Positions 1 to 64,000 of a DNA stretch of 64,000 bases are shown one piece after another. The DNA lies in contig CAZEBU010000001.1 in the NCBI GenBank assembly GCA_964510435.1, forward strand, positions 52,627 through 116,626, given 5' to 3'. The stretch is from an uncultured Candidatus Saccharibacteria bacterium. GTDB taxonomy: Bacteria > Patescibacteriota > WWE3 > UBA101185 > UBA10185. Every line of letters begins with the position of its first letter. Positions within the stretch are counted from its first letter, which is position 1. Position numbers and translations under genes: made by a program. The notes under the pieces are model-generated. The model worked only from the letters and a program-made list of their open reading frames with translations, was not told the DNA's origin and searched no databases.

Positions 1-249
1 CCCGCCGATAATACCGATCATAACAAGCCTGAACACATTTTTTCCGTCAAGTTGCTTGATCTTTCTCCACTTACCGGAAACCAAGAGTAAGGTTAACAAA
101 ATCAGCCCTACTCCTAAATTTTTAGTAGCAGTAAAAACTAAAGGGGGAGTAATAAAACCCACGGCAAATTTATTAATGAAAATAGACACCCCGGAGACAA
201 GTGCCGTTAGTAAAGCCAAAACAATACCTCTATCGTTACTGGAAAACAT
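1..249 (-). CDS. EamA/DMT-family transporter, N-terminal part; the gene runs off the window start
   Basis: The reverse-strand translation from the ATG at 247-249 reads MFSSNDRGIVLALLTALVSGVSIFINKFAVGFITPPLVF..., which is a TM-rich EamA-like N-terminus. AGGAG lies upstream. The plus-strand ORF 56-262 is antisense to it and is likely spurious. Confidence 0.4.
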   Translation of the reverse strand, partial: MFSSNDRGIVLALLTALVSGVSIFINKFAVGFITPPLVFTATKNLGVGLILLTLLLVSGKWRKIKQLDGKNVFRLVMIGIIGG

Positions 250-293
250 AAATTTCTCCTAAAATTAAAAAAAGCAAACTTTGCTTTGTAAAA

Positions 294-587
294 CTAGGCA
301 GGCCAAACTTGCTGCCCGGTCTCGGTATCAACAATAATTATTGCTTTAGTCGGACACGATTGCGCAGCTAAGAGCAGGTTTTCGGGAGTGTCCGTACTTT
401 CCTCCTGAATGACAGCTTTTTTATCACCGTCCAACACAAAGGTCTCCGGGGAAAAAGCGAGACACGAAGCCGCCCCAATACACAGGTCGCGGATCACCTG
501 AACTTTATATTTGCCAATTTGTACAACTTTGTCTTGTCCTTGTTCGTCCATAAATTTAAGGATATAGGTTTTTAAAAAAATATTCAA
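294..587 (-). CDS. small single-cluster [3Fe/4Fe-4S] ferredoxin (Pyrococcus/Thermotoga type), probable electron acceptor of the adjacent oxidoreductase
   Basis: Motif DLCIGAASCLAFSPETF...AAQSCPT. It is the last gene of the por/acd operon on the minus strand. Confidence 0.6.
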   Translation of the reverse strand: MNIFLKTYILKFMDEQGQDKVVQIGKYKVQVIRDLCIGAASCLAFSPETFVLDGDKKAVIQEESTDTPENLLLAAQSCPTKAIIIVDTETGQQVWPA

Positions 588-598
588 GAACCCTTTAA

Positions 599-1456
599 TT
601 AAATATAGTGCTTAAACAATTCACCCACGTTGTCTCTAACAATCCTATGCGCTATCAAAGGCATTTCGCTAATTTGTGGTAACAACGATTCATAAGTTGG
701 TTTTTCTTCCTTGTAAAAAACTCCCAGAGGTATTTGTTTTTCAGCAAATTCCTGTACTTTCATGAAAGCGGCCTGTTTATCAGCGGGATCATGATCATCA
801 CCTAAATGGTAGGTATTAGCCTGTAAAAATTCGTGAGTCATCGTTTTATTGAAGGCAGTGCACGGCTGAAGAATATCCAATAAAGCAAAACCTTTATGCT
901 CAACAGCTTGCATCATCATTTCCTTAACATGCATAATGTCCCCAGCATAGGCTCTGGCCACAAAGGTAGCTCCCGCCGCAATAGCCACCAGCAAAGGGTT
1001 CAACGGGTTATCCGGATTTCCTTGAGGAGTCGATTTTGATTTATACCCGTGAGGCGTAAGAGGAGAAGTCTGACCCGTGGTCAAAGCATACAAAGCATTG
1101 TCATGTAGAAAAACTGATATGTCATGGTTTCTGCGAGCTGAATGAATAAAGTGATTTCCCCCCTCACCTAAACAATCTCCATCGCCGGTGAAGACAAAGA
1201 CATTGAGCATATGATTAGCTATTTTAATTCCAGTGGCCACAGGAAGTGGACGTCCGTGTAAACCTTCAAAGGAAGTCATTTTGGTGAAATTGAGAATATG
1301 CCCGTGACAGCCTATCCCAGCCACCATAACGGAATTCTTATTATTCCAGTCTTTTTCTACCGCTGCGTTTTTGAAAGCAGCCCAAATAGGCAGGTTGCCA
1401 CATCCGGGACACCAGTTAGGATCGCAGGTTGTTTTTAGATCGTTAAGCGTGGTCAT
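599..1456 (-). CDS. 2-oxoacid:ferredoxin oxidoreductase beta subunit (TPP-binding)
   Basis: CPGCG near the N-terminus and the GDGD TPP motif, with typical PorB/KorB length. It overlaps the upstream gene by 4 bp, which suggests translational coupling. Confidence 0.85.
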   Translation of the reverse strand: MTTLNDLKTTCDPNWCPGCGNLPIWAAFKNAAVEKDWNNKNSVMVAGIGCHGHILNFTKMTSFEGLHGRPLPVATGIKIANHMLNVFVFTGDGDCLGEGGNHFIHSARRNHDISVFLHDNALYALTTGQTSPLTPHGYKSKSTPQGNPDNPLNPLLVAIAAGATFVARAYAGDIMHVKEMMMQAVEHKGFALLDILQPCTAFNKTMTHEFLQANTYHLGDDHDPADKQAAFMKVQEFAEKQIPLGVFYKEEKPTYESLLPQISEMPLIAHRIVRDNVGELFKHYI

Positions 1457-3189
1457 GACTTACCTCCTTCCAACACTGAACTTATTTTTTCCACAAGCTC
1501 CTCTACATAAAAAGGCCTTCCGTCGTATTTAATGAAATTATCCGTGATATCAAAGCCTGTCTGTTCTTTCACAATTCCCCGCATCTGCATAGTGAAGTTT
1601 GCCTCTATATTAACTACGTGCTTGGCTTTTTCTAAAACCTGCTTAACTGCCTCCATCGGAAAGGGACTAACCCAAGTCAAATGTAAGAAGTTTACATTAC
1701 TAAATTCTTTTAGAGCTTGTAGAATAGGCCCTTTATTGCTCCCCCAGGAAACCAGTGTCACCTCCGCTTGCTCCGGCCCAAACAACTGCGGTTGGGGCAT
1801 ATCCTCCTTTTTGCAGGTTTCCAATTTCTGCATTCTTTTCTCCATCTGTTGATTGCGGTTGTCTATTTCTTCGTTGGAAAATCCTATTTCATCATGCTCA
1901 TCCGAATTGGCAATAAAGAAATTACCTACACCGGGAATGCTTCTAGTGGAAATACCGTCTGCTTCCGGTTTGTATCTCCGATAGTTTTCATCAAATTCGG
2001 TAGTAAGTTTTCCACGGTTAATCTCGTAACGGGAAATATCAAACATGGCTACGCTCTGATCGCATTCGCAAATATCCTTGTTAATCAAAACTACTACCGG
2101 GGTCTGGTATTTTTCCGCTAAATTAAAGGCCTGCATGGTCATGTGGAAAGTTTCCTCTACATCACCGGGTGTTAAAACAATGCGCAGAAAATCATCTTGG
2201 TGAGCATGCAAAACAAATCTTAGATCCCCCTGAGCACTCCAAGTAGGAATTCCCGTACCGGGACCGCCTCGCATGCCTTCGATCATGACCACCGGAGTCT
2301 CCGTAATTCCTGCCAAACCATAACCTTCCGACATCAAACAAAAACCACCGCCTGAAGTAGCAGTCATAGATCTGGCGCCGGCAAAAGCTGCCCCCAAAGC
2401 CATATTTATAGCCGCTATCTCATCTTCGGGCTGCTTGTAGACATACTTGTATTCTTCCTGATGCTTAGCCAGCACATGCAAAATGTTGGAAATGGGTGAC
2501 ATAGGATAAATAGAGGCAAACTGCAATCCGGCTGAGATGGCTCCTAGGGCTACTGCTTCGTTACCGTTTAGCACCATCTTTGCCACAGAAGAATCTACGT
2601 TGCCTTCTAACTTAACGGTACTCTTCACTTGATGGGCATAATTTTCTTTCACGAAATTATAACCCAATTCAACCGCTTTTTGATCAGCTTTAACAATATC
2701 TTCACCCTTATCAGCATATTCTTCAGTCACAAGTTTTTTCATCACATGCAAATGCCCATCCATTAAAGCTGTGGCTGCTCCCAAGGCAACTATATTTATC
2801 AACAACTCTCCGCCTCCGGCATCTTTTGCCATATTAAATAAAGGTACGGGACACAAGTTAACCCCCGAGGGAACTTTTGAAGTATCAAGCTTACGATCAC
2901 CGTCAAAAATTATTCCGGATCCCTCCGCTAATTCTCCCAGATGAAAATCTATGGATTCCTGATTTAAAGCCACCAATAATTGCGTGGTCAAACTAGGCCC
3001 CGTAACTTCTTCCTTAGAAACATTGACTTGCATAACATTGTGCCCACCCTTAATGATGGAAGGGTACTCCACAAAGGTAAAAACGTTGTATCCAGACCTA
3101 CTGATAAATCTGGCAAAAGTGATCCCTGAAGATTTTATTCCTTGTCCGGCTTTACCGGCAATTTTAAAGGTAAATACATCTTGTTTCAT
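1453..3189 (-). CDS. 2-oxoacid:ferredoxin oxidoreductase alpha subunit with an N-terminal gamma domain (gamma-alpha fusion)
   Basis: The N-terminus FKIAGKAGQGIKSSGITFA is gamma-like, followed by the alpha core domains; total 578 aa. Confidence 0.85.
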   Translation of the reverse strand: MKQDVFTFKIAGKAGQGIKSSGITFARFISRSGYNVFTFVEYPSIIKGGHNVMQVNVSKEEVTGPSLTTQLLVALNQESIDFHLGELAEGSGIIFDGDRKLDTSKVPSGVNLCPVPLFNMAKDAGGGELLINIVALGAATALMDGHLHVMKKLVTEEYADKGEDIVKADQKAVELGYNFVKENYAHQVKSTVKLEGNVDSSVAKMVLNGNEAVALGAISAGLQFASIYPMSPISNILHVLAKHQEEYKYVYKQPEDEIAAINMALGAAFAGARSMTATSGGGFCLMSEGYGLAGITETPVVMIEGMRGGPGTGIPTWSAQGDLRFVLHAHQDDFLRIVLTPGDVEETFHMTMQAFNLAEKYQTPVVVLINKDICECDQSVAMFDISRYEINRGKLTTEFDENYRRYKPEADGISTRSIPGVGNFFIANSDEHDEIGFSNEEIDNRNQQMEKRMQKLETCKKEDMPQPQLFGPEQAEVTLVSWGSNKGPILQALKEFSNVNFLHLTWVSPFPMEAVKQVLEKAKHVVNIEANFTMQMRGIVKEQTGFDITDNFIKYDGRPFYVEELVEKISSVLEGGKS

Positions 3190-6065
3190 TAGATAAACCT
3201 CTCTGCATAAATTCTATCCTTAGAACACCCCGCGGCCAACAACAAGTCAGTCGCATCGGATATCATGGCACGATGTCCGCAGAGGTAAGCCGAGACTTTG
3301 CTCGCATCCTTATAATCCTCTTTGACATATTTGGTAATAAATCCCGTACACCCCTGCCATTCTTCTCCCGGTTCACAAACCACTATCCTGTAATCAAAGT
3401 TGGGGTATTTTTCTTTTAATTCCTTAAAATGATCCTCCCAAAATACCTCTTCCTGATAAGTTAGTCCAAAATAAAGTTTAACAGGTTTCTTTACACCGTA
3501 TTCCTGCAAAGCAGTGTCCATCATACATCTCACGGCACTCATACCGGAACCTGTGGCTAGCAGTAATATTTCCTCGCCCCCATCATCCTTGTTAAAGGTA
3601 AAGACTCCAAATGGTCCTAGAAAGGGTACCGTATCACCCGGTTTTAGGTTTTCAAAAAATTTAGAGCCCGGACCTCCCGGCCTAGTATCCACTAAAAGAT
3701 AAAACTTATTTGGCCCATCGTGTGTGGCAATAGAATAAGCTCTAATAGCATCGGGGGCTACCTTAACACTAATATATTGTCCCGGTTCGAAATTAAATGG
3801 CTCTTGGGTTTCCAGTTCGTAGTAATGATACTGACTTGCCAGCACTTGGTGATCTTTACAGGTGGCAACTTTCATCTGAGGGGGTACGGCTTTTACTGTT
3901 GCTTCCACCTCTTTCATGACTACTTTACCGTCTACCGCCCAGGCTTCGTCCATGGTGACAATGACGGGGTTGATCTCTATTTCCTCCGCTTCCGGGACCA
4001 TGGTTTCCAGCTTGCTTACTCGCACAATAAGATCGTATAGTTTTTCCATAGCATACTCCGGCTGGCTGTCATGCCCTTGTAATATTCCGTAGATCCTTGA
4101 TTTTTCCACCAGTTTCTTGGCTTGTGCTAAGTTAATAGGTAAAAGATGTAGATTTCTATCCGCGATCAATTCCGCGTAGGATCCTCCCGCGCCAAAAAGC
4201 ATCACAGCGCCAAAAGTGGGGTCGTGCTTAAAACCGACTATTACCTCGATCCCGTGTGGTATGTCTTTCTGGATCTGAAAAGACATATGGTCCTTGACGC
4301 CATCATGCAGCTGCTCCACTTTTCTTTCCATCTTATGCCAAGCATCATCAAGTTGTTCCTCATTAATAATCTCCGTAATTACCCCGCCTATATCTTTTTT
4401 ATGCAAGAGACCGGGTGAAGATAACTTGAGAACCACCGGCCATCCGTACTCCAGAGCAAATTCTTTAGCTTCCTCCAAATTACTCACTAGCCTTGTAGGT
4501 GGTGTCTTGATACCAACTGAAGATAAGATCTTATCTGCAGCTAGATTATCCAAAGTTTTGTGTTTTTCATTGATCGCCCTCTGAATAATTTGCCTAATAT
4601 CATCACCGCCTGTTTCCAGCTTGATCGACTCCTCAGGAGATGTGTCCTCCGGCGGTTCTTGCTGGACTTTTTTAAATTGCCACATCTTGCCTACAGCCCA
4701 GATAGCTCTTTCGGGAAACCTAAAAGAGGGTATTTTATAGGCGTTTAATTTATTTTCTCCTTCCGAAACTAGCTTTCCTCCCATAAAAGAACAAAAAATG
4801 GGTTTACCGTATTTCTTGGAAAGATTACCAATAACTTCTGCCGTTTTTTCGATCTGCGTCATTATCTGAGGTGTCAGAATAACTACTAGAGCATCCGCCT
4901 GATCGTTTTTTAGTATTATCTCCAGGGAATCGGCAAACCTATCAGCCAAAGCATCTCCTAAGATATCTACAGGATTCACAATACTGGCAGATCGCGGCAG
5001 AGCCTCCTTAAGCTTTCCTTTAGTTTCCTCATCAAACTCTGTCAGCTCCAACCCCTCTTCCACCACGGCATCGGCACTTATTACAGCCGGGCCTCCTGCG
5101 TTAGAGACAACTGCTACTTTAGGACCTTGAGGAAGATCCTCCCAAGCAAAAGCCCGCGCCAGATCAAAAAAATCTTCCAAAGTTTTACATCTAATAACAC
5201 CTGCTTGCTCTAAAACAGCTTCCATCACCGAATCCTCACCGGCAATGGCTCCTGTATGAGATTGCATTGCTTTAGCGGCCGCTTTAGTTTTTCCGGGCTT
5301 TATGATAAAAACAGGATCTTTCTTGGTAATTTTTCTGACTATCTCTAAAAATTCTCCGCCCCGAGAAATTGACTCCAAATAAAGTCCGATGGGATTTAAG
5401 TCGGATAGCCCTTCTCCGTTATGAGAAATCAGAGTGTTCTGTGATTGTTCGTAAAAATAATTTAATATGTGGTTTTCATTTAAACCTGCTTTATTTCCCA
5501 AGGTCACAAATTCGCTTATACCCACACCGTTAGAATTACACCAATCAAAAAGACTGGCAGCTATGGCACCTGATTGGGTGATAAATCTTAAATTACCTAC
5601 TTCTTTGACCGGCTCCCCAAAAGTCACATTAATCGGCGATAAATTATTTACAAAACCAAGACAATTGGGGCCCAAAAGGTTAATTTGGTATTTTTTCACT
5701 ATTTCCACCAAATCTTCCTCGAGTTCCTCCCCTTCTTGGCCGATTTCTTTAAATCCTGCCGATAAAACAACCACATTTCTTACACCTTTTTCACCTACCT
5801 CGTTAACCACCTGTAATACAGAGGATGCCGGGATAGCAATAACCACCAACTCGGGTACTTCGGACAAAGCGCTCACGTTTGGAAAAGTCTCTAATTCATT
5901 TATCTTTTCCGCATTTGGATTGATAGGATAAACTTTACCTTTATAACCCGAATTGATAATGTTTTTAAGGATGATTGCTCCTAACTTTTCAGGATTTCTG
6001 GAAGCCCCAACAACTGCTACTGAGGCAGGATAAAATAGCGATGTTACCTCTGTGGGCATATACAT
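3189..6065 (-). CDS. ADP-forming acetyl-CoA synthetase (NDP-forming acyl-CoA synthetase, alpha+beta fused) with a C-terminal ferredoxin-NADP reductase-like FAD/NAD(P)-binding domain
   Basis: The N-terminus has the CoA-binding motif SVAVVGASRNPEKLGAIILKN, followed by a succinyl-CoA-synthetase-like ligase domain and an ATP-grasp domain. The last ~245 aa carry the FNR signatures RAYSIAT (the RxYS FAD motif), ATGSGMSAV and YLCGHRAM. Confidence 0.75.
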   Translation of the reverse strand: MYMPTEVTSLFYPASVAVVGASRNPEKLGAIILKNIINSGYKGKVYPINPNAEKINELETFPNVSALSEVPELVVIAIPASSVLQVVNEVGEKGVRNVVVLSAGFKEIGQEGEELEEDLVEIVKKYQINLLGPNCLGFVNNLSPINVTFGEPVKEVGNLRFITQSGAIAASLFDWCNSNGVGISEFVTLGNKAGLNENHILNYFYEQSQNTLISHNGEGLSDLNPIGLYLESISRGGEFLEIVRKITKKDPVFIIKPGKTKAAAKAMQSHTGAIAGEDSVMEAVLEQAGVIRCKTLEDFFDLARAFAWEDLPQGPKVAVVSNAGGPAVISADAVVEEGLELTEFDEETKGKLKEALPRSASIVNPVDILGDALADRFADSLEIILKNDQADALVVILTPQIMTQIEKTAEVIGNLSKKYGKPIFCSFMGGKLVSEGENKLNAYKIPSFRFPERAIWAVGKMWQFKKVQQEPPEDTSPEESIKLETGGDDIRQIIQRAINEKHKTLDNLAADKILSSVGIKTPPTRLVSNLEEAKEFALEYGWPVVLKLSSPGLLHKKDIGGVITEIINEEQLDDAWHKMERKVEQLHDGVKDHMSFQIQKDIPHGIEVIVGFKHDPTFGAVMLFGAGGSYAELIADRNLHLLPINLAQAKKLVEKSRIYGILQGHDSQPEYAMEKLYDLIVRVSKLETMVPEAEEIEINPVIVTMDEAWAVDGKVVMKEVEATVKAVPPQMKVATCKDHQVLASQYHYYELETQEPFNFEPGQYISVKVAPDAIRAYSIATHDGPNKFYLLVDTRPGGPGSKFFENLKPGDTVPFLGPFGVFTFNKDDGGEEILLLATGSGMSAVRCMMDTALQEYGVKKPVKLYFGLTYQEEVFWEDHFKELKEKYPNFDYRIVVCEPGEEWQGCTGFITKYVKEDYKDASKVSAYLCGHRAMISDATDLLLAAGCSKDRIYAERFI

Positions 6066-6154
6066 AGTCTATTGAACTTTCTAATTTGTGTCAAAGGCAA
6101 AAACCCCTGTTTTATAGTCCTTAACACTAATGATAAGATAGTCTTGTAACTGCC

Positions 6155-7078
6155 ATGAAAAAGGTTTTTAAACTTTCAATTCTTATTATTTTCTTAACCA
6201 TCGCGGCTTATATTGCCATGCCCGCATATTTATTTGCTTCCAGGTGGATCAATTTCTCATTTTGCGACCAACCCATCACTTTTTCTGTTAATCATATAGA
6301 TCCCAGTTTTAATATTTCTAAAAAACAAGTAATAAAAGATGCCAGGGAGGCTGCAAACATTTGGAATAATCTAGCCAAGAAGACTATTTTCCTATACGAC
6401 CCTTCCTCAGCGTTGGATATAAACCTGGTTTACGATGAAAGGCAGAGCAACATTACGCAAATATCCGAAAAAAGAGAGCAGATCGACGAAAAACAAAATG
6501 AGCTTTCCTCCAGTGTAGAGGAATTCGAAGAGAGAAGAGAAAAGCTAACAGAGGATCTAGACAACCTAAACGAAGAAATCTCTTATTGGAACGAAAAGGG
6601 ACGTACCTCAAGGGACATTTATAACCAGCTGATCAGAAAGCAAAAAAATCTGCAAAAAGAGGTGGATAAGATCAACAAAATGGCCGAGCAGCTTAACACC
6701 ACGGCGGACCAGATAAACCAACAAATAACCTCCGTCAACAACAGCGTCAAAAAGTTTAACGAACTCCTTACCGTAAAACCGGAGGAGGGTGTTTATCTGG
6801 GAGGACCTAATAAAATAAATATTTTTATTTACGAGAACGAAACCAGCTTTAGACATACCGTAACCCACGAACTTGGACACGCATTAGGATTGGGCCACGT
6901 GGAAGAAGTGGACTCAATAATGTATCCCATTTCCTCAGAAAACTCGCGTGCCACCGAGGCGGATAGAAGGTTGCTGCAAAATTACTGCCTGGAGCAAAAC
7001 CGCTTAGACTTAATACTAAACGACTTAAAAAACATGTTTTATATACTTTATTCAGAAATAAATAATGTGGTAACATAA
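6155..7078 (+). CDS. membrane-anchored matrixin-like (M10 metzincin) zinc metalloprotease with a coiled-coil insert
   Basis: The N-terminus has a TM helix, and the sequence carries the HExxHxxGxxH motif HELGHALGLGH. It is divergent from the acd/por operon. Confidence 0.6.
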   Translation: MKKVFKLSILIIFLTIAAYIAMPAYLFASRWINFSFCDQPITFSVNHIDPSFNISKKQVIKDAREAANIWNNLAKKTIFLYDPSSALDINLVYDERQSNITQISEKREQIDEKQNELSSSVEEFEERREKLTEDLDNLNEEISYWNEKGRTSRDIYNQLIRKQKNLQKEVDKINKMAEQLNTTADQINQQITSVNNSVKKFNELLTVKPEEGVYLGGPNKINIFIYENETSFRHTVTHELGHALGLGHVEEVDSIMYPISSENSRATEADRRLLQNYCLEQNRLDLILNDLKNMFYILYSEINNVVT

Positions 7079-7083
7079 TTTCT

Positions 7084-7497
7084 ATGCGCAAAACAGTAAA
7101 ACTAATCCTCATAGGAGTTATTATAATAGCCGTTTTATCAATATTTAAAAATGAATCCATTGAAGACATTAAGTTAAGTGAAAATTTGCAAGATATAATT
7201 CCTCCCATTGAGCTCAACGACGCACGACATAACATGGTTAATTTCTCCGTTTGCGATCCTGAGGATAGTTTTTCCTTAGATACTGGGTTGGGTTCAGGTG
7301 GTATAAAAGTTGTTGGTCCAAAAGATGATCACTGCCTGGTAGAAACCCGTTATGAAATAGAGGGCGGTTACTTTATCAATGAATGCCGTATACCCCAAAA
7401 GCTGGGAGAAATGCAATTTGAAGAAACTAATTTTGACGAGCTAGCCCCATACTGCCAACTAAAAAATGAGGGGAACGCCCTTTTGGAGCTAAACTAA
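7084..7497 (+). CDS. hypothetical secreted or membrane-anchored small protein (4 Cys)
   Basis: An N-terminal hydrophobic helix; no recognisable domain. Confidence 0.3.
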   Translation: MRKTVKLILIGVIIIAVLSIFKNESIEDIKLSENLQDIIPPIELNDARHNMVNFSVCDPEDSFSLDTGLGSGGIKVVGPKDDHCLVETRYEIEGGYFINECRIPQKLGEMQFEETNFDELAPYCQLKNEGNALLELN

Positions 7498-7551
7498 TGG
7501 GCGATTATCTTTAGTTTCGAAACTAATATAAAATGTAGTTAGTAAACTGCT

Positions 7552-8799
7552 ATGCCTCAAGAAACTGCCGAAAACACAACTGCAGCAAAACAGCTGCAAA
7601 ATCCTACACTGACTAATTTGCTATCTACCCAGGATGTTGACCCCGTACAAGTCATTAATGCCATCCTGCACGAACTGGCCTATTTGCTGGCCTCCGATAT
7701 TTTGTTCGAGCCGGCTAAAGAAAAAGTGGTTATAAGAGCAAGAATTGACGGTGTGCTCTATAACGTGGGTGATATCGGTCATGACCTATATGCTGCAGTC
7801 TCTTCCAGAATTAAAGTTATTTGTGATCTTGATATAACCAGAAAAAGCCAGATCCAAGAAGGTCAGTTTACCGTCGAACATGAAAACGGCATTATCAATT
7901 TAAGGGTGGAGATAGTAGAAACGGTGCACGGCGAGTTGATCGTCTTAAGACTGCACGAAAAAAGAACCATTGTCATGAAGCTATCCGAATTGGGCTTTAG
8001 TAAAGACGCCTACGACAAGTACTGGAAAATGCTCGACCAAAAAAGCGGCTTAATACTGGTTTGCGGTCCAACCGGTACCGGAAAAACCACCACCATATAC
8101 TCAACTATTACGGCTATCAAGAAAAAGGGAAATTTTAATATCATGACCATTGAAGACCCCGTAGAATTTCATTTGCAGGATACCAACCAAATACAAACCA
8201 GCAAAGAAAGGGATTTCACCTTTGCGGCGGGCTTGAGAACCGTTTTAAGACTCAGTCCGGACGTTGTTTTTGTAGGAGAGATCAGAGATAAGGAAACAGC
8301 CGAAATTGCCGTAGAATCAGGGCTTACGGGATTGTTGGTTCTCTCCACTGTACACGCTGAAGATTCGGTAGGGGCTCTGTTTAGGATGCTCGACTTGGGA
8401 GTAGAGACTTATTTATTAAACTCATCTTTGGTGGGCATAGTTTCTCAAAGACTTGCTCGAAGAAACTGCCCTGTCTGTTTGGAAAGTTACACACCAAATC
8501 AGGAAGAACTAGATATATTTAACGGTATCATGGGAAGACCACCTACCAGATTAGTAAAATCAAAAGGTTGCCCTTCCTGCCAAAATCTTTCTTATAAAGG
8601 AAGGATCGGTATTTACGAAGTTTTAAGAATAGATGCCAAAGTGAGAGGACTGATCAGAAATAAAGCCAGCGAAGAAGAGTTTAGGGAAACTTTAAAACAA
8701 ATGAACTTCACTACTCTTCTAAGAGATGGCTTGCTCAAATGTGAGCAGGGTATTACTACCATTGACGAGGTTTTAAGAAACAGCTTAAGAGTCGAGTAA
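7552..8799 (+). CDS. GspE/PilB-family secretion/pilus-assembly ATPase (minimal form lacking the N-terminal GSPII domain)
   Basis: Walker A GPTGTGKTTT, the Asp and His boxes, and the tetracysteine motif CPVC...CPSC. Confidence 0.8.
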   Translation: MPQETAENTTAAKQLQNPTLTNLLSTQDVDPVQVINAILHELAYLLASDILFEPAKEKVVIRARIDGVLYNVGDIGHDLYAAVSSRIKVICDLDITRKSQIQEGQFTVEHENGIINLRVEIVETVHGELIVLRLHEKRTIVMKLSELGFSKDAYDKYWKMLDQKSGLILVCGPTGTGKTTTIYSTITAIKKKGNFNIMTIEDPVEFHLQDTNQIQTSKERDFTFAAGLRTVLRLSPDVVFVGEIRDKETAEIAVESGLTGLLVLSTVHAEDSVGALFRMLDLGVETYLLNSSLVGIVSQRLARRNCPVCLESYTPNQEELDIFNGIMGRPPTRLVKSKGCPSCQNLSYKGRIGIYEVLRIDAKVRGLIRNKASEEEFRETLKQMNFTTLLRDGLLKCEQGITTIDEVLRNSLRVE

Positions 8800-8840
8800 T
8801 CATCTTGCTAAATTCATGAAAATGTGGGAAGAATATTAGT

Positions 8841-9221
8841 ATGAACGCATTTATTACCAATATAGAAAATGAAACTTTAAGCAACGAAAATTTCCGTAAA
8901 GTCCTTTACACAGGCACCTATAGTCAACTGGCAGTGATGACCTTGCTTCCGGAAGAAGAAATAGGGGAAGAAATCCACCCTGATGTGGATCAATACATCA
9001 GGATACAAACAGGTGTAGCTAAAGTAATCATAGACGGCGAGGAATCGGTAGTAGGTCCGGACTACATTGTACTCATTCCCGCAGGAGCACGGCATAATGT
9101 GGTCAATGAATCAGTTGATGAGAACCTGAGATTATACACCATATATACACCACCCGAACACCCTAAGGGCACGATACATCGTTCGAAAGAAGAGGGCAAA
9201 AAGCACGAGCCCAGTCATTAG
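8841..9221 (+). CDS. cupin-domain protein
   Basis: A small beta-barrel signature (G-x5-H...H) and 126 aa. Confidence 0.45.
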   Translation: MNAFITNIENETLSNENFRKVLYTGTYSQLAVMTLLPEEEIGEEIHPDVDQYIRIQTGVAKVIIDGEESVVGPDYIVLIPAGARHNVVNESVDENLRLYTIYTPPEHPKGTIHRSKEEGKKHEPSH

Positions 9222-9255
9222 TTATTTTTGATGTAGTTAGGTTGCAAAAAACCTC

Positions 9256-10827
9256 ATGAAAAAAGAAAAGATCTTTTTATCGCTTACTATCATATTAATC
9301 GTAGCCACTATCCTATTTATTACTCTTTTTTCGGATAAGGATAGGGAGGTTAGAAAAGAAAACAAAAGTCTTATCACAGAAACGCAAGACTTAGTAGCAA
9401 GCAATCTGGAAAACGCTTCCAAAAAAATAAGAAATTCTGCTGTTGCCGGACAATTCTACCCCGGAGAAGCGGAAGAACTAAGAACACAGATCAGAGGTTA
9501 CCTGGAATCTGCAGAAAAGATATACAAGGAAGGAAAAATCAGAGTACTCATAGCCCCTCATGCCGGATTAGATTTCTCCGGGAAAACTGCGGGTATGGCA
9601 TTTAAACAGATTCAGGGAGAAAAATACTCCAAAGTAATAGTCTTGGGTATTAACCACAAAGAACCTTTTAAACACGCGGCTGTCTTTCCCAGCGGAAACT
9701 GGGCAACTCCTCTGGGAAATGTACCCATAGACCAAGAGCTAGCTGCTAGAATCGTCAACGGCACGGATATCATTTTCGACACGCAAGCTCACAAAAATGA
9801 ACATAGCATAGAGATGGTGGTACTCTTTCTTAAAGAAGCACTGGCTGATTTCGAACTCGTGCCCATCATGCTGGGAGCACCAAAAGCGGATACTACTGAG
9901 AGGCTGGCTTACAAATTAGCCGGTGTCATGGATGAAGATACCTTAATTGTGGTCAGCACAGATCTCTCTCACTACCCTACCTGGGAAGTTGCCAATGAAG
10001 TCGACAGAAAAACGATAAATGGCGTACTCTCCGGCGAGGTAAAAAAACTTGACCATGCCTCTGCTTTTAATTACGCCAAAAAATATCCCGATTTAAGTAC
10101 CTCCGCCTGCGGATTCCAACCACTCAGAGTTAGTATGAGGGTCGCCGAGATACTAAATCTGGGCAAATTTACGGAAATCGACTATACCAATTCCGGGGAT
10201 ATAACCGGTAATAAAGAAAGGGTAGTGGGTTATGCGGCTCTTGGAGTCTGGAGTACCAGTTTGCAGAAACCTGTACTTGATAAAGAGGCTAGAGAAGAGA
10301 CCATAAAGCTGGCTAGAGATACCCTGGATGAATACTACCGAACTAATTTAAAAATGTACTACGAACCTAAAAGTGAGGTGCTTAAAAAACCAATTGGGGC
10401 TTTTGTTAGCATGTACAAATCAGATAGCCTTAGAGGCTCCATAGGGCGTTTTGACCCAGACATTCCTCTGTACGAAGTGATCCAAGATATGGCCATCGCC
10501 GCTGCAACCCAAGACCGCAGATTTACTCCAGTTAAAGAGGAGGAGCTTTCAGATATAGATATGGTGATATCTGTCATGGGTCCACTAGAAATTATTGATG
10601 ATTGGAGGAAAATTAAGCTTGGTGTACACGGAGTGAGGATTGTTCAGAATAGGAAAACCGGAGTTTTATTACCCCAGGTTGCTACAGATAATAATTGGGA
10701 CTTGGAAACTTTTCTAAATACTACATGTACTCAAAAGGCGGGCTTGGGAAGGGAATGTTACAAAGATCCTAAAGTCAAGATATATACTTTCGAAGCAGAC
10801 ATTATCAGGGAGCAGGAAACCCTATAG
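9256..10827 (+). CDS. fusion protein with an N-terminal TM anchor, a MEMO1-like domain (AmmeMemoRadiSam system protein B) and an AMMECR1 domain
   Basis: The N-terminal half reads AGQFYPGEAEELRTQIRGYLE...IAPHAGLDFSG, which is the Memo/dioxygenase class III fold. The C-terminal half reads GAFVSMYK...LRGSIGRFDP...DRRFTPV, which is AMMECR1. Confidence 0.7.
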   Translation: MKKEKIFLSLTIILIVATILFITLFSDKDREVRKENKSLITETQDLVASNLENASKKIRNSAVAGQFYPGEAEELRTQIRGYLESAEKIYKEGKIRVLIAPHAGLDFSGKTAGMAFKQIQGEKYSKVIVLGINHKEPFKHAAVFPSGNWATPLGNVPIDQELAARIVNGTDIIFDTQAHKNEHSIEMVVLFLKEALADFELVPIMLGAPKADTTERLAYKLAGVMDEDTLIVVSTDLSHYPTWEVANEVDRKTINGVLSGEVKKLDHASAFNYAKKYPDLSTSACGFQPLRVSMRVAEILNLGKFTEIDYTNSGDITGNKERVVGYAALGVWSTSLQKPVLDKEAREETIKLARDTLDEYYRTNLKMYYEPKSEVLKKPIGAFVSMYKSDSLRGSIGRFDPDIPLYEVIQDMAIAAATQDRRFTPVKEEELSDIDMVISVMGPLEIIDDWRKIKLGVHGVRIVQNRKTGVLLPQVATDNNWDLETFLNTTCTQKAGLGRECYKDPKVKIYTFEADIIREQETL

Positions 10828-10903
10828 CATTGACTGCCAAAACACCTTATTATATAATGCCAACAACCTACAAAAAATAGTAGAAAAAGAGAGGAGCTGT
10901 GTC

Positions 10904-11323
10904 ATGTTGTTGAAGAGAATCTTTTCGGTGATCTTCCCACCTATAGAGTTTGTGAAGGGAAAGCTGTACATTCGTGTGCTTAGTGGAAAACCGAAGCTGC
11001 TGTTCTACCCTGATGAGGATGTTCAATTCAATTACCGTAGCTTCCAAACGCAAGACCTTGTGCAGATGCTTTGGGGTGACTCTAAACCACATTTTGGTGG
11101 AGGCACTGATTTTGCACACCACGGAGAACAAATAGGATCACGGGTTCTGGTAGAGTTTCGGGAAGCCGGCGATGATGACATTCGTGCAATCTTTGACAAT
11201 TGGTCGGAGCAACATGGAATACCTACCATTGCAGAATTTTCTGACGAAGTGCAAAGACAATGCAACGATTTGTTAGCTAACGAGAAAGATCGTATAGCTC
11301 GCATTGCCGGAAACTATCAGTAA
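10904..11323 (+). CDS. hypothetical protein (139 aa) with locally elevated GC
   Basis: It has a good RBS (GAGAGGAG) and is followed by a clean hairpin terminator. About 46% GC against about 35% for its neighbours. Confidence 0.35.
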   Translation: MLLKRIFSVIFPPIEFVKGKLYIRVLSGKPKLLFYPDEDVQFNYRSFQTQDLVQMLWGDSKPHFGGGTDFAHHGEQIGSRVLVEFREAGDDDIRAIFDNWSEQHGIPTIAEFSDEVQRQCNDLLANEKDRIARIAGNYQ

Positions 11324-11340
11324 CTTCACTGAGTTAACAA

Positions 11341-11377
11341 CCCTCTTCGTTTCTCCCGGAGAGGGTTTTTCTTTTTT
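11341..11377 (+). terminator. rho-independent terminator
   Basis: A CCCTCT...AGAGGG stem followed by TTTTTCTTTTTT. Confidence 0.6.
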
Positions 11378-11380
11378 AAT

Positions 11381-13120
11381 TTAATTATTAAGCAAAATAA
11401 GTTGTTTTATTACATGCTCATTTTCAGGGTCTAAGCTTAAAGCATGTAGATACAAATTTTTTGCGTGTTCTGCCAACCCCAGATTATAGTACAAATCTGC
11501 AGTTATAATCGCAGTGTCTATAGAATTTGGATTATAGGCCAAGGCTTTATTTAAAAAATACGACACTGTTCTGGGTTCTTCTTGTTGTTGCAGGTAATTT
11601 ATACCGTTATCCAGCATAATTTTCGCATAATTCTCGTCCACCTCTTCTGGTTTAAATTCGTCCCAAAAAATTAGGGGTTTGTGCTCCAGGTAGATAAATC
11701 CCAGATTATTTATAGCCGTACCGGAGGTTTCCACCACTGTAAGAGCCTGCTCATAGTATTCCACCGCTTTATTGACATCACCCTGGTAATAATAATGCCC
11801 GCCAATGTCGTTATATGGTCTGACGCTCAACGGCGAGGCCCTCATATTAGCAAAAGATAAAGTAACCGTATTTTGCCATTCATCATTTCTTATGTACGTC
11901 AATATGGAAAAGACCACTAAAATAGGCGCTAAAATAAGATAAGGCAGGTACTTGATCTTAGTTACTCTACCCAAATATAGCAAGGCAATGGAAACAAGAA
12001 TGGCAAAGATGGCAGTGCCGGAATATAAGTAACGTTCTGCTAAAAACCAGGTGATCTTCACCGGAGAGTAGGTTGGCCCCAGCATAATAGGCATAATAAT
12101 AAAAAGTCCCGCCAGCTCCCTGTTACGTTTCCACAGGTAGATCAATACGATGGCATAAACAATAAAGATCGTGTACATGGAAAAGTATAAAAGCTTGGTA
12201 ACCTCCATGCCGTCGTAATAAACAGTGAGGTTGTGGGGAAAAACATAAAGCCTGCTCATTAAAAAAGTAGTGTACGGATAGCCTTCAACTACAGGCTTTA
12301 AGGCTTGTGTATTTAAGGTCACCCTTTTACCCCCTTCGGACCTAGTGGCTACTCTGTTTTCGTAGGCTTCGCCGAAATAAGTAAAAAGATATATGCTAAT
12401 GGGTATGGCGTACAAGGCTACCCACCAAAGTTTGGAGAGATCAAACTTATCCTCCAGAATAAATTGATCCAGCACTACCATGGTCATAGGCACAACCAGT
12501 ATCCACGGGGCTCGTACCAAATAGATCATAAGTACGTAAACCGCTAACGAAAAATAAAGGTATCTTTTTTTCTGTGAATGCTTATACGAAAGGTAGAGTA
12601 ATAAGATTATATAGGTGAATAAAGCAACGTATAGATACGGACTGCCACTGATCCAAGTAGCTGCTTCCGTATTTATAGGGTGCACTGCAAAGATAAGAGC
12701 AGACATCATGGCTATCTTTCTGCCATAGATCTTGTAAACAAAAAGGAAAACCAGCAAAGTAACCGTCGTATGTAAAGTAACTGACACTACTCGTAAGGGA
12801 AGAGGATCATACTCCCAGTACCTATAAGAAATGGCATAGACAATCTTCTGGATCTGACCAAATCTTAACGATTCCTGCAAGTCTGTGGTTCTTTCGTCAA
12901 AAACAAATGATTGCATGTCATCTACAAGAGTTACTTCGTTGTCCAAAGAATTGTAATAAAGCCCCACAGACAACAAAACTAAGATCCCCATAAAAAAGAG
13001 GTTTTTTCTGAGAATCGTTTTTATACCGGGGGGACTTTTTAACTTAAATCCTACATGTTGTTCTTTTTGTTTCTGGAGTTTCCTTAGCCTTCTTCTTTCC
13101 TTTTTGGTCAGTTTTCCCAT
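11381..13120 (-). CDS. polytopic membrane protein with C-terminal TPR repeats (TMTC/PMT-like glycosyltransferase architecture)
   Basis: About 11 predicted TM helices followed by TPR-like repeats (the segment YYNLGLAEHAKNLYLHALSLDPENEHV). Confidence 0.45.
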   Translation of the reverse strand: MGKLTKKERRRLRKLQKQKEQHVGFKLKSPPGIKTILRKNLFFMGILVLLSVGLYYNSLDNEVTLVDDMQSFVFDERTTDLQESLRFGQIQKIVYAISYRYWEYDPLPLRVVSVTLHTTVTLLVFLFVYKIYGRKIAMMSALIFAVHPINTEAATWISGSPYLYVALFTYIILLLYLSYKHSQKKRYLYFSLAVYVLMIYLVRAPWILVVPMTMVVLDQFILEDKFDLSKLWWVALYAIPISIYLFTYFGEAYENRVATRSEGGKRVTLNTQALKPVVEGYPYTTFLMSRLYVFPHNLTVYYDGMEVTKLLYFSMYTIFIVYAIVLIYLWKRNRELAGLFIIMPIMLGPTYSPVKITWFLAERYLYSGTAIFAILVSIALLYLGRVTKIKYLPYLILAPILVVFSILTYIRNDEWQNTVTLSFANMRASPLSVRPYNDIGGHYYYQGDVNKAVEYYEQALTVVETSGTAINNLGFIYLEHKPLIFWDEFKPEEVDENYAKIMLDNGINYLQQQEEPRTVSYFLNKALAYNPNSIDTAIITADLYYNLGLAEHAKNLYLHALSLDPENEHVIKQLILLNN

Positions 13121-13178
13121 AGGTTAACTTATGATATACAAAAGTATGGTTTTTTCAAATTTTTGTTAGAATCTAACC

Positions 13179-13565
13179 GTGACTATCTTAAATATACAAA
13201 CCAAAAAACAAAAGGAGATTTTGGACATCAGCAACGAAATTAATGACAATCTTAGTATTGAAAACGGAGTTGTGCACCTATTCATCTTACACACCACTGC
13301 GTCTATCACTATTGCGGAACCTGAACCGGGAATTGACCGGGATTTCCTGGATGCAATTGAGGCAATTTCCCCTAAACTTAACTACAAACATCCCCACGAT
13401 CCCGCACACGCTCCAGATCATATCATGACCTCCATTATAGGTAACTCATTAACAATTCCGGTGGAAAACGGTAAGTTGTTATTAGGTACCTGGCAAAGCG
13501 TGGTACTTGTAGAGTTATACGGACCAAAAAGTAGAAATATCGTCTTAAAACAAATGGAGTGCTAA
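13179..13565 (+). CDS. yjbQ: YjbQ/UPF0047 family protein (secondary thiamine-phosphate synthase-like)
   Basis: HTTASITIAEPEPGIDRD...HIMTSIIG...LGTWQSVVLVE matches the YjbQ pattern. Confidence 0.7.
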   Translation: MTILNIQTKKQKEILDISNEINDNLSIENGVVHLFILHTTASITIAEPEPGIDRDFLDAIEAISPKLNYKHPHDPAHAPDHIMTSIIGNSLTIPVENGKLLLGTWQSVVLVELYGPKSRNIVLKQMEC

Positions 13566-14132
13566 TTAGATTCTAAATTCCTGCAAGAGTCTTTGTGCGT
13601 TGCTGCCTTGTTCTCTTCCATAACTACATATTTTAGTAAGCTCGAATTCCCAATCTATTTGCTTAATTATCTCTTTGATCTTCTCTTTATTATCCATAAA
13701 TTTACCGGCTATCTTTCTGTTTGAAATTCTTGCCAAGGTAAGATGTGGTTTATAATCGTTATTGGAAGGTATAAAAAGATGTGAAAGATCAGCAGAAATT
13801 TTATTTTGAAAATCCCAGAGATTTTTATTAAAATTTACCTTCGAAAAAACCACCCGCGGAGATTTTTCGTTAAAGAAGCCAGGTCCTGATATTTTTATAT
13901 AAACACCTGCAAGTAAATGCCTATGTCTATCAATTGCACCGGAAACATTCGAAAAAACCTCTTCAGGCTGATTTCCCATAAAGATAATTGTGAAATGAGG
14001 AAAATCTGTCTTGGTAACAGACAGGCCTAACGAAGCATCTTCGAGTTTCTTCAGTATTTTTTTGTACTTAGGAAGAAAAGCGTCGTGCAAAGGAGCCCCG
14101 ACAAAAAAGTTTCTGTATTCTTTTTTTACCAT
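13566..14132 (-). CDS. 2H phosphoesterase (LigT/ThpR-like RNA 2',3'-cyclic phosphodiesterase)
   Basis: Two H-x-T-x motifs, HFTIIF and HLTLAR. Confidence 0.65.
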   Translation of the reverse strand: MVKKEYRNFFVGAPLHDAFLPKYKKILKKLEDASLGLSVTKTDFPHFTIIFMGNQPEEVFSNVSGAIDRHRHLLAGVYIKISGPGFFNEKSPRVVFSKVNFNKNLWDFQNKISADLSHLFIPSNNDYKPHLTLARISNRKIAGKFMDNKEKIKEIIKQIDWEFELTKICSYGREQGSNAQRLLQEFRI

Positions 14133-14190
14133 CTTTCCTCCTCACAAAAGTAATTATGCCGCATCTAATTGCCATGTTAACATTACCGAC

Positions 14191-14754
14191 ATGAAAGTAG
14201 CCATTATACACGGAACAAAAAGACAAGGTAACGAGTCTATCAAAGCAGCACGCTTGATATTAAAAATCGGTCAAGAGCTCGAAGAAATCGAACCAACTCT
14301 TATAGAACCGAAGGATTACCCGGAGATCAGAAATGATGGTAGTGGTACAAAAGAGGATACAAAATATAATGAACTAATTAGAAAAGCTGATGCCTATATA
14401 ATAGTGACTCCGGAATACAATCATTCCTATCCGGGCGCCTTAAAAACTCTTCTGGATAGCGCCTATAAAGAATATGTACATAAGCCCGTTGTCATTGCAG
14501 GTGTCAGCGGTGGTCCTTGGGGAGGCACACGTGTCGTAGGGTCTCTAGTCCCGGTCTTGAGGCAGTTTGGTATGCTGGTTTCTTTCGCCGATCTTTATTT
14601 TCCAAAAGTAAAGGAATTATTTGATGAAAACGGGAATCTGAAAGATGAGTCATACATAGACAAAATTAAAACATCCTATACAGAACTCTTATGGTTGGCA
14701 AAAACTCTCAAATGGGGGCGAGAAAATTTAGCTAACAAACACCACCACATCTAA
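14191..14754 (+). CDS. NAD(P)H-dependent FMN reductase (flavodoxin-like fold)
   Basis: MKVAIIHGT...IIVTPEYNHSYPGALKTLLDS. The start was moved to the internal ATG at 14191, because the track's 14011 start overlaps the convergent gene. Confidence 0.65.
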   Translation: MKVAIIHGTKRQGNESIKAARLILKIGQELEEIEPTLIEPKDYPEIRNDGSGTKEDTKYNELIRKADAYIIVTPEYNHSYPGALKTLLDSAYKEYVHKPVVIAGVSGGPWGGTRVVGSLVPVLRQFGMLVSFADLYFPKVKELFDENGNLKDESYIDKIKTSYTELLWLAKTLKWGRENLANKHHHI

Positions 14755-14757
14755 AAT

Positions 14758-15441
14758 TTACTTGTCCGAATAGCAAAAAACTTCAACATTGGGTAGATTT
14801 TTCAGCATCAATACCGGAAATTTACTTACATCCTTTTCAAACTGCATAATTCTATTGAAAACACCGCATTTTTCATCACCGTTAACCAATAATACAGACC
14901 TCGAAAAGTTCTCAATTAGACATTTTAGCGTGACCGTTAGCCTATGTTGATATTCATCGTGGCTTTCGTAGGCAATAAAAATTTTGTCAGATTCAACACC
15001 TGCGCTATTGGGCAGGATACCTGCAATGTGTCCATCTAAACCCATACCCAAAATGGCAAACACTTTTTTTTCATACACTTCAAAAAGATTTATAAGCTCG
15101 CTTTCATAACCACCAGCTTCAACTTTAGGATTAATAGGCTTCATACCCAGCACGGGGTGAAAATTTGATTTTGCCCATCTGGTTCTTCCCAACAATCCGC
15201 AATTTTTAATTATGAGCTCGTTGCTGTTTTGATGCTGACTGTAGTTTCCCCATCTTTCGTCCACCATGGCAATATCTTTCGGAAAAGGGTAATTAAAACT
15301 AAATGATAGATGATTGTAAAGCTCTTTAGGAGATTTACCACCGGATAACATCAAAAGATAATTTTCGTCCTCGTAGCTATTAATAATATCAATTACTCTC
15401 TGGATATGCTCTGACCTGGAACTAAGATTAACAACATTCAT
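14758..15441 (-). CDS. pgl: 6-phosphogluconolactonase
   Basis: LSGGKSP...GMGLDGHIAGILP, the 6PGL/glucosamine-6-P isomerase fold. Confidence 0.65.
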   Translation of the reverse strand: MNVVNLSSRSEHIQRVIDIINSYEDENYLLMLSGGKSPKELYNHLSFSFNYPFPKDIAMVDERWGNYSQHQNSNELIIKNCGLLGRTRWAKSNFHPVLGMKPINPKVEAGGYESELINLFEVYEKKVFAILGMGLDGHIAGILPNSAGVESDKIFIAYESHDEYQHRLTVTLKCLIENFSRSVLLVNGDEKCGVFNRIMQFEKDVSKFPVLMLKNLPNVEVFCYSDK

Positions 15442-15448
15442 CTGATCC

Positions 15449-15685
15449 TTAATTGGAGGTAATCATATAAGCTATATTCATCACCAAACCAATAAAAATA
15501 AAAATTATGCCTAATATAACTAAAACTTTTTCGGTGTGCATTTGCTCGATAACTTCCTTATCAACAACTTTTTCGTGCGAAAGAACCATATGCACCCTCA
15601 ACACCGCGAGACCTATCAGCACATCCCCCACAGCCGTGAGAATTACAGAGGTTACAGGTAATACCATGAATAAATAGTAACACAA
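15449..15685 (-). CDS. small membrane protein (2 TM)
   Basis: The hydrophobic 78-aa ORF in operon position. Confidence 0.3.
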   Translation of the reverse strand: MCYYLFMVLPVTSVILTAVGDVLIGLAVLRVHMVLSHEKVVDKEVIEQMHTEKVLVILGIIFIFIGLVMNIAYMITSN

Positions 15686-15730
15686 GGCAAGTGATTATAT
15701 CTCGCTTTGCTCGATGTAATCGGCAATTAA

Positions 15731-16066
15731 TTATAGATCGGAGATGTCTTCGTCATCTTCGTCCAGAGAGAGGATTATTTGGTCTAGTTCTTCTAATACC
15801 TCGTTGTTGATTTCCTCAGGAGTATCTTCATCTTCATCAAGGTCTTCGAAAGATACCAAAAAAGGTTCCTCATCCTCTGCCATGTCCCTAGCCGAAGTAT
15901 CCTGTGTTTTTTTGATCAACACGGTTCTTTCTTCATCTGTACCAGGGGTTTGGCGTTTCGGTCGTAAATTTAAGTACCAATAAGCCGCCAGACCCAGTAA
16001 GACTGAAAGGAGAATAATTATTATTAGTGCGGCGAGGCCTTTTTCTTTTTGTATATTAGTAGACAT
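15731..16066 (-). CDS. hypothetical single-TM protein with a highly acidic tail
   Basis: The N-terminus is hydrophobic and the C-terminus is D/E-rich. Confidence 0.3.
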   Translation of the reverse strand: MSTNIQKEKGLAALIIIILLSVLLGLAAYWYLNLRPKRQTPGTDEERTVLIKKTQDTSARDMAEDEEPFLVSFEDLDEDEDTPEEINNEVLEELDQIILSLDEDDEDISDL

Positions 16067-16068
16067 AT

Positions 16069-16689
16069 TTAATCCTCAACAGAACCTTCCTCCTCCGCTT
16101 CATACAACTCGGAAGCTTGTTCCCTTAAATCCTTAATATCCTCTCTGATTACATCTTTATAGTAATCTCTGATCTCTTTCCTAAGTTCTTTCACCTTTGC
16201 CAGCATCTCCCTTGCCCCGCCTAAAGAGTCCCTAAAATCACCCTCTGATTTTCCGCAGGCGTATCCCTTTGTAAATCTCAAGCTTTCTATAAAATCGGAG
16301 TAAGCTTTGGCATATTGTTTGATAAGATCATCCAATGCCGGCAGATGATCCTCAAGTTGGCTAACATCAAAGCCCTTGTCTTCCAGCTTATCTAACACCC
16401 TCTCCAACTTCTCTTTAAGGCGCTGATATTTAGCTACATGAACCCCTTTGTTCTTATCAAATCTGGCTAATTTAAGGTCAATTTTTTTCTCCAGGCGCTC
16501 GCAAATCCTCTCTTTAACTTCCTCCTTCAATTCCTCTCTGTTTTCCTTAGCTTCCTCGATCATTTCTTTCCTACCCTCTCGAATAGAATCCTTGTAGTCT
16601 TCAATTGTTTGGGAGTCTTGGTTTGCTGCAAAAGTAACGGAGGACAGAAACAGGACTAAAACCAGAACAACTAACACCTTTTTGAGCAT
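16069..16689 (-). CDS. secreted coiled-coil protein
   Basis: A signal peptide followed by charged heptad-like repeats. Confidence 0.3.
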   Translation of the reverse strand: MLKKVLVVLVLVLFLSSVTFAANQDSQTIEDYKDSIREGRKEMIEEAKENREELKEEVKERICERLEKKIDLKLARFDKNKGVHVAKYQRLKEKLERVLDKLEDKGFDVSQLEDHLPALDDLIKQYAKAYSDFIESLRFTKGYACGKSEGDFRDSLGGAREMLAKVKELRKEIRDYYKDVIREDIKDLREQASELYEAEEEGSVED

Positions 16690-16744
16690 ATCTAAATCCT
16701 AGGAGAAATACCTCAGCATGTCAACGCAAATTTAGATTTAATTT

Positions 16745-17833
16745 TTATAATAATTGTTTTATTAACTCCATAACTTGCGTATAAAACCTCAAATTGTGCA
16801 TGGTAGCCAATCTATATGCGGAGGTATCACCAATTTTAAACAGGTGCCTCAGATAAGATCTGGAAAAATTACTGCATACATAACAATGGCAATACTTGCT
16901 TATAGGGCTTTGGTCATCCTTGTACTTGCCCTTATCAATATAAATATATTCGTAGGTTTTTTGGTTTTTCATATCCTTAAGGTTCTTTGGTTTTTTCGAA
17001 AAAGCATACAGCCTCTTATGCCTGGCATCCCTGGTAGGCAAAGTGCAATCAAAAACATCCCAGCCCATCTCAGATAGTCCGGCAATATCATTTGGGCGTC
17101 CCATGCCCAAGGCAAATTTAATTTTGTCATTAGGAAGCAGGCCGGCAATATATTTGGAAAGGGAGAGATCAAGATTCCCCGCTTCATCAATGACATAACC
17201 ACCATAACCATAACCGTCAAAACCAACTTGCTGCAATTCCTCGGCACATCTTTTTCGAAGATCTTTAAAATAACCACCTTGTACGACAGCCAAAAGCAAA
17301 GGTCTGTTTTTTTGGGAAATACCTCTTCTCTCAAGTTGCTTCTCATACTCCATCCTGCTAACCTTGGCCCACTTTACCGTTCGCTCTACAGTTTTTTTAG
17401 CTTCGCTTTTAGATGCGTTAGGTGGCGTAAAATCATCCAGACAAATAATTATGTCCGAACCGATATCAAATTGCGCTTGCAGGGATTTTTGAGGAGTAAA
17501 TATCTCTTTTTTACTCACGCCAAGAGTAAAAACAACACCCGCATCGGTGATCTTTCCTTTTTTATTACTTCTATGAATAAGGGAAAAAACCTGCCAGCCA
17601 CCACTATCCGAAACTACTAAGCCGTGGTAATTCATAAATTTCTTGATCCCCCCGGCTTTTTTCAACACTTCAATACCAGGATTAGTCAGTAAGTGATAGG
17701 TATTTACTACCACACCCTTAACCCCGGAAGACTTCAAATCTAAAGAATCAACTCCCTTAGTAACCGCTTTTGTAGCATCAGGAAGAAAAACGGGTAGTTC
17801 ATATACTTTACTTTTGATCTTAACCTCTTTCAT
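16745..17833 (-). CDS. tgt: tRNA-guanine transglycosylase (queuine tRNA-ribosyltransferase family)
   Basis: A TIM-barrel TGT core with a C-terminal zinc motif CHCYVCSNF...H. Confidence 0.7.
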   Translation of the reverse strand: MKEVKIKSKVYELPVFLPDATKAVTKGVDSLDLKSSGVKGVVVNTYHLLTNPGIEVLKKAGGIKKFMNYHGLVVSDSGGWQVFSLIHRSNKKGKITDAGVVFTLGVSKKEIFTPQKSLQAQFDIGSDIIICLDDFTPPNASKSEAKKTVERTVKWAKVSRMEYEKQLERRGISQKNRPLLLAVVQGGYFKDLRKRCAEELQQVGFDGYGYGGYVIDEAGNLDLSLSKYIAGLLPNDKIKFALGMGRPNDIAGLSEMGWDVFDCTLPTRDARHKRLYAFSKKPKNLKDMKNQKTYEYIYIDKGKYKDDQSPISKYCHCYVCSNFSRSYLRHLFKIGDTSAYRLATMHNLRFYTQVMELIKQLL

Positions 17834-17854
17834 TCCTGAGGTGATTTTATCATT

Positions 17855-18844
17855 TTAGTATAGTTGTGTAGTTGGATTAAAGGCGGCCCAGGCAAACCAA
17901 AATCCCCTTAAAGGAATGTACTCCTCTCCGCTGGACTTGTCTGTAAAAGTCACCTTCCCGTCTCCGGAATACTCCACTACCACAGTTGTACTGCCTATAG
18001 TATCCTCGAATGATCTTTGGGCTTCTATCTTATCCAAGGGATAGGCTTTGGGTTCTTCGTTAACAATTATCCCGTAAACAACTTTTTTAGGATGTAGTCT
18101 CTCATCCGAATTTTCAATGCCAAAGTATATTTCTCCATCCTCTTCATAGGTTCCATAAGGATAGCGGCTATAATCACGGAGAAAATTCTTAGGTTTTGAC
18201 AGCACCTGAGAGTCAGGATGCTCGCTCTTCCAGTCTTCCCAGGTAGCAGTTATGGTGTTTAGCAACTCCAGTTTTTCATCCCTTCGAGCGGCAGGACCTA
18301 CAATAGCTTCCGCCGTAATTTGCTGCCAGAGATTTCCTTCCAAGCGGTCGTACATCACCAGATCGCTGTTATGCAAGAATCCGGAAACTCCAAATTCCGC
18401 CGTCTGTCCGCTCACTTTGCGAACAAAGGAAACGGCTGTACCGCAGAGAGGGCAAAAGGTCATAGCAATGGGATCACCGGCAATCTCGTCGTTGACTATT
18501 TCGTGCCAGTTAAGGATCCTTTGCGCGTAAGCTCTCTCTACACCTTTATAAACAACACCAAAGATGCGATCATCGTTACCCAGCCATTCATCTGCTTCAG
18601 AGACAGTCTCAAACTGAGGCTCATCTATTGAGGGGATACAGTCTTTTCTAGGGCAACCTCTTTGCAAATCGCTCTTTTTTACTTTTGCACCTTCAAAGTC
18701 ATCTGCCAGTTTGATGCTTTTTGAGTTGCCCAATAAAGGTCTGCCTGTCGCAGCTTGTTCACTATATTTAGTATAAGTTTTAAACATAAAGTAAATAAAT
18801 AAAAGTAGAATAGGAATTATGAGAATGAAGAGTACTTTTTTCAT
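17855..18844 (-). CDS. DUF3179-family exported protein
   Basis: AYAQRILNWHEIVNDEIAGDPIAMTFCPLCGTA...LVMYDR...LWQQ is the signature. Confidence 0.6.
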   Translation of the reverse strand: MKKVLFILIIPILLLFIYFMFKTYTKYSEQAATGRPLLGNSKSIKLADDFEGAKVKKSDLQRGCPRKDCIPSIDEPQFETVSEADEWLGNDDRIFGVVYKGVERAYAQRILNWHEIVNDEIAGDPIAMTFCPLCGTAVSFVRKVSGQTAEFGVSGFLHNSDLVMYDRLEGNLWQQITAEAIVGPAARRDEKLELLNTITATWEDWKSEHPDSQVLSKPKNFLRDYSRYPYGTYEEDGEIYFGIENSDERLHPKKVVYGIIVNEEPKAYPLDKIEAQRSFEDTIGSTTVVVEYSGDGKVTFTDKSSGEEYIPLRGFWFAWAAFNPTTQLY

Positions 18845-19749
18845 TAGGACATTGTCTCATGAGGTGCCGATTTCACAAAATTAGAAAACGGGCTTTTTAG
18901 TTTCTGAGACAATAGCACAAACCCACCGTAAATACCTGAATTATCACCTAAAACAGCGTTTACAATTTTTGGCAGAGTAAAAAAATTCTGCTTGTTTAGC
19001 TCATCAAATAGGGGTTCGCGGAAATATTCTTCGAACTTATTAGATATGCTACCTCCCAAAACAATGACCTCCGGAGCCCACATAGAAATAACGTTAATAA
19101 TTCCTAGAGATAGTTTTTTGGCGTAATCATGCCAAATACCATTGTCTTTACACTCAGCGGGAGACACCTGATAGATATCGTAAAAGGCAGTTCCTGAAAC
19201 ATAGGCCGCCAAACAACCGTTCTGCCGGCATGTTTCAAAATACCTACCCTCTTCCACGATGATCATGTGTCCGGGTTCATTGTGCCTTTGGAAAGGATCT
19301 ATCTTTTTACCGGCGATCCTCACCCCTCCCACACCTGTGCTAATAGTTAAAAACACTACCACTTCGTCATCTTTCCCTGCTCCCAGTACTGCTTCACCTA
19401 GTCCAGCTAAGGCGGCATCATTCTCGACTAAGATTATGTCGGAAGGGTATTTATCATCCAGCAATTGGGCGTAAGACAAATTACTTAGTGAGGGAATATT
19501 TACTATGTAATTTAACCTTCTGTTCTTTGTATCTACAAATCCGGGGACACCCACACAAATCCCTTTTACTTCCTCGTTGGTTCTCACCTCATCAATACCG
19601 GAAATAATTAATTTCTTTTGCTCTTTTAAGTCGTGGCTGCTACTAAATTTTACTTCCTGAAAAATATCCCGCAAATCACGAGAGGACGCTATTCTGGTAT
19701 TCGTACCACCAATATCTATGGATATATACATCTTGATATTATTATACAC
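18844..19749 (-). CDS. ROK-family sugar kinase (glucokinase-like)
   Basis: SIDIGGTNTRIA at the N-terminus and the ROK central motif ISTGVGGVRIAGK. Confidence 0.65.
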   Translation of the reverse strand: MYNNIKMYISIDIGGTNTRIASSRDLRDIFQEVKFSSSHDLKEQKKLIISGIDEVRTNEEVKGICVGVPGFVDTKNRRLNYIVNIPSLSNLSYAQLLDDKYPSDIILVENDAALAGLGEAVLGAGKDDEVVVFLTISTGVGGVRIAGKKIDPFQRHNEPGHMIIVEEGRYFETCRQNGCLAAYVSGTAFYDIYQVSPAECKDNGIWHDYAKKLSLGIINVISMWAPEVIVLGGSISNKFEEYFREPLFDELNKQNFFTLPKIVNAVLGDNSGIYGGFVLLSQKLKSPFSNFVKSAPHETMS

Positions 19750-19779
19750 ACGGGTAAATTTATAATATACTTACCTCAT

Positions 19780-20289
19780 ATGAGACCTAGAATCGCTGCC
19801 TTAATACTCGTTCTTTTGCTGGCCTCATTTGGCTTGGTTGCTTTTGCTCAAGAAAATACTGAGGATGTTGATGATGCTTTAGATTGTGATGCCTTGGAGG
19901 AATTAGTTGATAAAAAAGTCGCAGGGTATTTGGCCAGGGAAACCGAACACACGCTAACATATCAAATTCTTTGGCTAAAAGTTGCTGCTTTGGCACGAAA
20001 AGCGGACGTCTACGGTTTGGATACTGCTGACCTTTATGATGATTTAGACGAATTAGATGAGTTAACCGATGAGTTCACAAAAAACTTTGCAACCTTTACC
20101 AAATCACTGAACAACACAAAGAAATATATTTGCTCAACCAATGAAACCAAATATGCCAACTCCCTAAAACAAACTAAAGAGGATCTTGGGGACTTAAGAA
20201 AAACAACTAAGGATATCGCACAGCTTTACAATGAAGATATAAGAAAGGATATTCTAGATCTTAAGGAGGGCACAGATGAACAAGAATGA
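19780..20289 (+). CDS. secreted acidic hypothetical protein
   Basis: Signal peptide MRPRIAALILVLLLASFGLVAFA. The start was chosen at the internal ATG at 19780 because the longer ORF overlaps the ROK gene. Confidence 0.4.
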   Translation: MRPRIAALILVLLLASFGLVAFAQENTEDVDDALDCDALEELVDKKVAGYLARETEHTLTYQILWLKVAALARKADVYGLDTADLYDDLDELDELTDEFTKNFATFTKSLNNTKKYICSTNETKYANSLKQTKEDLGDLRKTTKDIAQLYNEDIRKDILDLKEGTDEQE

Positions 20290-20665
20290 TCTCCCGGAAA
20301 ATGAAATAAGGCAGGATAGACCACCTCAGCCTCAATCTCAGCCCCAACCTCAACAGGAAGCCCGGAAACTGCCGACTCAACACTTACATGACACAAAAAC
20401 CGCCTTTCTTATGATAATTACTCTTGTCCTGGGGCTTCTGGCCATTATCAGCCTATTTTTCGCCCTTCGTATGAGAAATCAACCATTCACTGGAATGCCG
20501 GAAACAGAAACGTCACAAAAACTTACACAAGAAGAGACAGAAAAATTCATGGAACCGGAAAAAGTGGAGGGGGAATTAAATATTGACGCTGTAATTTTTG
20601 AACTGGACAAACTAAACCTGGAAAATATTGAAGACTCCTACTCTTTTGGTCTCCTGGAAAACTAA
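20276..20665 (+). CDS. hypothetical single-TM protein with a Pro/Gln-rich N-terminus
   Basis: ORF with one TM helix. Confidence 0.3.
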   Translation: MNKNDLPENEIRQDRPPQPQSQPQPQQEARKLPTQHLHDTKTAFLMIITLVLGLLAIISLFFALRMRNQPFTGMPETETSQKLTQEETEKFMEPEKVEGELNIDAVIFELDKLNLENIEDSYSFGLLEN

Positions 20666-20684
20666 CCCGGTAGACTTACATTAG

Positions 20685-21473
20685 CTACTGCTTAGTCTTT
20701 TCACCGCCGAATGACCTATCCCTTTCAGCATAAGCTATAATAGCTTTCTTAAACTCTTCCTCGCTCATTTCAGGTAAGAGAAGTTTTGTTGAATAATACT
20801 CAGAGTACACGCTTTGCCAAGGCATAAAACCGCTTAATCTATGCTCACCGGCTGTTCTTATGATGAGGTCAGGATAGGGATGGGGCTGGCCTTTAGTGTC
20901 TAAATATTCGATAAATGCCTGATAGGGATATTTATCTTGGTACATACCGGTAACTTTCTTAAGATCTTCAAATTCAATTTTGCCGGCCTGAATATCATCA
21001 AAGGCGGATTTCATGGCTCTAAATAACTCGTCATGCCCGCTGTAGGCAAAGGCAATATTAGCAATGTGCTTAGTATTGTTTTTTGTTATCTCCTCCCACT
21101 TGCTCATCAATTTGGCAACGTCTCTAGGAAGAAGATCCTTATTACCTAAGTGGATAAGTCTTGCTCCATCTTGGTGAGCCTCTTCAGCTGTGGTGCCCAA
21201 AACGTATTTTAATAACCTAAATAAATTTGCCAGCTCAGCAGGTTTTCGTCTTTGCAAATTTTCAGTGGAAGTCCCCCACACTGTGCCGGTGTGAATTCCC
21301 CATTTTCTTATCATGCGGGCAAAATTGATCAGTATCTCTACTCCTGCGTTATGACCATCAGCAGCTTTTAATCCTTGCTTTTTTGCCCAAGTTCTGTTGC
21401 CATTGGGGATGATAGCTATGTGCTTAGGTAAAGCTTCTTTTGGCAATGAATTAAATTTTTCGTCAATGTTCAT
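20685..21473 (-). CDS. uppS: undecaprenyl-diphosphate synthase (cis-prenyltransferase)
   Basis: HIAIIPNGNRTWA and the conserved C-terminal RxG motifs. Confidence 0.8.
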   Translation of the reverse strand: MNIDEKFNSLPKEALPKHIAIIPNGNRTWAKKQGLKAADGHNAGVEILINFARMIRKWGIHTGTVWGTSTENLQRRKPAELANLFRLLKYVLGTTAEEAHQDGARLIHLGNKDLLPRDVAKLMSKWEEITKNNTKHIANIAFAYSGHDELFRAMKSAFDDIQAGKIEFEDLKKVTGMYQDKYPYQAFIEYLDTKGQPHPYPDLIIRTAGEHRLSGFMPWQSVYSEYYSTKLLLPEMSEEEFKKAIIAYAERDRSFGGEKTKQ

Positions 21474-22573
21474 TATTTCTCTCTGGAAATCACAAACTCT
21501 GATATTAAGTTTAGCAACTCTTGATATTCCTTGTCTTTTGTAATCTCCGGTATAAATTTGTTACCTTCTATAACTAATTTTTCACTCAGATCTTGCGAAT
21601 ACTGTAACGCTCCTGTTTTTACCACAATTTCCTTCACTTTTTCAAGATCTTCCTTCTTAGCATTGGGGTTTCCATGTACCGACTTTAGAAATTCCAGTTC
21701 TTCTTGATCAGCATTTTCGAAAGCTTTGGCAAACAGCAACGTAACCTTTCCCTGTCTTAAGTCAGAGTAAATTGGCTTGCCCATCCTTTCTTCACTGGAA
21801 AACAAGCCCATTTCATCATCCTTAAGTTGGAAGGCTACCCCCACAGGCAGCCCATAGCCCTCTGTAGCCTTGTATCTTGGGTCAGCTTCATCTACTCCGG
21901 CTAGTATTGCTCCAAATTGCAATGGGCCTGTCACAGTATAATAGGCCGTTTTATATTTATGCACTTGCAAAACTTCCTCTTCAAGTATGCCTTCTTTTTC
22001 TTCAAAGCTAACATCCAGTCCCTGCCCATAAATTGTGTTGATAAACACTTCGCTCATCCTTTTAATTAGTTTCATTTTTCTCTCTGAGGGAAAGTTGGTT
22101 TTTTCCACAAGTAGATTTGCAAAAAACACTCCTAGATCCCCCGTGTTAACAGCCATAGAAAGAGCGTAGTGTTTCCTATTTTTTCCTAGCGGATAACTCT
22201 TGTCGTGAAGGTCCTCGTATTGCACATGCACCGTCGGTTCACCTCTTCTAAGATCGTCTTTGTCCATAATATCGTCATGTACTAAGGCAAAACCATGAAT
22301 TGCTTCCACAAACAAAGAGGCGTACGAAATATCGTAGTCCTTCTCCCCTGCAAACATTTCATATGACTTCTTCGTTAAATATCCTCTCAACCTCTTGCCG
22401 CCTAGGAAATTCTCATATCTTTCTACCATATCTAAAGCAATGGGAGAGATCTTTCTGGCATATTCTTTTTGCTCCAAGAAAAATTCCTTAAAATAGGGGG
22501 TGACTTCATCTACATAACCGTTTAATAGCGCTTTTATCTTTTGGTTAATTGTGCCACTTTCTTCTTTAGGCAT
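21473..22573 (-). CDS. trans-polyprenyl diphosphate synthase (FPP/GGPP synthase family)
   Basis: FARM motif LVHDDIMD and SARM motif FQLKDDEMG. Confidence 0.8.
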   Translation of the reverse strand: MPKEESGTINQKIKALLNGYVDEVTPYFKEFFLEQKEYARKISPIALDMVERYENFLGGKRLRGYLTKKSYEMFAGEKDYDISYASLFVEAIHGFALVHDDIMDKDDLRRGEPTVHVQYEDLHDKSYPLGKNRKHYALSMAVNTGDLGVFFANLLVEKTNFPSERKMKLIKRMSEVFINTIYGQGLDVSFEEKEGILEEEVLQVHKYKTAYYTVTGPLQFGAILAGVDEADPRYKATEGYGLPVGVAFQLKDDEMGLFSSEERMGKPIYSDLRQGKVTLLFAKAFENADQEELEFLKSVHGNPNAKKEDLEKVKEIVVKTGALQYSQDLSEKLVIEGNKFIPEITKDKEYQELLNLISEFVISREK

Positions 22574-22584
22574 AAGATAATTTA

Positions 22585-22710
22585 CTAGGAGATACGTTTA
22601 CTCTTTTTTCGCTCTCTTCTGCGAATGCGGTTCGCTTGCGCATGCTTTTTCTTCTTAGTATGCTTTCCGGTTACGGATTTTATATGCTTGTATTTTTTAC
22701 TTTTGGCCAT
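22585..22710 (-). CDS. small, very basic 41-aa ORF (MAKSKKYKHIKSVTGKHTKKKKHAQANRIRRRERKKSKRIS), possibly a ribosomal-protein-like peptide; absent from the ORF track because it is under 60 aa
   Basis: It fills the 170-bp gap upstream of the polyprenyl synthase on the same strand. Lys/Arg make up more than 50% of the residues. Confidence 0.25.
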   Translation of the reverse strand: MAKSKKYKHIKSVTGKHTKKKKHAQANRIRRRERKKSKRIS

Positions 22711-22742
22711 AAATCATCTTTATAAATAATTTGTACTTCTAT

Positions 22743-23120
22743 TTAACCATTAACTAACTGTACTGAAAACTTTATTTTCTTGGTATTTCCTTTCTTATCG
22801 ACAATTTCTAATTTCCCGGTCTCCCTGTAGTAGTCAATAAGCTCCCTGGCAAGAATTTCCTTGTTTTCTTTTAGATCCAATCGTAGCTCTTTTAGATGCT
22901 CTTCGTACTCACGTATAACCGGGCGGGTGGACATCTTCATTTTGTGAATCTTCAATTCCTCTCTAGCTTTTTTGTTTTCTTCCTGCATGCTTAAATAGTT
23001 ATCATCCTCTTCTAGATTCTCATCATATTCTGCTTTCACTTTTTTAATGTCTTCTTTTATATCGACAATTATTCTTAATCTGTTTGTTATTTTTTCTGTA
23101 GACATAAGTGCAGAAAACAT
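22743..23120 (-). CDS. hypothetical charged, coiled-coil protein
   Basis: ORF only. Confidence 0.3.
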   Translation of the reverse strand: MFSALMSTEKITNRLRIIVDIKEDIKKVKAEYDENLEEDDNYLSMQEENKKAREELKIHKMKMSTRPVIREYEEHLKELRLDLKENKEILARELIDYYRETGKLEIVDKKGNTKKIKFSVQLVNG

Positions 23121-23151
23121 TTTACCACAGCTGATTTTGTGTGATAAATCA

Positions 23152-23964
23152 TTAATTCAAATAATTTCCTTCAAGTTCGTCTTTTGTAAAAAGTTCATTG
23201 AGATTTTTACAGTCTTTTTTGTGATAATTTCCGTTCTTTTTTCTAACAATCGATCCGGCAAACCCTAGAGTATTAAGGCTTTGGCAAATATCTCTTGCTA
23301 GAGATCTAATATAAATGCCCTTGGTTGTTATTACCTCAAATTCAGCAAATAACAAATATTTTGGGATGTTTTCATCTTTAAGAAATTCCTCCCAACCTTG
23401 ACGTATCCGTTTTTGACGAAAATCTCCCCTAACTCGGTTTATTTTTTCCAGTTGCTCACCAATAATTTTATGCGTTTTTTCTTGGCGGAAACTTTTTAAT
23501 TTTAAGTTTATTATTTCTCCTTCTTTTTGAGGAAGAGCAATGTCCTCTCCTCTCCTGGCATATTGGTGTAAGTGCTTTCCTCTGACTTTTTTAGTGGAAA
23601 ATTTTGGTATGGTTTGCTTGTATTTTCCTATTAATTCTCTTGCTGTTTTATCTAATTCACTGCTTTTTATTTCCAAAAAGTTTGTTCCTTCTATTAAACC
23701 CAAGCCATCCAAAGAATCAGTGGAAACTCCAAAGACTATGGTAAAACTATAACCTTTTAACCACTCGGCATACTCTTTCTTCTTTAATCTTTCCTCACCC
23801 TTCAGGACAATGATCACTCCTTCCGCCATGGGATCCAAAGTTCCTGTATGAGAGGTTTTTACATTATTTTTCTCAGCTATTCTCTGGCTAATCAGATGAG
23901 TCGAATATCCAATCGGCTGCCAGATAGGTATGATAGATTCTAAATTAGGTTTTTTTGATTCCAT
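23152..23964 (-). CDS. truB: tRNA pseudouridine(55) synthase
   Basis: HTGTLDPMAEGVIIV with the catalytic Asp, and a YARRGE motif. Confidence 0.8.
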   Translation of the reverse strand: MESKKPNLESIIPIWQPIGYSTHLISQRIAEKNNVKTSHTGTLDPMAEGVIIVLKGEERLKKKEYAEWLKGYSFTIVFGVSTDSLDGLGLIEGTNFLEIKSSELDKTARELIGKYKQTIPKFSTKKVRGKHLHQYARRGEDIALPQKEGEIINLKLKSFRQEKTHKIIGEQLEKINRVRGDFRQKRIRQGWEEFLKDENIPKYLLFAEFEVITTKGIYIRSLARDICQSLNTLGFAGSIVRKKNGNYHKKDCKNLNELFTKDELEGNYLN

Positions 23965-23989
23965 AACGGCTTTATCTTATCATTAGGAC

Positions 23990-24625
23990 GTGAAGGTTGT
24001 TAAAGGCAACAAAGAATTCGACATATCAGAGGAGCAGTATAAAAAGCTAATCAACAACTATAAAAATATTATTCTCGATATAGGAACGGGGGACGGAAGG
24101 TTCATCTATAAAAATGCTTTAGAAAATATAGAAGAATTTTATATCGGATTAGATCCTAGTGCAAAACAACTGAAAAACTACTCCAAGAAAGCAGTAAGAA
24201 AAAAATTGCCTAACGCTTTATTCGTCATAGGTTCCTCCCATAACATTCCAAAAGAGTTAGAAAACACTATAAATACCCTCTACGTAATTCTGCCCTGGGG
24301 AACCTTATTACAAAACCTGGTATTACCATCACGAGAATTCATAAACAGCTTAAGTAAATTATTAATAGCAAATGGGAAAACAATGTTTATCTTAAGTTAT
24401 TCCCTGGAATTTGAACCGTCAGAGACTAATAGGTTAAGTTTACCGGAACTTTCAGAAGAACATTTAAAAACACATCTAATGAGTACCATGGAGAAAGAGA
24501 GGTTTAAAAACATAAAAATTATCGGCATGGAAAAGGGTAGCTTAAAATCTTTAGAGAGTACTTGGGGCAAAAAGCTCGCTTACGGTAATATTCGAAAAAT
24601 ATTCAAAATTACCGCAGAAAGGTAG
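23990..24625 (+). CDS. class I SAM-dependent methyltransferase
   Basis: Motif I ILDIGTGDGRF. Confidence 0.5.
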   Translation: MKVVKGNKEFDISEEQYKKLINNYKNIILDIGTGDGRFIYKNALENIEEFYIGLDPSAKQLKNYSKKAVRKKLPNALFVIGSSHNIPKELENTINTLYVILPWGTLLQNLVLPSREFINSLSKLLIANGKTMFILSYSLEFEPSETNRLSLPELSEEHLKTHLMSTMEKERFKNIKIIGMEKGSLKSLESTWGKKLAYGNIRKIFKITAER

Positions 24626-24641
24626 ACAGAAAAAGAAACGC

Positions 24642-25208
24642 CTATTTCTTTGCCTTTACCACTACGCTCTTACCCAACTTATCGTGCCAACACTGTTTTT
24701 TATCATCCCAAAGCATCCATAAATATCCAACCATAAATACGGCCATAGAAATAAATTTCCCAACTACCTCTCTCAAAACCGCACCGGCAGCATCCAGATT
24801 TTCTCCTGTGTCTACATCCTGAACCCGTATCCCTACGGACATTTTTCCAAGTGTCGCACCAAACTTCATCACCATTATAACCGGATAGATCCAAGCAACT
24901 AAGCCGGAAAGAGACCCTACCAAATTACTATCACCAAATAAAACACCTGTTGCGGCAATAAAAGATCCCATTATAACTGTGTCTATAATGGCGGCTAGTG
25001 CTCTTTTGAAAAATGAGGCATATTCAATACCTGCGTTAACTATTATCTCGGGTCCGGCAGGTGTTTGTGAAGTTGGAGGAAGTGGAGGTAACTGAGGCTC
25101 TGCAGGAATATCCGGTTTAGGTTGAGGTTCAGGTTGTTGTGGCTGCGATTGCCCTTCGGATTTCTCATTCAACTGTTCGTCCAACTTTTCATCACCTCCT
25201 AAAAACAA
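24642..25208 (-). CDS. RDD-family membrane protein with a Pro-rich N-terminus
   Basis: RALAAIID...W..LWD...WHDKLGKSVVV. Confidence 0.55.
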   Translation of the reverse strand: MFLGGDEKLDEQLNEKSEGQSQPQQPEPQPKPDIPAEPQLPPLPPTSQTPAGPEIIVNAGIEYASFFKRALAAIIDTVIMGSFIAATGVLFGDSNLVGSLSGLVAWIYPVIMVMKFGATLGKMSVGIRVQDVDTGENLDAAGAVLREVVGKFISMAVFMVGYLWMLWDDKKQCWHDKLGKSVVVKAKK

Positions 25209-25261
25209 ATTATCTACAACAATTTTATTTTAACACTAGTTATCTTGTATCATTAGAGTAT

Positions 25262-26329
25262 ATGTATTCAACGCTGGAAAACATTAGAACATCACTAAAA
25301 CTGGCTTGGAAACATAAAACTCTCTGGATTTTTGCCCTACTAATAGCCGCGGGTGGAGGCATGAATTTCGGCGGATTTGATGGTTTTGGTAAAAAACAGT
25401 ATCAGGAGGAAGATTACCTTCAAGAACCCTATTATTCCGGCACAAAAAAGCTTTCGTACACCTTTTCACCGGGCATTGAGGAAATGCCGAGAATTTCAGG
25501 AGCTAGCGTTTTGGGAGCAGAAGCTCGCCCTCAGGACTTCTTTTTGGAAAAACTTGGGGAAGTAGACCTTGTTTACAGAGGCATTGCCGTGGGTATAGGC
25601 TTCTTGATCTTTTTGATCTACGCGGTATTTGTGGGATTTTTATTGAGAGGATGGTCAAGAGGCGCTTTTTTGGCGGGTACTTTCAAAGGCATCAAAAACC
25701 ACGACTTTAACCTGAAGGGCTTAGGAAAAATCGCCTTAACCAATATGTATAGATTTGTTAAGCTCGATCTCCTTTTGACAGGTGTCATCTTAGCTTCGTT
25801 ATTAATTATCGGCATAGTTTACTTCCTAAATTCGCAAATTTCGGACAACGCAGTTCTAATATCTGTCTTATTGTCTATCTTCATGATGATTCTGCTATCT
25901 CTTTTCGTACTATCACTTACTTACTCGTACAGGAGAGTTCTGACTAAAAAGGAATCGTCGCTGGAAACTCTGGTTTTTGGATTTAGAACTTTTAAAAACA
26001 ACATCGGCAAGACTATTAAACTTGTCTTGGGTAATTTTTTAGTGGCTTCCGTTTTATCCATTGGACTTATCATGATAATGGGAGTACTTGCCGGCATACT
26101 TTTTTTGACAGGTACGTTACTTTTCAGAGATGATTCTATTACCCCATTACTAATTGCCATAGGAATCTTATCCGGACCACTTCTTATTACACTTGTGATT
26201 CTCATACAAGCGTTTGCAGGTTACGTTAATACTTTTAAGGAGTTTGCCTGGTCCGGTTTATACATGTACATCGAAGGCATTGACGAAAATACGGTCTCAA
26301 ATTTAATTGGAGAGCGGCAGAATGAATGA
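25262..26329 (+). CDS. polytopic membrane protein, hypothetical
   Basis: Six or more TM helices. The start was taken at ATG 25262. Confidence 0.35.
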   Translation: MYSTLENIRTSLKLAWKHKTLWIFALLIAAGGGMNFGGFDGFGKKQYQEEDYLQEPYYSGTKKLSYTFSPGIEEMPRISGASVLGAEARPQDFFLEKLGEVDLVYRGIAVGIGFLIFLIYAVFVGFLLRGWSRGAFLAGTFKGIKNHDFNLKGLGKIALTNMYRFVKLDLLLTGVILASLLIIGIVYFLNSQISDNAVLISVLLSIFMMILLSLFVLSLTYSYRRVLTKKESSLETLVFGFRTFKNNIGKTIKLVLGNFLVASVLSIGLIMIMGVLAGILFLTGTLLFRDDSITPLLIAIGILSGPLLITLVILIQAFAGYVNTFKEFAWSGLYMYIEGIDENTVSNLIGERQNE

Positions 26330-26864
26330 GTTAAATGTTAAAAATGCGGGATATGCCATTAGATTTCTAGCCATGCTGGAGGAATTATTTCTTAGCGGTA
26401 TCACTTATTTTGGCTTGATGTATCTCATCTTGCTGGGAATCAATGAAAATAATTTAACTACCAAAACCGCTGACGTTGTAGTTTATATTTTGCTGTTTAT
26501 CTTTCTCTCAGCACCAATTTGCGCTCTATATAACGCCTTTTTTATCTCGAAATTCGGAGGAACTTTGGGAAAACTAGCTTTCCGTCTAAAAATAAAGGAC
26601 GAAAACACCAACGATTATCTGTCGTTTAAAAAAGCTTTTTATAGAACAGTTTTGGGTTATATATTTTCCACGAAATTTTTTGGGCTGGGATTTTTACAAA
26701 TTGTAAGAAGACAAAATAGAAGAGCTTGGCACGATGACTTGTTTGAAACAAAAGTGGTCAGCGAAAAAAACTCCTGGCTGGGTTATCTTATTCTCCTGCT
26801 ATCCTTTACGGTCATGGGTGCGCTTATCTACCTTAACGTTGTTACTATTCTCCCGCTTTTCTGA
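26307..26864 (+). CDS. RDD-family membrane protein
   Basis: RRAWHDDLFETKVV and TM helices. Confidence 0.5.
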   Translation: MESGRMNELNVKNAGYAIRFLAMLEELFLSGITYFGLMYLILLGINENNLTTKTADVVVYILLFIFLSAPICALYNAFFISKFGGTLGKLAFRLKIKDENTNDYLSFKKAFYRTVLGYIFSTKFFGLGFLQIVRRQNRRAWHDDLFETKVVSEKNSWLGYLILLLSFTVMGALIYLNVVTILPLF

Positions 26865-26915
26865 AGCTAAAGAATTTTTTGATTTTAAGCAATTAGTATA
26901 AAATATGTATATGTT

Positions 26916-26980
26916 TCGGGGTGTTTAACTCGCTTCGCTCGTTAGCGATCGTCGCTGACGCTCCGATCTAGTGCACAGTA
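26916..26980 (+). promoter_or_regulatory. conserved ~65-nt 5' leader/upstream element of tRNA-Pro; a paralogous copy lies at 50105-50170
   Basis: About 88% identity between the two copies, which is higher than between the two tRNAs themselves. Both copies begin with TCGGGGTGT, the same bases that start the tRNA. Confidence 0.5.
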
Positions 26981-27000
26981 CATATCTTTATATTATCGTC

Positions 27001-27077
27001 GGGGTGTGGCGCAGTTGGCTAGCGCGCACGCATGGGGTGCGTGAGGTCGCGGGTTCGAGTCCCGCCACCCCGACCAT
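27001..27077 (+). tRNA. tRNA-Pro (anticodon GGG), CCA encoded
   Basis: Hand-folded cloverleaf: acceptor CGGGGTG/CACCCCG; D-stem GCGC/GCGC; anticodon stem CACGC/GCGTG with loop AUGGGGU; T-arm GCGGG-TTCGAGT-CCCGC. Confidence 0.85.
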
Positions 27078-27200
27078 TTAAAAAACCAGTCCTCAAATAC
27101 TTTATTATTCGGTGTTATACCAACTAATACTCCTGGTTCGATAGTTTCCAGTTTTGCATTAACCATTTCGCTATTTCCTTTAAATGCTATGAACGGTTTT
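27078..27200. repeat. conserved tRNA-Pro 3' flank (pseudo-ORF remnant on the minus strand); a paralogous copy lies at 50265-50390
   Basis: The minus-strand translations are ...NAKLETIEPGVLVGITPNNKVFEDW and ...NAKLKSVKPFELVTIGKNIGAFKY. Neither copy has an intact ORF. Confidence 0.45.
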
Positions 27201-27374
27201 TGCAGGTCAATATCAAGTATTCCGCCTTTTATAGTAAAGTTCGAGCCTAAACTTCTTAATATCAACGTTTTATCCTCGGCTGTTACTAGTTAATATATAG
27301 CACCTATAGTAATTATTGACATCGTAAGCTGCTTAGGTTATCATTCAGACATAGACAGAGAGCGTGGGTTCGCC

Positions 27375-28184
27375 CTAGTTGGCGCTTGTACCCAAAGCAC
27401 TGTCTATTTTCTTTTCTATATTTCCTTTAAACTCTGTAATTTCAAAACTACGTCCATAACCCAACCTATAGCTACCAGTTTCTGCCATTTGCTTAACGCC
27501 CAGCTTTTTCTGAACGTGAGCCATCAACCTATATTTTGCACTTTTCCTACCACCCCTGATAGAAATTAGCCCATATTTCAGTTTAAAGGCGTAGGCAACA
27601 CATCCAATAAGCACATCGACCAATTGAATTTCGCTCACAGCGTGTGATTCGACACGACAAATACCGTATAATGCGTTTCTTCTTGTACTCGCTCTTATTT
27701 TTCGCTTAGTATCTTTTTCGAACGTGTCTGCTTTTGGAGTACTTACATCATCAGCCAACACAACCATATATTCTCCAGCACCTAGGGAACTGGCAATCAA
27801 CTTACCAGCAAACGCGTTATAGGCTTTGTTGTGGTTGCTTTTGAAATATTTTTTTATGTCTAAACCCTGCTTATCGAAAAAAAGGCTATTGAATTTAAGG
27901 TGTGGAGTACTGAAAAATATATCTACCAAACCTTTGTAAAGCGTTAAATTGTCGTCACGGACATTACTAAATTTAAATTCTCCACGAAAATCAGTTTTAT
28001 CCTTGTAACTAACTATTTTCTTATGAAGAGCGGAAGGTTTATGTACATACAATAGTCCCAAACCGAATACCCTATCTTCTTTTGGGGAATGAAGAAGACC
28101 AACTTCATCTAAAAACCCAAAATAGTTGATTTTTTGCTTTGGTCCAGGTTTTGCTGCCATAGTAGGTTCTACTTCGTTTCGCAA
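27375..28184 (-). CDS. DUF3800-family protein
   Basis: The N-terminus has YFGFLDEVG (cf. the DESG motif) and the C-terminus has SEIQLVDVLIGCVAYAF (cf. QLADLIAYA). Confidence 0.45.
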   Translation of the reverse strand: MRNEVEPTMAAKPGPKQKINYFGFLDEVGLLHSPKEDRVFGLGLLYVHKPSALHKKIVSYKDKTDFRGEFKFSNVRDDNLTLYKGLVDIFFSTPHLKFNSLFFDKQGLDIKKYFKSNHNKAYNAFAGKLIASSLGAGEYMVVLADDVSTPKADTFEKDTKRKIRASTRRNALYGICRVESHAVSEIQLVDVLIGCVAYAFKLKYGLISIRGGRKSAKYRLMAHVQKKLGVKQMAETGSYRLGYGRSFEITEFKGNIEKKIDSALGTSAN

Positions 28185-28273
28185 TTATTACAACACAATT
28201 GTACGCAATAATTGTATGTTAATCAAGTGCATCTATTGTTATTTATCAATTTGTAAGGCGAACACACAAAAGA

Positions 28274-28305
28274 GTTACAAACATAGTCTAATATGGTAGA
28301 CCAGG
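28274..28305 (+). repeat. junction repeat, copy 1 (divergent)
   Basis: GTTACAAACATAGTCTAATATGGTAGACCAGG. Confidence 0.4.
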
Positions 28306-28354
28306 CTTTTTGACTGCTCTTACAACAAATTTTATCATCGTGTATAATGAGTCC

Positions 28355-28789
28355 ATGAACGAAATTGGTACTCAAATTAGAGGAGACCACAAAAACCCTT
28401 ATCACCTTTCGGTTGGAGCAGTTGTTACCAACAACAACCTGGTTGTTCTTATAAAAAAAGGTGGCAACTTTTATACATTGCCAAGAGAAACTATTTATTC
28501 CCTGGAAAACGTACACGGGGCTGTGCAAAGAGGTCTGGAAGAAGAAGTGGGGATTAACTCCGAGGTTGTAAAGTTTTTAGGTTCAGTAATTGAACATTTT
28601 AATCGTCCAGACGGTACAAAAGTAGAAAAAACAACTTTATACTTCTTGTGTGAAAAAGCTTCTGATTATAAAGAAGACGAGACGGACGAGGAGGTTATTT
28701 GGGTTGAGAACCAAAAAGCCCTAGAGTTGCTTAAAAAGTGTGGTAATGAGGAATACAATATAGTAGACAGAGCTTTCAATAAGACCTGA
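28355..28789 (+). CDS. NUDIX hydrolase
   Basis: Nudix box GAVQRGLEEEVGI. The start is ATG 28355; the track uses an upstream TTG. Confidence 0.6.
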   Translation: MNEIGTQIRGDHKNPYHLSVGAVVTNNNLVVLIKKGGNFYTLPRETIYSLENVHGAVQRGLEEEVGINSEVVKFLGSVIEHFNRPDGTKVEKTTLYFLCEKASDYKEDETDEEVIWVENQKALELLKKCGNEEYNIVDRAFNKT

Positions 28790-28817
28790 CTGCTACGTTC
28801 CCCGAACTTATCAAAAA

Positions 28818-28847
28818 GTTGCAAACGTCGTTCACTATGGTCGACCA
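28818..28847 (+). repeat. junction repeat, copy 2
   Basis: GTTGCAAACGTCGTTCACTATGGTCGACCA, 29 nt after the NUDIX stop. Confidence 0.6.
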
Positions 28848-28852
28848 GTGGA

Positions 28853-28895
28853 AAAGCGGGTGTTGCCCAAAGGGTAATAGCCGCTTTTTCATTTG
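28853..28895 (+). terminator. rho-independent terminator-like hairpin
   Basis: AAAGCGG-loop-CCGCTTT followed by TTTTCATTTGTT. Confidence 0.5.
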
Positions 28896-28898
28896 TTA

Positions 28899-29001
28899 TG
28901 GCGGGACGAGAATGATTCGCAGCGAGCGGAGGCGAGCGAGAGGGGGTCGACTGGCTCGCCAGCAGGCGAGAACAGGTGACCGAGTCCCGCCACCCCGACC
29001 A
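28899..29001 (+). repeat. tRNA-Pro 3'-half-like element: GGCGGG...(~70-nt insert)...GAGTCCCGCCACCCCGACCA
   Basis: The last 21 nt (28981-29001) are identical to the 3' end of tRNA-Pro(GGG) (T-loop/stem, acceptor and CCA). The 5' GCGGG can pair with CCCGC like a T-stem, with a large insert in place of the T-loop. Confidence 0.55.
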
Positions 29002-29119
29002 GATTGGGCAGCGTTGTAACCACGATGCCTCAAAAACCCTTTAACCGCTTGCAAAAAGACCCCTCATTTTTCCAACATTCGAACCGCTGTTTTGCTTATT
29101 TTGGTCCGGCTAGAAATTC

Positions 29120-29968
29120 CTAATCTATGGAACATACCTGTTCTGCTTCAGTTACAAGTTCCATTACCCTTTTAGAATCAAATGATTTATCTAGCAATAC
29201 CCTCCGGCTTTTTTCTTCTCTAAGATCCCTACATAAAACGATGCCACAGTCTAACAAATCCTTTTTCTCTTGTTGTGTAATACTCTTTAAACACGTTATT
29301 GGATGTAAACCGGAATCATCTATAAGTTTTTGTAACGATGCATCATTTGGATACCCCCAGCCCAACATCTTAACACCGGCACATTCCCCAAATTTTATAG
29401 CATCAGATGTAAACTTAGTGTTTGTGACAACCCATCCTTGATGGAATTTATTCATGTGACCTTCTTTTTTTTCCCACACATCAGCTACGTCCTCGAACCT
29501 AGATTTTATATACATTGGAACCTTTACATCTGTTTTATAACCCTGCCTATTATGATATTTACACTCAATCATAAAATGCTCATTATCCTTCAATGCGACA
29601 ACGTCAACCTCGTGACTAACACACTTCCCTTGCACAATTGCCCCCACCTCCACCTTGTACCCATAATTCTCCAAAATCCTACCGATATATCTTTCAAACG
29701 GGAAACCTGTTGGTCCTAATTGCATAATTGCCTTTTTCAGATTATATCTGGATGTTGTATGAGGTTCATGTTTGTTAAGAAAATCTACTATGATCTCGTG
29801 AATTTCTTTGGTTGATATGTTGTTGTAAAGCTTCGCAAGCACAAATTCTCGGGCCCTCTCCTCAAGACCTCTATTTATCCCAGCATTTCTTATGGACCTA
29901 ATTAGCTTTTCGGCCGAAAAAAGTTGCTGAGAAGAATCATACTTCGTTACATAAATTTTTTCAGTCAT
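29120..29968 (-). CDS. ATP-cone domain fused to an Mrr-like (PD-(D/E)xK) restriction endonuclease domain
   Basis: The N-terminus KIYVTKYDSSQQLFSAEKLIRSI is an ATP-cone. The centre FERYIGRIL...HEVDVVAL...MIECKYH is the Mrr catalytic core. Confidence 0.55.
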   Translation of the reverse strand: MTEKIYVTKYDSSQQLFSAEKLIRSIRNAGINRGLEERAREFVLAKLYNNISTKEIHEIIVDFLNKHEPHTTSRYNLKKAIMQLGPTGFPFERYIGRILENYGYKVEVGAIVQGKCVSHEVDVVALKDNEHFMIECKYHNRQGYKTDVKVPMYIKSRFEDVADVWEKKEGHMNKFHQGWVVTNTKFTSDAIKFGECAGVKMLGWGYPNDASLQKLIDDSGLHPITCLKSITQQEKKDLLDCGIVLCRDLREEKSRRVLLDKSFDSKRVMELVTEAEQVCSID

Positions 29969-32231
29969 TTGAAACTTTAATTAGATTTTTCTCAACTCGT
30001 TTTAGTAGAACGGCATTTGTAGCAACTATTATTGAAGATGCTGACATTAATAATGCCGATATTTCAGGGCGTAACGTAATCCCATAAGCCGGGTATAGAA
30101 TTCCTGCTGCAATAGGTATAGCAAGAACGTTATATACACTTGCCCAAACCAAATTCTGTTTCATTTTTGTGACAGTTGCCTTAGATAACTTAATAGCATT
30201 CAATACATCAAGAGGGTCTGATTTCATTAAGACGATATCTGCGGTCTCAATGGCCACATCAGTTCCAGCGCCAATTGCAATTCCAACGTCTGCCTGGGCT
30301 AGCGCTGGAGCATCATTAACTCCATCACCAACCATTGCGGTAAATTTTCCTTCCGATTGAAGTTGCTTTATATGGTTAGCCTTATCTTCAGGAAGAACTT
30401 CTGCAAAAAACCTTTTGATATTAAGGTCCTTTGCAATATGCTCTGCAGTTTTAAAATTATCTCCCGTAATCATCACAGCTTCTATCCCAAGCTTGTTTAA
30501 CATGGAAATTGTCATTTTAGCACTTTCTTTAACAGGGTCCATAGCAGCAACTACGCCTGCTATTTTTTTATTTATTGCTAACAACATAATTGTTTTACCC
30601 TGTTCCAAAAGATTATTTAGAGGAACCTCAATTTCTTTAAGCTCAACGTTGTTATTTCTCATTAGTTTTGCTGTACCTACTAAGACTTCTTTACCAGCAA
30701 CAGTAGCTACTACGCCATGCCCGGACAAACTCTTAAACTTTGTCACATCATTTGATATCCTGCTCTGTAAATTCCTTCTTTCAACTTCTTCTAAAACTGC
30801 TGTGCTTAGTGGGTGACCTGATTTTTTTTCAGCGGCGGCGTCCAAAAGTAATATTTCTTCTTCAGAAAAATCGTTAACGGCTATTACGTCAGTGATTTTA
30901 GGTTTACCTTGAGTTAACGTTCCAGTTTTGTCCAGTACAATAGCCTGAATCTTAGAGGCCTGCTCCAAAGTTACTGCATCTTTGATTAAAATGTTGTTCT
31001 TAGCTCCAAGACCTGTTCCGACCGCTACTACTGTTGGTGTCGCTAAACCTAGAGCATCTGGACAGGCAATAATAATAGCTGAAATAGCGAATGTTAAAGC
31101 GAAGAGTAGGGGTTGTCCCACGAAAATATACCAAATCGAAAATGTTATAATTCCACTTCCCACGGCTAGTATTACTAAGTAAGCTGCGGCTTTGTCTGCA
31201 ATTCTTTGCCCAGGTGCTTTTGAGTTCTGAGCGGTTTCGACTAACTTCACTATCTGAGCCAGGGCAGTGTCTCCACCAACCTTCATAGCTCTAAACTTTA
31301 TAGACCCGGCTTGGTTTATAGATCCACCTATTACCTTGTCACCTAATTGCTTACTAACGGGAAGTGATTCCCCTGTCACCAAAGATTCATCAATTGAAGT
31401 CTCTCCCTCTATAATCTCCCCATCTACTGGAATCTTGTCTCCCGGTTTTATAAGTACAATGTCCCCTAATATAATTTCGGCGGTATCTATAAGCATTTCC
31501 GAATTGTCTTTAATAACAGTCGCTTTTGGAGGTACCAAATCAAATAAGGCTCTTAATGAGTCGGACGTCCCCCGCCTAGACTTCATTTCCATCCAATGGC
31601 CAAACAAAACAAATGTTACAAGCATTGCAGCAGCTTCATAGAAGGTTTCTTGGCCAAAAAGAGTCAAAGCTATACTAAACAAGTAAGCTGCTAGAACCCC
31701 CGTGGAAATTAACACAGACATATTTAGTTTCTTAGCTTTAAGGGAATTGTAAGCGCCCCTTACAAAAATATTCCCAGTGCCTAAAACTATTGGTGTAGTT
31801 AATAGAAAAAGCAAAACACCTACAGGTATGGGAGACGGTAAAATGAGACCAAACACCTCAGTTGCTAAAGGTGAATATAGGATAACTGGTATAGAGAGAA
31901 TGAAGGAGATAAAAAACCTTCGCTTCATATCCTTTTCCATTTGTTTAGCCATACTGGGATCGGACATAGCAGCCTCGTGGTCCTGATGGCTCATATGCTC
32001 ACTTTTTAGTTTTAGGTCTTCACCATCGGAGTGCTTATACTCATGTCCGTCATATTCATGCTTGCTTTTAAGATTGTACTCATACTGTTTCGCCTCCATA
32101 TCAGATCCGCATGTAACGGTTATTTTTTCTGCTATGCAGCAAAAACAGGAATCTGTGGTTTTTGGATTTTCATGTTCTTTTTTATGGCTCTTCATAATAA
32201 TTATCTCCTCCTTGTACTTATTGTGTACCAA
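29961..32231 (-). CDS. heavy-metal (probably copper) translocating P1B-type ATPase with a His-rich N-terminus
   Basis: DKTGTLT, GDGVNDAP, the TM motif ACPDALGLATP (CPD rather than CPC/CPH), and an N-terminal His-rich stretch. Confidence 0.8.
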   Translation of the reverse strand: MVHNKYKEEIIIMKSHKKEHENPKTTDSCFCCIAEKITVTCGSDMEAKQYEYNLKSKHEYDGHEYKHSDGEDLKLKSEHMSHQDHEAAMSDPSMAKQMEKDMKRRFFISFILSIPVILYSPLATEVFGLILPSPIPVGVLLFLLTTPIVLGTGNIFVRGAYNSLKAKKLNMSVLISTGVLAAYLFSIALTLFGQETFYEAAAMLVTFVLFGHWMEMKSRRGTSDSLRALFDLVPPKATVIKDNSEMLIDTAEIILGDIVLIKPGDKIPVDGEIIEGETSIDESLVTGESLPVSKQLGDKVIGGSINQAGSIKFRAMKVGGDTALAQIVKLVETAQNSKAPGQRIADKAAAYLVILAVGSGIITFSIWYIFVGQPLLFALTFAISAIIIACPDALGLATPTVVAVGTGLGAKNNILIKDAVTLEQASKIQAIVLDKTGTLTQGKPKITDVIAVNDFSEEEILLLDAAAEKKSGHPLSTAVLEEVERRNLQSRISNDVTKFKSLSGHGVVATVAGKEVLVGTAKLMRNNNVELKEIEVPLNNLLEQGKTIMLLAINKKIAGVVAAMDPVKESAKMTISMLNKLGIEAVMITGDNFKTAEHIAKDLNIKRFFAEVLPEDKANHIKQLQSEGKFTAMVGDGVNDAPALAQADVGIAIGAGTDVAIETADIVLMKSDPLDVLNAIKLSKATVTKMKQNLVWASVYNVLAIPIAAGILYPAYGITLRPEISALLMSASSIIVATNAVLLKRVEKNLIKVSND

Positions 32232-32902
32232 TTTAAATGTTCATACAACCCCGACCACAAAAATCCTAGTACAAGGGCGAATAGTAGCTCTTCTAGAGGT
32301 ACTTTGAGTACCATAATCCCCGTCAGTTTTCCTAAATTCCACACCTCCATCGTCCAGTTAGGGAAAAAGAGGTTAAGTGCTACAAAAAAAATAAAATAAA
32401 AAGCAAAGAAAATAATAGAACCTAGAAACATCTTGTACTTGAGATCGGGCCTACAATAGAGTGAAAAAACACCTCCGATGAATAGAGAAGCTATTGTTAC
32501 ATAAATAATATTCCAGCCAGTAAATGTGTAAAGAAGTATAAATGCTAAAGGAGCTGACATGATGATTAGCTTATGGTAACGGTGCCTAAGGTGTTGCTTG
32601 TCTAGCTTGGAAAATTTTAAATATCTGGTCTTTCTAATCACTTCATAAGATACTGTAGCTAGACCGCCAATACTAAATGCGAATATTAGACTTTCTATGT
32701 CAAAGCCAGTTGTTTGAGCCAAATTGAACAAAGATGGCGGCTCCCAATATTCAGGTACAAAAAAAGGCTCTGTCAAACCAAAAAAGGAAGTAAGAACGCT
32801 AACGTATATCATAGCCCTTTTACTATCCTTATTAATCTTCAAGTAAACAAGAACCCAAACGAGCAAAAATATTAAACTACCAATAAGCCAAGTATATTGC
32901 AT
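32201..32902 (-). CDS. lycopene-cyclase-domain (CrtYcd-like) membrane protein
   Basis: Two PxEE motifs, FVPEYW and VPLEELLF, in a 7-TM protein. Confidence 0.45.
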   Translation of the reverse strand: MQYTWLIGSLIFLLVWVLVYLKINKDSKRAMIYVSVLTSFFGLTEPFFVPEYWEPPSLFNLAQTTGFDIESLIFAFSIGGLATVSYEVIRKTRYLKFSKLDKQHLRHRYHKLIIMSAPLAFILLYTFTGWNIIYVTIASLFIGGVFSLYCRPDLKYKMFLGSIIFFAFYFIFFVALNLFFPNWTMEVWNLGKLTGIMVLKVPLEELLFALVLGFLWSGLYEHLNWYTISTRRR

Positions 32903-32906
32903 AATT

Positions 32907-33173
32907 TTATTCTTTTAACTTTAGCAAAGCGTCATCATATTCTCTCTCACCTATTTCCCCCTCCGCAAATCTTCTCTTAAGAATATCAGTAGGATTTTCT
33001 GTATCCGTATCTCTGGATTCTGATTGTTTGCGACCCATCATATAAACGAAATAAACTAGCAGTGCTAAAGCAATTACCCCAAAAAACATCATATACATTA
33101 CTCCGCCAAAACTTGTACTTGGAAGATGGTGAGAGTACAGCTCTGTGTTTGTACTATGCGCTAATTGCTCCAT
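32907..33173 (-). CDS. SHOCT-domain membrane protein
   Basis: C-terminal ILKRRFAEGEIGEREYDDALLKL. Confidence 0.5.
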   Translation of the reverse strand: MEQLAHSTNTELYSHHLPSTSFGGVMYMMFFGVIALALLVYFVYMMGRKQSESRDTDTENPTDILKRRFAEGEIGEREYDDALLKLKE

Positions 33174-33191
33174 GTTCAGTAGTTAAATGGA

Positions 33192-33398
33192 CTAAACTCC
33201 AACATATTTTTGCGGGTCGTCTACAAAATGAATTTTGCAGTGTTCAGAGCAAAAGTGATATTCTTTCCCCTTGTAAATAAAAATAAAATCGGTTTCATTC
33301 GTAAACTCCATACCACAAACTAGATCTAGTAAAACCTTCTCAGCATAAGCAAACTCTTTTGGCCTTTTTAGCTTTTTCATAAAAAAATTACTTCCCAA
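33192..33398 (-). CDS. YHS/TRASH-domain metal-binding protein
   Basis: CGMEF...YHFCSEHC. Confidence 0.55.
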   Translation of the reverse strand: MGSNFFMKKLKRPKEFAYAEKVLLDLVCGMEFTNETDFIFIYKGKEYHFCSEHCKIHFVDDPQKYVGV

Positions 33399-33510
33399 CT
33401 AAAGCCACTTTAATTTTAGACAATAATGAAAAATTACCATTGGCTTCCGCCTTACCGCGTTTGACCTTAACTTTCTTTTTCTTTTTATTACCTCCGCAGC
33501 ATCCTGACAT
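33388..33510 (-). CDS. small Cys-rich basic peptide (MSGCCGGNKKKKKVKVKRGKAEANGNFSLLSKIKVALVGK), not in the ORF track
   Basis: 40 codons inside the copper cluster with an N-terminal CC motif. Its last codons share a few bases with the start of the YHS gene (33398). Confidence 0.2.
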   Translation of the reverse strand: MSGCCGGNKKKKKVKVKRGKAEANGNFSLLSKIKVALVGK

Positions 33511-33763
33511 ATTAATACTCCTTTAAAATTAAATTATTAATTACCTTTTTCATTTTCTATTAGTGTTCGCACCCAACTATACGTAAAACCTGTTATCCAG
33601 GCAGAAAGCGCTAAAGACACGCCTCCAAATAGTAATCCCGAAAAGGTCATATTCCATAACCCCAGTACATCAATGTTAAGACCGTGTAACCACTAACGGG
33701 TGATTTGCTAGTGTGTATTTATTTTTCATAATAATCAATATCTCCAATAACAAAACGTTAAAT

Positions 33764-34180
33764 TTATACTTTTTGATTGAGTTTTGCGATTGCTTTCTCC
33801 AAAGCAGCACTGAGCTTAGTTTCTATAACTCCTGCTATTTCCTTAATTTGTTCATTATCGCTAAACCCCAGCACACTTGTTGGTTTCATAAAACCAACTT
33901 TGACCTCTCCAGAATCCTCAAAAACAACTACGTTGCATGGAAGTAGGGCGCCTATTTCGGGTTCTGAAAGTAGTGCTCTATGTGCAAACTTTGGATTACA
34001 TGCACCAAGAATTATGTATTTTGAGTAATCTATATTGAGCTTATTCTTTATAATTTCCTGCACATTTATTTCTGTGATAATACCAAAATCTTCATTTTTT
34101 AGACTCTCTCTTATTGCCTTTTCCGTCTCTTCAAAACCGGAACCAGAAATTTGTATAACTGTATATGCTGCTTTTGTCAT
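33764..34180 (-). CDS. DUF302-domain protein
   Basis: The ILGACNPKFA...LPCNVVV pattern. Confidence 0.55.
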   Translation of the reverse strand: MTKAAYTVIQISGSGFEETEKAIRESLKNEDFGIITEINVQEIIKNKLNIDYSKYIILGACNPKFAHRALLSEPEIGALLPCNVVVFEDSGEVKVGFMKPTSVLGFSDNEQIKEIAGVIETKLSAALEKAIAKLNQKV

Positions 34181-34181
34181 C

Positions 34182-34454
34182 TTACGAACTCCTTTGCCTT
34201 TTTTTATAAATTTCTATTAATTCTTTTATAGCCTTATCTTTTTGGTTACTAAACTGCTCTGAAACATGAATTTGTAGATGCCTTTCAAGAACCACAACGT
34301 CGACGCTCTTAAGAGAGTTCTGAATTGCATAACTAAGATCCAATACATCAATACAATAAGCCTCCTCGTTGATCATTTTGGCAAGGCCATCCAATTGACC
34401 CTTAATTATATTGATTCTCCTTTCAATATCTTTTTTATTATATTCATCTTCCAT
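34182..34454 (-). CDS. csoR: CsoR/RcnR-family metal-sensing transcriptional repressor
   Basis: RINIIKGQLDGLAKMINEEAYCIDVLDLSYAIQNSLKSV...H, a 90-aa DUF156 fold. Confidence 0.7.
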   Translation of the reverse strand: MEDEYNKKDIERRINIIKGQLDGLAKMINEEAYCIDVLDLSYAIQNSLKSVDVVVLERHLQIHVSEQFSNQKDKAIKELIEIYKKRQRSS

Positions 34455-34465
34455 ATATATACCCT

Positions 34466-34482
34466 ATACCCCCCCGTGGTAT
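34466..34482. promoter_or_regulatory. candidate CsoR operator (ATACC-N7-GGTAT pseudo-palindrome)
   Basis: ATACCCCCCCGTGGTAT sits 12 nt upstream of the csoR start. CsoR operators are GC-rich TACC...GGTA palindromes. Confidence 0.45.
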
Positions 34483-34546
34483 CCGTCAAGAGCTTTTTTA
34501 TTACCATTATTAGAGAGGTTTCCTTATTTATAGCCTGGAGAATGTA

Positions 34547-34574
34547 GTTGTCCGTGACCGCCATGCTCGACCAG
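34547..34574 (+). repeat. junction repeat, copy 3 (divergent 5' half)
   Basis: GTTGTCCGTGACCGCCATGCTCGACCAG. It is followed by a hairpin with a T-run at 34577-34616 and by GGCAGGACGAGAA at 34622-34634. Confidence 0.45.
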
Positions 34575-34812
34575 AAAAAGCTAGATATCACCGCAGGTGG
34601 TAGCTAGCTTTTTTTAGTTGTGGCAGGACGAGAATAATTCGGACTGAACGAATGAAATGAGTGAAGGAGAGGGGCTAATGCTTTCGTAATAGACGCAGAA
34701 AATAATTTCCTAATAATTCAAAAGAATATTTATGATGATGGTCAATTGGACTATGCAAACAAAGCCATTAAAGATTTTGAATCTCAAGGGCTCCTAAACT
34801 AAGTTCATAAAA

Positions 34813-34823
34813 GTTACAAACAT
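34813..34823 (+). repeat. junction repeat half-site (5' half only)
   Basis: AAAAGTTACAAACAT, immediately 3' of the PIN gene. Confidence 0.25.
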
Positions 34824-34831
34824 TCTCCACC

Positions 34832-35281
34832 CTAAATTTTATAGTTAGCACGTATAAATTGCATGAAATCACCTGGGCTTATAACAATAATTCCAAAATC
34901 TCCTTTTATCACATCTAGTTTAAAGTGTTTTAAATTATAAGTAATCAGAAATCTAGCCTTTGTAATTACAGCTCCGGCTAAAACATGACTATCATACATA
35001 TCCAACAAATAACTTCCATATTTTTCTACTAAGGATGCTGGAGAACCGTGCAAATTAGTAATTTCAAATTCCTTATTGAATGACTTGGCTAAAACCTTGT
35101 TTGGTAGACTCAGTCTTTTTGCAACACCTCTAGTTTCTTTTAAAGATAGTTGTGTAGTAAGTTTAGTAACTTTTAGATCGTTGATAATAAAGTGAGCGGC
35201 ACCTTTTCTAGAAAAAAGAGACGAAACTATCACATCTGTATCCGGGAAGATTCTTATATCTTCAAGCTTATTTACTCTCAT
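34832..35281 (-). CDS. PIN-domain (PIN_3-like) toxin component
   Basis: N-terminal DTDVIVSSL and C-terminal D..D.HVLAGAVITKARFLITYNLKHF. Confidence 0.45.
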   Translation of the reverse strand: MRVNKLEDIRIFPDTDVIVSSLFSRKGAAHFIINDLKVTKLTTQLSLKETRGVAKRLSLPNKVLAKSFNKEFEITNLHGSPASLVEKYGSYLLDMYDSHVLAGAVITKARFLITYNLKHFKLDVIKGDFGIIVISPGDFMQFIRANYKI

Positions 35282-35543
35282 AAGCTTTAGACCTAAGTTC
35301 TTTTATAGTCTTTTGTATCTTCTCAATGTTTTTAAGATCCTCCTGCTCAGCTTGATATATATCGTAATCCAAACCTGTAAAGGCAAAATAGATAGACTTG
35401 GCTGGAATCCTATAAACACTGCCAAACCTTTTAGCAATAATTTCACCTCGCCTAATTAAATCGTAAACGGTATTCTTGTTAAGCTGAAGTATTTCTGCTA
35501 CTTCAACGGGGGTATAAGTTTTTGTATATAACATCTTACTCAT
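35268..35543 (-). CDS. excisionase-family helix-turn-helix DNA-binding protein (probable antitoxin of the PIN gene)
   Basis: TPVEVAEILQLNKNTVYDLIRRGEI. It overlaps the PIN gene by 14 nt. Confidence 0.55.
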   Translation of the reverse strand: MSKMLYTKTYTPVEVAEILQLNKNTVYDLIRRGEIIAKRFGSVYRIPAKSIYFAFTGLDYDIYQAEQEDLKNIEKIQKTIKELRSKAYESK

Positions 35544-35618
35544 TATGACCAGACTATACTATACAGTATAGAACTTGTCAATTACGTACTGATTAGGTAG
35601 GCTCGCACTCATCAAATG

Positions 35619-35648
35619 GTTGCAAACGTCGGTTACTATGCTCGACCA
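35619..35648 (+). repeat. junction repeat, copy 4
   Basis: GTTGCAAACGTCGGTTACTATGCTCGACCA. Confidence 0.55.
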
Positions 35649-35695
35649 GAAATCCCTATTGACGTCGAACAAACTCATATATACAATGTATACAC

Positions 35696-35962
35696 ATGTA
35701 CTTTGATTGGGATGGAAAAAAGAGCAAGAAACTCCAATCAATACGCAACATTAGTTTTGAGCAAATACTGGTAGAGATTAATAATGGCAACTTATTAGAC
35801 GTTATTGAGAATCCAAATCAAAAAAAGTATCCCAATCAGTTGATATACATAGTGAGATCGGGAAACTACGTTTATTTAGTTCCTTTTGTGATGGATAAAG
35901 AAAAGATTCTCTTGAAAACAATTTATCCTAGCAGAAAGTTTAAGAGATTATATGAAAAATAA
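35696..35962 (+). CDS. brnT: BrnT-family (DUF497) ribonuclease toxin
   Basis: MYFDWDGKKSKK...ISFEQI...YIVRSGNYVYLVPFV...KTIYPSRKFKRLYEK matches the BrnT pattern. Confidence 0.6.
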   Translation: MYFDWDGKKSKKLQSIRNISFEQILVEINNGNLLDVIENPNQKKYPNQLIYIVRSGNYVYLVPFVMDKEKILLKTIYPSRKFKRLYEK

Positions 35963-36248
35963 TAAAAACATGTATAAACCACTTGACGAATACGAAAAAG
36001 ATCTACAGGAAACCATTGATAAGGTGGATTCTTTTAAAAGACCTAAAAACTATAAGAAGGTTTTAGCGAAAGCATTAATAGCTGCAAACAACACCTCTTC
36101 AAAATCCAAGACTCTTAATATCCGTATTGCTGAAAAGGACTTAATTATGCTTAAAACTAAAGCTGAAAAGGTTGGTATGCCTTATCATACGCTTATTAAT
36201 ACTGTTTTACACCAGTATGCTAAGGGAGAATTAAAGGTCGATATTTAA
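35952..36248 (+). CDS. brnA: BrnA antitoxin (RHH)
   Basis: KTLNIRIAEKDLIMLKTKAEKVGMPYHTLINTVLHQYAKGELKV. It overlaps brnT by 11 nt. Confidence 0.6.
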   Translation: MKNNKNMYKPLDEYEKDLQETIDKVDSFKRPKNYKKVLAKALIAANNTSSKSKTLNIRIAEKDLIMLKTKAEKVGMPYHTLINTVLHQYAKGELKVDI

Positions 36249-36253
36249 AAAAA

Positions 36254-36283
36254 GTTCAAAACATCGTTCCTTATAGTCGACCA
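36254..36283 (+). repeat. junction repeat, copy 5
   Basis: GTTCAAAACATCGTTCCTTATAGTCGACCA, starting 6 nt after the brnA stop. Confidence 0.6.
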
Positions 36284-36394
36284 TGAAATTATGTAATCAC
36301 ATTTATGTGGTTAATTAACAAACTTTATAGCGGGTGATGGGTTTAGAAACCGTACTAGGCTCAAAGGGGGCATCCTGAGCGGAAATGCTGAAGA

Positions 36395-36712
36395 TCAAAC
36401 AACTTTAACTCCATTTTTCTTTATCTCAGTCACAAGCGGGTTGTACTTGTTATTAAAATCTTCAACCAAAAACGGGTGAGGCTCAATTAAATCACTTATA
36501 TCACGTCTAAGATGCATAAGTCTTACTCTCTCTCCATGCAAATCGTCGCTAAAGTCGGCTGAGACTATGCCTACATCCAAATCACTCCACTTGCTATTAG
36601 TACCCTTTACTCTTGATCCAAAAGCATACATTTCCTGCACGTTTATACCATTACTTTCAAGGACAGCTCTATATTCATTAAGAATGTCTAAATATTCTTG
36701 TGTTAAACTCAT
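36395..36712 (-). CDS. minimal nucleotidyltransferase (MNT) antitoxin
   Basis: FGSRVKGTNSKWSDLDVGIV, the GS...DxD motif. Confidence 0.65.
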   Translation of the reverse strand: MSLTQEYLDILNEYRAVLESNGINVQEMYAFGSRVKGTNSKWSDLDVGIVSADFSDDLHGERVRLMHLRRDISDLIEPHPFLVEDFNNKYNPLVTEIKKNGVKVV

Positions 36713-37092
36713 AGTGACCCTTCAACCCATGTATACAAATCTATGGAAACCTTTACCCATTTTTCAGCGTATTCTTTTGTAGCTTTTTTATAAAAACTTA
36801 GTTTGTAGTCATCATAACGTGTATCTAAGTTGAAGGTAGTTATTTCGTTAAGTCTTTCTTCAGTTTTGTTAGTGACTCCTAAATCAGCTTCTTTTGCCAA
36901 TCGTTTTAAATCGTGCGTGTATGGGATTTCCTTTCCCTGACTAACTAATAGCCCCTTTAATAGTTTTTCAAGAGATAGTTGCCAAAAAAACAAACACCAA
37001 TGATAGTAACCAAGGTCAAACATACCTTGTGCAGCATTTTTACTCTCTTCTGAGCCATCAATCCAATATTTTAAAGCTTCTTCCCTTTTCAT
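36709..37092 (-). CDS. HEPN-domain protein (partner of the MNT)
   Basis: LSLEKLLKGLLVSQGKEIPYTHDLKRL, with a 4-nt overlap with the MNT gene. Confidence 0.6.
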   Translation of the reverse strand: MKREEALKYWIDGSEESKNAAQGMFDLGYYHWCLFFWQLSLEKLLKGLLVSQGKEIPYTHDLKRLAKEADLGVTNKTEERLNEITTFNLDTRYDDYKLSFYKKATKEYAEKWVKVSIDLYTWVEGSL

Positions 37093-37180
37093 ATAGGCAT
37101 TATACTAGATTGAAAGTTGCAAACATAATAGTCCGCTATAGACAACACAAAATTATACCTGAAGGGCATGACACGAAGTA

Positions 37181-37210
37181 GTGGCAAACGTCGTTTACTA
37201 TGGTCGACCA
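37181..37210 (+). repeat. junction repeat, copy 6
   Basis: GTGGCAAACGTCGTTTACTATGGTCGACCA. Confidence 0.55.
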
Positions 37211-37233
37211 TGGAAGTTTGTTAATATTAGGAT

Positions 37234-37968
37234 GTGAACAAAAAAGGTTTTTCTGCTATTTTAGTTTTAACGCTGGTAGTTGTTACCGTAACTGTTTTTG
37301 TTCTTTACACAATACACTCTTCAAAGAAATCGACAGCACAGTTTTTTTCAACTCAAAAGCTTGCATACAGTAGTAATGGTATGGCCAGAGTGTACGATTT
37401 TTCGTCAAATAATCAGCTAGATCTGAAGATATTGTCAGTTACAAGCTTTTTGTGGTCCCATAATGGAAAAGAACTTGCATTAATGGTTCAAGGGGAATAC
37501 GATCCCGGCAAACTTACGTTCATACCTATTAAAAGAGTTTATGCAACAACTGCAGGATTTAATTACATGGTCTATTTAGTGGATCTGGAAACTGGGATCA
37601 CAACCTTGCTATTGGATAAAGTTTTTGGAAAAGTTCGGTGGTCAAAAGACACTACAGGACTATATTTTACAGAACAGTACCGTCAAGGAAGGCCGCTTAT
37701 CCTGGGAAATCAATCAGGCTTGCCACCAGACCAAGAGGAATATTTTTTCATATCTTTGGATGGAGAAAAGAGGAAAACAACAAAAAAAGAATTTGACGAA
37801 ACTTCTTACTTTAATACAGCAAGTTCACTAAACTCCCCCGATGGGAAACTCATCATAGAACTGTCTGATAACATTGTGGGGGATAAACAAATGAAAATAA
37901 AAGACCAAAACAACAATATAGTTGTTGAGCTTACAGGGCAACTCCCTGTATGGGCACCTATCCTGTAA
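37234..37968 (+). CDS. membrane-anchored protein with PD40/TolB-like beta-propeller repeats
   Basis: An N-terminal TM helix and repeated W/SxDGKxL motifs. Confidence 0.35.
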   Translation: MNKKGFSAILVLTLVVVTVTVFVLYTIHSSKKSTAQFFSTQKLAYSSNGMARVYDFSSNNQLDLKILSVTSFLWSHNGKELALMVQGEYDPGKLTFIPIKRVYATTAGFNYMVYLVDLETGITTLLLDKVFGKVRWSKDTTGLYFTEQYRQGRPLILGNQSGLPPDQEEYFFISLDGEKRKTTKKEFDETSYFNTASSLNSPDGKLIIELSDNIVGDKQMKIKDQNNNIVVELTGQLPVWAPIL

Positions 37969-37992
37969 AACTTCGTTCCGTATAGTCGAGCA
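37965..37992 (+). repeat. junction repeat, copy 7 (overlaps the stop codon of the preceding gene)
   Basis: GTAAAACTTCGTTCCGTATAGTCGAGCA. Confidence 0.5.
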
Positions 37993-37996
37993 GATT

Positions 37997-39418
37997 TTAA
38001 ATAATATGCTTTAACCTATTCAGACTATAAGCATACCCTAATTCGTTGTTGTTAAAATTGCTGGTAGAAAGAACTCTTAAACCAATTTGAAGTTGACAGA
38101 TCCTATGGCGTTCCCAATAATTCGATACATTTAATCCCCTATCTTTTATGTAACTAAGATATTTTTTGCTAAAATCGTCATCTTTGTGCCAAAAGTCATA
38201 CCACGCCGGATCATACACAAAATCACCAATCATCGAATTTGCCCAATCTAGTACAGTAACCTGCTTTGTTTCCGGATTATAAATTACATCAGCATAACCA
38301 TAATCACTGTGGACTAAATATGCATCTTTTAACTGGGTGTATTTTAACAATATCTTCATCTCGGTTAATGCAGACTTAAATATATTTTTGTGCTCTACAC
38401 CATCTTTGAGTAGTTGTTTATATTTTTTCTCATGCAAAAATTTCAATAAAAAATCTTCCCAATTTTGATAGAGAGCGCTTCTTTTCTTATTCCAAGACCC
38501 AAAACCCCCGAACTTATCTATTCGCGCAGTGTGTATTTTATATAAGGTCTGTATAACATAGGGTAAGGCTGTGGAATACTCATCTTTATCCAAATCATAT
38601 AAAACACGTCCCAAAACTCTTTCTGATATGGCGTAATAAACTTTTTTACTATATCTACCTAAATTAGTAACCTCGGGAATAGAAAAATATTCAGAGAAAT
38701 CCTCATAAGCAAGTTTATCTTTGTAGAGATTTTCATAATTTTTGCTGAACCTAACAACATACTCTTTTTCTTTATGCACGAATGTGAAAGTGTTGGTTGT
38801 AGAACCATACTTTATTTCTTCAATATTATTTGCTTCTATGTTCAGTTCTTTTCTGAGAAAATTCATTGCGTCACTTTTCCCAACTGAAGGTTTATTGCCA
38901 ACGGTATTAGCATAGGTTTCAATGTGCGGCAGAATTCCTACATAACACAATAAATAACTATCCTTAGAAATTGCACCTGTTTCTATGCCAACCAAGAACG
39001 CTATGATCCTATGTAGTCCGTCTACGAGCTGCCTATTATTCTTTTCATATGACTCATTGAGAACTAAAGCCGGATTAACTCTTCTGCCAATACTAAAAGA
39101 TTCAACGATATTTTCTATTTTGACTACAAAATTAAGGTCAACATTCTTAATTTCTTTATAATTATTACGATAGTTTGCAGCCATTTCAGCTGCCGAAAAT
39201 TGTGAATAGTTTTTTGTCAGGTAGTAAGATGTTGTGTTTGGAGTTTTTTTAGGATCAGACCAAAGAAGGGTACTAACTAAATTGTTGTAGAAAAACCTTT
39301 TTGAACCTAACCAACTATACTTAATAATCATATCGGATACATCCCAACCTCTTTTTTCTTTCCCAGCTTCCACCTTTTCGAAAACATCCAAAATCACACT
39401 ACGTGGGACATACTCCAT
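37997..39418 (-). CDS. two-domain protein: N-terminal ParB/Srx-like domain fused to an APH/choline-kinase-like phosphotransferase domain
   Basis: The N-terminal part has QLVDGLHRIIAFL (cf. the ParB DGHHR motif). The C-terminal part has VHSDYGYADVIY...VLDWANS, the kinase catalytic loop and DFG-equivalent. Confidence 0.45.
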   Translation of the reverse strand: MEYVPRSVILDVFEKVEAGKEKRGWDVSDMIIKYSWLGSKRFFYNNLVSTLLWSDPKKTPNTTSYYLTKNYSQFSAAEMAANYRNNYKEIKNVDLNFVVKIENIVESFSIGRRVNPALVLNESYEKNNRQLVDGLHRIIAFLVGIETGAISKDSYLLCYVGILPHIETYANTVGNKPSVGKSDAMNFLRKELNIEANNIEEIKYGSTTNTFTFVHKEKEYVVRFSKNYENLYKDKLAYEDFSEYFSIPEVTNLGRYSKKVYYAISERVLGRVLYDLDKDEYSTALPYVIQTLYKIHTARIDKFGGFGSWNKKRSALYQNWEDFLLKFLHEKKYKQLLKDGVEHKNIFKSALTEMKILLKYTQLKDAYLVHSDYGYADVIYNPETKQVTVLDWANSMIGDFVYDPAWYDFWHKDDDFSKKYLSYIKDRGLNVSNYWERHRICQLQIGLRVLSTSNFNNNELGYAYSLNRLKHII

Positions 39419-39453
39419 GGCTACATACTAACAGTCCTTGTATCAACAGAAAA

Positions 39454-39492
39454 GTTCAAAACATCGTTCCGTCGAGTCGGCCACCCCGACCA
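39454..39492 (+). repeat. junction repeat copy 8 fused to a tRNA-Pro 3'-end-like sequence
   Basis: GTTCAAAACATCGTTCC followed by GTCGAGTCGGCCACCCCGACCA. The final 20 nt differ by 1-2 nt from the 3' ends of both tRNA-Pro genes. Confidence 0.55.
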
Positions 39493-39507
39493 TGATAAAA
39501 TCAACTC

Positions 39508-39840
39508 ATGATAATTACCCTCGACAGAAAAATAACACCCGAGGAGTTTGAGAAAGCAAGGGAAGTTTACAATGACTATATAAAAACCGTCATCGATGTG
39601 GAAAGAAATATACTAGTAGTCGGCGGCGAGTACCATATAGATTGTGAAGAAGTTTTGCTTAAAACGGGAAGTAAACTTGAAAACCTTTACGGTGGGGGTT
39701 ATAAGGTCAGCACAAAGGAGGTTGAGTATATGGCAATGAGTAATTACAAACCTGCTTTAGGAAAAACAACCTATGAAATAATGGACAAAGAAATTCGTGA
39801 CAAATTATATAAGTTAACAAAGAAGTACTTGGAAATATGA
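39508..39840 (+). CDS. hypothetical protein
   Basis: ORF in a cassette. Confidence 0.3.
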   Translation: MIITLDRKITPEEFEKAREVYNDYIKTVIDVERNILVVGGEYHIDCEEVLLKTGSKLENLYGGGYKVSTKEVEYMAMSNYKPALGKTTYEIMDKEIRDKLYKLTKKYLEI

Positions 39841-40115
39841 ACAGAGATAAACAATTCATTATAAACTCAATAAAGATGGATCTTCATAGGGTCGTAACAG
39901 CCGCGGGTGATATAACAAAAAAAGCGCCCACAGAATCGATAAGAACATTCATGGAACATGCAGATAAAGACTTTGATAAAACCGAATTAGATGAAAGGGA
40001 AAAAAGTATCAGACAGGAACTAAAAGCGCTTGCAAATAATCTGGAGGCCTTGTCAGATCCACACACCAGGCTGAGATGGACCGAGGATGTCATGACTGCC
40101 CGGTGCAGGTTGTGA
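39837..40115 (+). CDS. hypothetical protein
   Basis: ORF with a 4-nt overlap with the upstream gene. Confidence 0.3.
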   Translation: MNRDKQFIINSIKMDLHRVVTAAGDITKKAPTESIRTFMEHADKDFDKTELDEREKSIRQELKALANNLEALSDPHTRLRWTEDVMTARCRL

Positions 40116-40121
40116 TAAAGC

Positions 40122-40147
40122 GCAAAACTTCGTTCCGTATAGTTAAC
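40122..40147 (+). repeat. junction repeat, copy 9 (3' half degenerate)
   Basis: GCAAAACTTCGTTCCGTATAGTTAAC. Confidence 0.45.
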
Positions 40148-40191
40148 TGTAATCTTTGGTCGCTGTCACAACAAAAATAACTGAGTTAAAA

Positions 40192-40965
40192 CTAAAAATC
40201 GTACAATACTTTCAATCTCCTTAGTTCAATAATTCCTTTATCAAAGTAGGTATTCCAATCAGTTGCTATCTGGGGCTCATAAGAAAATTTCAAACCCCCG
40301 TTTGTGATATTAATCTCAGAAAGCGTTACACCGCTGGGTTTGGAGTCTAAATTAGACTGCGCCAGTAAAAGTGTACTATCTTTTTCAACAATCAAAGCCA
40401 TGTGTGTATACTCACCTTTTAAGTTAATCAATACTAAATCTAGAGGTTGTATTTCATCCTGGGCTATCTCTGTTGAAGCGTGACCTGCAAAAACAAATAC
40501 ACCGGCATGACTAACCTGGTGTTTTTCGTCATGCGCCCAGGCCAGGGAGTTGATAAACTCCTCTAATCGCTCTAATTTTTCGAAAGCAAAGTGCAGAACA
40601 TGAAATACAAATCCGGAACAGTCAACTCCCAATCCATATAGTTTCATAAACTCCCTAATACCTTCGGGGTTTGCGTTCTCAAGATTAAACTCTAGTTGTT
40701 TTGAAATCTCAATTACTGCCGATTCAAGTTCCTCGGGGCTGCCCTTTCCTCTATACCAACCGAAAGGAGCTTCCTTGTTTTTATACATCTCGTGAACTTT
40801 CTTAGCGTGTTCCTCCGGAACTTGTGCTTTTTCCATCAAACCGTCCACAACATACAGCCCAACATTATTTATATAGTATGGTGTTCTCACCTTCTTTTTG
40901 TAAACTCGGAGATTAAGATAGTCGTCGATTCTATCAAGTGCGTGCTCATTTAATTTGCTAAGCAT
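40192..40965 (-). CDS. NlpC/P60-like papain-fold cysteine peptidase domain protein
   Basis: A GVDCSGFVFHVLH Cys motif and downstream His residues. Confidence 0.35.
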   Translation of the reverse strand: MLSKLNEHALDRIDDYLNLRVYKKKVRTPYYINNVGLYVVDGLMEKAQVPEEHAKKVHEMYKNKEAPFGWYRGKGSPEELESAVIEISKQLEFNLENANPEGIREFMKLYGLGVDCSGFVFHVLHFAFEKLERLEEFINSLAWAHDEKHQVSHAGVFVFAGHASTEIAQDEIQPLDLVLINLKGEYTHMALIVEKDSTLLLAQSNLDSKPSGVTLSEINITNGGLKFSYEPQIATDWNTYFDKGIIELRRLKVLYDF

Positions 40966-41019
40966 AGCAGTATTATAACGTGTTTATGTATTGAGTTTTT
41001 CAGATGGTAGAATTACCCT

Positions 41020-41994
41020 ATGAAAATAAAAGATAGAATTTATGGTGATATAGAGATAAAAACTCCCGTTTTAGTTGAGCTGATAGGATCAAAACCTTTC
41101 CAAAGATTAAAGAGAATAAGTCAAGATGGCGTCACCCACTTTATTCAACCAGGTAGAGATGTGACTAGATATGAACACAGTATTGGGGTTTGGTATTTAT
41201 CAAACAAATACAAAAGACCAATAGAAGAACAAATAGCAGCCCTCTTACACGACATACCACACACAGCATTTTCGCATGTAATAGATTTTGTTGTTAAAGA
41301 CGAAAACCACGAGTTTCACGAGAGATTCACTAGGAAAATAATACTGGATTCTGAAATACCATCCATATTAACGAAAAACGGGATAGGTACAAACAAGGTG
41401 TTGCAAAAAGAAAATTATGATCTACTAGAAAACGACTTGCCGGATATATCCGTAGACCGATGGGATTATTTTATGCGGGATGGATACACAATTGGTTTTC
41501 TACCAAAAACATTGATACATGAATTTCTAAACGGTATCTACTTAGAAAACAATAAGTTTTACTTCGAAGATATAAGATTGGCTTCCGTATTTTCCATACT
41601 CTTTGTAAACTTCTCCCGGCTCATATGGCTGGATCCCACGTCACATGGAGCGTTTTCCCTACTTGCAAAGGCGCTTAGGATTGCTATGGAAAACAATAAC
41701 ATTACCGAAGAAGACTTCTTCACAGATGATGAAACATTACTAGAAAAGCTGAAAAGCGCAAACAACAGTGACATAAATAAGCTGCTAAGTAGACTAGAGC
41801 CAGGTAATGAATTTGTGTACGCAGAAGAGCACGAGGCAGAGTTTTACGGACCAGACAAACCAAGATATGTAAATCCACTGGTAAAAACTGAAAAAGGCTT
41901 ACAAAGAATATCTGAGCTAGTTCCCAGTTTAGGTTACTTCTTTAAAGAATTTACAAAAAACTATAAGTACTTAGGAGTAAAACAAGAGTGCTAA
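41020..41994 (+). CDS. HD-domain phosphohydrolase
   Basis: YEHSIGVWYLS...LLHDIPHTAFSH. Confidence 0.6.
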   Translation: MKIKDRIYGDIEIKTPVLVELIGSKPFQRLKRISQDGVTHFIQPGRDVTRYEHSIGVWYLSNKYKRPIEEQIAALLHDIPHTAFSHVIDFVVKDENHEFHERFTRKIILDSEIPSILTKNGIGTNKVLQKENYDLLENDLPDISVDRWDYFMRDGYTIGFLPKTLIHEFLNGIYLENNKFYFEDIRLASVFSILFVNFSRLIWLDPTSHGAFSLLAKALRIAMENNNITEEDFFTDDETLLEKLKSANNSDINKLLSRLEPGNEFVYAEEHEAEFYGPDKPRYVNPLVKTEKGLQRISELVPSLGYFFKEFTKNYKYLGVKQEC

Positions 41995-42025
41995 CACAAA
42001 GCAGATACACACGATCTGGAAACCT

Positions 42026-42058
42026 ACATGTTAGACATAGTGTCTAACACATGTTAGA
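42026..42058. promoter_or_regulatory. operator-like repeat upstream of phd-vapC
   Basis: ACATGTTAGA-CATAGTGTCTA-ACATGTTAGA: direct repeats of ACATGTTAGA flanking an inverted segment, 9 nt upstream of the antitoxin start. Confidence 0.4.
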
Positions 42059-42066
42059 ATCGCCTC

Positions 42067-42360
42067 ATGCAAAAATTAAAGTCAATAAACATAAGAGATT
42101 TTCAACATAATTTATCCATGTACCTAGACTTAGTTAAATTGAAGCCTTTGGTAATAACAAGAAATGGTGTGGAAGAAGCCGTTTTTATCGATCCTGCTTC
42201 GTATGAATACAAGAAAAAGTCAAAAAAATCAGTTAGAAAGTCTCAAGATATGATGGATTCTGCATTTATTGGTATGCACAAAAATAGAAAAGGCTGGAAA
42301 ACAAAAACTAACGCAGCGATTGCAGGTAAGTTGAGGGGCAATGCTTGGAGTGGTAACTAA
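42067..42360 (+). CDS. Phd/YefM-type antitoxin
   Basis: INIRDFQHNLSMYLDLV...PLVITRNGVEEAVFIDPASYE. Confidence 0.55.
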   Translation: MQKLKSINIRDFQHNLSMYLDLVKLKPLVITRNGVEEAVFIDPASYEYKKKSKKSVRKSQDMMDSAFIGMHKNRKGWKTKTNAAIAGKLRGNAWSGN

Positions 42361-42730
42361 AATACTTGCTGACACCTCTATCATAATAGGTCTACAAAGA
42401 GCTGACGAACCTGTCACCAATTTATTTTCGAAGCACCAAAAACACATAAGAGTGTCTAGAATTACAGCCTGTGAGCTACTTTATGGATCCAGAAACAGCA
42501 AAGAGAAGAAATTGAACAAAGACTTTATAGACAAACTCAATATAGTTGAAATTGACCCTGAAATATCGCTATTATCATATAAATTAATAGATAAATATGG
42601 ATTAAAGACCAAGTTTGGGATAGCAGACTCTCTAATAGCAGCTACGGCTATTTCGAGAAAGCTATCTTTGTGGACAGAAAATACAAAGCATTTTAGATCG
42701 ATCAAAGAAGTTTCTATTTTCAAACATTAG
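42341..42730 (+). CDS. vapC: VapC-type PIN-domain toxin
   Basis: ADTSIIIGL...ITACELLYG...IADSLIAATA. It overlaps the antitoxin by 20 nt. Confidence 0.65.
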   Translation: MLGVVTKILADTSIIIGLQRADEPVTNLFSKHQKHIRVSRITACELLYGSRNSKEKKLNKDFIDKLNIVEIDPEISLLSYKLIDKYGLKTKFGIADSLIAATAISRKLSLWTENTKHFRSIKEVSIFKH

Positions 42731-42741
42731 GTGTAAAAAAA

Positions 42742-43179
42742 GTGATCCACGTGGCCATACTAAAAAAACAATGGAAACTTATGCAAAAAATCCTTTCAGG
42801 AGAAAAAACTATTGAGTCAAGATGGTATAAAAACAAAATAGCTCCCTGGAACAGAGTAGAACCCGGAGATACCATCTATTTTAAAAACTCGGGGGAAGAA
42901 ATTAAGGTTAAAGCTCAAGTTACAAAAGTTGAGCAGTTTAGAATAGAAAGTAAGAAGCAAGCGTTTGAGATCATGAAAAAATACTCTAAACAAATTCTAG
43001 GCTCAGCCAATATTCCAAAATCAGTTAATAACTACATTTCCGGTAAAAACTACACCATTTTAGTTCATTTTAACAAAGTGGAAAAGGTCACACCCTTTAA
43101 TATTGATAAAACCGGATTTGGAACACAAGCTGCTTGGCTAATTACAGATGATATCAATAAATTAAGGCAATCGGATTAA
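42742..43179 (+). CDS. ASCH-domain protein
   Basis: GEKTIESRW...GDTIYFK, a PUA-like fold. Confidence 0.55.
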   Translation: MIHVAILKKQWKLMQKILSGEKTIESRWYKNKIAPWNRVEPGDTIYFKNSGEEIKVKAQVTKVEQFRIESKKQAFEIMKKYSKQILGSANIPKSVNNYISGKNYTILVHFNKVEKVTPFNIDKTGFGTQAAWLITDDINKLRQSD

Positions 43180-43236
43180 CTATTGTACTACGCCAACCTT
43201 GAATTGATAACATAATCCTAGTACACTTCTTAAACA

Positions 43237-44049
43237 GTGCTGGATTTACGACTAGTACCACTCTCCACAATTAAATTGCAAGAAGAAGTTGATCTGGAAA
43301 GACTTGGTGGTTTGGTAGAGGCGTTTAAGAAATCACAGATCTTAATAGATCCTCCTGTTGTCACAAAAGGATTAGGTAAGAGATTAATGCAAATCGATGG
43401 TGCAAATAGGATATCCATATTAAGGCTATTAGGTTGCAGTCACGTGGTCGTTCAGTTCGTTGACTATCAGGATACCTCTCAAGTATCAATTAAATCTTGG
43501 ACGCATGTTTCTAAGGTAAACAAGAGTGCGTTTACGAAAAAATTAAGGCGGATAGAGGGTGCGAAAACAGAAAGATTTAAACTAGGTCTGGGTGTAACAC
43601 TCACCGGTCATCCTCTCGCTTCGGCAACGGTAATTTTTAGAGACGGAAACGGACTTAGTGTTTACCCCGACTCTAACCTCTACAAAAGAGTTAAATTGAT
43701 GAGGAGAGTGGTAAAACTTTATGAAGAATCAATCGTGAGAGACAATATAGTCACCGTCGAAAGTAGAAATGCCTTGACCCAGTTTTTCAAAAAACACAAA
43801 GATAGCAATGTGGCCTTACTCTTCCCTACTTTTTCGAGCCATGAGATCTACAGTTTATTGGAAAGGGGCATCACTTTACCAACCGGTGTGACAAGACATT
43901 TAATTAATGAGCGGGTTTTAAGAATCAATTACCCCCTTGAGATGTTAAAAAAGCAGGTGAGCGCCGGCGAAAAGGAAAAATATTTTAAAAAATTCCTCTC
44001 CAACTTAAACCTACGTTTTTACGAAGAGTCAACCTACATAGTTGAGTAG
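43237..44049 (+). CDS. ParB/sulfiredoxin-like nuclease-domain protein
   Basis: LVPLSTIKLQEE...IDGANRISILRLLG, the ParB N-terminal domain motif. Confidence 0.45.
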   Translation: MLDLRLVPLSTIKLQEEVDLERLGGLVEAFKKSQILIDPPVVTKGLGKRLMQIDGANRISILRLLGCSHVVVQFVDYQDTSQVSIKSWTHVSKVNKSAFTKKLRRIEGAKTERFKLGLGVTLTGHPLASATVIFRDGNGLSVYPDSNLYKRVKLMRRVVKLYEESIVRDNIVTVESRNALTQFFKKHKDSNVALLFPTFSSHEIYSLLERGITLPTGVTRHLINERVLRINYPLEMLKKQVSAGEKEKYFKKFLSNLNLRFYEESTYIVE

Positions 44050-44062
44050 TTTCTCAATCCCC

Positions 44063-44968
44063 CTATGGTTTTTCCTCAACAGGATGTCCGCCAAACTGCC
44101 CACGCATAGCAGAGATTATTTTTCCTAAATAGCTTGGTTTTTCCTGACTCTTTATCCTTGTTTGCAGTGCGTGTTCAATGGCTCCCACTTCCAAACCTAA
44201 TTCTTTTCCTGTTTCCACCGTCCACTGACCTTCCCCGCTATGGCTTGCTCTACCACTTATAGCTTCTAAGTCTGCGCCGTATTTTTCGAAAGCTTTGGCT
44301 AAGTCACTAATCAATCTTGACTCTATCACCGAACCCTTGCCATACGGTTTCATAACTTCCTGTAAATCTAAATTAAATTCCGAATTCTTCAAAATATTAA
44401 AACCTTCCGCAATAGACTCCATCATACCGTATTCGATCCCATTGTGCACCATTTTCACAAAATGACCGGCGCCACTTTTTCCTAAATAAGCATAGCCTCC
44501 TGCTACTGCTAAATCCGCAAACATATCCTCGAATTTTACAAAGAGTTCTTTATCGCCTCCAATCATCAATGATGCTCCGTTTCTGGCACCGCTCGGTCCC
44601 CCGCTCACTCCAACATCCAAATAGCCTATACCTTGCTTTTCTAGTTCTGATGCACGACGCATAGACTCTTTGTAATTACTATTTCCACCATCAATGATCA
44701 CGTCACCCTTTTCCAGTAAAGTTAATAATTCTCCTAAAACTTCGTCAACTACTTTGTGAGGAACCATTATCCACACTAGTCTGGGTTTAGAGAGCTTTTT
44801 CACTAACTCAGCAAACGAATAAGCAGCAACTGCGCCTTTCCGGGTTGCTTCCTCAACAGGCTCCCTGGAGCGATTAGTCACTACTATGTCGTAACCCTTC
44901 TCTAACAATCTCTCTACCATGTTCGAGCCCATTTTTCCTAGCCCAATATAACCTATTTTAAAATTCAT
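44063..44968 (-). CDS. gnd: 6-phosphogluconate dehydrogenase (decarboxylating), short ~300-aa form
   Basis: IGLGKMGSNMVERL Rossmann motif and the conserved C-terminal 6PGDH domain. Confidence 0.75.
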   Translation of the reverse strand: MNFKIGYIGLGKMGSNMVERLLEKGYDIVVTNRSREPVEEATRKGAVAAYSFAELVKKLSKPRLVWIMVPHKVVDEVLGELLTLLEKGDVIIDGGNSNYKESMRRASELEKQGIGYLDVGVSGGPSGARNGASLMIGGDKELFVKFEDMFADLAVAGGYAYLGKSGAGHFVKMVHNGIEYGMMESIAEGFNILKNSEFNLDLQEVMKPYGKGSVIESRLISDLAKAFEKYGADLEAISGRASHSGEGQWTVETGKELGLEVGAIEHALQTRIKSQEKPSYLGKIISAMRGQFGGHPVEEKP

Positions 44969-46088
44969 TTATCTTAAAGGAAATTTTTACACGGTCGGGA
45001 TCTTCCAAAAAAAAGCCTTTTTCATAATCCTTAAGAGCAAAGGTGTGCGTTAGGGCACGCTTTAAAATTCCATCAAATTTATTGTTTACCTCCGCCATAG
45101 TAATCAATGCCTGAGAAAAATGTTTGGCATTGCTATTGACACTGCCCACAATAACCTGATTTTGCCTGACCAAATTTCTCATCAGGGCATTAGCATCTAT
45201 AGAAACCTCATTGGGATCTTTTCTGGGTATTCCCGTCATGAGATAAACCGCGTTTCTACTTAAATGAGGGATATATTTTAAGGCCAAACCACTAGCACCA
45301 CTGGCTTCAAAAACAATATCAGCCTGGCCAACGCTTTCCAAGACCTGCTCCGGGGAAAATGCCTTGCCATCAATATACTTTGCACCCATTTCTTTTGCTA
45401 ACTTGATCTTAATATTATTCTCACCCACTATTTCTACCACATACGTTTCTACACCGGATAATCTTAAATAAGCTACTGCTAAAAATCCCAGAGGCCCTGC
45501 CCCTATCACAATAGCTTTCTTGCATTTACCCCATTCCTTTGTATTCCAGTCATGCTCTATATGTTCGCAGCCATAAGGTAGGCGTGACTGCACGACTCTC
45601 ATCACCTCAAAGGCTTTTTCTACAACACTGAGAGGTTCGGTCCAAACAGCACTCTCTACTAGATTTTTGGGAAGAGAAACCAAATACTGCTCTTTAGCTT
45701 TCGTATATGAAGTCAAAAAACCGTGTAGTTTATGAATGCCGTGCTCTTTATATAAACCTGTATAACAATAATCAGAGTGCTTATTTTTGCATGAAATACA
45801 AATGCCGCACCCTCGCCTAACTGTGGGTACAACCAAATCACCAACCTTAAACTTTTTTACCTTAGAGCCGACTTCTTCCACAACGCCGTAACTTTCGTGG
45901 CCTAAAACCAAAAACTCTTCATTTTCCGGGGAGTCCACCAAATGATGCTTCAAAAGGTTATAGTCTGTTCCATCTATGCCGGTTTTAATAATTTTTATGA
46001 GTACTTCATCTTCTTGGGATATTTCCGGTTTTGGGATGTCAAAGTTAAACACGCCCTCTTTGTTTTTGTCCAAGCCTACCGCAAACAT
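44958..46088 (-). CDS. zinc-dependent medium-chain dehydrogenase (glucose/alcohol dehydrogenase family)
   Basis: GHESYGVVEEVG, the structural-zinc Cys cluster CGICISCKNKHSDYC, and the Rossmann motif GAGPLG. Confidence 0.6.
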   Translation of the reverse strand: MFAVGLDKNKEGVFNFDIPKPEISQEDEVLIKIIKTGIDGTDYNLLKHHLVDSPENEEFLVLGHESYGVVEEVGSKVKKFKVGDLVVPTVRRGCGICISCKNKHSDYCYTGLYKEHGIHKLHGFLTSYTKAKEQYLVSLPKNLVESAVWTEPLSVVEKAFEVMRVVQSRLPYGCEHIEHDWNTKEWGKCKKAIVIGAGPLGFLAVAYLRLSGVETYVVEIVGENNIKIKLAKEMGAKYIDGKAFSPEQVLESVGQADIVFEASGASGLALKYIPHLSRNAVYLMTGIPRKDPNEVSIDANALMRNLVRQNQVIVGSVNSNAKHFSQALITMAEVNNKFDGILKRALTHTFALKDYEKGFFLEDPDRVKISFKINEF

Positions 46089-46110
46089 TTATATATTATT
46101 GCACGAAGGT

Positions 46111-46494
46111 TTATTTTTTCCTATCTTCCCAAATGCCCATAACCACACCCTCGGTGTCAGTAAATCTTGCGTAAAAACCCATATCACCAACCTCGGTTTT
46201 TGGCATAACCATTTTACCTCCCGCTTCCTCGATTTTTTTCACATAGTCATCTATGGAAGGTACTGTAATGACCAAGACGGGATTAGTGCCCCCGTTATCT
46301 TCTTCTGATATCATGCCTCCATTGATGGCACCCATTTTTTGGGGCATGTTATCCTTGTCGGTTTCCACAGTGTGCAGCATGGTATAACTCATCTCCAGTA
46401 TATCATGTGCATGCCAACTAAAAACATTGGCATAAAACTTTTTTGATCTTTCCAAATCTTTTGCGGGTATTTCAAAATGTCCTACATAATCCAT
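46111..46494 (-). CDS. VOC (glyoxalase/bleomycin-resistance/dioxygenase) family protein
   Basis: A beta-alpha-beta-beta-beta module with the HFEIPAKD start. Confidence 0.55.
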   Translation of the reverse strand: MDYVGHFEIPAKDLERSKKFYANVFSWHAHDILEMSYTMLHTVETDKDNMPQKMGAINGGMISEEDNGGTNPVLVITVPSIDDYVKKIEEAGGKMVMPKTEVGDMGFYARFTDTEGVVMGIWEDRKK

Positions 46495-46565
46495 TTTAAA
46501 TTCCTTTCGAAAAATTTTTTACGGTTTTTTGATGATATCGTGAAAATAAATATGTACCTATATGT

Positions 46566-47033
46566 TTATTTTAACTTCTTCACATCCTCCAATACCTGCT
46601 GTGCGTGTTCTTTAGGTTTTACATTTTTATAAATTTTGGCTATTTCTCCTCGAGGATTAATTAAAAATGATGACCGTACCGTACCCATATATTCCCGTCC
46701 CATCATTTTTTTCTTCTGCCACACACCGTACAAGTCCACCACTTCTTTATTTTCGTCAGCTAGTAGAGTAAAGGGCAGATTATACTTTTCAGCGAATTTT
46801 TTATGAGAGGCAACCGAATCAACGCTCACCCCCAAGACAGTAATTCCCAAATCCTTAAAATCAGGAAAACTATCCCTTATTTGGCAGGCTTCCGTGGTAC
46901 AACCCGGTGTACTATCTTTAGGGTAAAAATAAAGTAACACCCGGTTTCCCAGATATTGTTCCAAACTGTGATTGACCCCATTTTGATCAGGTAAATCAAA
47001 TTTGGGCGCTTCTTCACTTAGCTTCAATTCCAT
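46566..47033 (-). CDS. bcp: peroxiredoxin, Bcp type
   Basis: FYPKDSTPGCTTEAC. Confidence 0.8.
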   Translation of the reverse strand: MELKLSEEAPKFDLPDQNGVNHSLEQYLGNRVLLYFYPKDSTPGCTTEACQIRDSFPDFKDLGITVLGVSVDSVASHKKFAEKYNLPFTLLADENKEVVDLYGVWQKKKMMGREYMGTVRSSFLINPRGEIAKIYKNVKPKEHAQQVLEDVKKLK

Positions 47034-47057
47034 ACGCGTCCTTTCTTAACTCACAAC

Positions 47058-47576
47058 TTACTGAACCTCTACCACTAAAGTTCCCACCATACCAAGTTCA
47101 CGATGCTTTCCCACGCTGCAGTAATACTCAAACGTGCCTGCTTGATCTGCTATAAAAGTAACTTCGCTGGTTTGCCCTGTACCTATAGTATCCGTACTCG
47201 CGTTAAACTCGTCTATTACCCAGTTGTGAGTGCCTCCCACGTTATTAAAGACAATTTTAACCGTTTCACCCTGCTTAACTTTTATGTCCTTTAACGAGAA
47301 GGAATAGTTTCCTCCATCTACGTTAAAAACCCGCATCCCACCTTCCATTACACCCTCGTCCATCATCTTATCTTCTTCCATCATTCCCTCGTCCTCTTCC
47401 ATCATTCCCTCGTCTTCTTCCAAAACCACTTCTTTTTTGTCTAGCGCTGCCGGTGCAGGCGGCACACCGTTAGTGGCAAATTGTTCTTGTGCAGGATTAT
47501 TTTGTCTGAAAAACAAAAGTCCTCCAAAAACGATCACGATCAAAGCTATTACTAATAAAGATTGTTTATTCATCAA
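47058..47576 (-). CDS. membrane-anchored cupredoxin (plastocyanin-like type-1 copper protein) with a Met-rich repeat linker
   Basis: Type-1 copper ligands H(GTHNW)...C-x4-H-x4-M (CSVGKHRELGM), the EEDEGMMEEDEGMMEEDKMMDEGVM repeats, and an N-terminal TM helix. Confidence 0.6.
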   Translation of the reverse strand: MMNKQSLLVIALIVIVFGGLLFFRQNNPAQEQFATNGVPPAPAALDKKEVVLEEDEGMMEEDEGMMEEDKMMDEGVMEGGMRVFNVDGGNYSFSLKDIKVKQGETVKIVFNNVGGTHNWVIDEFNASTDTIGTGQTSEVTFIADQAGTFEYYCSVGKHRELGMVGTLVVEVQ

Positions 47577-47660
47577 GACACCCCCTTCGAGTCGATAATA
47601 AAATTTAATACGGCCTAATCAAAAAGTATTATTTAGAGTAATATAAATATCGATTGTTGT

Positions 47661-49367
47661 CTATATACAAAAACTGCCTACATAAGCTTTTTTACCTATT
47701 GGGTTATACAAAAACGAAAAGTATTGCTGATCATATTCCAGTTTATGTAGATTGTTCTTTATTCTAGGCTGCCCGGAAGGCTTCCTTCCCTCATATATTC
47801 TAGGGTTTTTTAACATTCCTTTATCCAGATGATCATCAACCCTCTCAAAAACTTTTAATACTTGTGAATCGGTATCCAAAGTATAGTTATAGACAAAACA
47901 TTTATATTCTCCGGAAGGGAGTTTATCGTAACCGTCAAAATTATTATTTTTTACCGCGTACATATATTTATCATACGGACCTAATAGGTATATATTTGTC
48001 ACCAGTTCATATTTATCCCTTAGTAAAGAGGCTTGCTGCCAGCTTAATCTTGTTCTTTGAAAAAAATCTATTTGCAGAAAAAACGATATGGCTATGAACA
48101 AAATAAGTACACTTGTGGCAATTTTTCCTGAGTAAGCAAGCTCATATGATCTAAAATAATTTACAGAATAGAAAATTAATAGTGTAATTCCCGGAACTAG
48201 AAGATATCTATCGTAGAAATCTGCTGAGAATAAAAGTGCTCCAACGTTTAGCGCTATTACCATAATGAGAAACTTATTTGTATTATTTTTCATTAAGTCA
48301 CTTCTTTTTGTTAAAGAATAAAGTAAATAAGAAGTACTAAAAGAAATTAGGGAGGAAAGAAATATTTTAAAAACAATGTTATCAAAAACACTTAAATTAT
48401 GTTGCGCAAATGATTTAACATGCAAACCCTCTAGGTAGAAAACACTTCCTATGGGGAACAGATCAAATTTATAGATCGGATAGAATAAAACTACACTAAT
48501 TACCAGAATGATCAGTAAATTTTTATTTCCTTTTATTTTTTCGGGAAAAAAAGTTAAAACCGGCACTAGAAAATAGGCAAAATAGGGCAGGGCAAACAAA
48601 TACAAGACCCATCTCATCTTAAAACCCTCCCAAGTGTTAATACTTTTCAAAGTATTGGTTAAAAAAGAAGCGGTTTCAAAACCAACATCCGAAGGAAATC
48701 TCTGCCAAAAAGCAAAAACCAAAATTGCTATTGCCAAAGGTAAAAAGCCGATTAAAACAGACTTTATTAACTTCTTTTTCTCTAATTTCTCCTCACTAAA
48801 CAAAAACGTAAAGATCAAAGCCAAAAAAGAAATCAAACCAATTTGTCTTACCAAAAATGAGAGTCCGCAAAACAAGGAGCCAAGAAACAAATCCTTTTTA
48901 CTTTTAAACTTTAAAAACTTTAGGTAATAAAATAAGGTAAAGATAAAAAAAAATAAAAAGTAATTTTCTGTCATGAAAGAAAAGGCTGAGGTATAAACCA
49001 GCGGATTAAACAAAAAGGTCAAAAGAATGATTCTCTGCGCAAACTTGGAAATTTCAAATATAGATAAGATTTTTTTAATGCCAAAAGCCGTCAGGAAAGT
49101 TACAATAATAGTTAAAATTCTCAACGCAGTATGGGAAAAACCAAATACCAAGACCCACAAATACCCCAACACAGCCTGAGCAATAAAAACCGGATCAATG
49201 AGTGAACTCATGGTAAATTTACCCAAACTAAAAGCCAGAACCTGTCGGGAAAAAATCCAGTCATCATTAATGACAAACTCACCAAGAGGATTAACAAAAA
49301 TTACAGAAAGTAAAAATAGACTGAGAGGCAGAAAGAGTGATGATTCGAAAAGTTTCTTCTTTAACAT
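47661..49367 (-). CDS. large polytopic membrane protein, glycosyltransferase family 39/83-like (ArnT/PMT fold)
   Basis: About 14 TM helices and 568 aa. Confidence 0.35.
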   Translation of the reverse strand: MLKKKLFESSLFLPLSLFLLSVIFVNPLGEFVINDDWIFSRQVLAFSLGKFTMSSLIDPVFIAQAVLGYLWVLVFGFSHTALRILTIIVTFLTAFGIKKILSIFEISKFAQRIILLTFLFNPLVYTSAFSFMTENYFLFFFIFTLFYYLKFLKFKSKKDLFLGSLFCGLSFLVRQIGLISFLALIFTFLFSEEKLEKKKLIKSVLIGFLPLAIAILVFAFWQRFPSDVGFETASFLTNTLKSINTWEGFKMRWVLYLFALPYFAYFLVPVLTFFPEKIKGNKNLLIILVISVVLFYPIYKFDLFPIGSVFYLEGLHVKSFAQHNLSVFDNIVFKIFLSSLISFSTSYLLYSLTKRSDLMKNNTNKFLIMVIALNVGALLFSADFYDRYLLVPGITLLIFYSVNYFRSYELAYSGKIATSVLILFIAISFFLQIDFFQRTRLSWQQASLLRDKYELVTNIYLLGPYDKYMYAVKNNNFDGYDKLPSGEYKCFVYNYTLDTDSQVLKVFERVDDHLDKGMLKNPRIYEGRKPSGQPRIKNNLHKLEYDQQYFSFLYNPIGKKAYVGSFCI

Positions 49368-49377
49368 CTTAACCCCA

Positions 49378-49926
49378 TTATAAAATAGAGTTATTTGCCC
49401 TTATTACATAAGCAACAATTTTAACAAAAAAGTGAAAGATCAAACCCATAATTATCGTTAAAACCACAAATGCTATGTCCACATTAACAAACACCAGCTG
49501 CATTACTAAAATACCCACGATCCAAGCTGTCTGATCAAAAGGAAACCACGGAGATCCTGGTTTTCTCCCCTGACGACGCTTGAAAAAACTTTTAATGACA
49601 TCTCCCCCTAAAGCGCCTATACCAAGGTACAGTCCATAATATGCAGGCAGTGTTTCCAGGTTGGGCTCAACAGAAGCGAGAAAACTTTCCGGATTGCGGG
49701 TTAGAAAGAAATTCTGCAAGACAAAAGTGAGGTGAGCAAACAGCATGCCTGTAAGAACTCCTCTAAAAGTCTTTTGATAACCAAGGATTCTCTTACCTTT
49801 AATTTTTCTATTAAGATCCAGAGGATAGTAAAGCTTTGGGAAGAGCCTGGTCGCAATCGGCGGCGTAGCGTTAGCTAAAGCACCGGACAGACCCAGCCAA
49901 ATCACTCTCACAAGCAAATAAAGCAT
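49378..49926 (-). CDS. CDP-archaeol synthase-like (CarS/DUF46) CTP-transferase family membrane protein
   Basis: LANATPPIA...GKRILGYQKTFRGVLTG...GALGGDVIKSFFKRRQG matches the CarS pattern. Confidence 0.55.
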   Translation of the reverse strand: MLYLLVRVIWLGLSGALANATPPIATRLFPKLYYPLDLNRKIKGKRILGYQKTFRGVLTGMLFAHLTFVLQNFFLTRNPESFLASVEPNLETLPAYYGLYLGIGALGGDVIKSFFKRRQGRKPGSPWFPFDQTAWIVGILVMQLVFVNVDIAFVVLTIIMGLIFHFFVKIVAYVIRANNSIL

Positions 49927-50009
49927 ACTTTATTATACCTCACCGCGTTCGGTGCGTTCCTTCGGAACTAAGCTCGCTATGCTCGCTACGTCACTGCGTG
50001 ACTAAACTC

Positions 50010-50090
50010 ACTTCGTAATATATCTGACTTCGTTTGATGTATTACTTCGTAATATATCTGACTTCGTTTGATGTATTACTTCGTAATATA
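50010..50090. repeat. tandem direct repeat, 2.4 x 34 bp (ACTTCGTAATATATCTGACTTCGTTTGATGTATT)
   Basis: Units at 50010-50043 and 50044-50077, partial at 50078-50090. Each unit holds two ACTTCGT half-repeats and TTGATG/TAATAT promoter-like hexamers. Confidence 0.8.
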
Positions 50091-50104
50091 ATATACTGGT
50101 AATC

Positions 50105-50170
50105 TCGGGGTGTATAACTCGCTTCGCTCGTTAGCGATCGTAGCTAACGCTCCGATATCTAATGCTCAGT
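50105..50170 (+). promoter_or_regulatory. conserved tRNA-Pro 5' leader (copy 2)
   Basis: See 26916-26980. Confidence 0.5.
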
Positions 50171-50188
50171 AGGAAAAGTACCTCTCTG

Positions 50189-50264
50189 CGGGGTGTAGCT
50201 CAGTTGGAAGAGTGCACGATTCGGGTTCGTGAGGCCGTCGGTTCGAGTCCGACCACCCCGACCA
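50189..50264 (+). tRNA. tRNA-Pro (anticodon CGG), CCA encoded
   Basis: Acceptor CGGGGTG/CACCCCG; anticodon stem CACGA/TCGTG with loop UUCGGGU; T-arm GTCGG-TTCGAGT-CCGAC. Confidence 0.85.
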
Positions 50265-50531
50265 AACTTGAAAAATCAGTATTTGAAAGCCCCAATATTT
50301 TTTCCAATAGTAACTAATTCGAACGGTTTAACACTTTTCAATTTTGCATTTACCAGTAAGTTATTTTTCTTAAGCAGTACAAAAGACTAGTATAGAGAGG
50401 TATCAAATCTTCCACTTCTTATATGAAGATTCCTATTTTCACTTTTAACTTGTTCAAAAAAAATACATTCAGAAATTATGTGCGTGCTAAAATAGTTTTG
50501 CTAAGAATCATATTGAGTATTAGCTACAAAG

Positions 50532-52286
50532 ATGCCACATTCTAAAAGGGGGAAATTAGGAATAATGCTAAAAAGCAGAACTTTATACATTTTTTTAATA
50601 ATATCCTTAGTACTCACATATCTACTAGCAAAAGCGCGCTACACAGATTTATTAACTTATTCTTTGACTCAGAGAACTTTTATCTATAATGAGGTGCTTG
50701 AATCAGAAAGCCAAATATCGTCTTTGTTATTTGAAAATTTCAATTGTGGATTCAAAGAAGCATCCACCTCATGTTTCTTGTCATATAGACTGTATATACT
50801 GGCACTCTTGGCCCTTGGTCTAACCAACATATTTATTTTTACTAGATATATAGGGCGTTTTAGAAAAAGAGTTATTCTAATATTAATAGTAGCATCTAAC
50901 TTATATCTACTTTTTCTTACATATCTTATTGCAGTTACTTCCGAAATCTATTTAATTGAAGAGCTATCAAATCAAGCTAACGGGGATTTATCTTCATATA
51001 TCCAAGAGGTTAGAAAGGGCGATTTCGTTAAAACTAATCCAAATTTTAGCTTATTAGATTTATCTAAAGATATCGAAATAATTGATGTTAATCCAAAAGA
51101 GGAGGGCTTTCTTGAGTATGCAGGTGTCGAGCTTAATGAAGAAAACACACTGTATAAATCTGTAGTACTGCCCTGGTATGCATATTCGGCTCACTCGTAT
51201 CCGCTTATTGATAGTCTCTCTTTTGAAATCATACTAATAGGGAACAGGGTGATAGTTGTAAACAGCATCAGTAAAGAAAGTCTTGATTTTATTGCACCTA
51301 AATTAGTAAAAAGTGTAATTACCAAAAACTATCCTGAAGTTCTCTTAGAACAAAACGTAGAGTTTTTCATTCTCGACGTTGAAGAATACAATAAGGTACT
51401 CAACAAAGAAATCGATGAAGCAAAAGCAGAAGCTCACAAAACAATTTCCAACATTAACTACAAAATAAGTCAGGTAAATGACGCTATCGCTAATAATAAC
51501 GAGATAATAAACAATCTACAGAACAATCTTAATGAACTGGATGAGGTGTATGAAGAATGGAAGGAAGAAGTTGAAAATGAATATGATTACTACTGTAGTG
51601 GTATCTATTACTCACAAAACCGAAGCTGGTGTGAAAAAACCAGAGATGTTATCGATGAGGGTAAAGACCAAGCAGAAAAAGATAAACAAAATCTAATAAA
51701 GGATGCAAATCTCGCAAGGCAGTACAACGCTGAGTGGGCATTAACGCTCAACGAATACCACTCATATTTGAAAAGTTTACAGGACTACTTAGAGCAGATA
51801 GAAAAAGATCCAGTTACTCCTGAGCTTCAAGCTGGAGTCACGTATAGCGAAGGTGGAATAAAAAAGATATATATTAAATACTACGGATCCAAAGAACATT
51901 TGTTCTCATACTATACACACGTCGCACTACATGAGTATTTACATATCCTTTCCAACAGTGATGGCGGTGGTTGGCCTACTGGATTAACAGAAGGTATGAC
52001 AGACTACTTAGCTGATGAATTAAATAACGGAATCCTCAAGTATAGGTATAAACCAGGGGATCTAATTGGTTATCAAAACGAAGTTGAGATACTGAAAGAT
52101 ATACTTGAAGATGTTAACGAAGATCGGTTTATACACATGTATTTCTTTGATATGAGTGAAGAAACTTTGGAAGATTTCATCGAGGGCGCCTACCAAAACC
52201 TAGATTACGACAAGTTCTCAATTTTAATTGACGAAATATATTATTCTCAACAATTGAACAGTAACAACCTGCTAGATATTCTATAA
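50532..52286 (+). CDS. membrane protein with a coiled-coil region and a C-terminal HExxH (putative zinc-metallopeptidase-like) domain
   Basis: N-terminal TM helices, VALHEYLHIL followed by GLTEGMTDY, and 584 aa. Confidence 0.35.
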   Translation: MPHSKRGKLGIMLKSRTLYIFLIISLVLTYLLAKARYTDLLTYSLTQRTFIYNEVLESESQISSLLFENFNCGFKEASTSCFLSYRLYILALLALGLTNIFIFTRYIGRFRKRVILILIVASNLYLLFLTYLIAVTSEIYLIEELSNQANGDLSSYIQEVRKGDFVKTNPNFSLLDLSKDIEIIDVNPKEEGFLEYAGVELNEENTLYKSVVLPWYAYSAHSYPLIDSLSFEIILIGNRVIVVNSISKESLDFIAPKLVKSVITKNYPEVLLEQNVEFFILDVEEYNKVLNKEIDEAKAEAHKTISNINYKISQVNDAIANNNEIINNLQNNLNELDEVYEEWKEEVENEYDYYCSGIYYSQNRSWCEKTRDVIDEGKDQAEKDKQNLIKDANLARQYNAEWALTLNEYHSYLKSLQDYLEQIEKDPVTPELQAGVTYSEGGIKKIYIKYYGSKEHLFSYYTHVALHEYLHILSNSDGGGWPTGLTEGMTDYLADELNNGILKYRYKPGDLIGYQNEVEILKDILEDVNEDRFIHMYFFDMSEETLEDFIEGAYQNLDYDKFSILIDEIYYSQQLNSNNLLDIL

Positions 52287-52301
52287 GTAATTTATAGGTC
52301 T

Positions 52302-52850
52302 ATGTCAAGCTCAGAAGAACAAAAGACATATCTGGAAAGCATTGCTAAAGAGGTTCTATCAAAGTACAGACGACCAGATAGTGTGTTAACCCATTCTCCT
52401 AGTATTGGAAACTATCATGAAAGAATTTTACGTAATGTTATAAAAGAATACTTGCCTAACTCCTTTAATGTAGGTGAAGGTTTTATTATTAACAACAACG
52501 GTGACGCCAGTCATCAAATAGATACCCTTGTCGTAGACAGTTTAGACCCTAGGTCATATGTTTACAAAGAGAAGGGTTTCTTTATAGTTTCAAATATCGC
52601 TGTCGTAAACTTCAGCGAAGTAAAAACATACTGCAATAAAAATGATTTTATAAAATCTTTCCACAAACTAATAAGAACTTCTTTGCTACTAGGTGACGAC
52701 CACTCGTCTCGAGCTACTTCATTTATATTCTGCTATGACGCTAGAGTGAGTGCAGAAACATTCAAAAGCTGGCCTGATAATGCTATAAGTAAATTAGAAA
52801 ACATGATGTTACTAACTCGTGGAATTATCCAGATTTTATCTTTTGCTTGA
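52302..52850 (+). CDS. hypothetical protein, possible PD-(D/E)xK nuclease fold
   Basis: QIDTLVVD...NFSEVK spacing. Confidence 0.25.
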   Translation: MSSSEEQKTYLESIAKEVLSKYRRPDSVLTHSPSIGNYHERILRNVIKEYLPNSFNVGEGFIINNNGDASHQIDTLVVDSLDPRSYVYKEKGFFIVSNIAVVNFSEVKTYCNKNDFIKSFHKLIRTSLLLGDDHSSRATSFIFCYDARVSAETFKSWPDNAISKLENMMLLTRGIIQILSFA

Positions 52851-53068
52851 AAAAAAATGTCATGCTTGAAAGAAAACCTATAAGAGGTAGTTTTTACATA
52901 TTTTTACACTATTGATACAAACAAAAAATCTAATCTCGTAAAAGAGATTATAATGCAGAGTGTTTTCCAATGTATAACCAATGAGTGTGGACGAACGAGA
53001 ACGCAGCAGGGCATACGACTACCTGGTCTTAGCTAAAATACGCACTTGGTAACTTTTAGTGAACCAAA

Positions 53069-53599
53069 ATGTATAATTTAACAGTGGATGAATCTAATCT
53101 CTCAACTACATTAGACATTACGAATATGCTAATAGGTCGCTTAGATCTCTTTATCAATTTCGTTGGAGTGATTTCTACAATATCTCTGGGTTTTATAGCT
53201 TTCCTTGCTTGGAAACACAATGAGCTGAGAAAGCAAGCAGAAAATGAGGTGGAAAAGGCTAAGAAACTAGGTAATGAGATTTCTATCTTAAACACAAGTT
53301 TCAATGAATTACTAGAAAAACAACGTGAACAAGCCTTAAAAATTGATGAATTATTCAACACAGCGGATAGAGACGTAGAGGAAATTAAAGAGTTGGCTCA
53401 AAGTATAAGTACAAGCGATGAGGAAATAACAAAGATTAAAAATAAGCTAAATGAAAAGATTCAGATCGTAGAAAAGACGCTTAGTAGCCTTGCTACCACA
53501 TCTAGATACACTCCTGGAGATGTACCTACTGAAACAAGTAAGGATTCGGGTTTCGATGTATTAAGAAGCTTTCTATGGCCAGATAAAGATAAGAAGTAA
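53069..53599 (+). CDS. hypothetical TM and coiled-coil protein
   Basis: ORF. Confidence 0.3.
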   Translation: MYNLTVDESNLSTTLDITNMLIGRLDLFINFVGVISTISLGFIAFLAWKHNELRKQAENEVEKAKKLGNEISILNTSFNELLEKQREQALKIDELFNTADRDVEEIKELAQSISTSDEEITKIKNKLNEKIQIVEKTLSSLATTSRYTPGDVPTETSKDSGFDVLRSFLWPDKDKK

Positions 53600-53701
53600 G
53601 AGTTGTAAAACTATAGAAAAGTGCTGAAAATTCAGTGTATAGCATGCCTTAAGCAGATAGAGCAAAAACCCTAAAACGTATGGTTCAGCAAGCACTATGA
53701 A

Positions 53702-53733
53702 GTTTAAAACATCGTTCTGTATAGTCGACTATA
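53702..53733 (+). repeat. junction repeat, copy 10
   Basis: GTTTAAAACATCGTTCTGTATAGTCGACTATA, with a perfect palindrome TATAGTCGACTATA. Confidence 0.55.
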
Positions 53734-54303
53734 CTAGAAACTTAACCAACTGAGAATTAAGCTCAGTAAGGTCTGTTGCACATCCACTACCATTCCGCTC
53801 TCATCCAGTAGAAGCTTCTTTTCAATCTTTACCGGTATTATAAAGAATAGCTTCTCATCTTCAAATACAATAACAACGTCATCGCCCACGGGAATAAATT
53901 CACTAACATCAATATCCTCAATGTTAACTCCGGATCTTACCGATTTTTCATCAACAGATACTTCTGACACAACGGAGGGTGTGCTGACTTCGTCTATAGA
54001 AGGTGTACTAACCTCATCCACAGAGGGGGTGCTGACTTCATCCACCGATGGTGTGCTGACTTCATCGATAGAGGGTGTACTAACCTCATCGACGGATGGA
54101 GTACTTACCTCATCGTCGCCATTGGAAGCCTCAGAGGATCCGCTGCTCTCATCAGCGTATGTGGTAGATAATGAACCATTGCTCACTAACACACTAACTA
54201 CTATGGCTAAAATTAATATACCTATAAAAGACAGAAGAATTTTTTCTGTTTTAGGCAGTTTTTTCATAGTATTAAATATCCCATATAATGGTTTAAATTT
54301 CAA
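53734..54303 (-). CDS. secreted protein with seven tandem VDEVSTPS(I/V) octapeptide repeats
   Basis: An N-terminal signal anchor, with 24-bp DNA tandem repeats at about 53972-54117. Confidence 0.4.
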   Translation of the reverse strand: MKFKPLYGIFNTMKKLPKTEKILLSFIGILILAIVVSVLVSNGSLSTTYADESSGSSEASNGDDEVSTPSVDEVSTPSIDEVSTPSVDEVSTPSVDEVSTPSIDEVSTPSVVSEVSVDEKSVRSGVNIEDIDVSEFIPVGDDVVIVFEDEKLFFIIPVKIEKKLLLDESGMVVDVQQTLLSLILSWLSF

Positions 54304-54964
54304 CTTCGCTAATCACGGCGTGTTTATTGATGTTTAAATAAGCCAAGATACCAAAACCAAAAACCTCAAGACTTTCCTCAAGAAGCCGAAAAAGATGTTC
54401 AACGGTAGAACTGCACCCAGGATCAAAGCAGAACACCAAAGTTTTACTTTTCCCTACCCACCCATCTATCATATCCAACAGCAAGGACACGGCCAAGACA
54501 AAAACTGCTGTGTATAAAAGCCTTCTTTCCTTGGGAGAGGCTTTTTTCCAAAGTAAAAATATGAGAGCACCTAAACTAAAAATTAATAATGGTAGATAGA
54601 GAATAACCCAACTGTAACTTGGAAAGGATGCTAAAAAAGGAGAGAGTTCTTGTGCCGCAGCGCTGAAACGCTCATGAAAATAGGTAGCATCGTCCATACT
54701 GAAAAATAAAAATGTTAGTGACAAAAAATACCAGATTATTCTCTTGGATCTCATATACACAGTGGCACTTGATAGAGCTATCAAAAGCAAGGCAATAACA
54801 CTCACCCAAGTCAACGGGGTCTGTTCTCTAGTTGCCAGAAAGATCTCCCCAAAGATCGTTTCGGGATAAAAAAAGTATGTAAGAATATCCAATAGCAAGA
54901 GCGCTACTGTTAATAACAGACCCAACCTAAAAATTTTATTTACAAAAGACTTTGTAAAATACAT
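54293..54964 (-). CDS. polytopic membrane protein, hypothetical
   Basis: Five or six TM helices. Confidence 0.3.
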   Translation of the reverse strand: MYFTKSFVNKIFRLGLLLTVALLLLDILTYFFYPETIFGEIFLATREQTPLTWVSVIALLLIALSSATVYMRSKRIIWYFLSLTFLFFSMDDATYFHERFSAAAQELSPFLASFPSYSWVILYLPLLIFSLGALIFLLWKKASPKERRLLYTAVFVLAVSLLLDMIDGWVGKSKTLVFCFDPGCSSTVEHLFRLLEESLEVFGFGILAYLNINKHAVISEVEI

Positions 54965-55089
54965 TTATAATTAGTATTTCATTCTCGTTTGGGGTTGTAA
55001 ATAAGCGGTTTTATCACAATACCAACTTGGTACGTTAGTGAAATTGTTCCTTGGGATAGAATAAAAACCGGAGATACTGTATTAACAAA

Positions 55090-55764
55090 CTAGGGCAAAA
55101 GACTTAATATCTCTGTGGCACGTTTTGGGTTACCCCTGCCAACAGGAAAATAACAGGGGATAACATTATAACTTTTACAATTGAGTTTAAATTTATAAAG
55201 TTTAATTTGACCTTCGGCGTTGACAGCATCGTAGTAATCACCTAGTTTTATTTTTTCACCAACAAGGGCATTAAAAGGTATAAGACCAAAAGTCACGATA
55301 TATTCCGGATCAACTAGCTCGATTTCCTTTTGCAGGACGGGTAAAAACGTTTTTATCTTGTCATTATTCGGAAGGGCTGCGTCCTCTCCGGTCCACTTCA
55401 CTATGTTTGTAAAATAAAACCCTCTCTCAGTCAGGTGGCTGTACACCTTGTCTGCAAAAGTCGTATCCCACTTTTTTCTTTTTGTTATTTCACTTAACAA
55501 ACTCTCATCAAGATGGCCTGCGTTTTTAAATATTTTCCAAATGTATTTTGTACCTGTCCAAGGTCTTCTTTTTCCTGTCCAGTTAGGGTCGGAGGAAATA
55601 TTTCTATAGGTAGGGTTAATAAACACAAACATATATCTAGGTTTGTGCAACTTACCACCTGCCATAATAGGTTTTTGTTTGCTTTCAGGAAAATATTCAG
55701 AATGTAGTATTTTGGTATACGTCCAAAGTTCCTCCAAGGTTTTTATGTGACTTAATTCTTTCAT
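55090..55764 (-). CDS. uracil-DNA glycosylase superfamily protein
   Basis: KPRYMFVFINPT, YFTNIVKW and a C-terminal CYFPVGRGNP resemble the family 4/5 UDG motifs. Confidence 0.45.
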   Translation of the reverse strand: MKELSHIKTLEELWTYTKILHSEYFPESKQKPIMAGGKLHKPRYMFVFINPTYRNISSDPNWTGKRRPWTGTKYIWKIFKNAGHLDESLLSEITKRKKWDTTFADKVYSHLTERGFYFTNIVKWTGEDAALPNNDKIKTFLPVLQKEIELVDPEYIVTFGLIPFNALVGEKIKLGDYYDAVNAEGQIKLYKFKLNCKSYNVIPCYFPVGRGNPKRATEILSLLP

Positions 55765-55798
55765 GCAGCATTATGTTAACATTCGAAGTCGTAACAAA

Positions 55799-55830
55799 GT
55801 TACAAACATCGTCCTGGGTAGTCGACTATA
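55799..55830 (+). repeat. junction repeat, copy 11
   Basis: GTTACAAACATCGTCCTGGGTAGTCGACTATA. Confidence 0.55.
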
Positions 55831-55875
55831 GCTTGGCAGACAGACCCTTGTGGTCTAGCTGGCAAGATATTGTGG

Positions 55876-55937
55876 TGGGAGGACGAGAACTCCATGTGCG
55901 AGCGAAGCGAGCACACTTCGAGTCCGGCCACCCTCCC
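55876..55937 (+). repeat. tRNA-3'-half-like element: GGGAGGACGAGAA...TTCGAGTCCGGCCACCCTCCC
   Basis: The same GGNRGGACGAGAA...GCGAGCG.AGCGAGC layout as at 28899-29001. The 5' GGGAGG pairs with the 3' CCTCCC, and there is a T-loop-like TTCGAGTCC. Confidence 0.45.
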
Positions 55938-55956
55938 TACATTGTACATCTAAAAG

Positions 55957-56289
55957 ATGTACACTAATTTACCGCTCATGTACAATGCAGACGTGGGCTA
56001 TTCAATAAGATTTGATGAGAAAAAAAATCAATTATTGAAAGCTTCCCGTGATGTTTGCTTCGATGGTGTTGTAGACGCAATTGAGCAAAACAGACTTGTG
56101 GGTAACATAAAACACTTTAAAAAAGACAAATACCCAAATCGGTATCTGTTTTTAGTTGAGGTAAATAACTATATTTACATAGTTCCTTACCTAAAGGACA
56201 TAAAGAAAAAAGAACTATATTTAAAAACTGTGTATCCAAGTAGAAAGTTTACAAAGATGTATAGGAGAAATAATGAAAAAGAAAAATAA
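55957..56289 (+). CDS. brnT: BrnT-family (DUF497) toxin, second copy
   Basis: YSIRFDEKKNQLLKASRDVCFD...YIYIVPYL...KTVYPSRKFTKMYRR. Confidence 0.55.
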   Translation: MYTNLPLMYNADVGYSIRFDEKKNQLLKASRDVCFDGVVDAIEQNRLVGNIKHFKKDKYPNRYLFLVEVNNYIYIVPYLKDIKKKELYLKTVYPSRKFTKMYRRNNEKEK

Positions 56290-56584
56290 TAAAAAAAATC
56301 TATTTGACGATTTGGTTCTAGACACAAATGAACAAGAACTGGAAGATTCTATTCCTAAGCATATGGCTTTTCCGAAAATTTCCGAAAAAGAGAGGGCTGA
56401 TTTTGCACAAGCCGCTTCGAGACATAAAGAGCTTAAAAGATCAAAGAGGATCAATATTCGTATAAACAACCAGGATTTGGCAAAAGTCAAAGCTAAAGCC
56501 AAAGTAAATAACATCCCCTATCAAACTTTAATAAGTTCTTTGGTTCACAAGTATGCCGAAGGGGATTTAAAAGTAACAGTTTAG
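56273..56584 (+). CDS. brnA: BrnA antitoxin, second copy
   Basis: RINIRINNQDLAKVKAKAKVNNIPYQTLISSLVHKYAEGDLKV. Confidence 0.6.
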   Translation: MKKKNNKKNLFDDLVLDTNEQELEDSIPKHMAFPKISEKERADFAQAASRHKELKRSKRINIRINNQDLAKVKAKAKVNNIPYQTLISSLVHKYAEGDLKVTV

Positions 56585-56605
56585 TTTCCCAGATCGTATA
56601 AAAAG

Positions 56606-56634
56606 CTGCAAACGTCGTGTACTATGGTCGACCA
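56606..56634 (+). repeat. junction repeat, copy 12
   Basis: GCTGCAAACGTCGTGTACTATGGTCGACCA, 22 nt after the brnA stop. Confidence 0.6.
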
Positions 56635-56653
56635 AAAACACAATAGAGTCCGG

Positions 56654-58120
56654 TCAATTTTCAGAGGTCTCTCTATACCATACATAAACCTTATTCATGG
56701 TACGGCCCTCATCATTTTTTAACTTCAATACCTCCTTCTTATTCCTGTACTTACCAAATCTTGTGTCGGCGACAAAGCTGGCGGGATCTTTGACTGCAAA
56801 AATGAACATCTTATCCGAGCCGTCTTTATCAAGCTCAAGATAATACTCTGCAATCTTCTTGTTTTCGTTTGTATCAAAAGTAAATTCTTCATAGTCGGGA
56901 TACATTTTTCTAAGTTCTATTGCTGACTCTTTAAAGTAGCGGTTAATTGGAAATCCAATCATATATCGGGACGAATTTTCATGTGTGTATTCCACCGTTT
57001 CCCACTGGTTAAAAAAAGTTTCGCGTTGCCAGGGATATTCTTTTTCCAAATCAACAAACAACATATAACTCTGATATGTAAAAAACACTACCAATACAAT
57101 GATCGGAACTCCAAAAATGACATACCCAACTTTTTTTGTTTTTTCTAAAGCCCAGTCAAGTGCCAATGAAAAGCTAATAAACAAAGGGGTTAAAACAACG
57201 TAAATATGAGTTCCGGAACTTTTAATGAAAAACAAAAACACTAGCACTATCGTCACCAACCACAAGTACTCAAAACGCTCCTTAATTATCGAAAATACTG
57301 AAAACACAAGCGCAAAAACAAAGAAATTTAAAAACAGAAACGGGTTGTACAAAGTTATCAGATATCTATAATTTTCAAGTCTTTCCTGCAAGGACATTTC
57401 ACCTACTGCTCCAGTCCTACCTAACAAATAGACTGCGGTTCCGGTTTCTCCTGAGGCTAAGATATAGGGAATTATATATAAAACAAGTAGCGGTGCTACA
57501 CTAAGCAAAAATGGTAAAACATGGCTTTTTCTTAGTCCTCTAAAAAGATACACCAAAATGATCGGTCCGATAAATACCATGTCCCAATGAAAATAAAAAC
57601 CTAGAGAAAATGTCAACGCACCTAATATCAACGTCCCAAGCCTGCTATTTTTAGAATATAAGTGGAACAAATAAAGAGAGCTTACTGAAAATAGCATCAC
57701 AAAGGAATGATATTGAACTATCTTGCCCAGACCAACGGTAAATCCGTTTACAGCAAATAACAGCGCTCCCGCCACGGCGGTGAGAGGATTAGCGGTGAGT
57801 CTATTGATATATAAAAATAAAATTAAGGTGCTAAAAAAACCCGCTAAAGTGTAAGGAAAACGCATAATAGCTTCGTTATCTAGATCTGCCCCCAATACAA
57901 AAAGTATTTGTGCTACTTGGTATTGAAGTGGGGGCCTTTTGGTTTTGAAAATAAACTCTTTCGAAAAAGTATTAGTGCCTTTTTTTATATAGGTCAAAGT
58001 ACTTGCTTCGTCTTTTGCATAGCCATAAGCACCTATGTTAATTCTCAAAAGTCCGGAAAAAACCACCAACACAAACACGCATATGTAAAATATGTACGAA
58101 CTTCTCTTTGACATACTCAA
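56654..58120 (-). CDS. polytopic membrane glycosyltransferase (GT39/GT83, ArnT/PMT-like)
   Basis: About 12 TM helices and 488 aa. Confidence 0.4.
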   Translation of the reverse strand: MSMSKRSSYIFYICVFVLVVFSGLLRINIGAYGYAKDEASTLTYIKKGTNTFSKEFIFKTKRPPLQYQVAQILFVLGADLDNEAIMRFPYTLAGFFSTLILFLYINRLTANPLTAVAGALLFAVNGFTVGLGKIVQYHSFVMLFSVSSLYLFHLYSKNSRLGTLILGALTFSLGFYFHWDMVFIGPIILVYLFRGLRKSHVLPFLLSVAPLLVLYIIPYILASGETGTAVYLLGRTGAVGEMSLQERLENYRYLITLYNPFLFLNFFVFALVFSVFSIIKERFEYLWLVTIVLVFLFFIKSSGTHIYVVLTPLFISFSLALDWALEKTKKVGYVIFGVPIIVLVVFFTYQSYMLFVDLEKEYPWQRETFFNQWETVEYTHENSSRYMIGFPINRYFKESAIELRKMYPDYEEFTFDTNENKKIAEYYLELDKDGSDKMFIFAVKDPASFVADTRFGKYRNKKEVLKLKNDEGRTMNKVYVWYRETSEN

Positions 58121-58170
58121 ATTATAACTTACTCACTTAACCACCAAGAAAAAAGTTATACTTAATAGAG

Positions 58171-58749
58171 ATGAGCCTCATGCTAAGATACGTACCACCC
58201 ATAAGAAGGGGCTTCACAACCCTGGTTTTTGTCAGCTATTTCGCGGTTCTTTTGGTGCTTTTTCTAGTTTTTACCCAGTACGGTATCATTTCCGTCCTCA
58301 TCTTTACGTTGGCCTACACTATTTTCATGCTTTTTGCCTTCATAACGCTTAGCCAGAGGCACTATATTCAATTATTAGAAGGGGAGGGAGTGCTTATTAT
58401 CCATAGAACATTTAAAAAAATCATGCTGGATATAAATCAGATCAGCAAAATTGACTTATTCGAAACAAAAAGGTCGTACATTCTTTCCATTGGTACTAAA
58501 GATAAAACTAAAGATTATTCACTTTCCGGCTCGTTAAGCTTCGAAGAACCTCCTTTTGTACCGTTTTTAAGACAAATAGAAACTTTGAAACCAACCATAG
58601 AGCTAGGAGATTATTGCCGGCAAATCCTCCATGGAGATGCAAATTTCAACCCCTGGTCGCCAAAAATGTACTATGCCTACTGGACTTATATTGTTGTTGT
58701 CGTCGTTTATTATCTAGCCCTCCTTGTCGCCCTTAATATCCTCAAGTGA
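58171..58749 (+). CDS. hypothetical membrane protein
   Basis: Four TM helices. Confidence 0.3.
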   Translation: MSLMLRYVPPIRRGFTTLVFVSYFAVLLVLFLVFTQYGIISVLIFTLAYTIFMLFAFITLSQRHYIQLLEGEGVLIIHRTFKKIMLDINQISKIDLFETKRSYILSIGTKDKTKDYSLSGSLSFEEPPFVPFLRQIETLKPTIELGDYCRQILHGDANFNPWSPKMYYAYWTYIVVVVVYYLALLVALNILK

Positions 58750-58794
58750 GCTATGTGAGGGCGCTGTCTTTACCTTTGGTACAATAAATTCATC

Positions 58795-59970
58795 ATGAAA
58801 AAGATCCTCATTATAATCCCTTTGCTTCTTATACTCTTGGTGGGGTTTTCCTTTGTACGAAAAAACACTCATATCCTTACCATTAATCCGTCGGCGGAGA
58901 TAGAGGTGGAAAAAGAACTTGGCAACTTAGTTTCGCAAAATATTAATGTAGACGGGGTCGAAAGAATTTTATACCTCCCAAAAGGCTATAAGATCTCCGT
59001 CTTTGCCAGGGGTTTTAGTAAACCGCGCTCTTTTGACTTTGACAATAAAGGTAACATTTACCTTGCTGACAAAGGAACCGGTCAAGTCATGATCATTAAA
59101 CCAAGCGGAACTACCACCGAACTGGAAAGCGGCTTAAGAAATATCCATGGCATAGATTGGTATAACAATGATCTTTATGTAGCCGAAGAAAACCAAGTTA
59201 TTGTTTATAGACAAATTACTGAAAATGCCGATTACGCAAAAAAAGAAGTACTCATAGAAGATCTTCCTTCAGGAGGAAATCACACAACACGCACTATTGC
59301 CATTTCTCCTGACGAGAAATTATTTGTTTCCGTGGGATCAAGCTGTAATGTATGTGAGGAAAAGGACGAGAGACGCGCTGCTCTTTTGGTTTATGATCTA
59401 GATGGTTCCAATGAAGAAATATTTGCCGTAGGACTAAGAAACACCGTTGGCTTTATCTTTAAAGAACTGATCAACGGTTATGAGATCTGGGGGGTCGATA
59501 ACGGACGTGATCTAATTGGCGATGATACCCCCGTAGAAGAAGTGAACGTCATTAAGAAAGGTATGCACTACGGCTGGCCTTACTGTCACGGTAGCGGCAT
59601 TCCCAACCCGGAATATCCCTCTAAAGAAAATTTCTGCCGACATAGTTCTGTATTTCCCACCTTCGAAATGCAGGCCCACTCCGCACCTTTGGGTTTAAGT
59701 TTCGCGCCGGGAAAATTTGCCAAAAACAGGCTTAGGGACAACTTATTAATTACTTTTCACGGTTCCTGGAACAGAACCATCCCCACCGGCTATAAAGTGG
59801 TAAGAATAGACACCTCAGATCCACAAGCGAAACCGGTTAATTTCATCACAGGCTGGCTCATGGAAAACGGGCAGGCCTGGGGCAGACCGGTGGAAATTAA
59901 ATTTTTCGGTGATATGTTATTTATTACCGATGACAGAGCAGGTGTAATTTACAAAGTCATATATAATTAA
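58795..59970 (+). CDS. PQQ-dependent sugar dehydrogenase (soluble aldose/sorbosone dehydrogenase family beta-propeller)
   Basis: An N-terminal signal anchor and propeller motifs, including the HGIDWYNNDLYVAEEN and GRPVEI stretches. Confidence 0.5.
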   Translation: MKKILIIIPLLLILLVGFSFVRKNTHILTINPSAEIEVEKELGNLVSQNINVDGVERILYLPKGYKISVFARGFSKPRSFDFDNKGNIYLADKGTGQVMIIKPSGTTTELESGLRNIHGIDWYNNDLYVAEENQVIVYRQITENADYAKKEVLIEDLPSGGNHTTRTIAISPDEKLFVSVGSSCNVCEEKDERRAALLVYDLDGSNEEIFAVGLRNTVGFIFKELINGYEIWGVDNGRDLIGDDTPVEEVNVIKKGMHYGWPYCHGSGIPNPEYPSKENFCRHSSVFPTFEMQAHSAPLGLSFAPGKFAKNRLRDNLLITFHGSWNRTIPTGYKVVRIDTSDPQAKPVNFITGWLMENGQAWGRPVEIKFFGDMLFITDDRAGVIYKVIYN

Positions 59971-59973
59971 GGC

Positions 59974-60498
59974 ATGTACCGCACAGTTTATACGGTAAGA
60001 CATGGGCATTACAGAATACCGCATCCGAGAAAAAATCCTGATGGATCGGAACCCTCCGTTTTAAGCATTATGGGCATAGAGAGTATTGTTACTTTGTCAC
60101 ACAAATTAAGGCACATAGATAAAGATATTAAAAAAATTTACGCCAGCCCCCTAAAGAGAACTATGGAAACTGCAGAGATACTTGCCAAGATCCTTAGAGT
60201 AGATGTTACCGTTAGAGACAACATTCGAGAAAATTATTTCAAAGATGGTAATTTAGACCATTTAAAAGACGTCTACATGAAATTCAGAGAGTGCACTGAT
60301 GAGGTACTGGATTTTAAAGATGGTAACTCCATCATTGTTTCCCATAAATTCCCCATGAGCCTCTTTGTGGCTAGAGCCTCCGGTTTTTCTTTCAAGGAGA
60401 TCTCTGAGGATAGAAGGCATATTAACTTGGTGCGAATGGGAGATTGCCTAAAACTGGAATTTAATAACCGTGACCTAGTAAAATACGAAAGAATATAG
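59974..60498 (+). CDS. histidine phosphatase (phosphoglycerate-mutase-like/SixA) family protein
   Basis: An N-terminal RHG motif, VYTVRHGHYR. Confidence 0.55.
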   Translation: MYRTVYTVRHGHYRIPHPRKNPDGSEPSVLSIMGIESIVTLSHKLRHIDKDIKKIYASPLKRTMETAEILAKILRVDVTVRDNIRENYFKDGNLDHLKDVYMKFRECTDEVLDFKDGNSIIVSHKFPMSLFVARASGFSFKEISEDRRHINLVRMGDCLKLEFNNRDLVKYERI

Positions 60499-61221
60499 CT
60501 ACATCTCTCCCAGTAATTTTAGTTCAAGCTCAGAAACTTTATATATACCCGACTCAATAAGATAAGTTTGAATATTTTTATCGAATCCGGTAATGATCAA
60601 CAACCCGACTACTATGAAAATGATTCCTAAAACCTTCTTAAATTTACTATGAGGATCCGCCAGCCAAGACAGTTTGGACACTATCCTCTGCCCGAAAACA
60701 GCAATGAGTAATAACACGATGGCTAAACCTAAAACATAGACTATAACGTTTACCAAGCCAACTAAAAAACTTTGGGGAAGAACGGTAGCCACTATAAGTG
60801 CGTAAGTAGGACTGCAGCTGGAAAAAACAGGTCCTAAGGCAGAACCCATCATGATATCTCCCAAGTAACCTTTTTTACGAGACGAGCTCTGCAATAGAGC
60901 ATGAGAGGAAGATGTGAGCTTGAGTTTTTTGGAAACCTTGTCCCATAATCCGGGGAACAAGGTAATAATTCCAAACACCAAGACAATGCTTCCGGAAATA
61001 ACTGCCCAAACCATAGTATCCACACCCAATAAAAGTGAGGTAGCCTTAAGAAGAAGTGTAAAAATCACTAAGGAGATGCTCAAGGATAAAATGATAATGT
61101 AGGGTTTTTTCCTATTACTTCCCGGCACTGAACTACCTATAATGACCGGTAGTAAAGGCAAAACACATGGTGCTGCAATAGTTAAGATGCCAGCTATAAA
61201 AGATGTAAATAAAAGTGCCAT
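60499..61221 (-). CDS. ccdA: cytochrome c-type biogenesis / disulfide-reductant transporter CcdA (DsbD transmembrane domain)
   Basis: GILTIAAPCVLPLLPVIIG and a second conserved Cys in FSSCSPT. Confidence 0.7.
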   Translation of the reverse strand: MALLFTSFIAGILTIAAPCVLPLLPVIIGSSVPGSNRKKPYIIILSLSISLVIFTLLLKATSLLLGVDTMVWAVISGSIVLVFGIITLFPGLWDKVSKKLKLTSSSHALLQSSSRKKGYLGDIMMGSALGPVFSSCSPTYALIVATVLPQSFLVGLVNVIVYVLGLAIVLLLIAVFGQRIVSKLSWLADPHSKFKKVLGIIFIVVGLLIITGFDKNIQTYLIESGIYKVSELELKLLGEM

Positions 61222-61236
61222 ATATTTATCCCCGGA

Positions 61237-62133
61237 CTAAATTATCTGCGAAAGAAGCCGTTCTAGAGTCAGGCTGCCATTCCACTTGGTCAGCTCATTG
61301 CCATTCTCATCTACCTGCACTAAAGTATGTTGAATTCTCACATTATATTTTTTCTTCATCGCCGTACTGGTATCATAATCAACCTTCAATATGGAAACAT
61401 CAGCAGGTATTTTGTCTAAATTGTTGTTGATATCTCTAGTCAAAGCATTACAAGTCGGGCACCAGGAGGCGGTAAAAAATATAATAACATCTCCATCCCT
61501 AGCATTAGCCAATAGAGCAGGATCGTAATCTTGGAAAATACCTGTGGAAGGTCCACTATTGTTGTTTTGCATCTCCCAATCAAGAGGTCCCGCTAAAATA
61601 TGTGTTGCCAGCGCAGGATCTCCATCCCTCGGTTCCAACGTGAGAACATACCTTTTATACATCATGATAGCAACGTTATCGAAAGTAGCCTCATTTACAT
61701 GAACTCCATTTTTATTGAGTACTGCCTCTCCTGTACTGGTAACACTACCACCGGTTGAGGTATCCACAAGCCAGCCTTCGTAAAAAAAACCATCACCTAA
61801 TACAGGTAAGTTTTCAAAATCGGCATTAAGCATGTACACGCCGTTCTTTTCGCTGATGACAACTGTTCCGAAAGCTTCTTCTTCCGGGGAATAACCGGGA
61901 ATGTCCTCACCCCCTGTAACATCCTCCAGATAAGAAACGTGTTCAACGCTGGCTACTCCATTTGGGGTAGGTACCGTTCCGGTTTTCCCTCCTGCAGATT
62001 TTTGTGATACTTGAGTATCCGAAACACCGCTTCCGGGTGTGTCTTTATTTTGGTTAGCCACAAACAAAAATCCGCCTGCTACAAGCAAGCCAATGATGAT
62101 AAACAATGGGATTAAATTGGAGTATATTTTCAT
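61237..62133 (-). CDS. membrane-anchored thioredoxin-fold thiol:disulfide oxidoreductase (TlpA/ResA-like) with a large N-terminal extracytoplasmic domain
   Basis: C-terminal FFTASWCPTCN. Confidence 0.55.
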   Translation of the reverse strand: MKIYSNLIPLFIIIGLLVAGGFLFVANQNKDTPGSGVSDTQVSQKSAGGKTGTVPTPNGVASVEHVSYLEDVTGGEDIPGYSPEEEAFGTVVISEKNGVYMLNADFENLPVLGDGFFYEGWLVDTSTGGSVTSTGEAVLNKNGVHVNEATFDNVAIMMYKRYVLTLEPRDGDPALATHILAGPLDWEMQNNNSGPSTGIFQDYDPALLANARDGDVIIFFTASWCPTCNALTRDINNNLDKIPADVSILKVDYDTSTAMKKKYNVRIQHTLVQVDENGNELTKWNGSLTLERLLSQII

Positions 62134-62196
62134 AATATATCTATAATAATCGATATGTTATTTCTGTCAACTCTCCTTGGCTGATACAATTAGCCT

Positions 62197-63135
62197 ATGA
62201 AAAATGCTGTAGTCACCGGAGGCGCCGGTTTTTTGGGAAGTCATCTCTGCGATTACCTTATCAACAAGAAATACAGCGTGATCTGTTTGGATAATCTCTT
62301 CACGGGAAGTAAAGAAAATGTCAGACATTTACTCGAGCATGATAATTTCCATTTCATCAACCACGACATCATCGAACCAATTTTTTTAGACGAACTCATC
62401 ATCGACGAAATATACAACCTTGCCTGTCCCGCTTCTCCAATTCATTATCAACACAACCCTGTACGTACCATAAAAGCTAATACTATTGGTGTGATCAATA
62501 TGCTGGGTTTGGCTAAAAAACATAAGGCGAAGATACTACAAGCTTCCACTTCCGAGGTCTATGGAGATCCTCTGGAACATCCCCAAAAAGAATCTTATAG
62601 AGGAAACGTGAATCCTATTGGTCCTAGAGCCTGCTATGACGAAGGAAAAAGAGTCGCTGAAACACTGTTTTTTGACTATCACAGAAAACACAAATTGGGC
62701 ATTAAGGTAGTAAGAATATTTAACACTTACGGTCCTCGCATGGATAAAAATGATGGACGCGTAATTTCAAATTTCGTTATGCAAGCCTTAAATAATAAGC
62801 CAATAACCATCAACGGGGATGGTACACAGACTAGATCTTTTTGCTACGTTAGCGATGAGGTAGAGGGTATTTACAAAACGATGCAGAAAAAAGATTTCAT
62901 AGGTCCGGTGAACATAGGAAACCCCAATGAAATAACCATGCTGGGTTTGGCAGAAAAAATAATAAAAATCACCAACTCAAAATCGGAAATAACTCACCGG
63001 GAATTACCCGAAGACGATCCTAAAAAACGAAAGCCGGATATTAGTTTGGCCAAAAAGGAGCTCGGCTGGATGCCAAAAATCGGTATTGAGAAGGGATTAA
63101 AAGAAACAATAGATTATTTTAAGAGTCTTAAGTAA
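62197..63135 (+). CDS. uxs: UDP-glucuronate decarboxylase (UDP-xylose synthase), an SDR-type NAD-dependent epimerase/dehydratase
   Basis: VTGGAGFLGSHL, a YxxxK catalytic motif, and whole-length similarity to UXS-type enzymes. Confidence 0.75.
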   Translation: MKNAVVTGGAGFLGSHLCDYLINKKYSVICLDNLFTGSKENVRHLLEHDNFHFINHDIIEPIFLDELIIDEIYNLACPASPIHYQHNPVRTIKANTIGVINMLGLAKKHKAKILQASTSEVYGDPLEHPQKESYRGNVNPIGPRACYDEGKRVAETLFFDYHRKHKLGIKVVRIFNTYGPRMDKNDGRVISNFVMQALNNKPITINGDGTQTRSFCYVSDEVEGIYKTMQKKDFIGPVNIGNPNEITMLGLAEKIIKITNSKSEITHRELPEDDPKKRKPDISLAKKELGWMPKIGIEKGLKETIDYFKSLK

Positions 63136-64000
63136 CTTCTCTAACAACAAAAGTATCTTTTCCACTGGCTTCAAAATAAACTCTCATCATGAGTTCTCCC
63201 AGCATACCGATCATCATGGACTGCACCCCCAAAACCAGCATTAAGATAGAAACAATAAATAAGGGTCTACTGCCAATACTCTGCCCCATAATTTTCAAAA
63301 CCAGCATATAAGACGTCCCCAAAGCACCCACACCGGCGATAATAGCGCCCGTAAACCCAAAAAGTCTGCCTGGCATGGCATAAAAAGGTTTTTTAGCAAA
63401 ATAAAGCATAAAGGTCAACGTGACAATATCCAGTAAAACCTTAACGGTTCTTCGTTGCTTGCTGTAGGTGGATGCCCCATAATCCCTATCTTGAAAATCC
63501 ACTTCGAACTCGGTCATTTTCGCACCATACAAAGTTAGATAGTCGGGAATAAACCTATGCATTTCACCGTATAGTTTTAAGTTGTCCAGTAATACGCGTT
63601 TAAAGCCTTTCATGCCGGAACCTCTGTCTTTCATCCGTACTCCGGAGATCCTGTCGATTATTTTATTAGCTAAACTGCTCTTCACTGCTCTATCTTTGCC
63701 CCACCTACCCACCCGATTGGTATTTACAAAATCATACCCTTCGTCTAAATATGCGATCACTTTTTGCATATTGTTCACAGGTATTTCCAGATCCGCGGCC
63801 ACCGTTATAACATAGTCTCCTTTAACCTCCTTAAATCCTGCCATGTAGGCCTGAGATAGTCCGTAATTGGTCATCAAGTTAACACCTGTGATGTGCACAT
63901 TACTTTTGGCATATTCTTTAATTATCTCCCAGGTTCCATCACTGCTGCCGTCATTTACCGCGATTATTTGCAAGTGATATTTTTTTTCTTCTGCCAAAGC
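63128..64000 (-). CDS. GT2-family glycosyltransferase (dolichyl-phosphate mannose/glucose synthase-like with a C-terminal TM), 5' end outside the window
   Basis: IIAVNDGSSDGT, a DxD-type motif (VAADLE) and C-terminal TM helices. The reading frame stays open to the window end. Confidence 0.6.
   Translation of the reverse strand, partial: ALAEEKKYHLQIIAVNDGSSDGTWEIIKEYAKSNVHITGVNLMTNYGLSQAYMAGFKEVKGDYVITVAADLEIPVNNMQKVIAYLDEGYDFVNTNRVGRWGKDRAVKSSLANKIIDRISGVRMKDRGSGMKGFKRVLLDNLKLYGEMHRFIPDYLTLYGAKMTEFEVDFQDRDYGASTYSKQRRTVKVLLDIVTLTFMLYFAKKPFYAMPGRLFGFTGAIIAGVGALGTSYMLVLKIMGQSIGSRPLFIVSILMLVLGVQSMMIGMLGELMMRVYFEASGKDTFVVREVT

Follow-up and report, generated by a model that had tools for sequence, protein, structure and literature searches.

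A conserved motif of ~36 bp (AAAATAGTTGCAAACATCGTCTGCTATAGTCGACCA) was found between functional modules in two gene arrays of an uncultured Candidatus Saccharibacteria bacterium, each array being headed by a tRNA-Pro gene (GGG at position 27000 and CGG at 50189 of the 64-kb stretch of DNA analyzed here, hereafter the window). At somewhat better than even chance, this motif is a sequence-defined recombination site that ends mobile cassettes at their 3' side, the primary site being the 3' end of tRNA-Pro. That many ultra-small CPR/Patescibacteria bacteria have this motif in a like arrangement suggests an integron-like mode of gene collection that has not been described before.

Searching the 64-kb window with a motif HMM (nhmmer) revealed 11 full copies and two halves, all on the plus strand, and all 13 lie between functional modules, being either intergenic or overlapping a stop codon (Table 1). 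The remaining ~45 kb of the window contains zero copies, and the number of matches expected from shuffled sequences was 0 for two pattern searches and 0.13 for a third. All ten positions listed in the initial annotation, which placed them in the same orientation, hold the motif on the plus strand according to pattern searches and nhmmer. The array extent given there (27078-40150) does contain an array, to which a second one after tRNA-Pro(CGG) has to be added, with copies at 53699, 55794 and 56600; likewise, the repeat described as ~30 bp long is indeed conserved, and its block reaches ~36 nt because the A-rich 5' part (AAAATAG) belongs to it. Past the copy at 55794-55829 come a hairpin (55829-55866) and then an X-like unit, which holds a T-loop/3' remnant of tRNA-Pro (55877-55933). 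The array cargo consists of toxin-antitoxin, defence and metal-resistance genes, and the GC content of array DNA is 0.34-0.36 vs ~0.40.

Table 1. Features of the two tRNA-Pro-headed arrays and the adjoining recombinase remnants, in window coordinates.
Feature	Position	Strand	Evidence
tRNA-Pro(GGG), start of array 1, ending ...CCCCGACCA	27000-27076	+	ARAGORN; Rfam tRNA, 62 bits
Large serine recombinase, C-terminal remnant (~70 aa), reading into tRNA 3' end	27059-27280	-	tblastn to P0001, E 8e-11
Cassette: DUF3800/PDC-M04A candidate defence gene	27375-28184	-	
Motif, degenerate	28269-28304	+	nhmmer, 24 bits
Cassette: NUDIX hydrolase	28310-28789	+	
Motif, subfamily 1, reference copy	28813-28848	+	pattern search, nhmmer
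Hairpin then T-run (terminator-like), after motif	28852-28889	+	
Unit X, structured, GC-rich, ~80 nt, ending in tRNA-Pro(GGG) 3' copy (28981-29001)	28900-29001	+	
Large module: ATP-cone/Mrr nuclease, Cu P-type ATPase, lycopene-cyclase-domain protein, SHOCT, DUF302, CsoR	29120-34454	-	
Motif, 3' half only; then hairpin (34575-34615) and truncated unit X (from 34622)	34547-34576	+	
Motif, 5' half only	34809-34830	+	nhmmer
Cassette: PIN toxin + HTH_17	34832-35543	-	
Motif, subfamily 1	35614-35649	+	pattern search, nhmmer
Cassette: BrnT/BrnA-like pair	35696-36248	+	
Motif, subfamily 2, starting at BrnA stop codon	36249-36284	+	pattern search, nhmmer
Cassette: MNT/HEPN pair	36395-37092	-	
Motif, subfamily 1	37176-37211	+	pattern search, nhmmer
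Cassette: 244-aa protein, no family match	37234-37968	+	
Motif, subfamily 2, overlapping stop codon	37961-37993	+	pattern search, nhmmer
Cassette: 473-aa protein with APH-type kinase domain	37997-39418	-	
Hybrid: motif left half fused to 21 nt of tRNA-Pro 3' end (TCGAGTCGGCCACCCCGACCA)	39450-39492	+	
DUF5674 + 92-aa partner, highly conserved Patescibacteria pair, distal end of array	39508-40115	+	
Motif, subfamily 2, 3' end degenerate, last of array 1	40115-40148	+	nhmmer
tRNA-Pro(CGG), start of array 2	50189-50264	+	ARAGORN; Rfam
Second serine-recombinase C-terminal remnant, with stop codons	50264-50449	-	tblastn
Motif, subfamily 2, perfect 14-bp palindrome	53699-53732	+	pattern search, nhmmer
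Motif	55794-55829	+	pattern search, nhmmer
Motif, subfamily 1, after BrnTA-like cassette (55957-56584)	56600-56634	+	pattern search, nhmmer

The 3' part of the motif is a 12-14 bp palindrome centred on GTCGAC (ATRGTCGACYAT), and its last six bases (CGACCA) are also the last six of tRNA-Pro, including the Pro-specific G72/A73. The palindrome and the division into two subfamilies are as initially described; both subfamilies occur side by side in each array, with no chimeric copies in the window, so that every motif body remains coupled to its left-hand cassette. The reported proximity to plus-strand stop codons also stands, the gaps from stop codon to motif being 23, 0, overlapping, -1 and 15 nt. 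Folding of 61-nt windows around 11 copies as single-stranded DNA gave z values of -1.38 to +1.09, with no shared structure and no hairpin. The motif matches no Rfam family and neither a promoter nor a terminator consensus; a terminator scan of the 27-41 kb region weakly flagged 1 of 10 copies, and genuine terminator-like hairpins, separate from the motif, come after two copies. An intrinsic terminator was rejected, as no GC-rich hairpin followed by a U-run was present. Lacking both a hairpin and a fixed distance to a promoter, the motif is neither an attC site nor a terminator nor a promoter element.

Outside the window, the motif is present in ~25 metagenome/MAG loci, the named ones of which are Patescibacteria, and it is absent from the phage, plasmid and viral collections searched. 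Among 43 distinct copies from ~25 true loci, the 36-bp block is nearly invariant, and conservation ends at both of its edges. An upstream, co-oriented tRNA-Pro gene (GGG, CGG or TGG) was detected in 9 of the 9 non-redundant arrays long enough to show one, with 1-3.4 kb between the tRNA and the first motif. Motif variants are largely genome-specific, for which gene conversion or the binding of a host protein could be an alternative cause.

One cassette re-ordering with breakpoints at the motif was observed, in a single genome pair (L011 and L031). These near-identical genomes carry the same cassette at different array positions (L011 866-2017 and L031 243-1394, 97.7% identity), directly after the tRNA in L031 and after another cassette plus motif in L011. 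The left end of the shared cassette starts right after ...GTCGACCA, and identity spans the right-hand motif up to GACCAT and then ends, so that the breakpoint coincides with the motif 3' end (...GACCA). A neighbouring cassette (B) lies on opposite sides of the shared one (A), the order being A-B in L031 vs B'-A in L011. In the population studied here, the array looks static: four data sets yielded contigs of this organism that are colinear with the window, and neither circular cassettes nor population polymorphism was seen. A syntenic relative (L048) contains wholly different genes between tRNA-Pro and DUF5674 and almost no motif, which indicates that the locus can vary without it. The DUF5674 pair, a 'cassette' common to four genomes, shows 72-91% amino acid identity in 203 homologues; these are probably vertically inherited core genes and thus provide no evidence of mobility. 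Taken with the ~25 loci and the upstream tRNA-Pro genes, the L011/L031 breakpoints support the initial annotation's reading of the repeat as an att-like cassette junction, its interpretation as a whole being partly supported.

In the mechanism that we propose, a cassette unit would comprise cargo plus motif, the latter being recognised as a double-stranded DNA sequence, and the modules sit in either orientation, each with its own promoter. The partner of a circular, single-motif cassette would be the tRNA-Pro 3' end or a resident array motif, with the exchange at or near ...GACCA; the tRNA would be kept intact, the incoming cassette's own motif would be placed at its distal end, and arrays would grow outward from the tRNA-Pro 3' end. 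Such a process would follow integron logic, in which tRNA-Pro plays the part of 'attI' and the motif that of 'attC', the site being set by sequence and not by a folded hairpin. The enzyme would be encoded elsewhere or have been lost; since neither the window nor ~20 related loci yielded a recombinase that could act on the motif, we infer the enzymatic recombination at the motif, its crossover point and the circular intermediate. Conservation at the putative crossover is limited to its left side, a pattern that matches neither the core site of a classical tyrosine recombinase nor the att site of a serine integrase. The truncated large serine recombinase genes, the only recombinase traces in the window, belong to a second layer, in which tRNA-targeting islands end in motif, hairpin, unit X and tRNA 3' repeat.

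This second, separate junction layer, which the initial annotation missed, consists of tRNA-Pro 3' repeats with the structured ~80-nt unit and is typical of serial integration at a tRNA. The tRNA-Pro 3' fragments mentioned initially are real, comprising an exact direct repeat of 21-22 nt at 28981-29001 and the 21 nt (39472-39492) fused into the hybrid copy. The former is the right boundary of an island (27077-29001), the ancestral flank resuming at 29002 in comparison with L048, and positions 28991-29097 are homologous to the L048 sequence directly after the corresponding repeat. The junction order in both the window and L048 is motif, (hairpin), X and tRNA 3' repeat, and unit X is 78% conserved in L011. 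The statement that no recombinase is encoded in the window holds for intact genes, and no tyrosine recombinase domain was detected in any window ORF scanned; two serine-recombinase remnants are present, at 27059-27280 and 50264-50449 on the minus strand. Such remnants adjoin both tRNA-Pro genes of the window and L004, those in the window retaining only ~70 C-terminal residues and no intact catalytic (resolvase) domain. Their family carries PF00239/PF07508/PF13408 and always overlaps a tRNA 3' end, with the same layout at other tRNAs; no intact tRNA-Pro element was retrieved. What is seen here includes both a recombinase gene adjoining or overlapping the tRNA 3' end and a far-boundary repeat with a resumed ancestral flank, as in serine-recombinase tRNA elements.

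These remnants also suggest a different origin of the motif copies, namely att-derived scars (a P arm plus a shortened tRNA-Pro 3' end) at the attR of successive small islands. These islands would have integrated through a tRNA-targeting large serine recombinase and later lost their integrases, with no separate cassette system, as in tycheposons, where the concept is known (10.1101/2020.12.28.424599). We regard this as unlikely, with an appreciable chance of being correct. Besides the recombinase family and its remnants, the shared junction order of the window and L048 speaks for it, as does the hybrid copy, which is exactly the motif left part plus 21 nt of tRNA 3' end and is located just 5' of DUF5674, where other genomes carry a regular motif; hence, the regular 3' part could be a tRNA end with 9 nt deleted. 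In L004, a decayed tRNA-Pro T-arm and 3' end begin 6 nt past the motif, and both this junction and the hybrid copy put the motif at the position of a P arm. However, decay would not leave 36 nt nearly invariant in distant lineages, the identical 9-nt deletion must have recurred or spread, and the true tRNA repeats, at 22-30 nt, are junctions of another type. The att sites of serine integrases span about 40-50 bp with partial dyad symmetry around a central dinucleotide; by inspection, the motif shows no such symmetry, and the right half is not conserved. Moreover, tblastn detected no recombinase fragments inside individual cassettes, the motif is missing from loci where this recombinase sits at tRNA-His, -Ser or -Gln, and the motif pattern was not found in viral contigs.

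The chance is slimmer that the motif is the site of a host DNA-binding protein (an operator, insulator, roadblock or element of nucleoid organisation) spread by gene conversion or local duplication. Its palindrome is typical of dimer binding, the homogenised variants within each genome and the static array agree with such a site, and in L022 and L045, 7 of 8 copies are found 28-77 nt 5' of plus-strand genes, with 5 of the 8 followed by the same conserved -10 box (TATAAT, 17 nt past the motif). In several genomes, the conserved DUF5674 gene has the motif directly 5' of its -10 box. Nevertheless, the -10 box lies anywhere between 3 and 39 nt from the motif, what follows 7 of the 13 window copies is a minus-strand module's 3' end, and about half of the modules point the other way, which argues against the regulatory element considered in the initial annotation. 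Binding of a host protein would also leave the tRNA-Pro anchoring, the strict co-orientation and the re-ordering at motif breakpoints unexplained. The MITE-like element considered alongside it, or more broadly a dispersed MITE-like/REP-like repeat or terminator-like element unlinked to module boundaries, is largely refuted and very improbable. The motif is short, multi-copy and intergenic, but its conservation is confined to 36 bp, it shows no terminal inverted repeats, target duplications, stable palindromic unit, stable hairpin or U-run, and it occurs in a single orientation only downstream of tRNA-Pro.

Read as recombination sites of mobile cassettes, the motif copies can be compared with CALINs, which are clusters of attC sites without an integrase (IntegronFinder, PMC4889954). 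As in integrons and CALINs, there is one module per site and a fixed primary site at the array head; the co-oriented sites each close one cassette at its 3' end, right after or overlapping the stop codon, many cargos are toxin-antitoxin or defence genes, and cassette order varies between relatives. Unlike in integrons, the motif is a conserved stretch of 36 bp that lacks a hairpin, R''/L''/L'/R' boxes and a GTTRRRY core, modules occur in either orientation with their own promoters, the array starts at a tRNA-Pro 3' end instead of at an attI next to intI, an IntI-type tyrosine recombinase is missing here, and the named hosts are CPR/Patescibacteria. An attC identity was rejected, in agreement with the initial annotation: attC is an imperfect palindrome of 55-140 nt folding as a single-stranded hairpin, whereas the motif block is 36 nt and unfolded, and inspection of 43 copies showed neither R'' (RYYYAAC) nor R' (GTTRRRY) cores, as the 5' GTTGCAA/GTTACAA/GTTCAAA misfits GTTRRRY and has no inverted partner.

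The pdif (XerC/XerD site) modules of Acinetobacter plasmids are small, often carry toxin-antitoxin or resistance genes and contain no recombinase, and they are bounded by short recombination sites with an 11-6-11 dyad architecture in alternating orientation. The units described here are similarly small and discrete, with short conserved boundary sites and no recombinase within, but they are chromosomal and tRNA-anchored, not plasmid-borne. An Xer/dif-type boundary was rejected, as the consensus on inspection has no dyad of 11-bp inverted arms around a 6-8 bp spacer and the sites are all direct repeats. Integrase-less elements are also known to accrete beside ICEs. Islands anchored at tRNAs arise by serial site-specific integration in Prochlorococcus tycheposons (10.1101/2020.12.28.424599). 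Unlike in islands of that type, most junctions here are the 36-bp motif every 0.5-1.5 kb and not partial tRNAs, each unit is a single gene or gene pair that carries no integration or replication module, and the integrase remnants come from large serine recombinases that are read into the tRNA. Shared with them are the tRNA start, internal partial tRNA 3' repeats (28981-29001 and ~55917-55933), integrase fragments beside the tRNA, the outward displacement of older elements by newer ones, and an adaptive or defensive cargo.

The motif was recovered as a sharply delimited element. Alignment of all copies with their flanks defined a conserved block of ~36 nt, AAAAAGTTnCAAACnTCGTTCnnTATnGTCGACCA, and the flanks are unconserved on either side. 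Both motif subfamilies were retrieved by pattern search with at most three mismatches (none in shuffled sequence), a degenerate core pattern gave 9 matches versus 0.13 expected, and an nhmmer profile made from the motif copies themselves located 11 full and two half copies in the 64-kb window. All copies are intergenic or overlap a stop codon, with functional modules on either side. Pattern searches and nhmmer bear out the ten motif positions listed in the initial annotation. The feature reaches beyond the extent it had assigned (27078-40150): a second array, which starts at tRNA-Pro(CGG) and has three motif copies and its own serine-recombinase remnant, had been missed.

Table. Positions of the motif copies, the modules between them and neighbouring features in the window
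Feature	Position	Strand	Details
tRNA-Pro(GGG)	27000-27076	+	start of array 1
Serine-recombinase remnant, array 1	27059-27280	-
Insertion after tRNA-Pro(GGG)	27077-29001
Array 1, full motif copies	28269, 28813, 35614, 36249, 37176, 37961, 39450, 40115	+	nhmmer
Motif half copies	34547 (3' half), 34809 (5' half)	+	nhmmer
Array 1, module order			DUF3800, NUDIX, ATP-cone-Mrr + Cu-ATPase…CsoR, PIN+HTH, BrnTA, MNT/HEPN, 244 aa, APH-type kinase, DUF5674 + partner
Unit X	28900-29001	+	ends in tRNA-Pro 3' end
Copy of tRNA-Pro(GGG) 3' end	28981-29001		exact, 21-22 nt
Unit X, truncated copy	34622-~34680		after half motif at 34547
Motif-tRNA hybrid	39450-39492
tRNA-Pro(CGG)	50189-50264	+	start of array 2
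Serine-recombinase remnant, array 2	50264-50449	-
Array 2 region	50189-58120
Array 2, full motif copies	53699, 55794, 56600	+	nhmmer
Array 2, module order			584 aa + DUF6602 (PD-DExK) + 176 aa, 189 aa + 223 aa + UDG, BrnTA-like, PMT_2
Unit X, variant	55877-55933		after motif copy at 55794
Acetyl-CoA synthetase fusion	3189-6065
NpmA-type methyltransferase homologue	23990-24625
Phd/PIN pair + ASCH-domain gene	42067-43179
CarS-like homologue	49378-49926
Tandem direct repeat	50032-50096		GATGTATTACTTCGTAATATA ×2

The array DNA is lower in GC than its surroundings, and candidate defence families were found among the cargo matches (PDC-M04A, a NucC-like PD-DExK). The accessory region may extend beyond 40150 without motifs. 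A Phd/PIN toxin-antitoxin pair and an ASCH-domain gene follow the last motif copy of array 1, and in L045, a locus of a WWE3-like genome, an ASCH gene likewise lies just past the last copy. Just upstream of array 1 is a homologue of NpmA-type 16S rRNA (A1408) methyltransferases (Pfam E 5e-48), whose synteny is kept in L048, a syntenic relative. Between tRNA-Pro and DUF5674, L048 also has a 244-aa reverse transcriptase (RVT_1; 4096-4830) adjoining a 5'-3' exonuclease, which may form a retron-like defence module. Two further genes of the window are unusual for bacteria: a homologue of CarS-like CDP-archaeol synthases and a 958-aa ADP-forming acetyl-CoA synthetase fused to a ferredoxin-reductase-like domain. 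The window's gene content, together with the names that its homologues bear, assigns the organism to the CPR. Rfam matches to known RNA families in the window were limited to the two tRNAs; a miRNA-like match on the tandem repeat just upstream of tRNA-Pro(CGG) is spurious.

When one genome per GTDB species was scanned for the exact pattern, four matches came up. Two Patescibacteria MAGs and one Microgenomates MAG account for the three that are true copies, in which the flanks match as well. Scanning of metagenomes yielded 34 loci, of which ~25 are true copies, with the consensus tAAAATAGTTGCAAACATCGTCTGCTATAGTCGACCA, and most block positions are at least 90% conserved among 43 distinct copies. 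Eight of the 34 loci are partial or chance matches (L008, L015, L019, L021, L028, L032, L033 and L036; in L032 and L036 the match lies inside a gene resembling tyrosyl-tRNA synthetase), and a ninth, L020, had zero nhmmer matches. Locus L001 is a chance match. The motif was not found in viral contigs or in the phage and plasmid collections. The WWE3-like genome (L022, the same as L045-47) has eight co-oriented copies in 6.6 kb; other array-bearing genomes have two or three. All non-redundant loci that extend far enough upstream (L004, L006, L009, L022, L031, L037, L038 and both arrays of the window) have a tRNA-Pro gene in the same orientation, with any of three anticodons, 1-3.4 kb before the first copy. 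At all anchored arrays CC(C)GACCA forms the end of this tRNA, and GTCGACCA that of the motif.

Several familiar classes of element could be set aside. Single-stranded DNA folds of 61-nt windows around the copies were not more stable than those of shuffles (z -1.4 to +1.1) and had no common structure; an attC-type hairpin and a terminator are thereby ruled out, as they also are by the consensus scan. Genuine terminators with a hairpin and T-run follow two copies as separate elements. Promoter-like -10 boxes follow many copies at a variable distance of 3 to 39 nt, and half of the modules run on the opposite strand (after 7 of the 13 window copies comes the 3' end of a module on the minus strand), which excludes a fixed promoter element. 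The motif has neither the inverted ends nor the target duplications of a MITE. The GTCGAC restriction site is not avoided in the window (9 sites versus 4.6 expected, six of them within motifs). Casposon-type integration at tRNA-Pro was discarded because Cas1 and PolB genes and inverted ends are missing.

The position of the motif at the edges of mobile units is best seen in two metagenome loci, L011 and L031, which have in common a 1152-bp cassette (97.7% identical) with an HTH_17-type 239-aa gene and a 90-aa gene. In L031 it comes first after tRNA-Pro and in L011 second, and a P-loop kinase cassette (65% identity) follows it in the former and precedes it in the latter. In L011, its left end (GGTAAAAACAGCC…) begins directly after the …GTCGACCA of the preceding motif; identity runs across the right-hand motif up to GACCAT and ends there. 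These limits and the re-ordering indicate that the motif travels together with the cassette on its left, with breakpoints at the motif 3' end. The two subfamilies are mixed in both window arrays with no chimeras between them, consistent with a motif linked to its left-hand cassette. DUF5674 and its partner are motif-flanked in four genomes, and homology begins right after GACCA. Since this pair is 72-91% identical across 203 homologues and array-distal in all cases, it is probably not a mobile cassette but a pair of core genes, which would mark the ancestral distal border of the insertion hotspot.

Each of the two tRNA-Pro genes is directly followed, on the minus strand, by a remnant of ~70 residues with homology to the C-terminal ends of large serine recombinases. 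This CPR family gave 338 matches, named Patescibacteria, Falkowbacteria or Uhrbacteria, most of them truncated in databases (200-400 aa); full-length members have Resolvase, Recombinase and Zn-ribbon domains. Their reading frames always end within the 3' end of an opposite-strand tRNA (Gln, His, Ser, Tyr or Pro), with C-termini such as ...WSGWRDSNP; the family is seen in the window and in loci L004, L032, L036 and L040-L044. No intact tRNA-Pro-specific element of this kind was retrieved: the contigs of L044 and L040 end at the recombinase, and the others target other tRNAs. Viral contigs yielded no relatives. In L040, 30 nt of the tRNA-Gln 3' end recur exactly at 1402-1431, overlapping the recombinase C-terminus, 105 nt from tRNA-Gln (1536-1607); the order of tRNA, short insert and tRNA 3' repeat is common to L040 and L048 (168-nt insert after tRNA-Pro).

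In the window, the sequence beyond the repeated tRNA-Pro(GGG) 3' end is homologous to the tRNA-Pro flank in L048, indicating that the stretch between tRNA and repeat is a discrete insertion. Its right end consists, in order, of motif, hairpin, unit X and tRNA repeat. Unit X here is ~80 nt of GC-rich, structured sequence (RNA fold z -3.5) closed by GGCGGGAC/GTCCCGCC and 78% conserved in L011. It always ends in a tRNA-Pro 3' end and ranges from ~80 to 150 nt. L011 (195-297 and 2050-2246) contains a longer variant in two copies, 98.7% identical, of which at least the second is flanked by similar 43-nt hairpins. Unit X may be an att arm, a mini-element or a small RNA. A group I intron or tRNA intron was also considered and rejected; PMC13011429, which treats introns in the anticodon loop, is not relevant to it.

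We judge it somewhat better than an even chance that recombination takes place at the motif, as a site defined by its double-stranded sequence. Recombination at the duplex motif would close each cassette, with crossover at or near …GACCA, common to motif and tRNA-Pro, and the tRNA-Pro 3' end would serve as the primary site, so that the tRNA is preserved on insertion. The observed basis is the anatomy, conservation, tRNA anchoring and boundary position of the motif and one re-ordering event; the enzymatic step, the crossover point and a circular intermediate are what we infer. However, several observations count against a recombination site: conservation is confined to the left side of the site, motif variants are genome-specific, and the content of L048 varies without the motif. 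Moreover, four data sets from one population show an identical window array and no variants of it; here it is therefore sedentary or fossil. Neither a recombinase acting on the motif (in the window and about 20 related loci) nor circular cassette contigs were found.

The copies could instead be att-derived scars left by serial serine-recombinase integration, an unlikely reading that nevertheless deserves some weight. At the hybrid of array 1, the left half of the motif is joined to 21 nt of the tRNA-Pro 3' end, and in L004 a decayed tRNA-Pro T-arm and 3' end lie 6 nt after a motif; these junctions suggest that the motif 3' part may descend from the tRNA-Pro 3' end. The motif is missing from recombinase loci at other tRNAs. 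A binding site for a host protein appears improbable, and a generic dispersed repeat can hardly be entertained; nhmmer found nothing comparable to the motif in the rest of the window, and every copy is on the plus strand.

More tentatively, and rather doubtfully, the arrays may represent a distinct CPR-wide gene-capture system, an integron analogue in which cassettes with a 36-bp end site are captured at tRNA-Pro 3' ends. The capturing recombinase would be unrelated to IntI; it might come from the tRNA-targeting family of large serine recombinases or be an enzyme of the host. Such a system would be integron-like in logic and different in site type, anchor and probably enzyme. CPR bacteria (Patescibacteria) have tiny genomes with few recognised mobile elements, and little is understood of how they come by accessory and defence genes. 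With a conserved, searchable 36-bp site at cassette boundaries after tRNA-Pro, the CPR flexible gene pool would be open to study and, if the proposal is true, minimal-genome bacteria would have a dedicated platform for gathering defence and toxin-antitoxin genes. Should the recombinase be found, its short sequence-defined site and its target at a tRNA end might also prove useful in practice.

Our literature search found no publication with the motif sequence in this context or with such arrays. We regard the arrays as a variety of site-bounded cassette arrays, a kind already known. Integrons and CALINs are closest in logic, but the arrays lack their defining attC structure, core sites and IntI. 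The tRNA-repeat layer matches the known building of tRNA-anchored islands; the junctions in the window and L004 resemble those of tycheposons, tRNA-anchored islands with partial tRNAs and fragmented integrases (10.1101/2020.12.28.424599).

Follow-up and report, generated by a model that had tools for sequence, protein, structure and literature searches.

A direct repeat running from the T-loop of a tRNA gene to CCA is, as Williams reportedly found in 2002, usual for tyrosine integrases that target tRNA genes. Cis-mobilisable elements (CIMEs) are att-flanked inserts that have no integrase of their own, are presumably moved in trans, and represent decayed integrative conjugative elements of several kilobases. 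In E. coli, the RtT element, or 178-bp tyrT repeat (RF00391), is a non-coding unit which lies behind a tRNA gene and ends in that tRNA's 3' end including CCA, and according to Bösl and Kersten in 1991 it is reportedly a processed RNA. When elements integrate at tRNA genes, partial copies of the tRNA stay behind, and older copies are pushed outward by later arrivals and decay (10.1101/2020.12.28.424599; PMC9897764).

The locus described here has features of each of these systems. The window, that is, the whole 64-kb stretch of DNA that was analysed, has in common with tRNA-targeting integrative elements, including tycheposon arrays, a repeat that is the 3' part of a tRNA and lies in the same orientation downstream of the gene. 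With tycheposon-type arrays it also shares stacking behind a tRNA, older partial tRNAs that are pushed outward, and accessory or defence cargo (10.1101/2020.12.28.424599; PMC9897764). Those elements, however, carry an inward-facing integrase and are kilobases long, whereas the arrays described here have no recombinase in the scanned ORFs and include gene-less units of 110-230 nt; their junctions are mostly a mimic of a tRNA tail, which we call J, rather than a tRNA fragment, and there is a long form with a conserved folded core, which we call E. Integron arrays resemble the J arrays in their promoter-poor cassettes of one or two genes, rich in toxin-antitoxin pairs, in the repeated site that ends each cassette in one orientation, and in a cassette order that differs between genomes. 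Unlike integrons, the J arrays have no IntI beside them, are anchored at a tRNA gene and not at attI, and hold genes in both orientations; and J (TAGTTGCAAACATCGTCTGCTATAGTCGACCA), unlike attC, has no RYYYAAC...GTTRRRY inverted cores, only 6-bp palindromes, no long hairpin and no inverse core upstream. CIMEs, like the inserts that bear E, are bounded by att-type repeats and lack a recombinase of their own, but they have neither a conserved folded core nor a cassette array. E resembles RtT in the position and the end just described.

The tRNA genes that anchor the two arrays, and the parts of the best preserved E element (E1), are as follows.

27000-27076, + strand: tRNA-Pro(GGG) gene, the anchor of the first array, called by ARAGORN and Rfam; its last 21 nt (27056-27076) are the repeated sequence
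50189-50264, + strand: tRNA-Pro(CGG) gene, the anchor of the second array, called by ARAGORN and Rfam; E3 (below) lies 5.65 kb downstream
28848-29001, + strand: E1 unit, 154 nt, GC-rich, starting directly behind the ACCA of junction repeat J and ending in an ACCA of its own
28899-28907, + strand: TGGCGGGAC, which forms the 5' side of the closing helix and is the complement of positions 59-67 of the tRNA, 2 bp beyond the pairing of the tRNA's own T-stem flank
28981-29001, + strand: exact 21-nt copy of the 3' end of tRNA-Pro(GGG), from T-loop C56 to CCA, by sequence match

The original prediction of an exact 21-nt copy of the tRNA-Pro(GGG) 3' end at 28981-29001 was borne out: the 21-mer CGAGTCCCGCCACCCCGACCA occurs at 27056-27076 and again at 28981-29001, there were no matches in 100 dinucleotide shuffles, and identity between the tRNA and the E1 tail begins at T-loop C56. 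The segment between the tRNA gene and this tail (27077-28980) contains only a 63-aa ORF, DUF3800 and NUDIX. Between the tRNA and E1 there are 1.9 kb of sequence with genes on the opposite strand, and a terminator-like hairpin immediately precedes E1; the unit as defined here takes in that hairpin (28852-28889), after which come TTGTTATGGCGGGACGAGAATG, a 5' block that is conserved, then a core of 62-65% GC and finally the tRNA tail. In the minimum-free-energy fold (-47.6 kcal/mol, z-score -3.1), TGGCGGGAC (28899-28907) pairs with GTCCCGCCA (28984-28992) in a 9-bp helix that encloses 76 nt. The T-stem-like pairing that had been proposed for GGCGGG is therefore seen as a 9-bp helix, although the motif had been placed one base too low and lies at 28900-28905.

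Further elements of related build are found in the window, together with a pair of elements upstream of the two tRNA genes.

34578-34680, + strand: E2, a hairpin and the E-family 5' block (TAGTTGTGGCAGGACGAGAAT) followed by diverged sequence without a tRNA tail; preceded by a degenerate J (34550-34577)
55830-55939, + strand: E3, a short E unit that contains the GGACGAGAA block and GCGAGCGAAGCGAGC and ends in TTCGAGTCCGGCCACCCTCCCTA, a tail like that of tRNA-Pro(CGG) but decayed; 53.5 bits with the covariance model R1 (below)
39439-39492, + strand: chimera of the 5' half of J and a tRNA-Pro tail (TCGAGTCGGCCACCCCGACCA); the tRNA-Pro-like tail part is at 39473-39492
26916-26967, + strand: element that precedes the tRNA-Pro(GGG) gene and repeats positions 1-8 of the tRNA (CGGGGTGT) before continuing as TTAACTCGCTTCGCTCGTTAGCG..., 94% identical to 50105-50156
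50105-50156, + strand: the counterpart upstream of tRNA-Pro(CGG), 94% identical to 26916-26967

On the + strand the motif GGACGAGAA is found three times (28904, 34626, 55881), each time on the 5' side of an element; one further match lies on the - strand, and about 0.33 matches would be expected by chance. A 34-nt 5' block is common to E1, E2 and E3. A similarly built element near 55876-55937, a truncated one near 34622-34680 and a tRNA 3'-end-like copy fused to a junction repeat at 39473-39492 had all been predicted, and all were found: the first is E3, a shorter relative of E1 whose tail is 76% identical to the tRNA tail; the second is E2, a truncated or decayed member of the family which shares the 5' block and has no tail; and in the third the fusion partner is the 5' half of J. 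A BrnT/BrnA-like cassette starts directly behind E3. The chimera is immediately upstream of a DUF5674 cassette, and orthologous cassettes in contigs L025 and L038 have an ordinary J in that place. As a separate observation, the GC motif of the element at 26916-26967 is the reverse complement of the motif in E3.

The junction repeat J is about 46 bp long, has the sequence AAAGTTrCAAACrTCGTTCnnTATrGTCGACCA in the window, ends in ...GTCGACCA, and is present in at least eight copies between 28259 and 56635, all on the + strand, in addition to partial copies. The repeat-family copies are the following.

28259-28304, + strand: diverged J between the DUF3800 and NUDIX cassettes
28803-28848, + strand: J (...TATGGTCGACCAG) at the end of the NUDIX cassette, with E1 directly behind it
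35604-35649, + strand: J
36239-36284, + strand: J behind a BrnT/BrnA-like cassette
37166-37211, + strand: J, with a partial copy at 37113-37129
53687-53732, + strand: J
55784-55829, + strand: J immediately upstream of E3
56590-56635, + strand: J behind a second BrnT/BrnA-like cassette

These copies separate segments of one or two genes, which hold DUF3800; NUDIX; a copper block of Mrr, P-type ATPase and CsoR; PIN-HTH; two BrnT/BrnA-like pairs; HEPN-nucleotidyltransferase; a phosphotransferase; DUF5674; and UDG. Each E element in the window is preceded by J and a hairpin, and each unit spans from behind the ACCA of J to its own ACCA. Integrase, resolvase and transposase domains were found neither in any scanned ORF of the 64-kb window nor in 20 cassette ORFs from related loci, and there was no match to Phage_integrase near either tRNA-Pro gene or in the related loci. 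An ORF antisense to the tRNA (26993-27265) was considered as part of an SSV-type split integrase and set aside, as it matches nothing in Pfam and is not continued at the other end. A role of J simply as a promoter was also rejected, because the sigma-70-like sites of the NUDIX gene are downstream of J and because genes behind J lie on both strands (21 on +, 12 on -).

A scan of metagenomes for J gave 30 loci, with the consensus TAAAATAGTTGCAAACATCGTCTGCTATAGTCGACCA. In ten of these, representing six independent lineages, a tRNA-Pro gene (GGG, CGG or TGG) is located 1-6 kb upstream of J in the same orientation, with up to five copies of J behind it. The order of cassettes differs between contigs: writing the cassettes as A, B and C, contig L033 has tRNA-Pro, A B J and C J, and contig L014 has two E elements, C J and then A B J E, the A-B segment being 97.7% identical in the two. 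Homology blocks between contigs start no more than about 5 nt after the end of one J and stop no more than 1 nt from the end of the next. Homology from array to array breaks exactly at ACCA, and the cassettes are exchangeable units bounded at a repeated site. The DUF5674 cassette of the window (39508-40115) is found also behind an ordinary J in L025 and L038, in L024, and in L186 behind a variant repeat, J' (ATAGTTCGCACATCCTGACAGATGGCCCACCA), which ends in ...GGCCCACCA.

The window has no close relative, the best match to a neighbouring protein being 38% identical, and exact-protein look-ups led only to the strain of the window itself. In the only syntenic relative (L012/L019) the genes upstream of tRNA-Pro(GGG) are common to both, and the entire downstream region differs. 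Neither an empty site nor an excised circle was seen for the window. Viral contigs contained no J and no E core (120 matches to a loose pattern were all unrelated), and phage and plasmid collections gave no match to J plus E1. A scan of genome collections with a 20-mer of the upstream element returned one chance match and a region of tRNA-Ser fragments in contig L005 only. Literature searches on RtT and on cassettes in candidate phyla turned up nothing on mechanism.

E elements also occur outside the window. In contig L014 a tRNA-Pro tail closes each of three elements. Two of these lie in tandem without an intervening gene, and one of the three, L014-t1, is a clear homologue of E1. A covariance model (R1) built from E1, L014-t1 and E3 matched contig L033, from a WWE3 bacterium, at 6946-7077 (41 bits, E = 6e-8). 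The tRNAs have the bacterial C1:G72 pair, and a homologue of a related locus is named as candidate division WWE3; the organisms are therefore placed in Patescibacteria. The matched element, E-Leu, is a 178-nt unit which starts 49 nt behind a tRNA-Leu(TAG) gene, with no genes between, and ends in the last 22 nt of that tRNA. Its 5' strand GAGAGGGGAT pairs with ATTCCCTCTC in a 10-bp helix. E-Leu and the tRNA-Pro versions have a common core, AATGCCGnAGCG..GCGAGGCGGGGTCGC..[variable hairpin]..ACGnGTGAC, followed directly by C56. By comparison of the tRNA-Pro and tRNA-Leu versions, the ends of E follow the local tRNA and the core stays conserved.

The limits of the unit are constant in E1, E3, L014-t1 and L014-t2, which begin directly behind one ACCA and have their own ACCA at the end. 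The closing helix is T-stem-like in E1, E-Leu and the 3' module of L014-t2, and is reduced to GGAC:GUCC in L014-t1 and E3. The 5' strands of E1, E-Leu and E. coli RtT all complement the tRNA from position 59 as far as 67 or 68; they reach 2-3 nt past the T-stem, a longer match than the tRNA's own flank makes. Folds of the E family are better than those of shuffled sequence (z-scores -2.0 to -3.1). Across four members, 85% of cells pair and 11 pairs are changed on both sides, five of them in two internal helices, with 0 of 500 shuffles as good and slid controls at 31-44%; these values describe four sequences only, in an alignment fitted to the model, and the closing helix covaries with the tRNA trivially. 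The covariance-aware comparison of copies that had been proposed thus yielded a covarying core. The suggestion of a structured small RNA with a tRNA-like 3' domain holds in so far as covariation indicates a structured element, and RNA and DNA strand are both kept as candidate readings of it. The E units are a new family; they are not tRNAs and no Rfam family fitted them.

At tRNA-Leu, presence and absence of the unit can be compared directly. Five contigs of a single WWE3 species carry E-Leu, and two further WWE3 species, as well as L025, lack it at tRNA-Leu(TAG), which indicates an accessory insert and not a housekeeping RNA. The clearest result comes from two WWE3 strains: contig L174 matches contigs L177/L178 at 99.8% identity through the final tRNA-Leu base, and the two diverge right after ACCA. 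Behind the tRNA, L174 has a 49-nt spacer, E-Leu with its exact 22-nt tail copy, 16 nt and an SDR gene, and L178 has a Phd/ParE toxin-antitoxin cassette, a tail of about 100 nt with a decayed copy of the tRNA tail (GCCACCCAACCGCTGG vs TCCACCCACCAAAGCGG), and the same SDR gene. It follows from this divergence that the slot behind the tRNA ACCA takes alternative inserts. Their distal boundary is a copy of the tRNA tail, and the E unit is one such insert without genes.

On balance we favour the view that the J/tRNA chimera and the E elements of the window (E1, E3 and the truncated E2) form junctions in a tRNA-anchored cassette array in Patescibacteria, bacteria of the candidate phyla radiation. 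Accessory genes, singly or a few at a time (toxin-antitoxin pairs, NUDIX, DUF3800, a copper-resistance operon, a phosphotransferase), would be inserted as segments directly behind the ...ACCA of a tRNA gene, the anchor being tRNA-Pro in the window and tRNA-Leu in a WWE3 bacterium, and the ...ACCA of an earlier junction would also be usable. Each segment would carry its own 3' junction, of one of two kinds: J, a short 46-bp repeat (...TATAGTCGACCA) resembling a miniature tRNA-Pro tail, or E, in which the last 17-22 nt of the local tRNA, faithfully copied, are attached at C56 to a conserved folded core rich in GC. An E unit may also occur by itself, as an insert of about 110-230 nt that contains no gene. 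The enzyme would be a site-specific recombinase encoded elsewhere, with crossover in or near the T-loop-like GTTCG...CGACCA segment; the chimera at 39439-39492 suggests that the crossover point is probably the T-loop-like GTTCG common to J and tRNA. The faithful tRNA tail of E would regenerate or duplicate the tRNA end, and in the folded core the strand that complements tRNA positions 59-67 would come to lie against the tail, forming a site for the enzyme.

Since the E units are small, folded, GC-rich and non-coding and lie between mobile cassettes behind tRNA genes, they are most likely DNA attachment sites or gene-less insertion units rather than broken tRNA genes. Several points weigh against attachment sites: at 150-230 bp, a circular intermediate of double-stranded DNA would be very small; the pairing partner of the T-stem is about 75-100 nt from the crossover, unlike a classical double-stranded core site; the scanned ORFs have no recombinase domain; and E. 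coli RtT, with the same layout, is reportedly a processed RNA. Partial tRNA copies are usually taken as dead scars, and here they are part of a conserved, folded, tRNA-matched module that recurs behind different tRNAs, at exact cassette boundaries, in bacteria with very small genomes which are thought to be poor in means of gene exchange. If the sites are active, they would offer a route for toxin-antitoxin, defence and resistance genes in Patescibacteria and would represent a class of recombination site that mimics a tRNA end.

A more specific form of cassette capture is possible, and we put it forward tentatively. It would be integron-like, with the 3' end of a tRNA as anchor, J and J' as sites that mimic its tail, a recombinase acting in trans, E as a folded single-strand site, and the RtT repeats of tyrT as relics. 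In its folded form E would then offer tRNA positions 59-67 as a double-stranded image, with the tail free beside it, and by analogy with integrons a folded-strand site is plausible for E. This also suggests, in a form that can be tested, how the RtT repeats of E. coli may have arisen.

That the E elements are instead genes for a structured small RNA of RtT type is unlikely, in our estimation. Such an RNA would be transcribed behind the tRNA or from the promoter of a cassette, and trimming would leave it with a tRNA-like ...ACCA, an end that would stabilise it or mimic uncharged tRNA, and the location in a cassette array would be incidental or would mark the RNA as cargo. We still entertain an RNA because RtT is said to be a processed one in E. 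coli. The proposed Rfam/Infernal search gave a full-length RtT match to E1 (28885-29001) of 27.9 bits, with E = 0.011 in a 2.2-kb scan, which is below the gathering threshold of 45 and corresponds to an E of about 0.3 when scaled to the whole window; apart from this it returned only tRNAs, at the gathering threshold and at E-value thresholds alike. E3, L014-t1, L014-t2 and E-Leu had no RtT match (E <= 5-10), and R1 matched E. coli RtT weakly (15 bits, E = 0.3). The likeness is rather one of layout. In both, a 5' GGAY pairs with tRNA positions 59-62, the Y covarying with the tRNA (C:G in Pro, U:A in Tyr), and the sequence continues with GAGAA, GCGAAGC-type motifs, the tail and CCA; the 5' strand of RtT (GGGGAAGGAU) pairs with positions 59-68 and the unit starts with GGAYGAGAA. 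RtT units are tandem and 178 nt long, and E units are in tandem or near a tRNA in L014 and L033, one of them 178 nt long as in tyrT. The ends typical of RtT are found in E1 as the 21-nt tail and 9-bp helix and in E-Leu as the 22-nt tail and 10-bp helix. The folds and covarying internal helices described above would be expected of an RNA as well. RtT, however, is a family of enterobacteria whose units match tRNA-Tyr; beyond short motifs the E core (AATGCCGnAG...GGGGTCGC...GTGAC) cannot be aligned to it, and E units lie in gene-cassette arrays, a setting not described for RtT. Transcription from the tRNA is difficult to reconcile with the position of E1 behind opposite-strand genes and a terminator-like hairpin, and members of E are sporadic across species and strains, with E2 and E3 decayed. 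On these comparisons we file the relation of E to RtT as a probable resemblance in design, not family membership.

It is quite unlikely that the elements are ordinary decaying attR scars, left by integrase islands that entered tRNA-Pro genes, lost the integrase and eroded, so that the GC-rich part is an old P arm and its structure incidental. The direct repeat does run from the T-loop to CCA, as in tRNA-targeting tyrosine integrases (PMC9897764), accessory genes lie between tRNA and repeat, and the copies form a decay series in which E1 is exact, E3 is 76% identical and E2 has lost its tail. Scars of this kind do not explain one core with the tails of two different tRNAs, one of them 49 nt from its tRNA with no cargo, nor the two gene-less tandem elements in L014, compensatory changes in internal helices or a 5' strand complementary to the tail past the T-stem; and the scanned ORFs of the window hold no integrase remnants. 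The original att-like reading therefore survives in one respect, in that tRNA tails, real or copied, and J are the exact boundaries of exchangeable segments, and fails in another, as these are not merely the decaying attR scars of one island. Should the elements be only scars, they would still be a useful marker of hypervariable regions in metagenome-assembled genomes.

We consider it very unlikely that the GC-rich core is a MITE-like element that hops into T-loops and other tRNA-derived sequence, the tRNA halves being its disrupted target. Short direct repeats do stand beside the core (CGAG...CGAG in E1, CGA...CGA in E-Leu); an indel of about 115 nt in L033 relative to L014 carries CTCGCTTCGCTC with a possible AATTAT duplication; the 8-nt repeat CGGGGTGT flanks a GC-motif segment upstream of both tRNA-Pro genes; and the Puniceicoccaceae contig L005 has the 20-mer of the upstream element between CTGATTCG repeats among its tRNA-Ser fragments. 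These sequences, however, have no terminal inverted repeats and no transposase, and the indel, the upstream element and the E core have only a GC motif of 12-13 nt in common. Moreover, the right end of the core always abuts C56 and its left end abuts the tail-matched strand, which a recombination site predicts better than random hopping.

TRNA pseudogenes or halves of split or permuted tRNA genes, which the fragments of positions 1-8 and 56-76 beside complementary GC-rich motifs (50118 and 55900) superficially resemble after the manner of the split tRNA genes of Nanoarchaeum, are extremely improbable and were rejected, as there is no cloverleaf, positions 9-55 are missing, ARAGORN and the Rfam tRNA model (RF00005) call only the two tRNA-Pro genes, and these are intact and have the bacterial C1:G72 pair. 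Terminal inverted repeats around elements carrying the tRNA genes were also considered and not adopted, because they fit the second locus, where a 13-nt motif is perfectly inverted between 50118 and 55900, and not the first.

Window positions 28259-56635 are an integron-like array, in which cassettes of one or two genes each are separated by a 46-bp junction repeat, J, that keeps a single orientation throughout; no recombinase gene was found within these limits. In six independent metagenome lineages, too, J occurs downstream of tRNA-Pro genes. Another Patescibacteria genome (contigs L186 and L180/L182) has a variant of the repeat, J' (ATAGTTCGCACATCCTGACAGATGGCCCACCA), which has the 3' end CCCACCA and parts cassettes that include Phd/ParE, DUF5674 and others. 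Copies of J' were located as follows:

L186 2383-2415, J' copy
L186 3032-3065, J' copy
L186 3713-3745, J' copy
L180/L182, further J' copies

Between E1 and E2, two of the GC-rich non-coding units of the array, lies a block of genes for copper handling, and J adjoins CopA homologues in the metagenome contigs L029 and L032 too:

29120-34454, copper-handling block: Mrr-like nuclease, P-type ATPase, lycopene-cyclase domain, DUF302 and CsoR-type repressor

For E1, the original prediction had placed the hexamer GGCGGG at 28899-28904; the hexamer is present, but its coordinate was one base low, the actual position being 28900-28905.

About 85 nt upstream of both tRNA-Pro genes there is a leader element, composed of a copy of the gene's own first 8 nt (CGGGGTGT) fused to TTAACTCGCTTCGCTCGTTAGCGATCG:

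26916-26967, leader element before tRNA-Pro(GGG)
50105-50156, leader element before tRNA-Pro(CGG)

The two leader elements are 94% identical to each other, whereas the tRNAs themselves share only about 80% identity, and L012/L019 lack the element before their orthologue of tRNA-Pro(GGG). A perfect 34-nt tandem duplication (ACTTCGTAATATATCTGACTTCGTTTGATGTATT, two copies) occupies 50010-50077, just 5' of the tRNA-Pro(CGG) leader element.

The GC-rich motif of the leader element has its reverse complement in the E3 unit: CTCGCTTCGCTCG at 50118, upstream of tRNA-Pro(CGG), forms a perfect 13-nt inverted pair with CGAGCGAAGCGAG at 55900 within E3; the two are 5.8 kb apart and enclose tRNA-Pro(CGG) and its first cassettes. 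In the counterpart pair at the tRNA-Pro(GGG) locus (26929 and 28922-28938) the partner is imperfect.

An ORF antisense to tRNA-Pro(GGG) was also identified:

26993-27265, minus strand, ORF starting at 27265 and running through the tRNA-Pro(GGG) gene

The stretch directly beyond the end of the tRNA gene encodes the ORF's first 63 aa, for which Pfam gave no match. A decayed homologue of this stretch follows tRNA-Pro(CGG) at 50265-50440, and a similar stretch is found downstream of tRNA-Pro in L010.

The GC motif was also seen elsewhere. In L005 (PWZW01000017.1, a Puniceicoccaceae MAG of an unrelated phylum), the 20-mer TCGCTAACGAGCGAAGCGAG, bordered by the direct repeat CTGATTCG, lies at ~4200-4595 amid repeated 5' fragments of a tRNA-Ser(CGA) gene. 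In L033 (~137-250), an insertion of ~115 nt relative to L014 (~874) includes a hairpin as well as CTCGCTTCGCTC and may be accompanied by a duplication of AATTAT; it lies in a cassette leader otherwise 97.7% identical to that of L014.

Within the window, the ORF at 53734-54303 (minus strand) contains at least four tandem repeats of 24 nt (53972-54114) and had no match in Pfam. Positions 23990-24625 encode a homologue of the NpmA-type 16S rRNA (A1408) methyltransferase (Pfam E = 5e-48), an aminoglycoside-resistance-type enzyme found here in an uncultured Patescibacteria genome.

Follow-up and report, generated by a model that had tools for sequence, protein, structure and literature searches.

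The window, the 64-kb stretch of DNA that was analysed, holds two tRNA-Pro genes on the + strand, each followed by an island of cargo genes. The tRNA-Pro(CGG) gene (50189-50264) ends in ...CCCCGACCA, the proposed attachment (B) half-site, and is preceded by a conserved block (50105-50172, +) that starts with TCGGGGTGT, the first 9 nt of the tRNA, and has a twin at 26916-26998 by tRNA-Pro(GGG). Reading toward and into the tRNA on the - strand is a decayed C-terminal remnant of a large serine recombinase (LSR) gene with a stop codon and a frameshift (50265-50450). The 6.4 kb behind this tRNA, island 2 (50265-56634), are split into units by three copies of a 36-nt repeat, R, all on the + strand. 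The cargo of unit 1 (50532-53599, +) encodes a 584-aa membrane/coiled-coil protein of no family (50532-52286), a DUF6602 protein (52302-52850) and a 176-aa coiled-coil protein (53069-53599), and the unit is closed by R copy c12 (53696-53731). Unit 2 (53734-55764, -) consists of three genes, for a 189-aa protein with a repeat of 24-nt period, a 223-aa membrane protein and a family-4-like uracil-DNA glycosylase (55090-55764), and is closed by copy c13 (55793-55828). A hairpin and a GC-rich 'module 2' follow (55829-55939, +), the last part of which is a displaced and degenerate tRNA-Pro 3' end, TCGAGTCCGGCCACCCTCCCTA (55918-55939). Then come a toxin-antitoxin (TA) cassette (55957-56584, +), copy c14 as the final unit end (56599-56634) and, in the conserved flank, a gene for a PMT_2 glycosyltransferase (56654-58120, -).

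Island 1 is anchored by tRNA-Pro(GGG) (27000-27076, +), and an LSR C-terminal remnant of about 80 codons overlaps the 3' end of that gene (26996-27289, -). The region behind it, with an array at 28268-40149 (+), is likewise divided by 8-11 further R copies on the + strand. They lie at 28268-28303, 28812-28847, 35613-35648, 36248-36283, 37175-37210, 37957-37992 and 40114-40149, with degenerate copies at 34535-34573, 34810-34835 and 37113-37150 and a hybrid at 39448-39492, in which the left half of R is joined to a tRNA 3' end. The cargo includes DUF3800, NUDIX, an Mrr-like nuclease, a Cu P-type ATPase with CsoR and DUF302, PIN-HTH, a TA pair (35696-36248), HEPN-NT, an APH-like protein and DUF5674 with a 92-aa partner. 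Module 2 of this island (28899-29001) ends in a perfect 21-nt copy of the tRNA-Pro(GGG) 3' end, from the T-loop to CCA (28981-29001, +). Units in the window measure 0.6-5.6 kb, and the G+C content is 0.33-0.36 in the islands vs 0.40-0.43 in the flanks.

The original prediction that the repeat reappears downstream of the second tRNA-Pro was confirmed for all three copies, now placed in their full 36-nt register. An nhmmer search with an R profile across the 64 kb found copies at 28268-40149 and 53696-56634 and none elsewhere in the window, and a degenerate R pattern gave 4 matches against 0.00 expected (100 shuffles). R is not confined to the source genome: the search yielded about 40 distinct copies, every one on a contig of CPR/Patescibacteria (WWE3, Saccharibacteria, Microgenomates and others). 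Their consensus is AAAATAGTTGCAAACATCGTCTGCTATAGTCGACCA, to which the copies in island 2 are identical at 25-29 of 36 positions. Positions 1-10 and 34-35 are conserved too, though outside the search pattern. Directly past ...CCA the information content drops from 1.4-1.8 bits to less than 0.4, so that conservation ends just 3' of CGACCA, the final six bases of tRNA-Pro. Wherever enough upstream sequence exists, a tRNA-Pro gene (TGG, GGG or CGG) lies upstream of R on the same strand (L010, L013, L016, L018, L021, L027, L029, L037, L047, L051, L053, L054, L056, L065 and both window loci), with six R copies downstream of it in L037. A check for the repeat at many tRNA-free loci found none. All tRNA-Pro genes read in the analysis terminate in CCCGACCA; a G72-A73-CCA 3' end is typical for tRNA-Pro.

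The cassettes behave as units when genomes are compared. The DUF5674 cassette with its 92-aa partner is present in the window, L038, L037 and L054, and in all four R follows directly 3' of the stop codon (degenerate in L038). Three of the four have TGATAAAAT immediately 3' of ...CGACCA or ...CAACCA, and the cassette in the window has a tRNA-type end as its left neighbour. Cassettes found in different arrays have identical boundaries, and their order is permuted, with tRNA-A-R-B-R in L010 and B-R-A-R in L023. A WWE3 relative has a single AbiE cassette and R at the orthologous tRNA-Pro(GGG) locus, in contrast to the 13-kb array in the window. Cassette genes occur in both orientations relative to R, and several units have promoter-like sequences of their own.

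No intact recombinase gene was found in the 64-kb window, but decayed C-terminal LSR remnants adjoin both of its tRNA-Pro genes. A profile built from 45 full-length family members matched the first remnant at HMM positions 465-545 of 546 (hmmsearch, E=1.2e-15), and tblastn also matched it to L016. The second remnant matches the first (tblastx; 72% DNA identity) and has a weak collinear match to HMM positions 478-520. The family has the domains Resolvase, Recombinase and Zn_ribbon_recom, and its gene is convergent on a tRNA gene and overlaps the tRNA 3' end in nine of nine contexts. Within the lineage, each member adjoins the 3' end of a different tRNA gene (Pro, Phe, Ala, Gln, Ile or Tyr). Intact elements with LSR, tRNA-Pro and R exist in other genomes: the far end of the tRNA-Pro elements was an R-type site on the tRNA strand in four of four (L056, 6.2 kb; L065, 3.9 kb; L016; L061, where R is divergent). 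The intact examples came from an LSR search, so they are not an independent sample. No R was found at LSR elements of tRNAs other than Pro. One tandem-insertion junction was observed, in L061, where an R-like sequence ending in CCCGACCA is joined to TTTAAAAAACCAGCCC, which is also what comes after tRNA-Pro(GGG) in the window, and then to an older LSR remnant. As read from this sequence, a new LSR element has gone in precisely at the border between tRNA...CGACCA and an element that was there before.

These features are probably best explained by LSR-driven tandem accretion of integrative elements and cassettes at the 3' end of CPR tRNA-Pro genes, with R as the distal end. Elements would insert at the very 3' end of the tRNA gene, with the LSR gene at the tRNA-proximal end, convergent with the tRNA and reading into it. 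R would be the conserved distal end of the element, the P-arm of attP that is retained in attR-type junctions. The tRNA end and R have no more than the core CGACCA in common (CCCGACCA in one case), and the 2-bp crossover presumably falls within or at the edge of this core, so that the tRNA would be left intact. An occupied site could be hit again, since the tRNA itself contains the conserved half of the target; L061 is an apparent case. Each new unit would land between the tRNA and the previous unit, and recombinase genes would decay afterwards. The outcome would be a one-directional array with every unit ending in R and the youngest beside the tRNA, and both islands in the window would be such arrays. 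Small cassettes that lack a recombinase might be mobilised in trans. As part of this reading, which we hold to be likely as a whole, island 2 is best explained as three R-terminated units and one R-less segment, with the TA cassette as the outermost and oldest unit. The suggestion in the original prediction that one mechanism targets tRNA-Pro loci is thus supported, and the mechanism can be named as a tRNA-Pro-specific LSR lineage. Canonical serine integrases are limited to recombination between attP and attB; integration at an occupied site, and capture of cassettes with one good half-site, would be unusual for these enzymes and counts against the model. Further points against it are that the 64 kb contain no intact LSR, that among the arrays found via R only L016 and the two in the window have an LSR trace, that no conserved inverted half-site follows R and that a search for a free (circular) attP found none.

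It is possible, but unlikely, that the R copies are homology anchors or regulatory sites, that cassettes are exchanged by RecA between the 36-bp repeats after DNA uptake, for which the window encodes a type IV pilus/T2SSE ATPase, and that an LSR delivered only the first element per tRNA. In its favour, most arrays have no recombinase trace, and the sequences after R contain no conserved inverted half-site of the kind seen in a canonical serine-integrase attP. The two orientations of cassettes relative to R would also fit, as would the similarity in subtype of R copies within a genome (types A and B in the window; a shared downstream promoter-like stretch in L037). However, repeats of 36 bp that are 70-80% identical make a poor substrate for RecA, and R is nearly identical between different CPR phyla. 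Its conservation stops at one base, the tRNA-Pro terminus, as expected of a protein-recognised crossover site and not of a homology tract, and the junction in L061 is site-specific to the base.

The displaced tRNA-Pro 3' ends at 28981, 39473 and 55918 all begin at the T-loop, one of them forming the perfect 21-nt direct repeat, and arm-like conserved module 2 sequences lie beside such ends. Together with the hybrid of R and tRNA at 39448-39492, they point to some crossovers in the T-loop, outside the LSR model, and a minority of events may be of the tyrosine-integrase kind. That the islands as a whole are classical tyrosine-integrase tRNA islands, similar to tycheposons, with R and the tRNA-like ends as decayed att direct repeats and the integrase genes lost, is nevertheless quite improbable. 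Searches of the window and of 641 ORFs from about 40 array loci gave neither a domain nor a motif of a tyrosine recombinase, and the recombinase remnants present are of the serine type. R has only 6 bp in common with the tRNA and is itself conserved, and is therefore not a decaying tRNA copy.

One-directional arrays of short cassettes, rich in TA and defence genes and each closed by a conserved site, would also suit an integron or a CALIN-type attC cluster, for which we see very little chance. This reading is contradicted by the features tested: neither IntI nor another tyrosine recombinase was found, the cassette genes point in either direction and several units have their own promoter-like sequences. 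R forms no hairpin (of five copies tested, four had folding z-scores of +0.25 to +0.9 and one had -3.0) and is conserved in sequence, which is the opposite of attC. Exploitation of Xer by IMEX or pdif-like modules, with R as a dif-like site, is highly improbable even though the arrays have no recombinase of their own and the site is similar in length to dif: one genome has two arrays at a distance of 23 kb, the arrays are always at tRNA-Pro, the cumulative GC skew has no inversion in the window, inspection of the consensus revealed no dyad of XerC/XerD-like arms, and all copies are on one strand instead of alternating as in pdif modules. One segmental duplication with a duplicated brnTA cassette can practically be dismissed in spite of similar tRNA flanks (72-94%), since the cargo is different, the TA proteins are 36-40% identical and the tRNAs are different isoacceptors.

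By blastn, the islands are 72% identical over 265 nt, a stretch made up of the tRNA and about 190 nt of flanking sequence; the remaining matches are short repeats and a weak 113-nt match within the TA genes. What they have in common is thus the tRNA with its flanks, R and the TA pairs, all other cargo being different. The tRNA genes, which had been called paralogs, are both tRNA-Pro on the + strand but not simple paralogous copies, with anticodons GGG and CGG and 80% identity. The two BrnT-like toxins are only moderately similar, as predicted (36% identical; antitoxins 40%), and calling the cassette duplicated was wrong by the original prediction's own argument for independent cassettes. The pair in island 2 does not look recently acquired: L072, a relative, has a homologous cassette, likewise terminal and beside the same kind of flanking gene, with a toxin that is 76% identical, and the cassette thus looks old and vertically inherited in this lineage. 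The toxin (55978-56289 as called in public data; alternative start 55957) has a RelE-superfamily-like fold and the antitoxin (56273-56584) is of the RHH/CopG-BrnA-like type. The name BrnT/BrnA is weakly supported and reaches no curated family threshold. Each pair is followed by the repeat as described, although at corrected distances: the pair in island 2 ends 14 nt before the full R and 22 nt before GCTGCAAAC, from which the original prediction counted the repeat, and the pair at 35696-36248 abuts R directly.

No published description of such serine-recombinase cassette arrays behind tRNA-Pro was found in the literature. LSR-driven tandem accretion is best read as resembling SCC composite islands or tycheposons. 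In SCC (SCCmec, composite and pseudo-SCC) the Ccr LSRs insert cassettes at the 3' end of a conserved host gene, which is kept; the site is re-usable, giving tandem composite islands with a short repeat at every junction, and many units lack a recombinase. The arrays described here share the proposed insertion by an LSR at the 3' end of one conserved gene that stays intact, the apparent re-use of the site, tandem units, a short junction repeat and many units without a recombinase. They differ in the target (tRNA-Pro, not rlmH/orfX), in the single recombinase gene reading into it, in the CPR host and in their much smaller units (0.6-6 kb). The LSR is also far below the Ccr equivalog cut-offs: P0007, of the tRNA-Pro type, has weak matches to the CcrB and CcrA models (70.7 bits vs a cut-off of 900), and its best NCBIfam match is XisF (116 bits, below the cut-off of 375).

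The tycheposon islands of Prochlorococcus lie beside tRNA genes and expand as each new integration displaces the older elements outward, leaving degenerate elements, fragmented integrases and defence or adaptation cargo; 27 of the 937 elements in that study have a large serine instead of a tyrosine recombinase (bioRxiv 10.1101/2020.12.28.424599). Location, the proposed outward displacement of older elements and degenerate recombinase remnants are similar here, but tycheposons have partial-tRNA junction repeats and usually a tyrosine recombinase, in contrast to an element-borne 36-nt arm sharing 6 bp with the tRNA and a serine recombinase. The serine integrases of phages (phiC31, Bxb1, A118) and XisF have the same architecture of Resolvase, Recombinase, Zn ribbon and coiled-coil tail, and likewise use partner sites of minimal identity; the differences are a whole lineage with each member at a different tRNA 3' end and the apparent re-use of an occupied site. 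Integrons (sedentary chromosomal integrons and CALINs) are similar in their one-directional arrays with a recombination site at the cassette 3' end, their frequent TA cassettes and the sharing and reordering of cassettes between genomes, but here IntI is lacking, the site is a conserved double-stranded one and not a folded attC, the array is anchored at a tRNA and cassettes occur in both orientations. In ultra-small (CPR) bacteria the arrays appear to form an integron-like store of genes for toxin-antitoxin pairs, defence and resistance.

The only two tRNA genes in the window, according to both ARAGORN and Rfam, are tRNA-Pro(GGG) at 27000-27076 and tRNA-Pro(CGG) at 50189-50264, both on the plus strand, and each is followed by an array of units closed by a 36-nt repeat, R. 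In island 2, the array behind tRNA-Pro(CGG) (50265-56634), three copies lie in full 36-nt register on the plus strand (c12, 53696-53731; c13, 55793-55828; c14, 56599-56634), at the places where the original prediction had put them. A degenerate R pattern gives four matches when none is expected from 100 shuffles, and a profile built from the window copies and run over the whole window confines R to 28268-40149 and 53696-56634, on the plus strand throughout. Reading outwards from the tRNA, island 2 consists of a decayed gene remnant (50265-50450, minus strand); three cargo genes and c12; three cargo genes including a family-4-like UDG (minus strand), and c13; a hairpin, a GC-rich element and a degenerate tRNA-Pro 3' end (55829-55939); and outermost a toxin-antitoxin (TA) pair and c14, beyond which lies a PMT_2 glycosyltransferase gene (minus strand). 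Island 1, the array behind tRNA-Pro(GGG), is built on the same plan and spans 13 kb, with R in eight good copies and three degenerate ones; among its cargo are DUF3800, NUDIX, an Mrr-like nuclease, a copper ATPase/CsoR unit, PIN-HTH, the other TA pair, HEPN-nucleotidyltransferase, an APH-like kinase and DUF5674.

Both islands have a lower G+C content than their flanks. What they share is limited to the tRNA together with about 190 nt of flanking sequence, R itself and a weak match within the TA genes, and one segmental duplication with identical cargo is therefore excluded. Both TA pairs are real gene pairs with an R copy on their 3' side and, as had been predicted for the BrnT proteins, are only moderately alike, with proteins 36% and 40% identical. 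Two perfect tandem copies of a 34-nt unit (50010-50077) lie just 5' of the block found upstream of tRNA-Pro(CGG), and an ORF without family match (53734-54303, minus strand) contains a coding repeat with a 24-nt period in at least four copies (53972-54114). In the conserved flank outside the islands, 23990-24625 has a strong Pfam match (4.9e-48) to NpmA-type 16S rRNA (A1408) methyltransferases, and this gene is syntenic in L027, a WWE3 relative.

The TA pairs had been named BrnT/BrnA, which holds as a description (BrnTA-like) and fails as a family assignment because the thresholds are not reached. Toxin 1 scores 17.6 bits against BrnT_toxin (PF04365, cut-off 34.5) and matches DUF4258 better, and toxin 2 has no match, so that neither is at the BrnT threshold. 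The antitoxin scores lie below the cut-offs of PF14384 (20.4 versus 26.1 bits), NF047399 (17.4 versus 60) and CopG_antitoxin (26.5 versus 28), and neither antitoxin reaches the threshold for BrnA or CopG_antitoxin. The toxins have no NCBIfam match, and no BrnT appeared in a PDB profile search; a confident structure model of the toxin (pLDDT 88.5) has its best PDB matches among the RelE-superfamily toxins YoeB, HigB and RelE, all weak (E at least 0.01, TM up to 0.59). The toxin gene comes first and overlaps the antitoxin gene. A homologous TA pair on a contig with a G+C of 0.46 (L069, 1300-1790 and 2370-2520) is flanked by REP-like palindromes (GTCATTGCGAACGAAGTGA...GCAATC) and not by R. These palindromes resemble CGAGCGAAGCGAG, a GC-rich motif in the window's upstream block (the conserved stretch 5' of both tRNA-Pro genes) and in the GC-rich element inside the islands, here called module 2.

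When one genome per species was scanned with the exact pattern, 17 loci were found, 12 with full-length R and five with the pattern only (L001, L002, L003, L005 and L008), the latter being chance matches and not R; the pattern matches in L048/L052 are also due to chance and fall inside a tyrosyl-tRNA synthetase gene. All 12 full-length loci are in CPR/Patescibacteria assemblies (WWE3, Saccharibacteria, Microgenomates, unclassified Patescibacteria and two short contigs binned elsewhere). With an added metagenome scan there are about 40 distinct R copies, with the consensus AAAATAGTTGCAAACATCGTCTGCTATAGTCGACCA. R positions 1-10 and 34-35, which lie outside the search pattern, are conserved too, and conservation collapses at the base right after ...CCA; R is a family of sites, and the edges of its units are exact to the base. 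When R was examined for occurrence at many tRNA-free loci, every locus with enough upstream sequence had a tRNA-Pro gene (TGG, GGG or CGG) 5' of R on the same strand (L010, L013, L016, L018, L021, L027, L029, L037, L047, L051, L053 and L054; later also L056 and L065), an exclusive association that extends to six R copies within 6.5 kb behind tRNA-Pro(TGG) in L037. These tRNA-Pro genes all end in CCCGACCA, and R and the tRNA are therefore common in their last six bases; the shared core is CGACCA, or CCCGACCA in L061. The gene order TruB, methyltransferase, RDD protein and tRNA-Pro(GGG) is kept in WWE3 bacteria at a protein identity of 39-46%, which places the window organism near them, and the orthologous tRNA-Pro(GGG) locus in a WWE3 relative holds a single AbiE cassette and R.

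Rfam, run on the window and on five loci, recognised tRNAs only, with no match to R, module 2 or the upstream block. The first part of R, AAAATAGTTGCAAAC (positions 1-15, e.g. 28812-28826), may resemble the surroundings of the resume codon in E. coli tmRNA (AAAATAGTCGCAAAC); ARAGORN found no tmRNA in the window. A conserved stretch of about 40 nt left of R (AAGCATAATCgGGTATATAAAC-N13-GTGATA) is found in other CPR genomes (L004, L009, L011, L013, L015, L016, L017 and L031), is common to several phyla and is missing from every window copy. Another repeat family with an R-like core, CAAACATCGTCTTTTATAGTCGACTGTG, is found on contigs with a G+C of 45-50% (L026, L032, L034, L035, L043, L046 and L049). 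It has a GGAAGCTGGGA...CCCAGCCTCCC hairpin 5' of the core, and the stretch common to pairs of these contigs is mostly 85-500 nt, reaching about 1 kb in three pairs.

Units are shared between arrays and reordered. The DUF5674 gene and a 92-aa gene form a pair in four arrays (the window, L038, L037 and L054), where the common sequence opens with TGATAAAAT directly 3' of ...CGACCA or ...CAACCA in three of the four and the second gene's stop codon marks the start of R in all four, R being degenerate in L038. The left neighbour of this cassette in the window is a tRNA-type end (...CCCCGACCA) and not R. Two cassettes are swapped between L010 (tRNA-A-R-B-R) and L023 (B-R-A-R). L072, from a relative, has the order R, NUDIX, R-like, TA (toxin 76% identical), R and a PMT_2-like gene, uniting cassette types that are split between the two islands of the window and having the TA cassette outermost, as in the window. 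Unrelated CPR genomes have a copper P-type ATPase unit in common as array cargo, in either orientation relative to R (window 29961-32231; L004 742-4242; L011 1748-4210).

Pfam searches of the window, covering ORFs of at least about 110 aa and smaller ORFs inside the islands, found no recombinase, and no tyrosine or serine recombinase motifs were found among 641 ORFs (about 40 array loci). The short minus-strand frames adjoining both tRNAs are alike, and they are also similar to an ORF at the same position in L016 which, with its frameshifted upstream part, makes up a zinc ribbon and a coiled coil. A word-indexed protein search with the L016 fragment returned that fragment alone; an exhaustive HMMER search returned 1725 relatives. 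The full-length relatives (530-570 aa, e.g. P0007, P0010 and P0015) have Resolvase, Recombinase and Zn_ribbon_recom domains and are therefore large serine recombinases (LSRs). Their best NCBIfam matches (XisF, CcrB and CcrA) are all far below cut-off, and a PDB sequence search with the LSR tail gave nothing informative. A profile of 45 full-length members matches the remnant at 26996-27289 (minus strand) with E=1.2e-15 over the last 80 positions, and the remnant at 50265-50450 more weakly, the latter being more decayed, collinear and at the right distance from its tRNA. The LSR survives in the window as these C-terminal remnants only, one at each tRNA. Viral contigs scanned with the R pattern and with P0007 gave no match, and thus no free attP was recovered.

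In all nine contexts read (L052, L056-L061, L065 and L016) the LSR gene converges on the tRNA and runs into its 3' end, with the C-terminal residues of the LSR encoded by the antisense strand of the tRNA. The tRNAs concerned are Pro (four times), Phe, Ala, Gln, Ile and Tyr, that is, six identities for one lineage; the full gene at tRNA-Tyr was reached by coincidence through the chance pattern match in L048/L052. The four elements at tRNA-Pro all have an R-type site on the tRNA strand at their far end: L056 (6.2 kb, with an intact 569-aa LSR and R at 5457-5422), L065 (3.9 kb), L016, and L061, which is intact with a divergent R ending in CCCGACCA. LSR elements at non-Pro tRNAs have no R, and L056-L060, loci with intact LSR genes, have no downstream stretch of 10 nt or more that repeats the tRNA tail. 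L061 shows one tandem junction: right behind its CCCGACCA, the divergent R of the intact element passes into TTTAAAAAACCAGCCC..., which in the window stands directly 3' of tRNA-Pro(GGG), and into the remnant of an older recombinase. It follows that a younger element went in exactly at the boundary between the tRNA end and its predecessor.

These observations suggest that the LSR, a predicted catalyst, recombines the attP of an element with the 3' end of tRNA-Pro. The attP would be made up of the R arm, the core CGACCA and an opposite arm, P', overlapping the end of the LSR's own gene. The tRNA would be kept intact after insertion, and the occupied site could be struck again because the conserved target half lies within the tRNA. 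Recombinase genes would decay after insertion, and the small recombinase-less units may be either decay products or units mobilised in trans. The youngest unit would be the one adjoining the tRNA, which bears the LSR remnant in both window islands, and the oldest the TA cassette beside the PMT_2 flank, in agreement with L072. The original prediction, in which one mechanism targets tRNA-Pro loci, is supported and its observation is confirmed. A tentative and rather doubtful extension is that this is a phylum-spanning cassette-capture platform of CPR, unlike integrons, in which the LSR lineage needs one conserved half-site per partner, namely the last ~20 bp of the tRNA gene in the chromosome and the 36-bp R arm in the incoming DNA. 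If so, an occupied site would remain receptive, recombinase-less cassettes of 0.6-2 kb with R only could be captured, stacked, reshuffled and traded across phyla in trans, and sister LSRs would have been retargeted to other tRNA 3' ends (Phe, Ala, Gln, Ile and Tyr).

Homologous exchange anchored on R may account for the small cassettes, but it leaves both the cross-phylum conservation of R and its single-base edge unexplained. Insertion by an LSR also has features that fit poorly. Two inverted half-sites are the rule for canonical serine integrases, which recombine attP with attB only. An inverted distal-R motif is not enriched after R copies (mean score -5.1 observed versus -3.8 in shuffles), and a possible inverted motif in P' is a judgement by eye in two single elements (L056 and L061). 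Three displaced tRNA-Pro 3' ends (28981-29001, a perfect 21 nt; 39473-39492; 55918-55939) all start in the T-loop. Hybrid junctions at 39448-39492, at 34810-34835 and in L072 (2105-2142) are at odds with a crossover confined to CGACCA because the left half of R is joined there to a tRNA-Pro 3' end starting in the T-loop.

Module 2 (28899-29001, 34620-34700 and 55872-55939; L023 188-300) is about 100 nt long and GC-rich, and is positioned behind R and a terminator-like hairpin. It opens with the inverted T-arm half of the tRNA, closes in a displaced tRNA-Pro 3' end and precedes two of the three such ends, the third copy, at 34620, being truncated and having no tRNA end. Its hairpin has apparently compensatory changes between the window and L023. 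A 'module X' of 150 nt, at 2-150 and 2098-2250 of the latter contig, ends like module 2. Taken together, the T-loop ends, the hybrid junctions and module 2 suggest a second event or type of element with its crossover in the T-loop. A tyrosine-integrase island may account for the T-loop ends at the displaced tRNA-Pro 3' ends, but such an enzyme was found neither in the window nor among about 40 array loci. Tycheposons and classical tRNA islands agree poorly with the junctions, only 3 of roughly 17 of which have partial-tRNA ends. An integron was rejected since the window and the roughly 40 array loci have no intI tyrosine recombinase, and R is conserved in sequence with a folding energy no better than that of shuffles in four of five copies tested; since R folded as DNA forms no hairpin of note, it was taken neither for an attC-like site nor for a terminator. 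Xer/dif was rejected for reasons of site symmetry, GC skew and the number of arrays.

The two copies of the upstream block (26916-26998 and 50105-50172) are 94% identical over 52 nt, compared with 80% for the tRNAs. The first 9 nt of the tRNA, TCGGGGTGT, also open the block, which is absent 5' of tRNA-Pro in the other genomes read. A split tRNA, with the block pairing with module 2 via CTCGCTTCGCTCG/CGAGCGAAGCGAG, was set aside because the acceptor halves mismatch in island 2; homologues were too few for covariation.

The genomes of CPR/Patescibacteria are tiny, and few ways in which these bacteria exchange genes have been recognised. If insertion by the LSR is real, tRNA-Pro arrays would be a main site of the accessory genome in WWE3, Saccharibacteria, Microgenomates and other CPR groups, holding TA modules, AbiE, HEPN-NT, nucleases, copper resistance and APH-like kinases, and would account for variable regions that are hard to assemble in metagenome-assembled CPR genomes. 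The LSRs would also be a naturally occurring set of serine integrases whose targets within tRNA genes can be predicted, and they may tolerate one arbitrary half-site, which bears on the current search for programmable large-insert integrases. No description of tRNA-Pro cassette arrays in CPR or of R was found in the literature searched, the coverage of which was incomplete, and this is absence of evidence only.

Among known systems, SCC resembles the arrays in its serine recombinase, in inserting at a conserved gene's 3' end, and in its tandem units, which have a repeat at their junctions and in many cases lack a recombinase. Tandem composite arrays of this kind are found in the window, in L037 (six units) and at the tandem junction of L061. 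In contrast to SCC, the LSR is not of the Ccr type (70.7 bits for CcrB, cut-off 900, and 52.8 for CcrA, cut-off 700). Tycheposon islands (bioRxiv 10.1101/2020.12.28.424599) likewise grow at a tRNA by successive integrations, and integrons are alike in the appearance of the array. By their defining features, the system belongs to none of the three, and it is best filed with the serine-recombinase integrative elements, as a variant.
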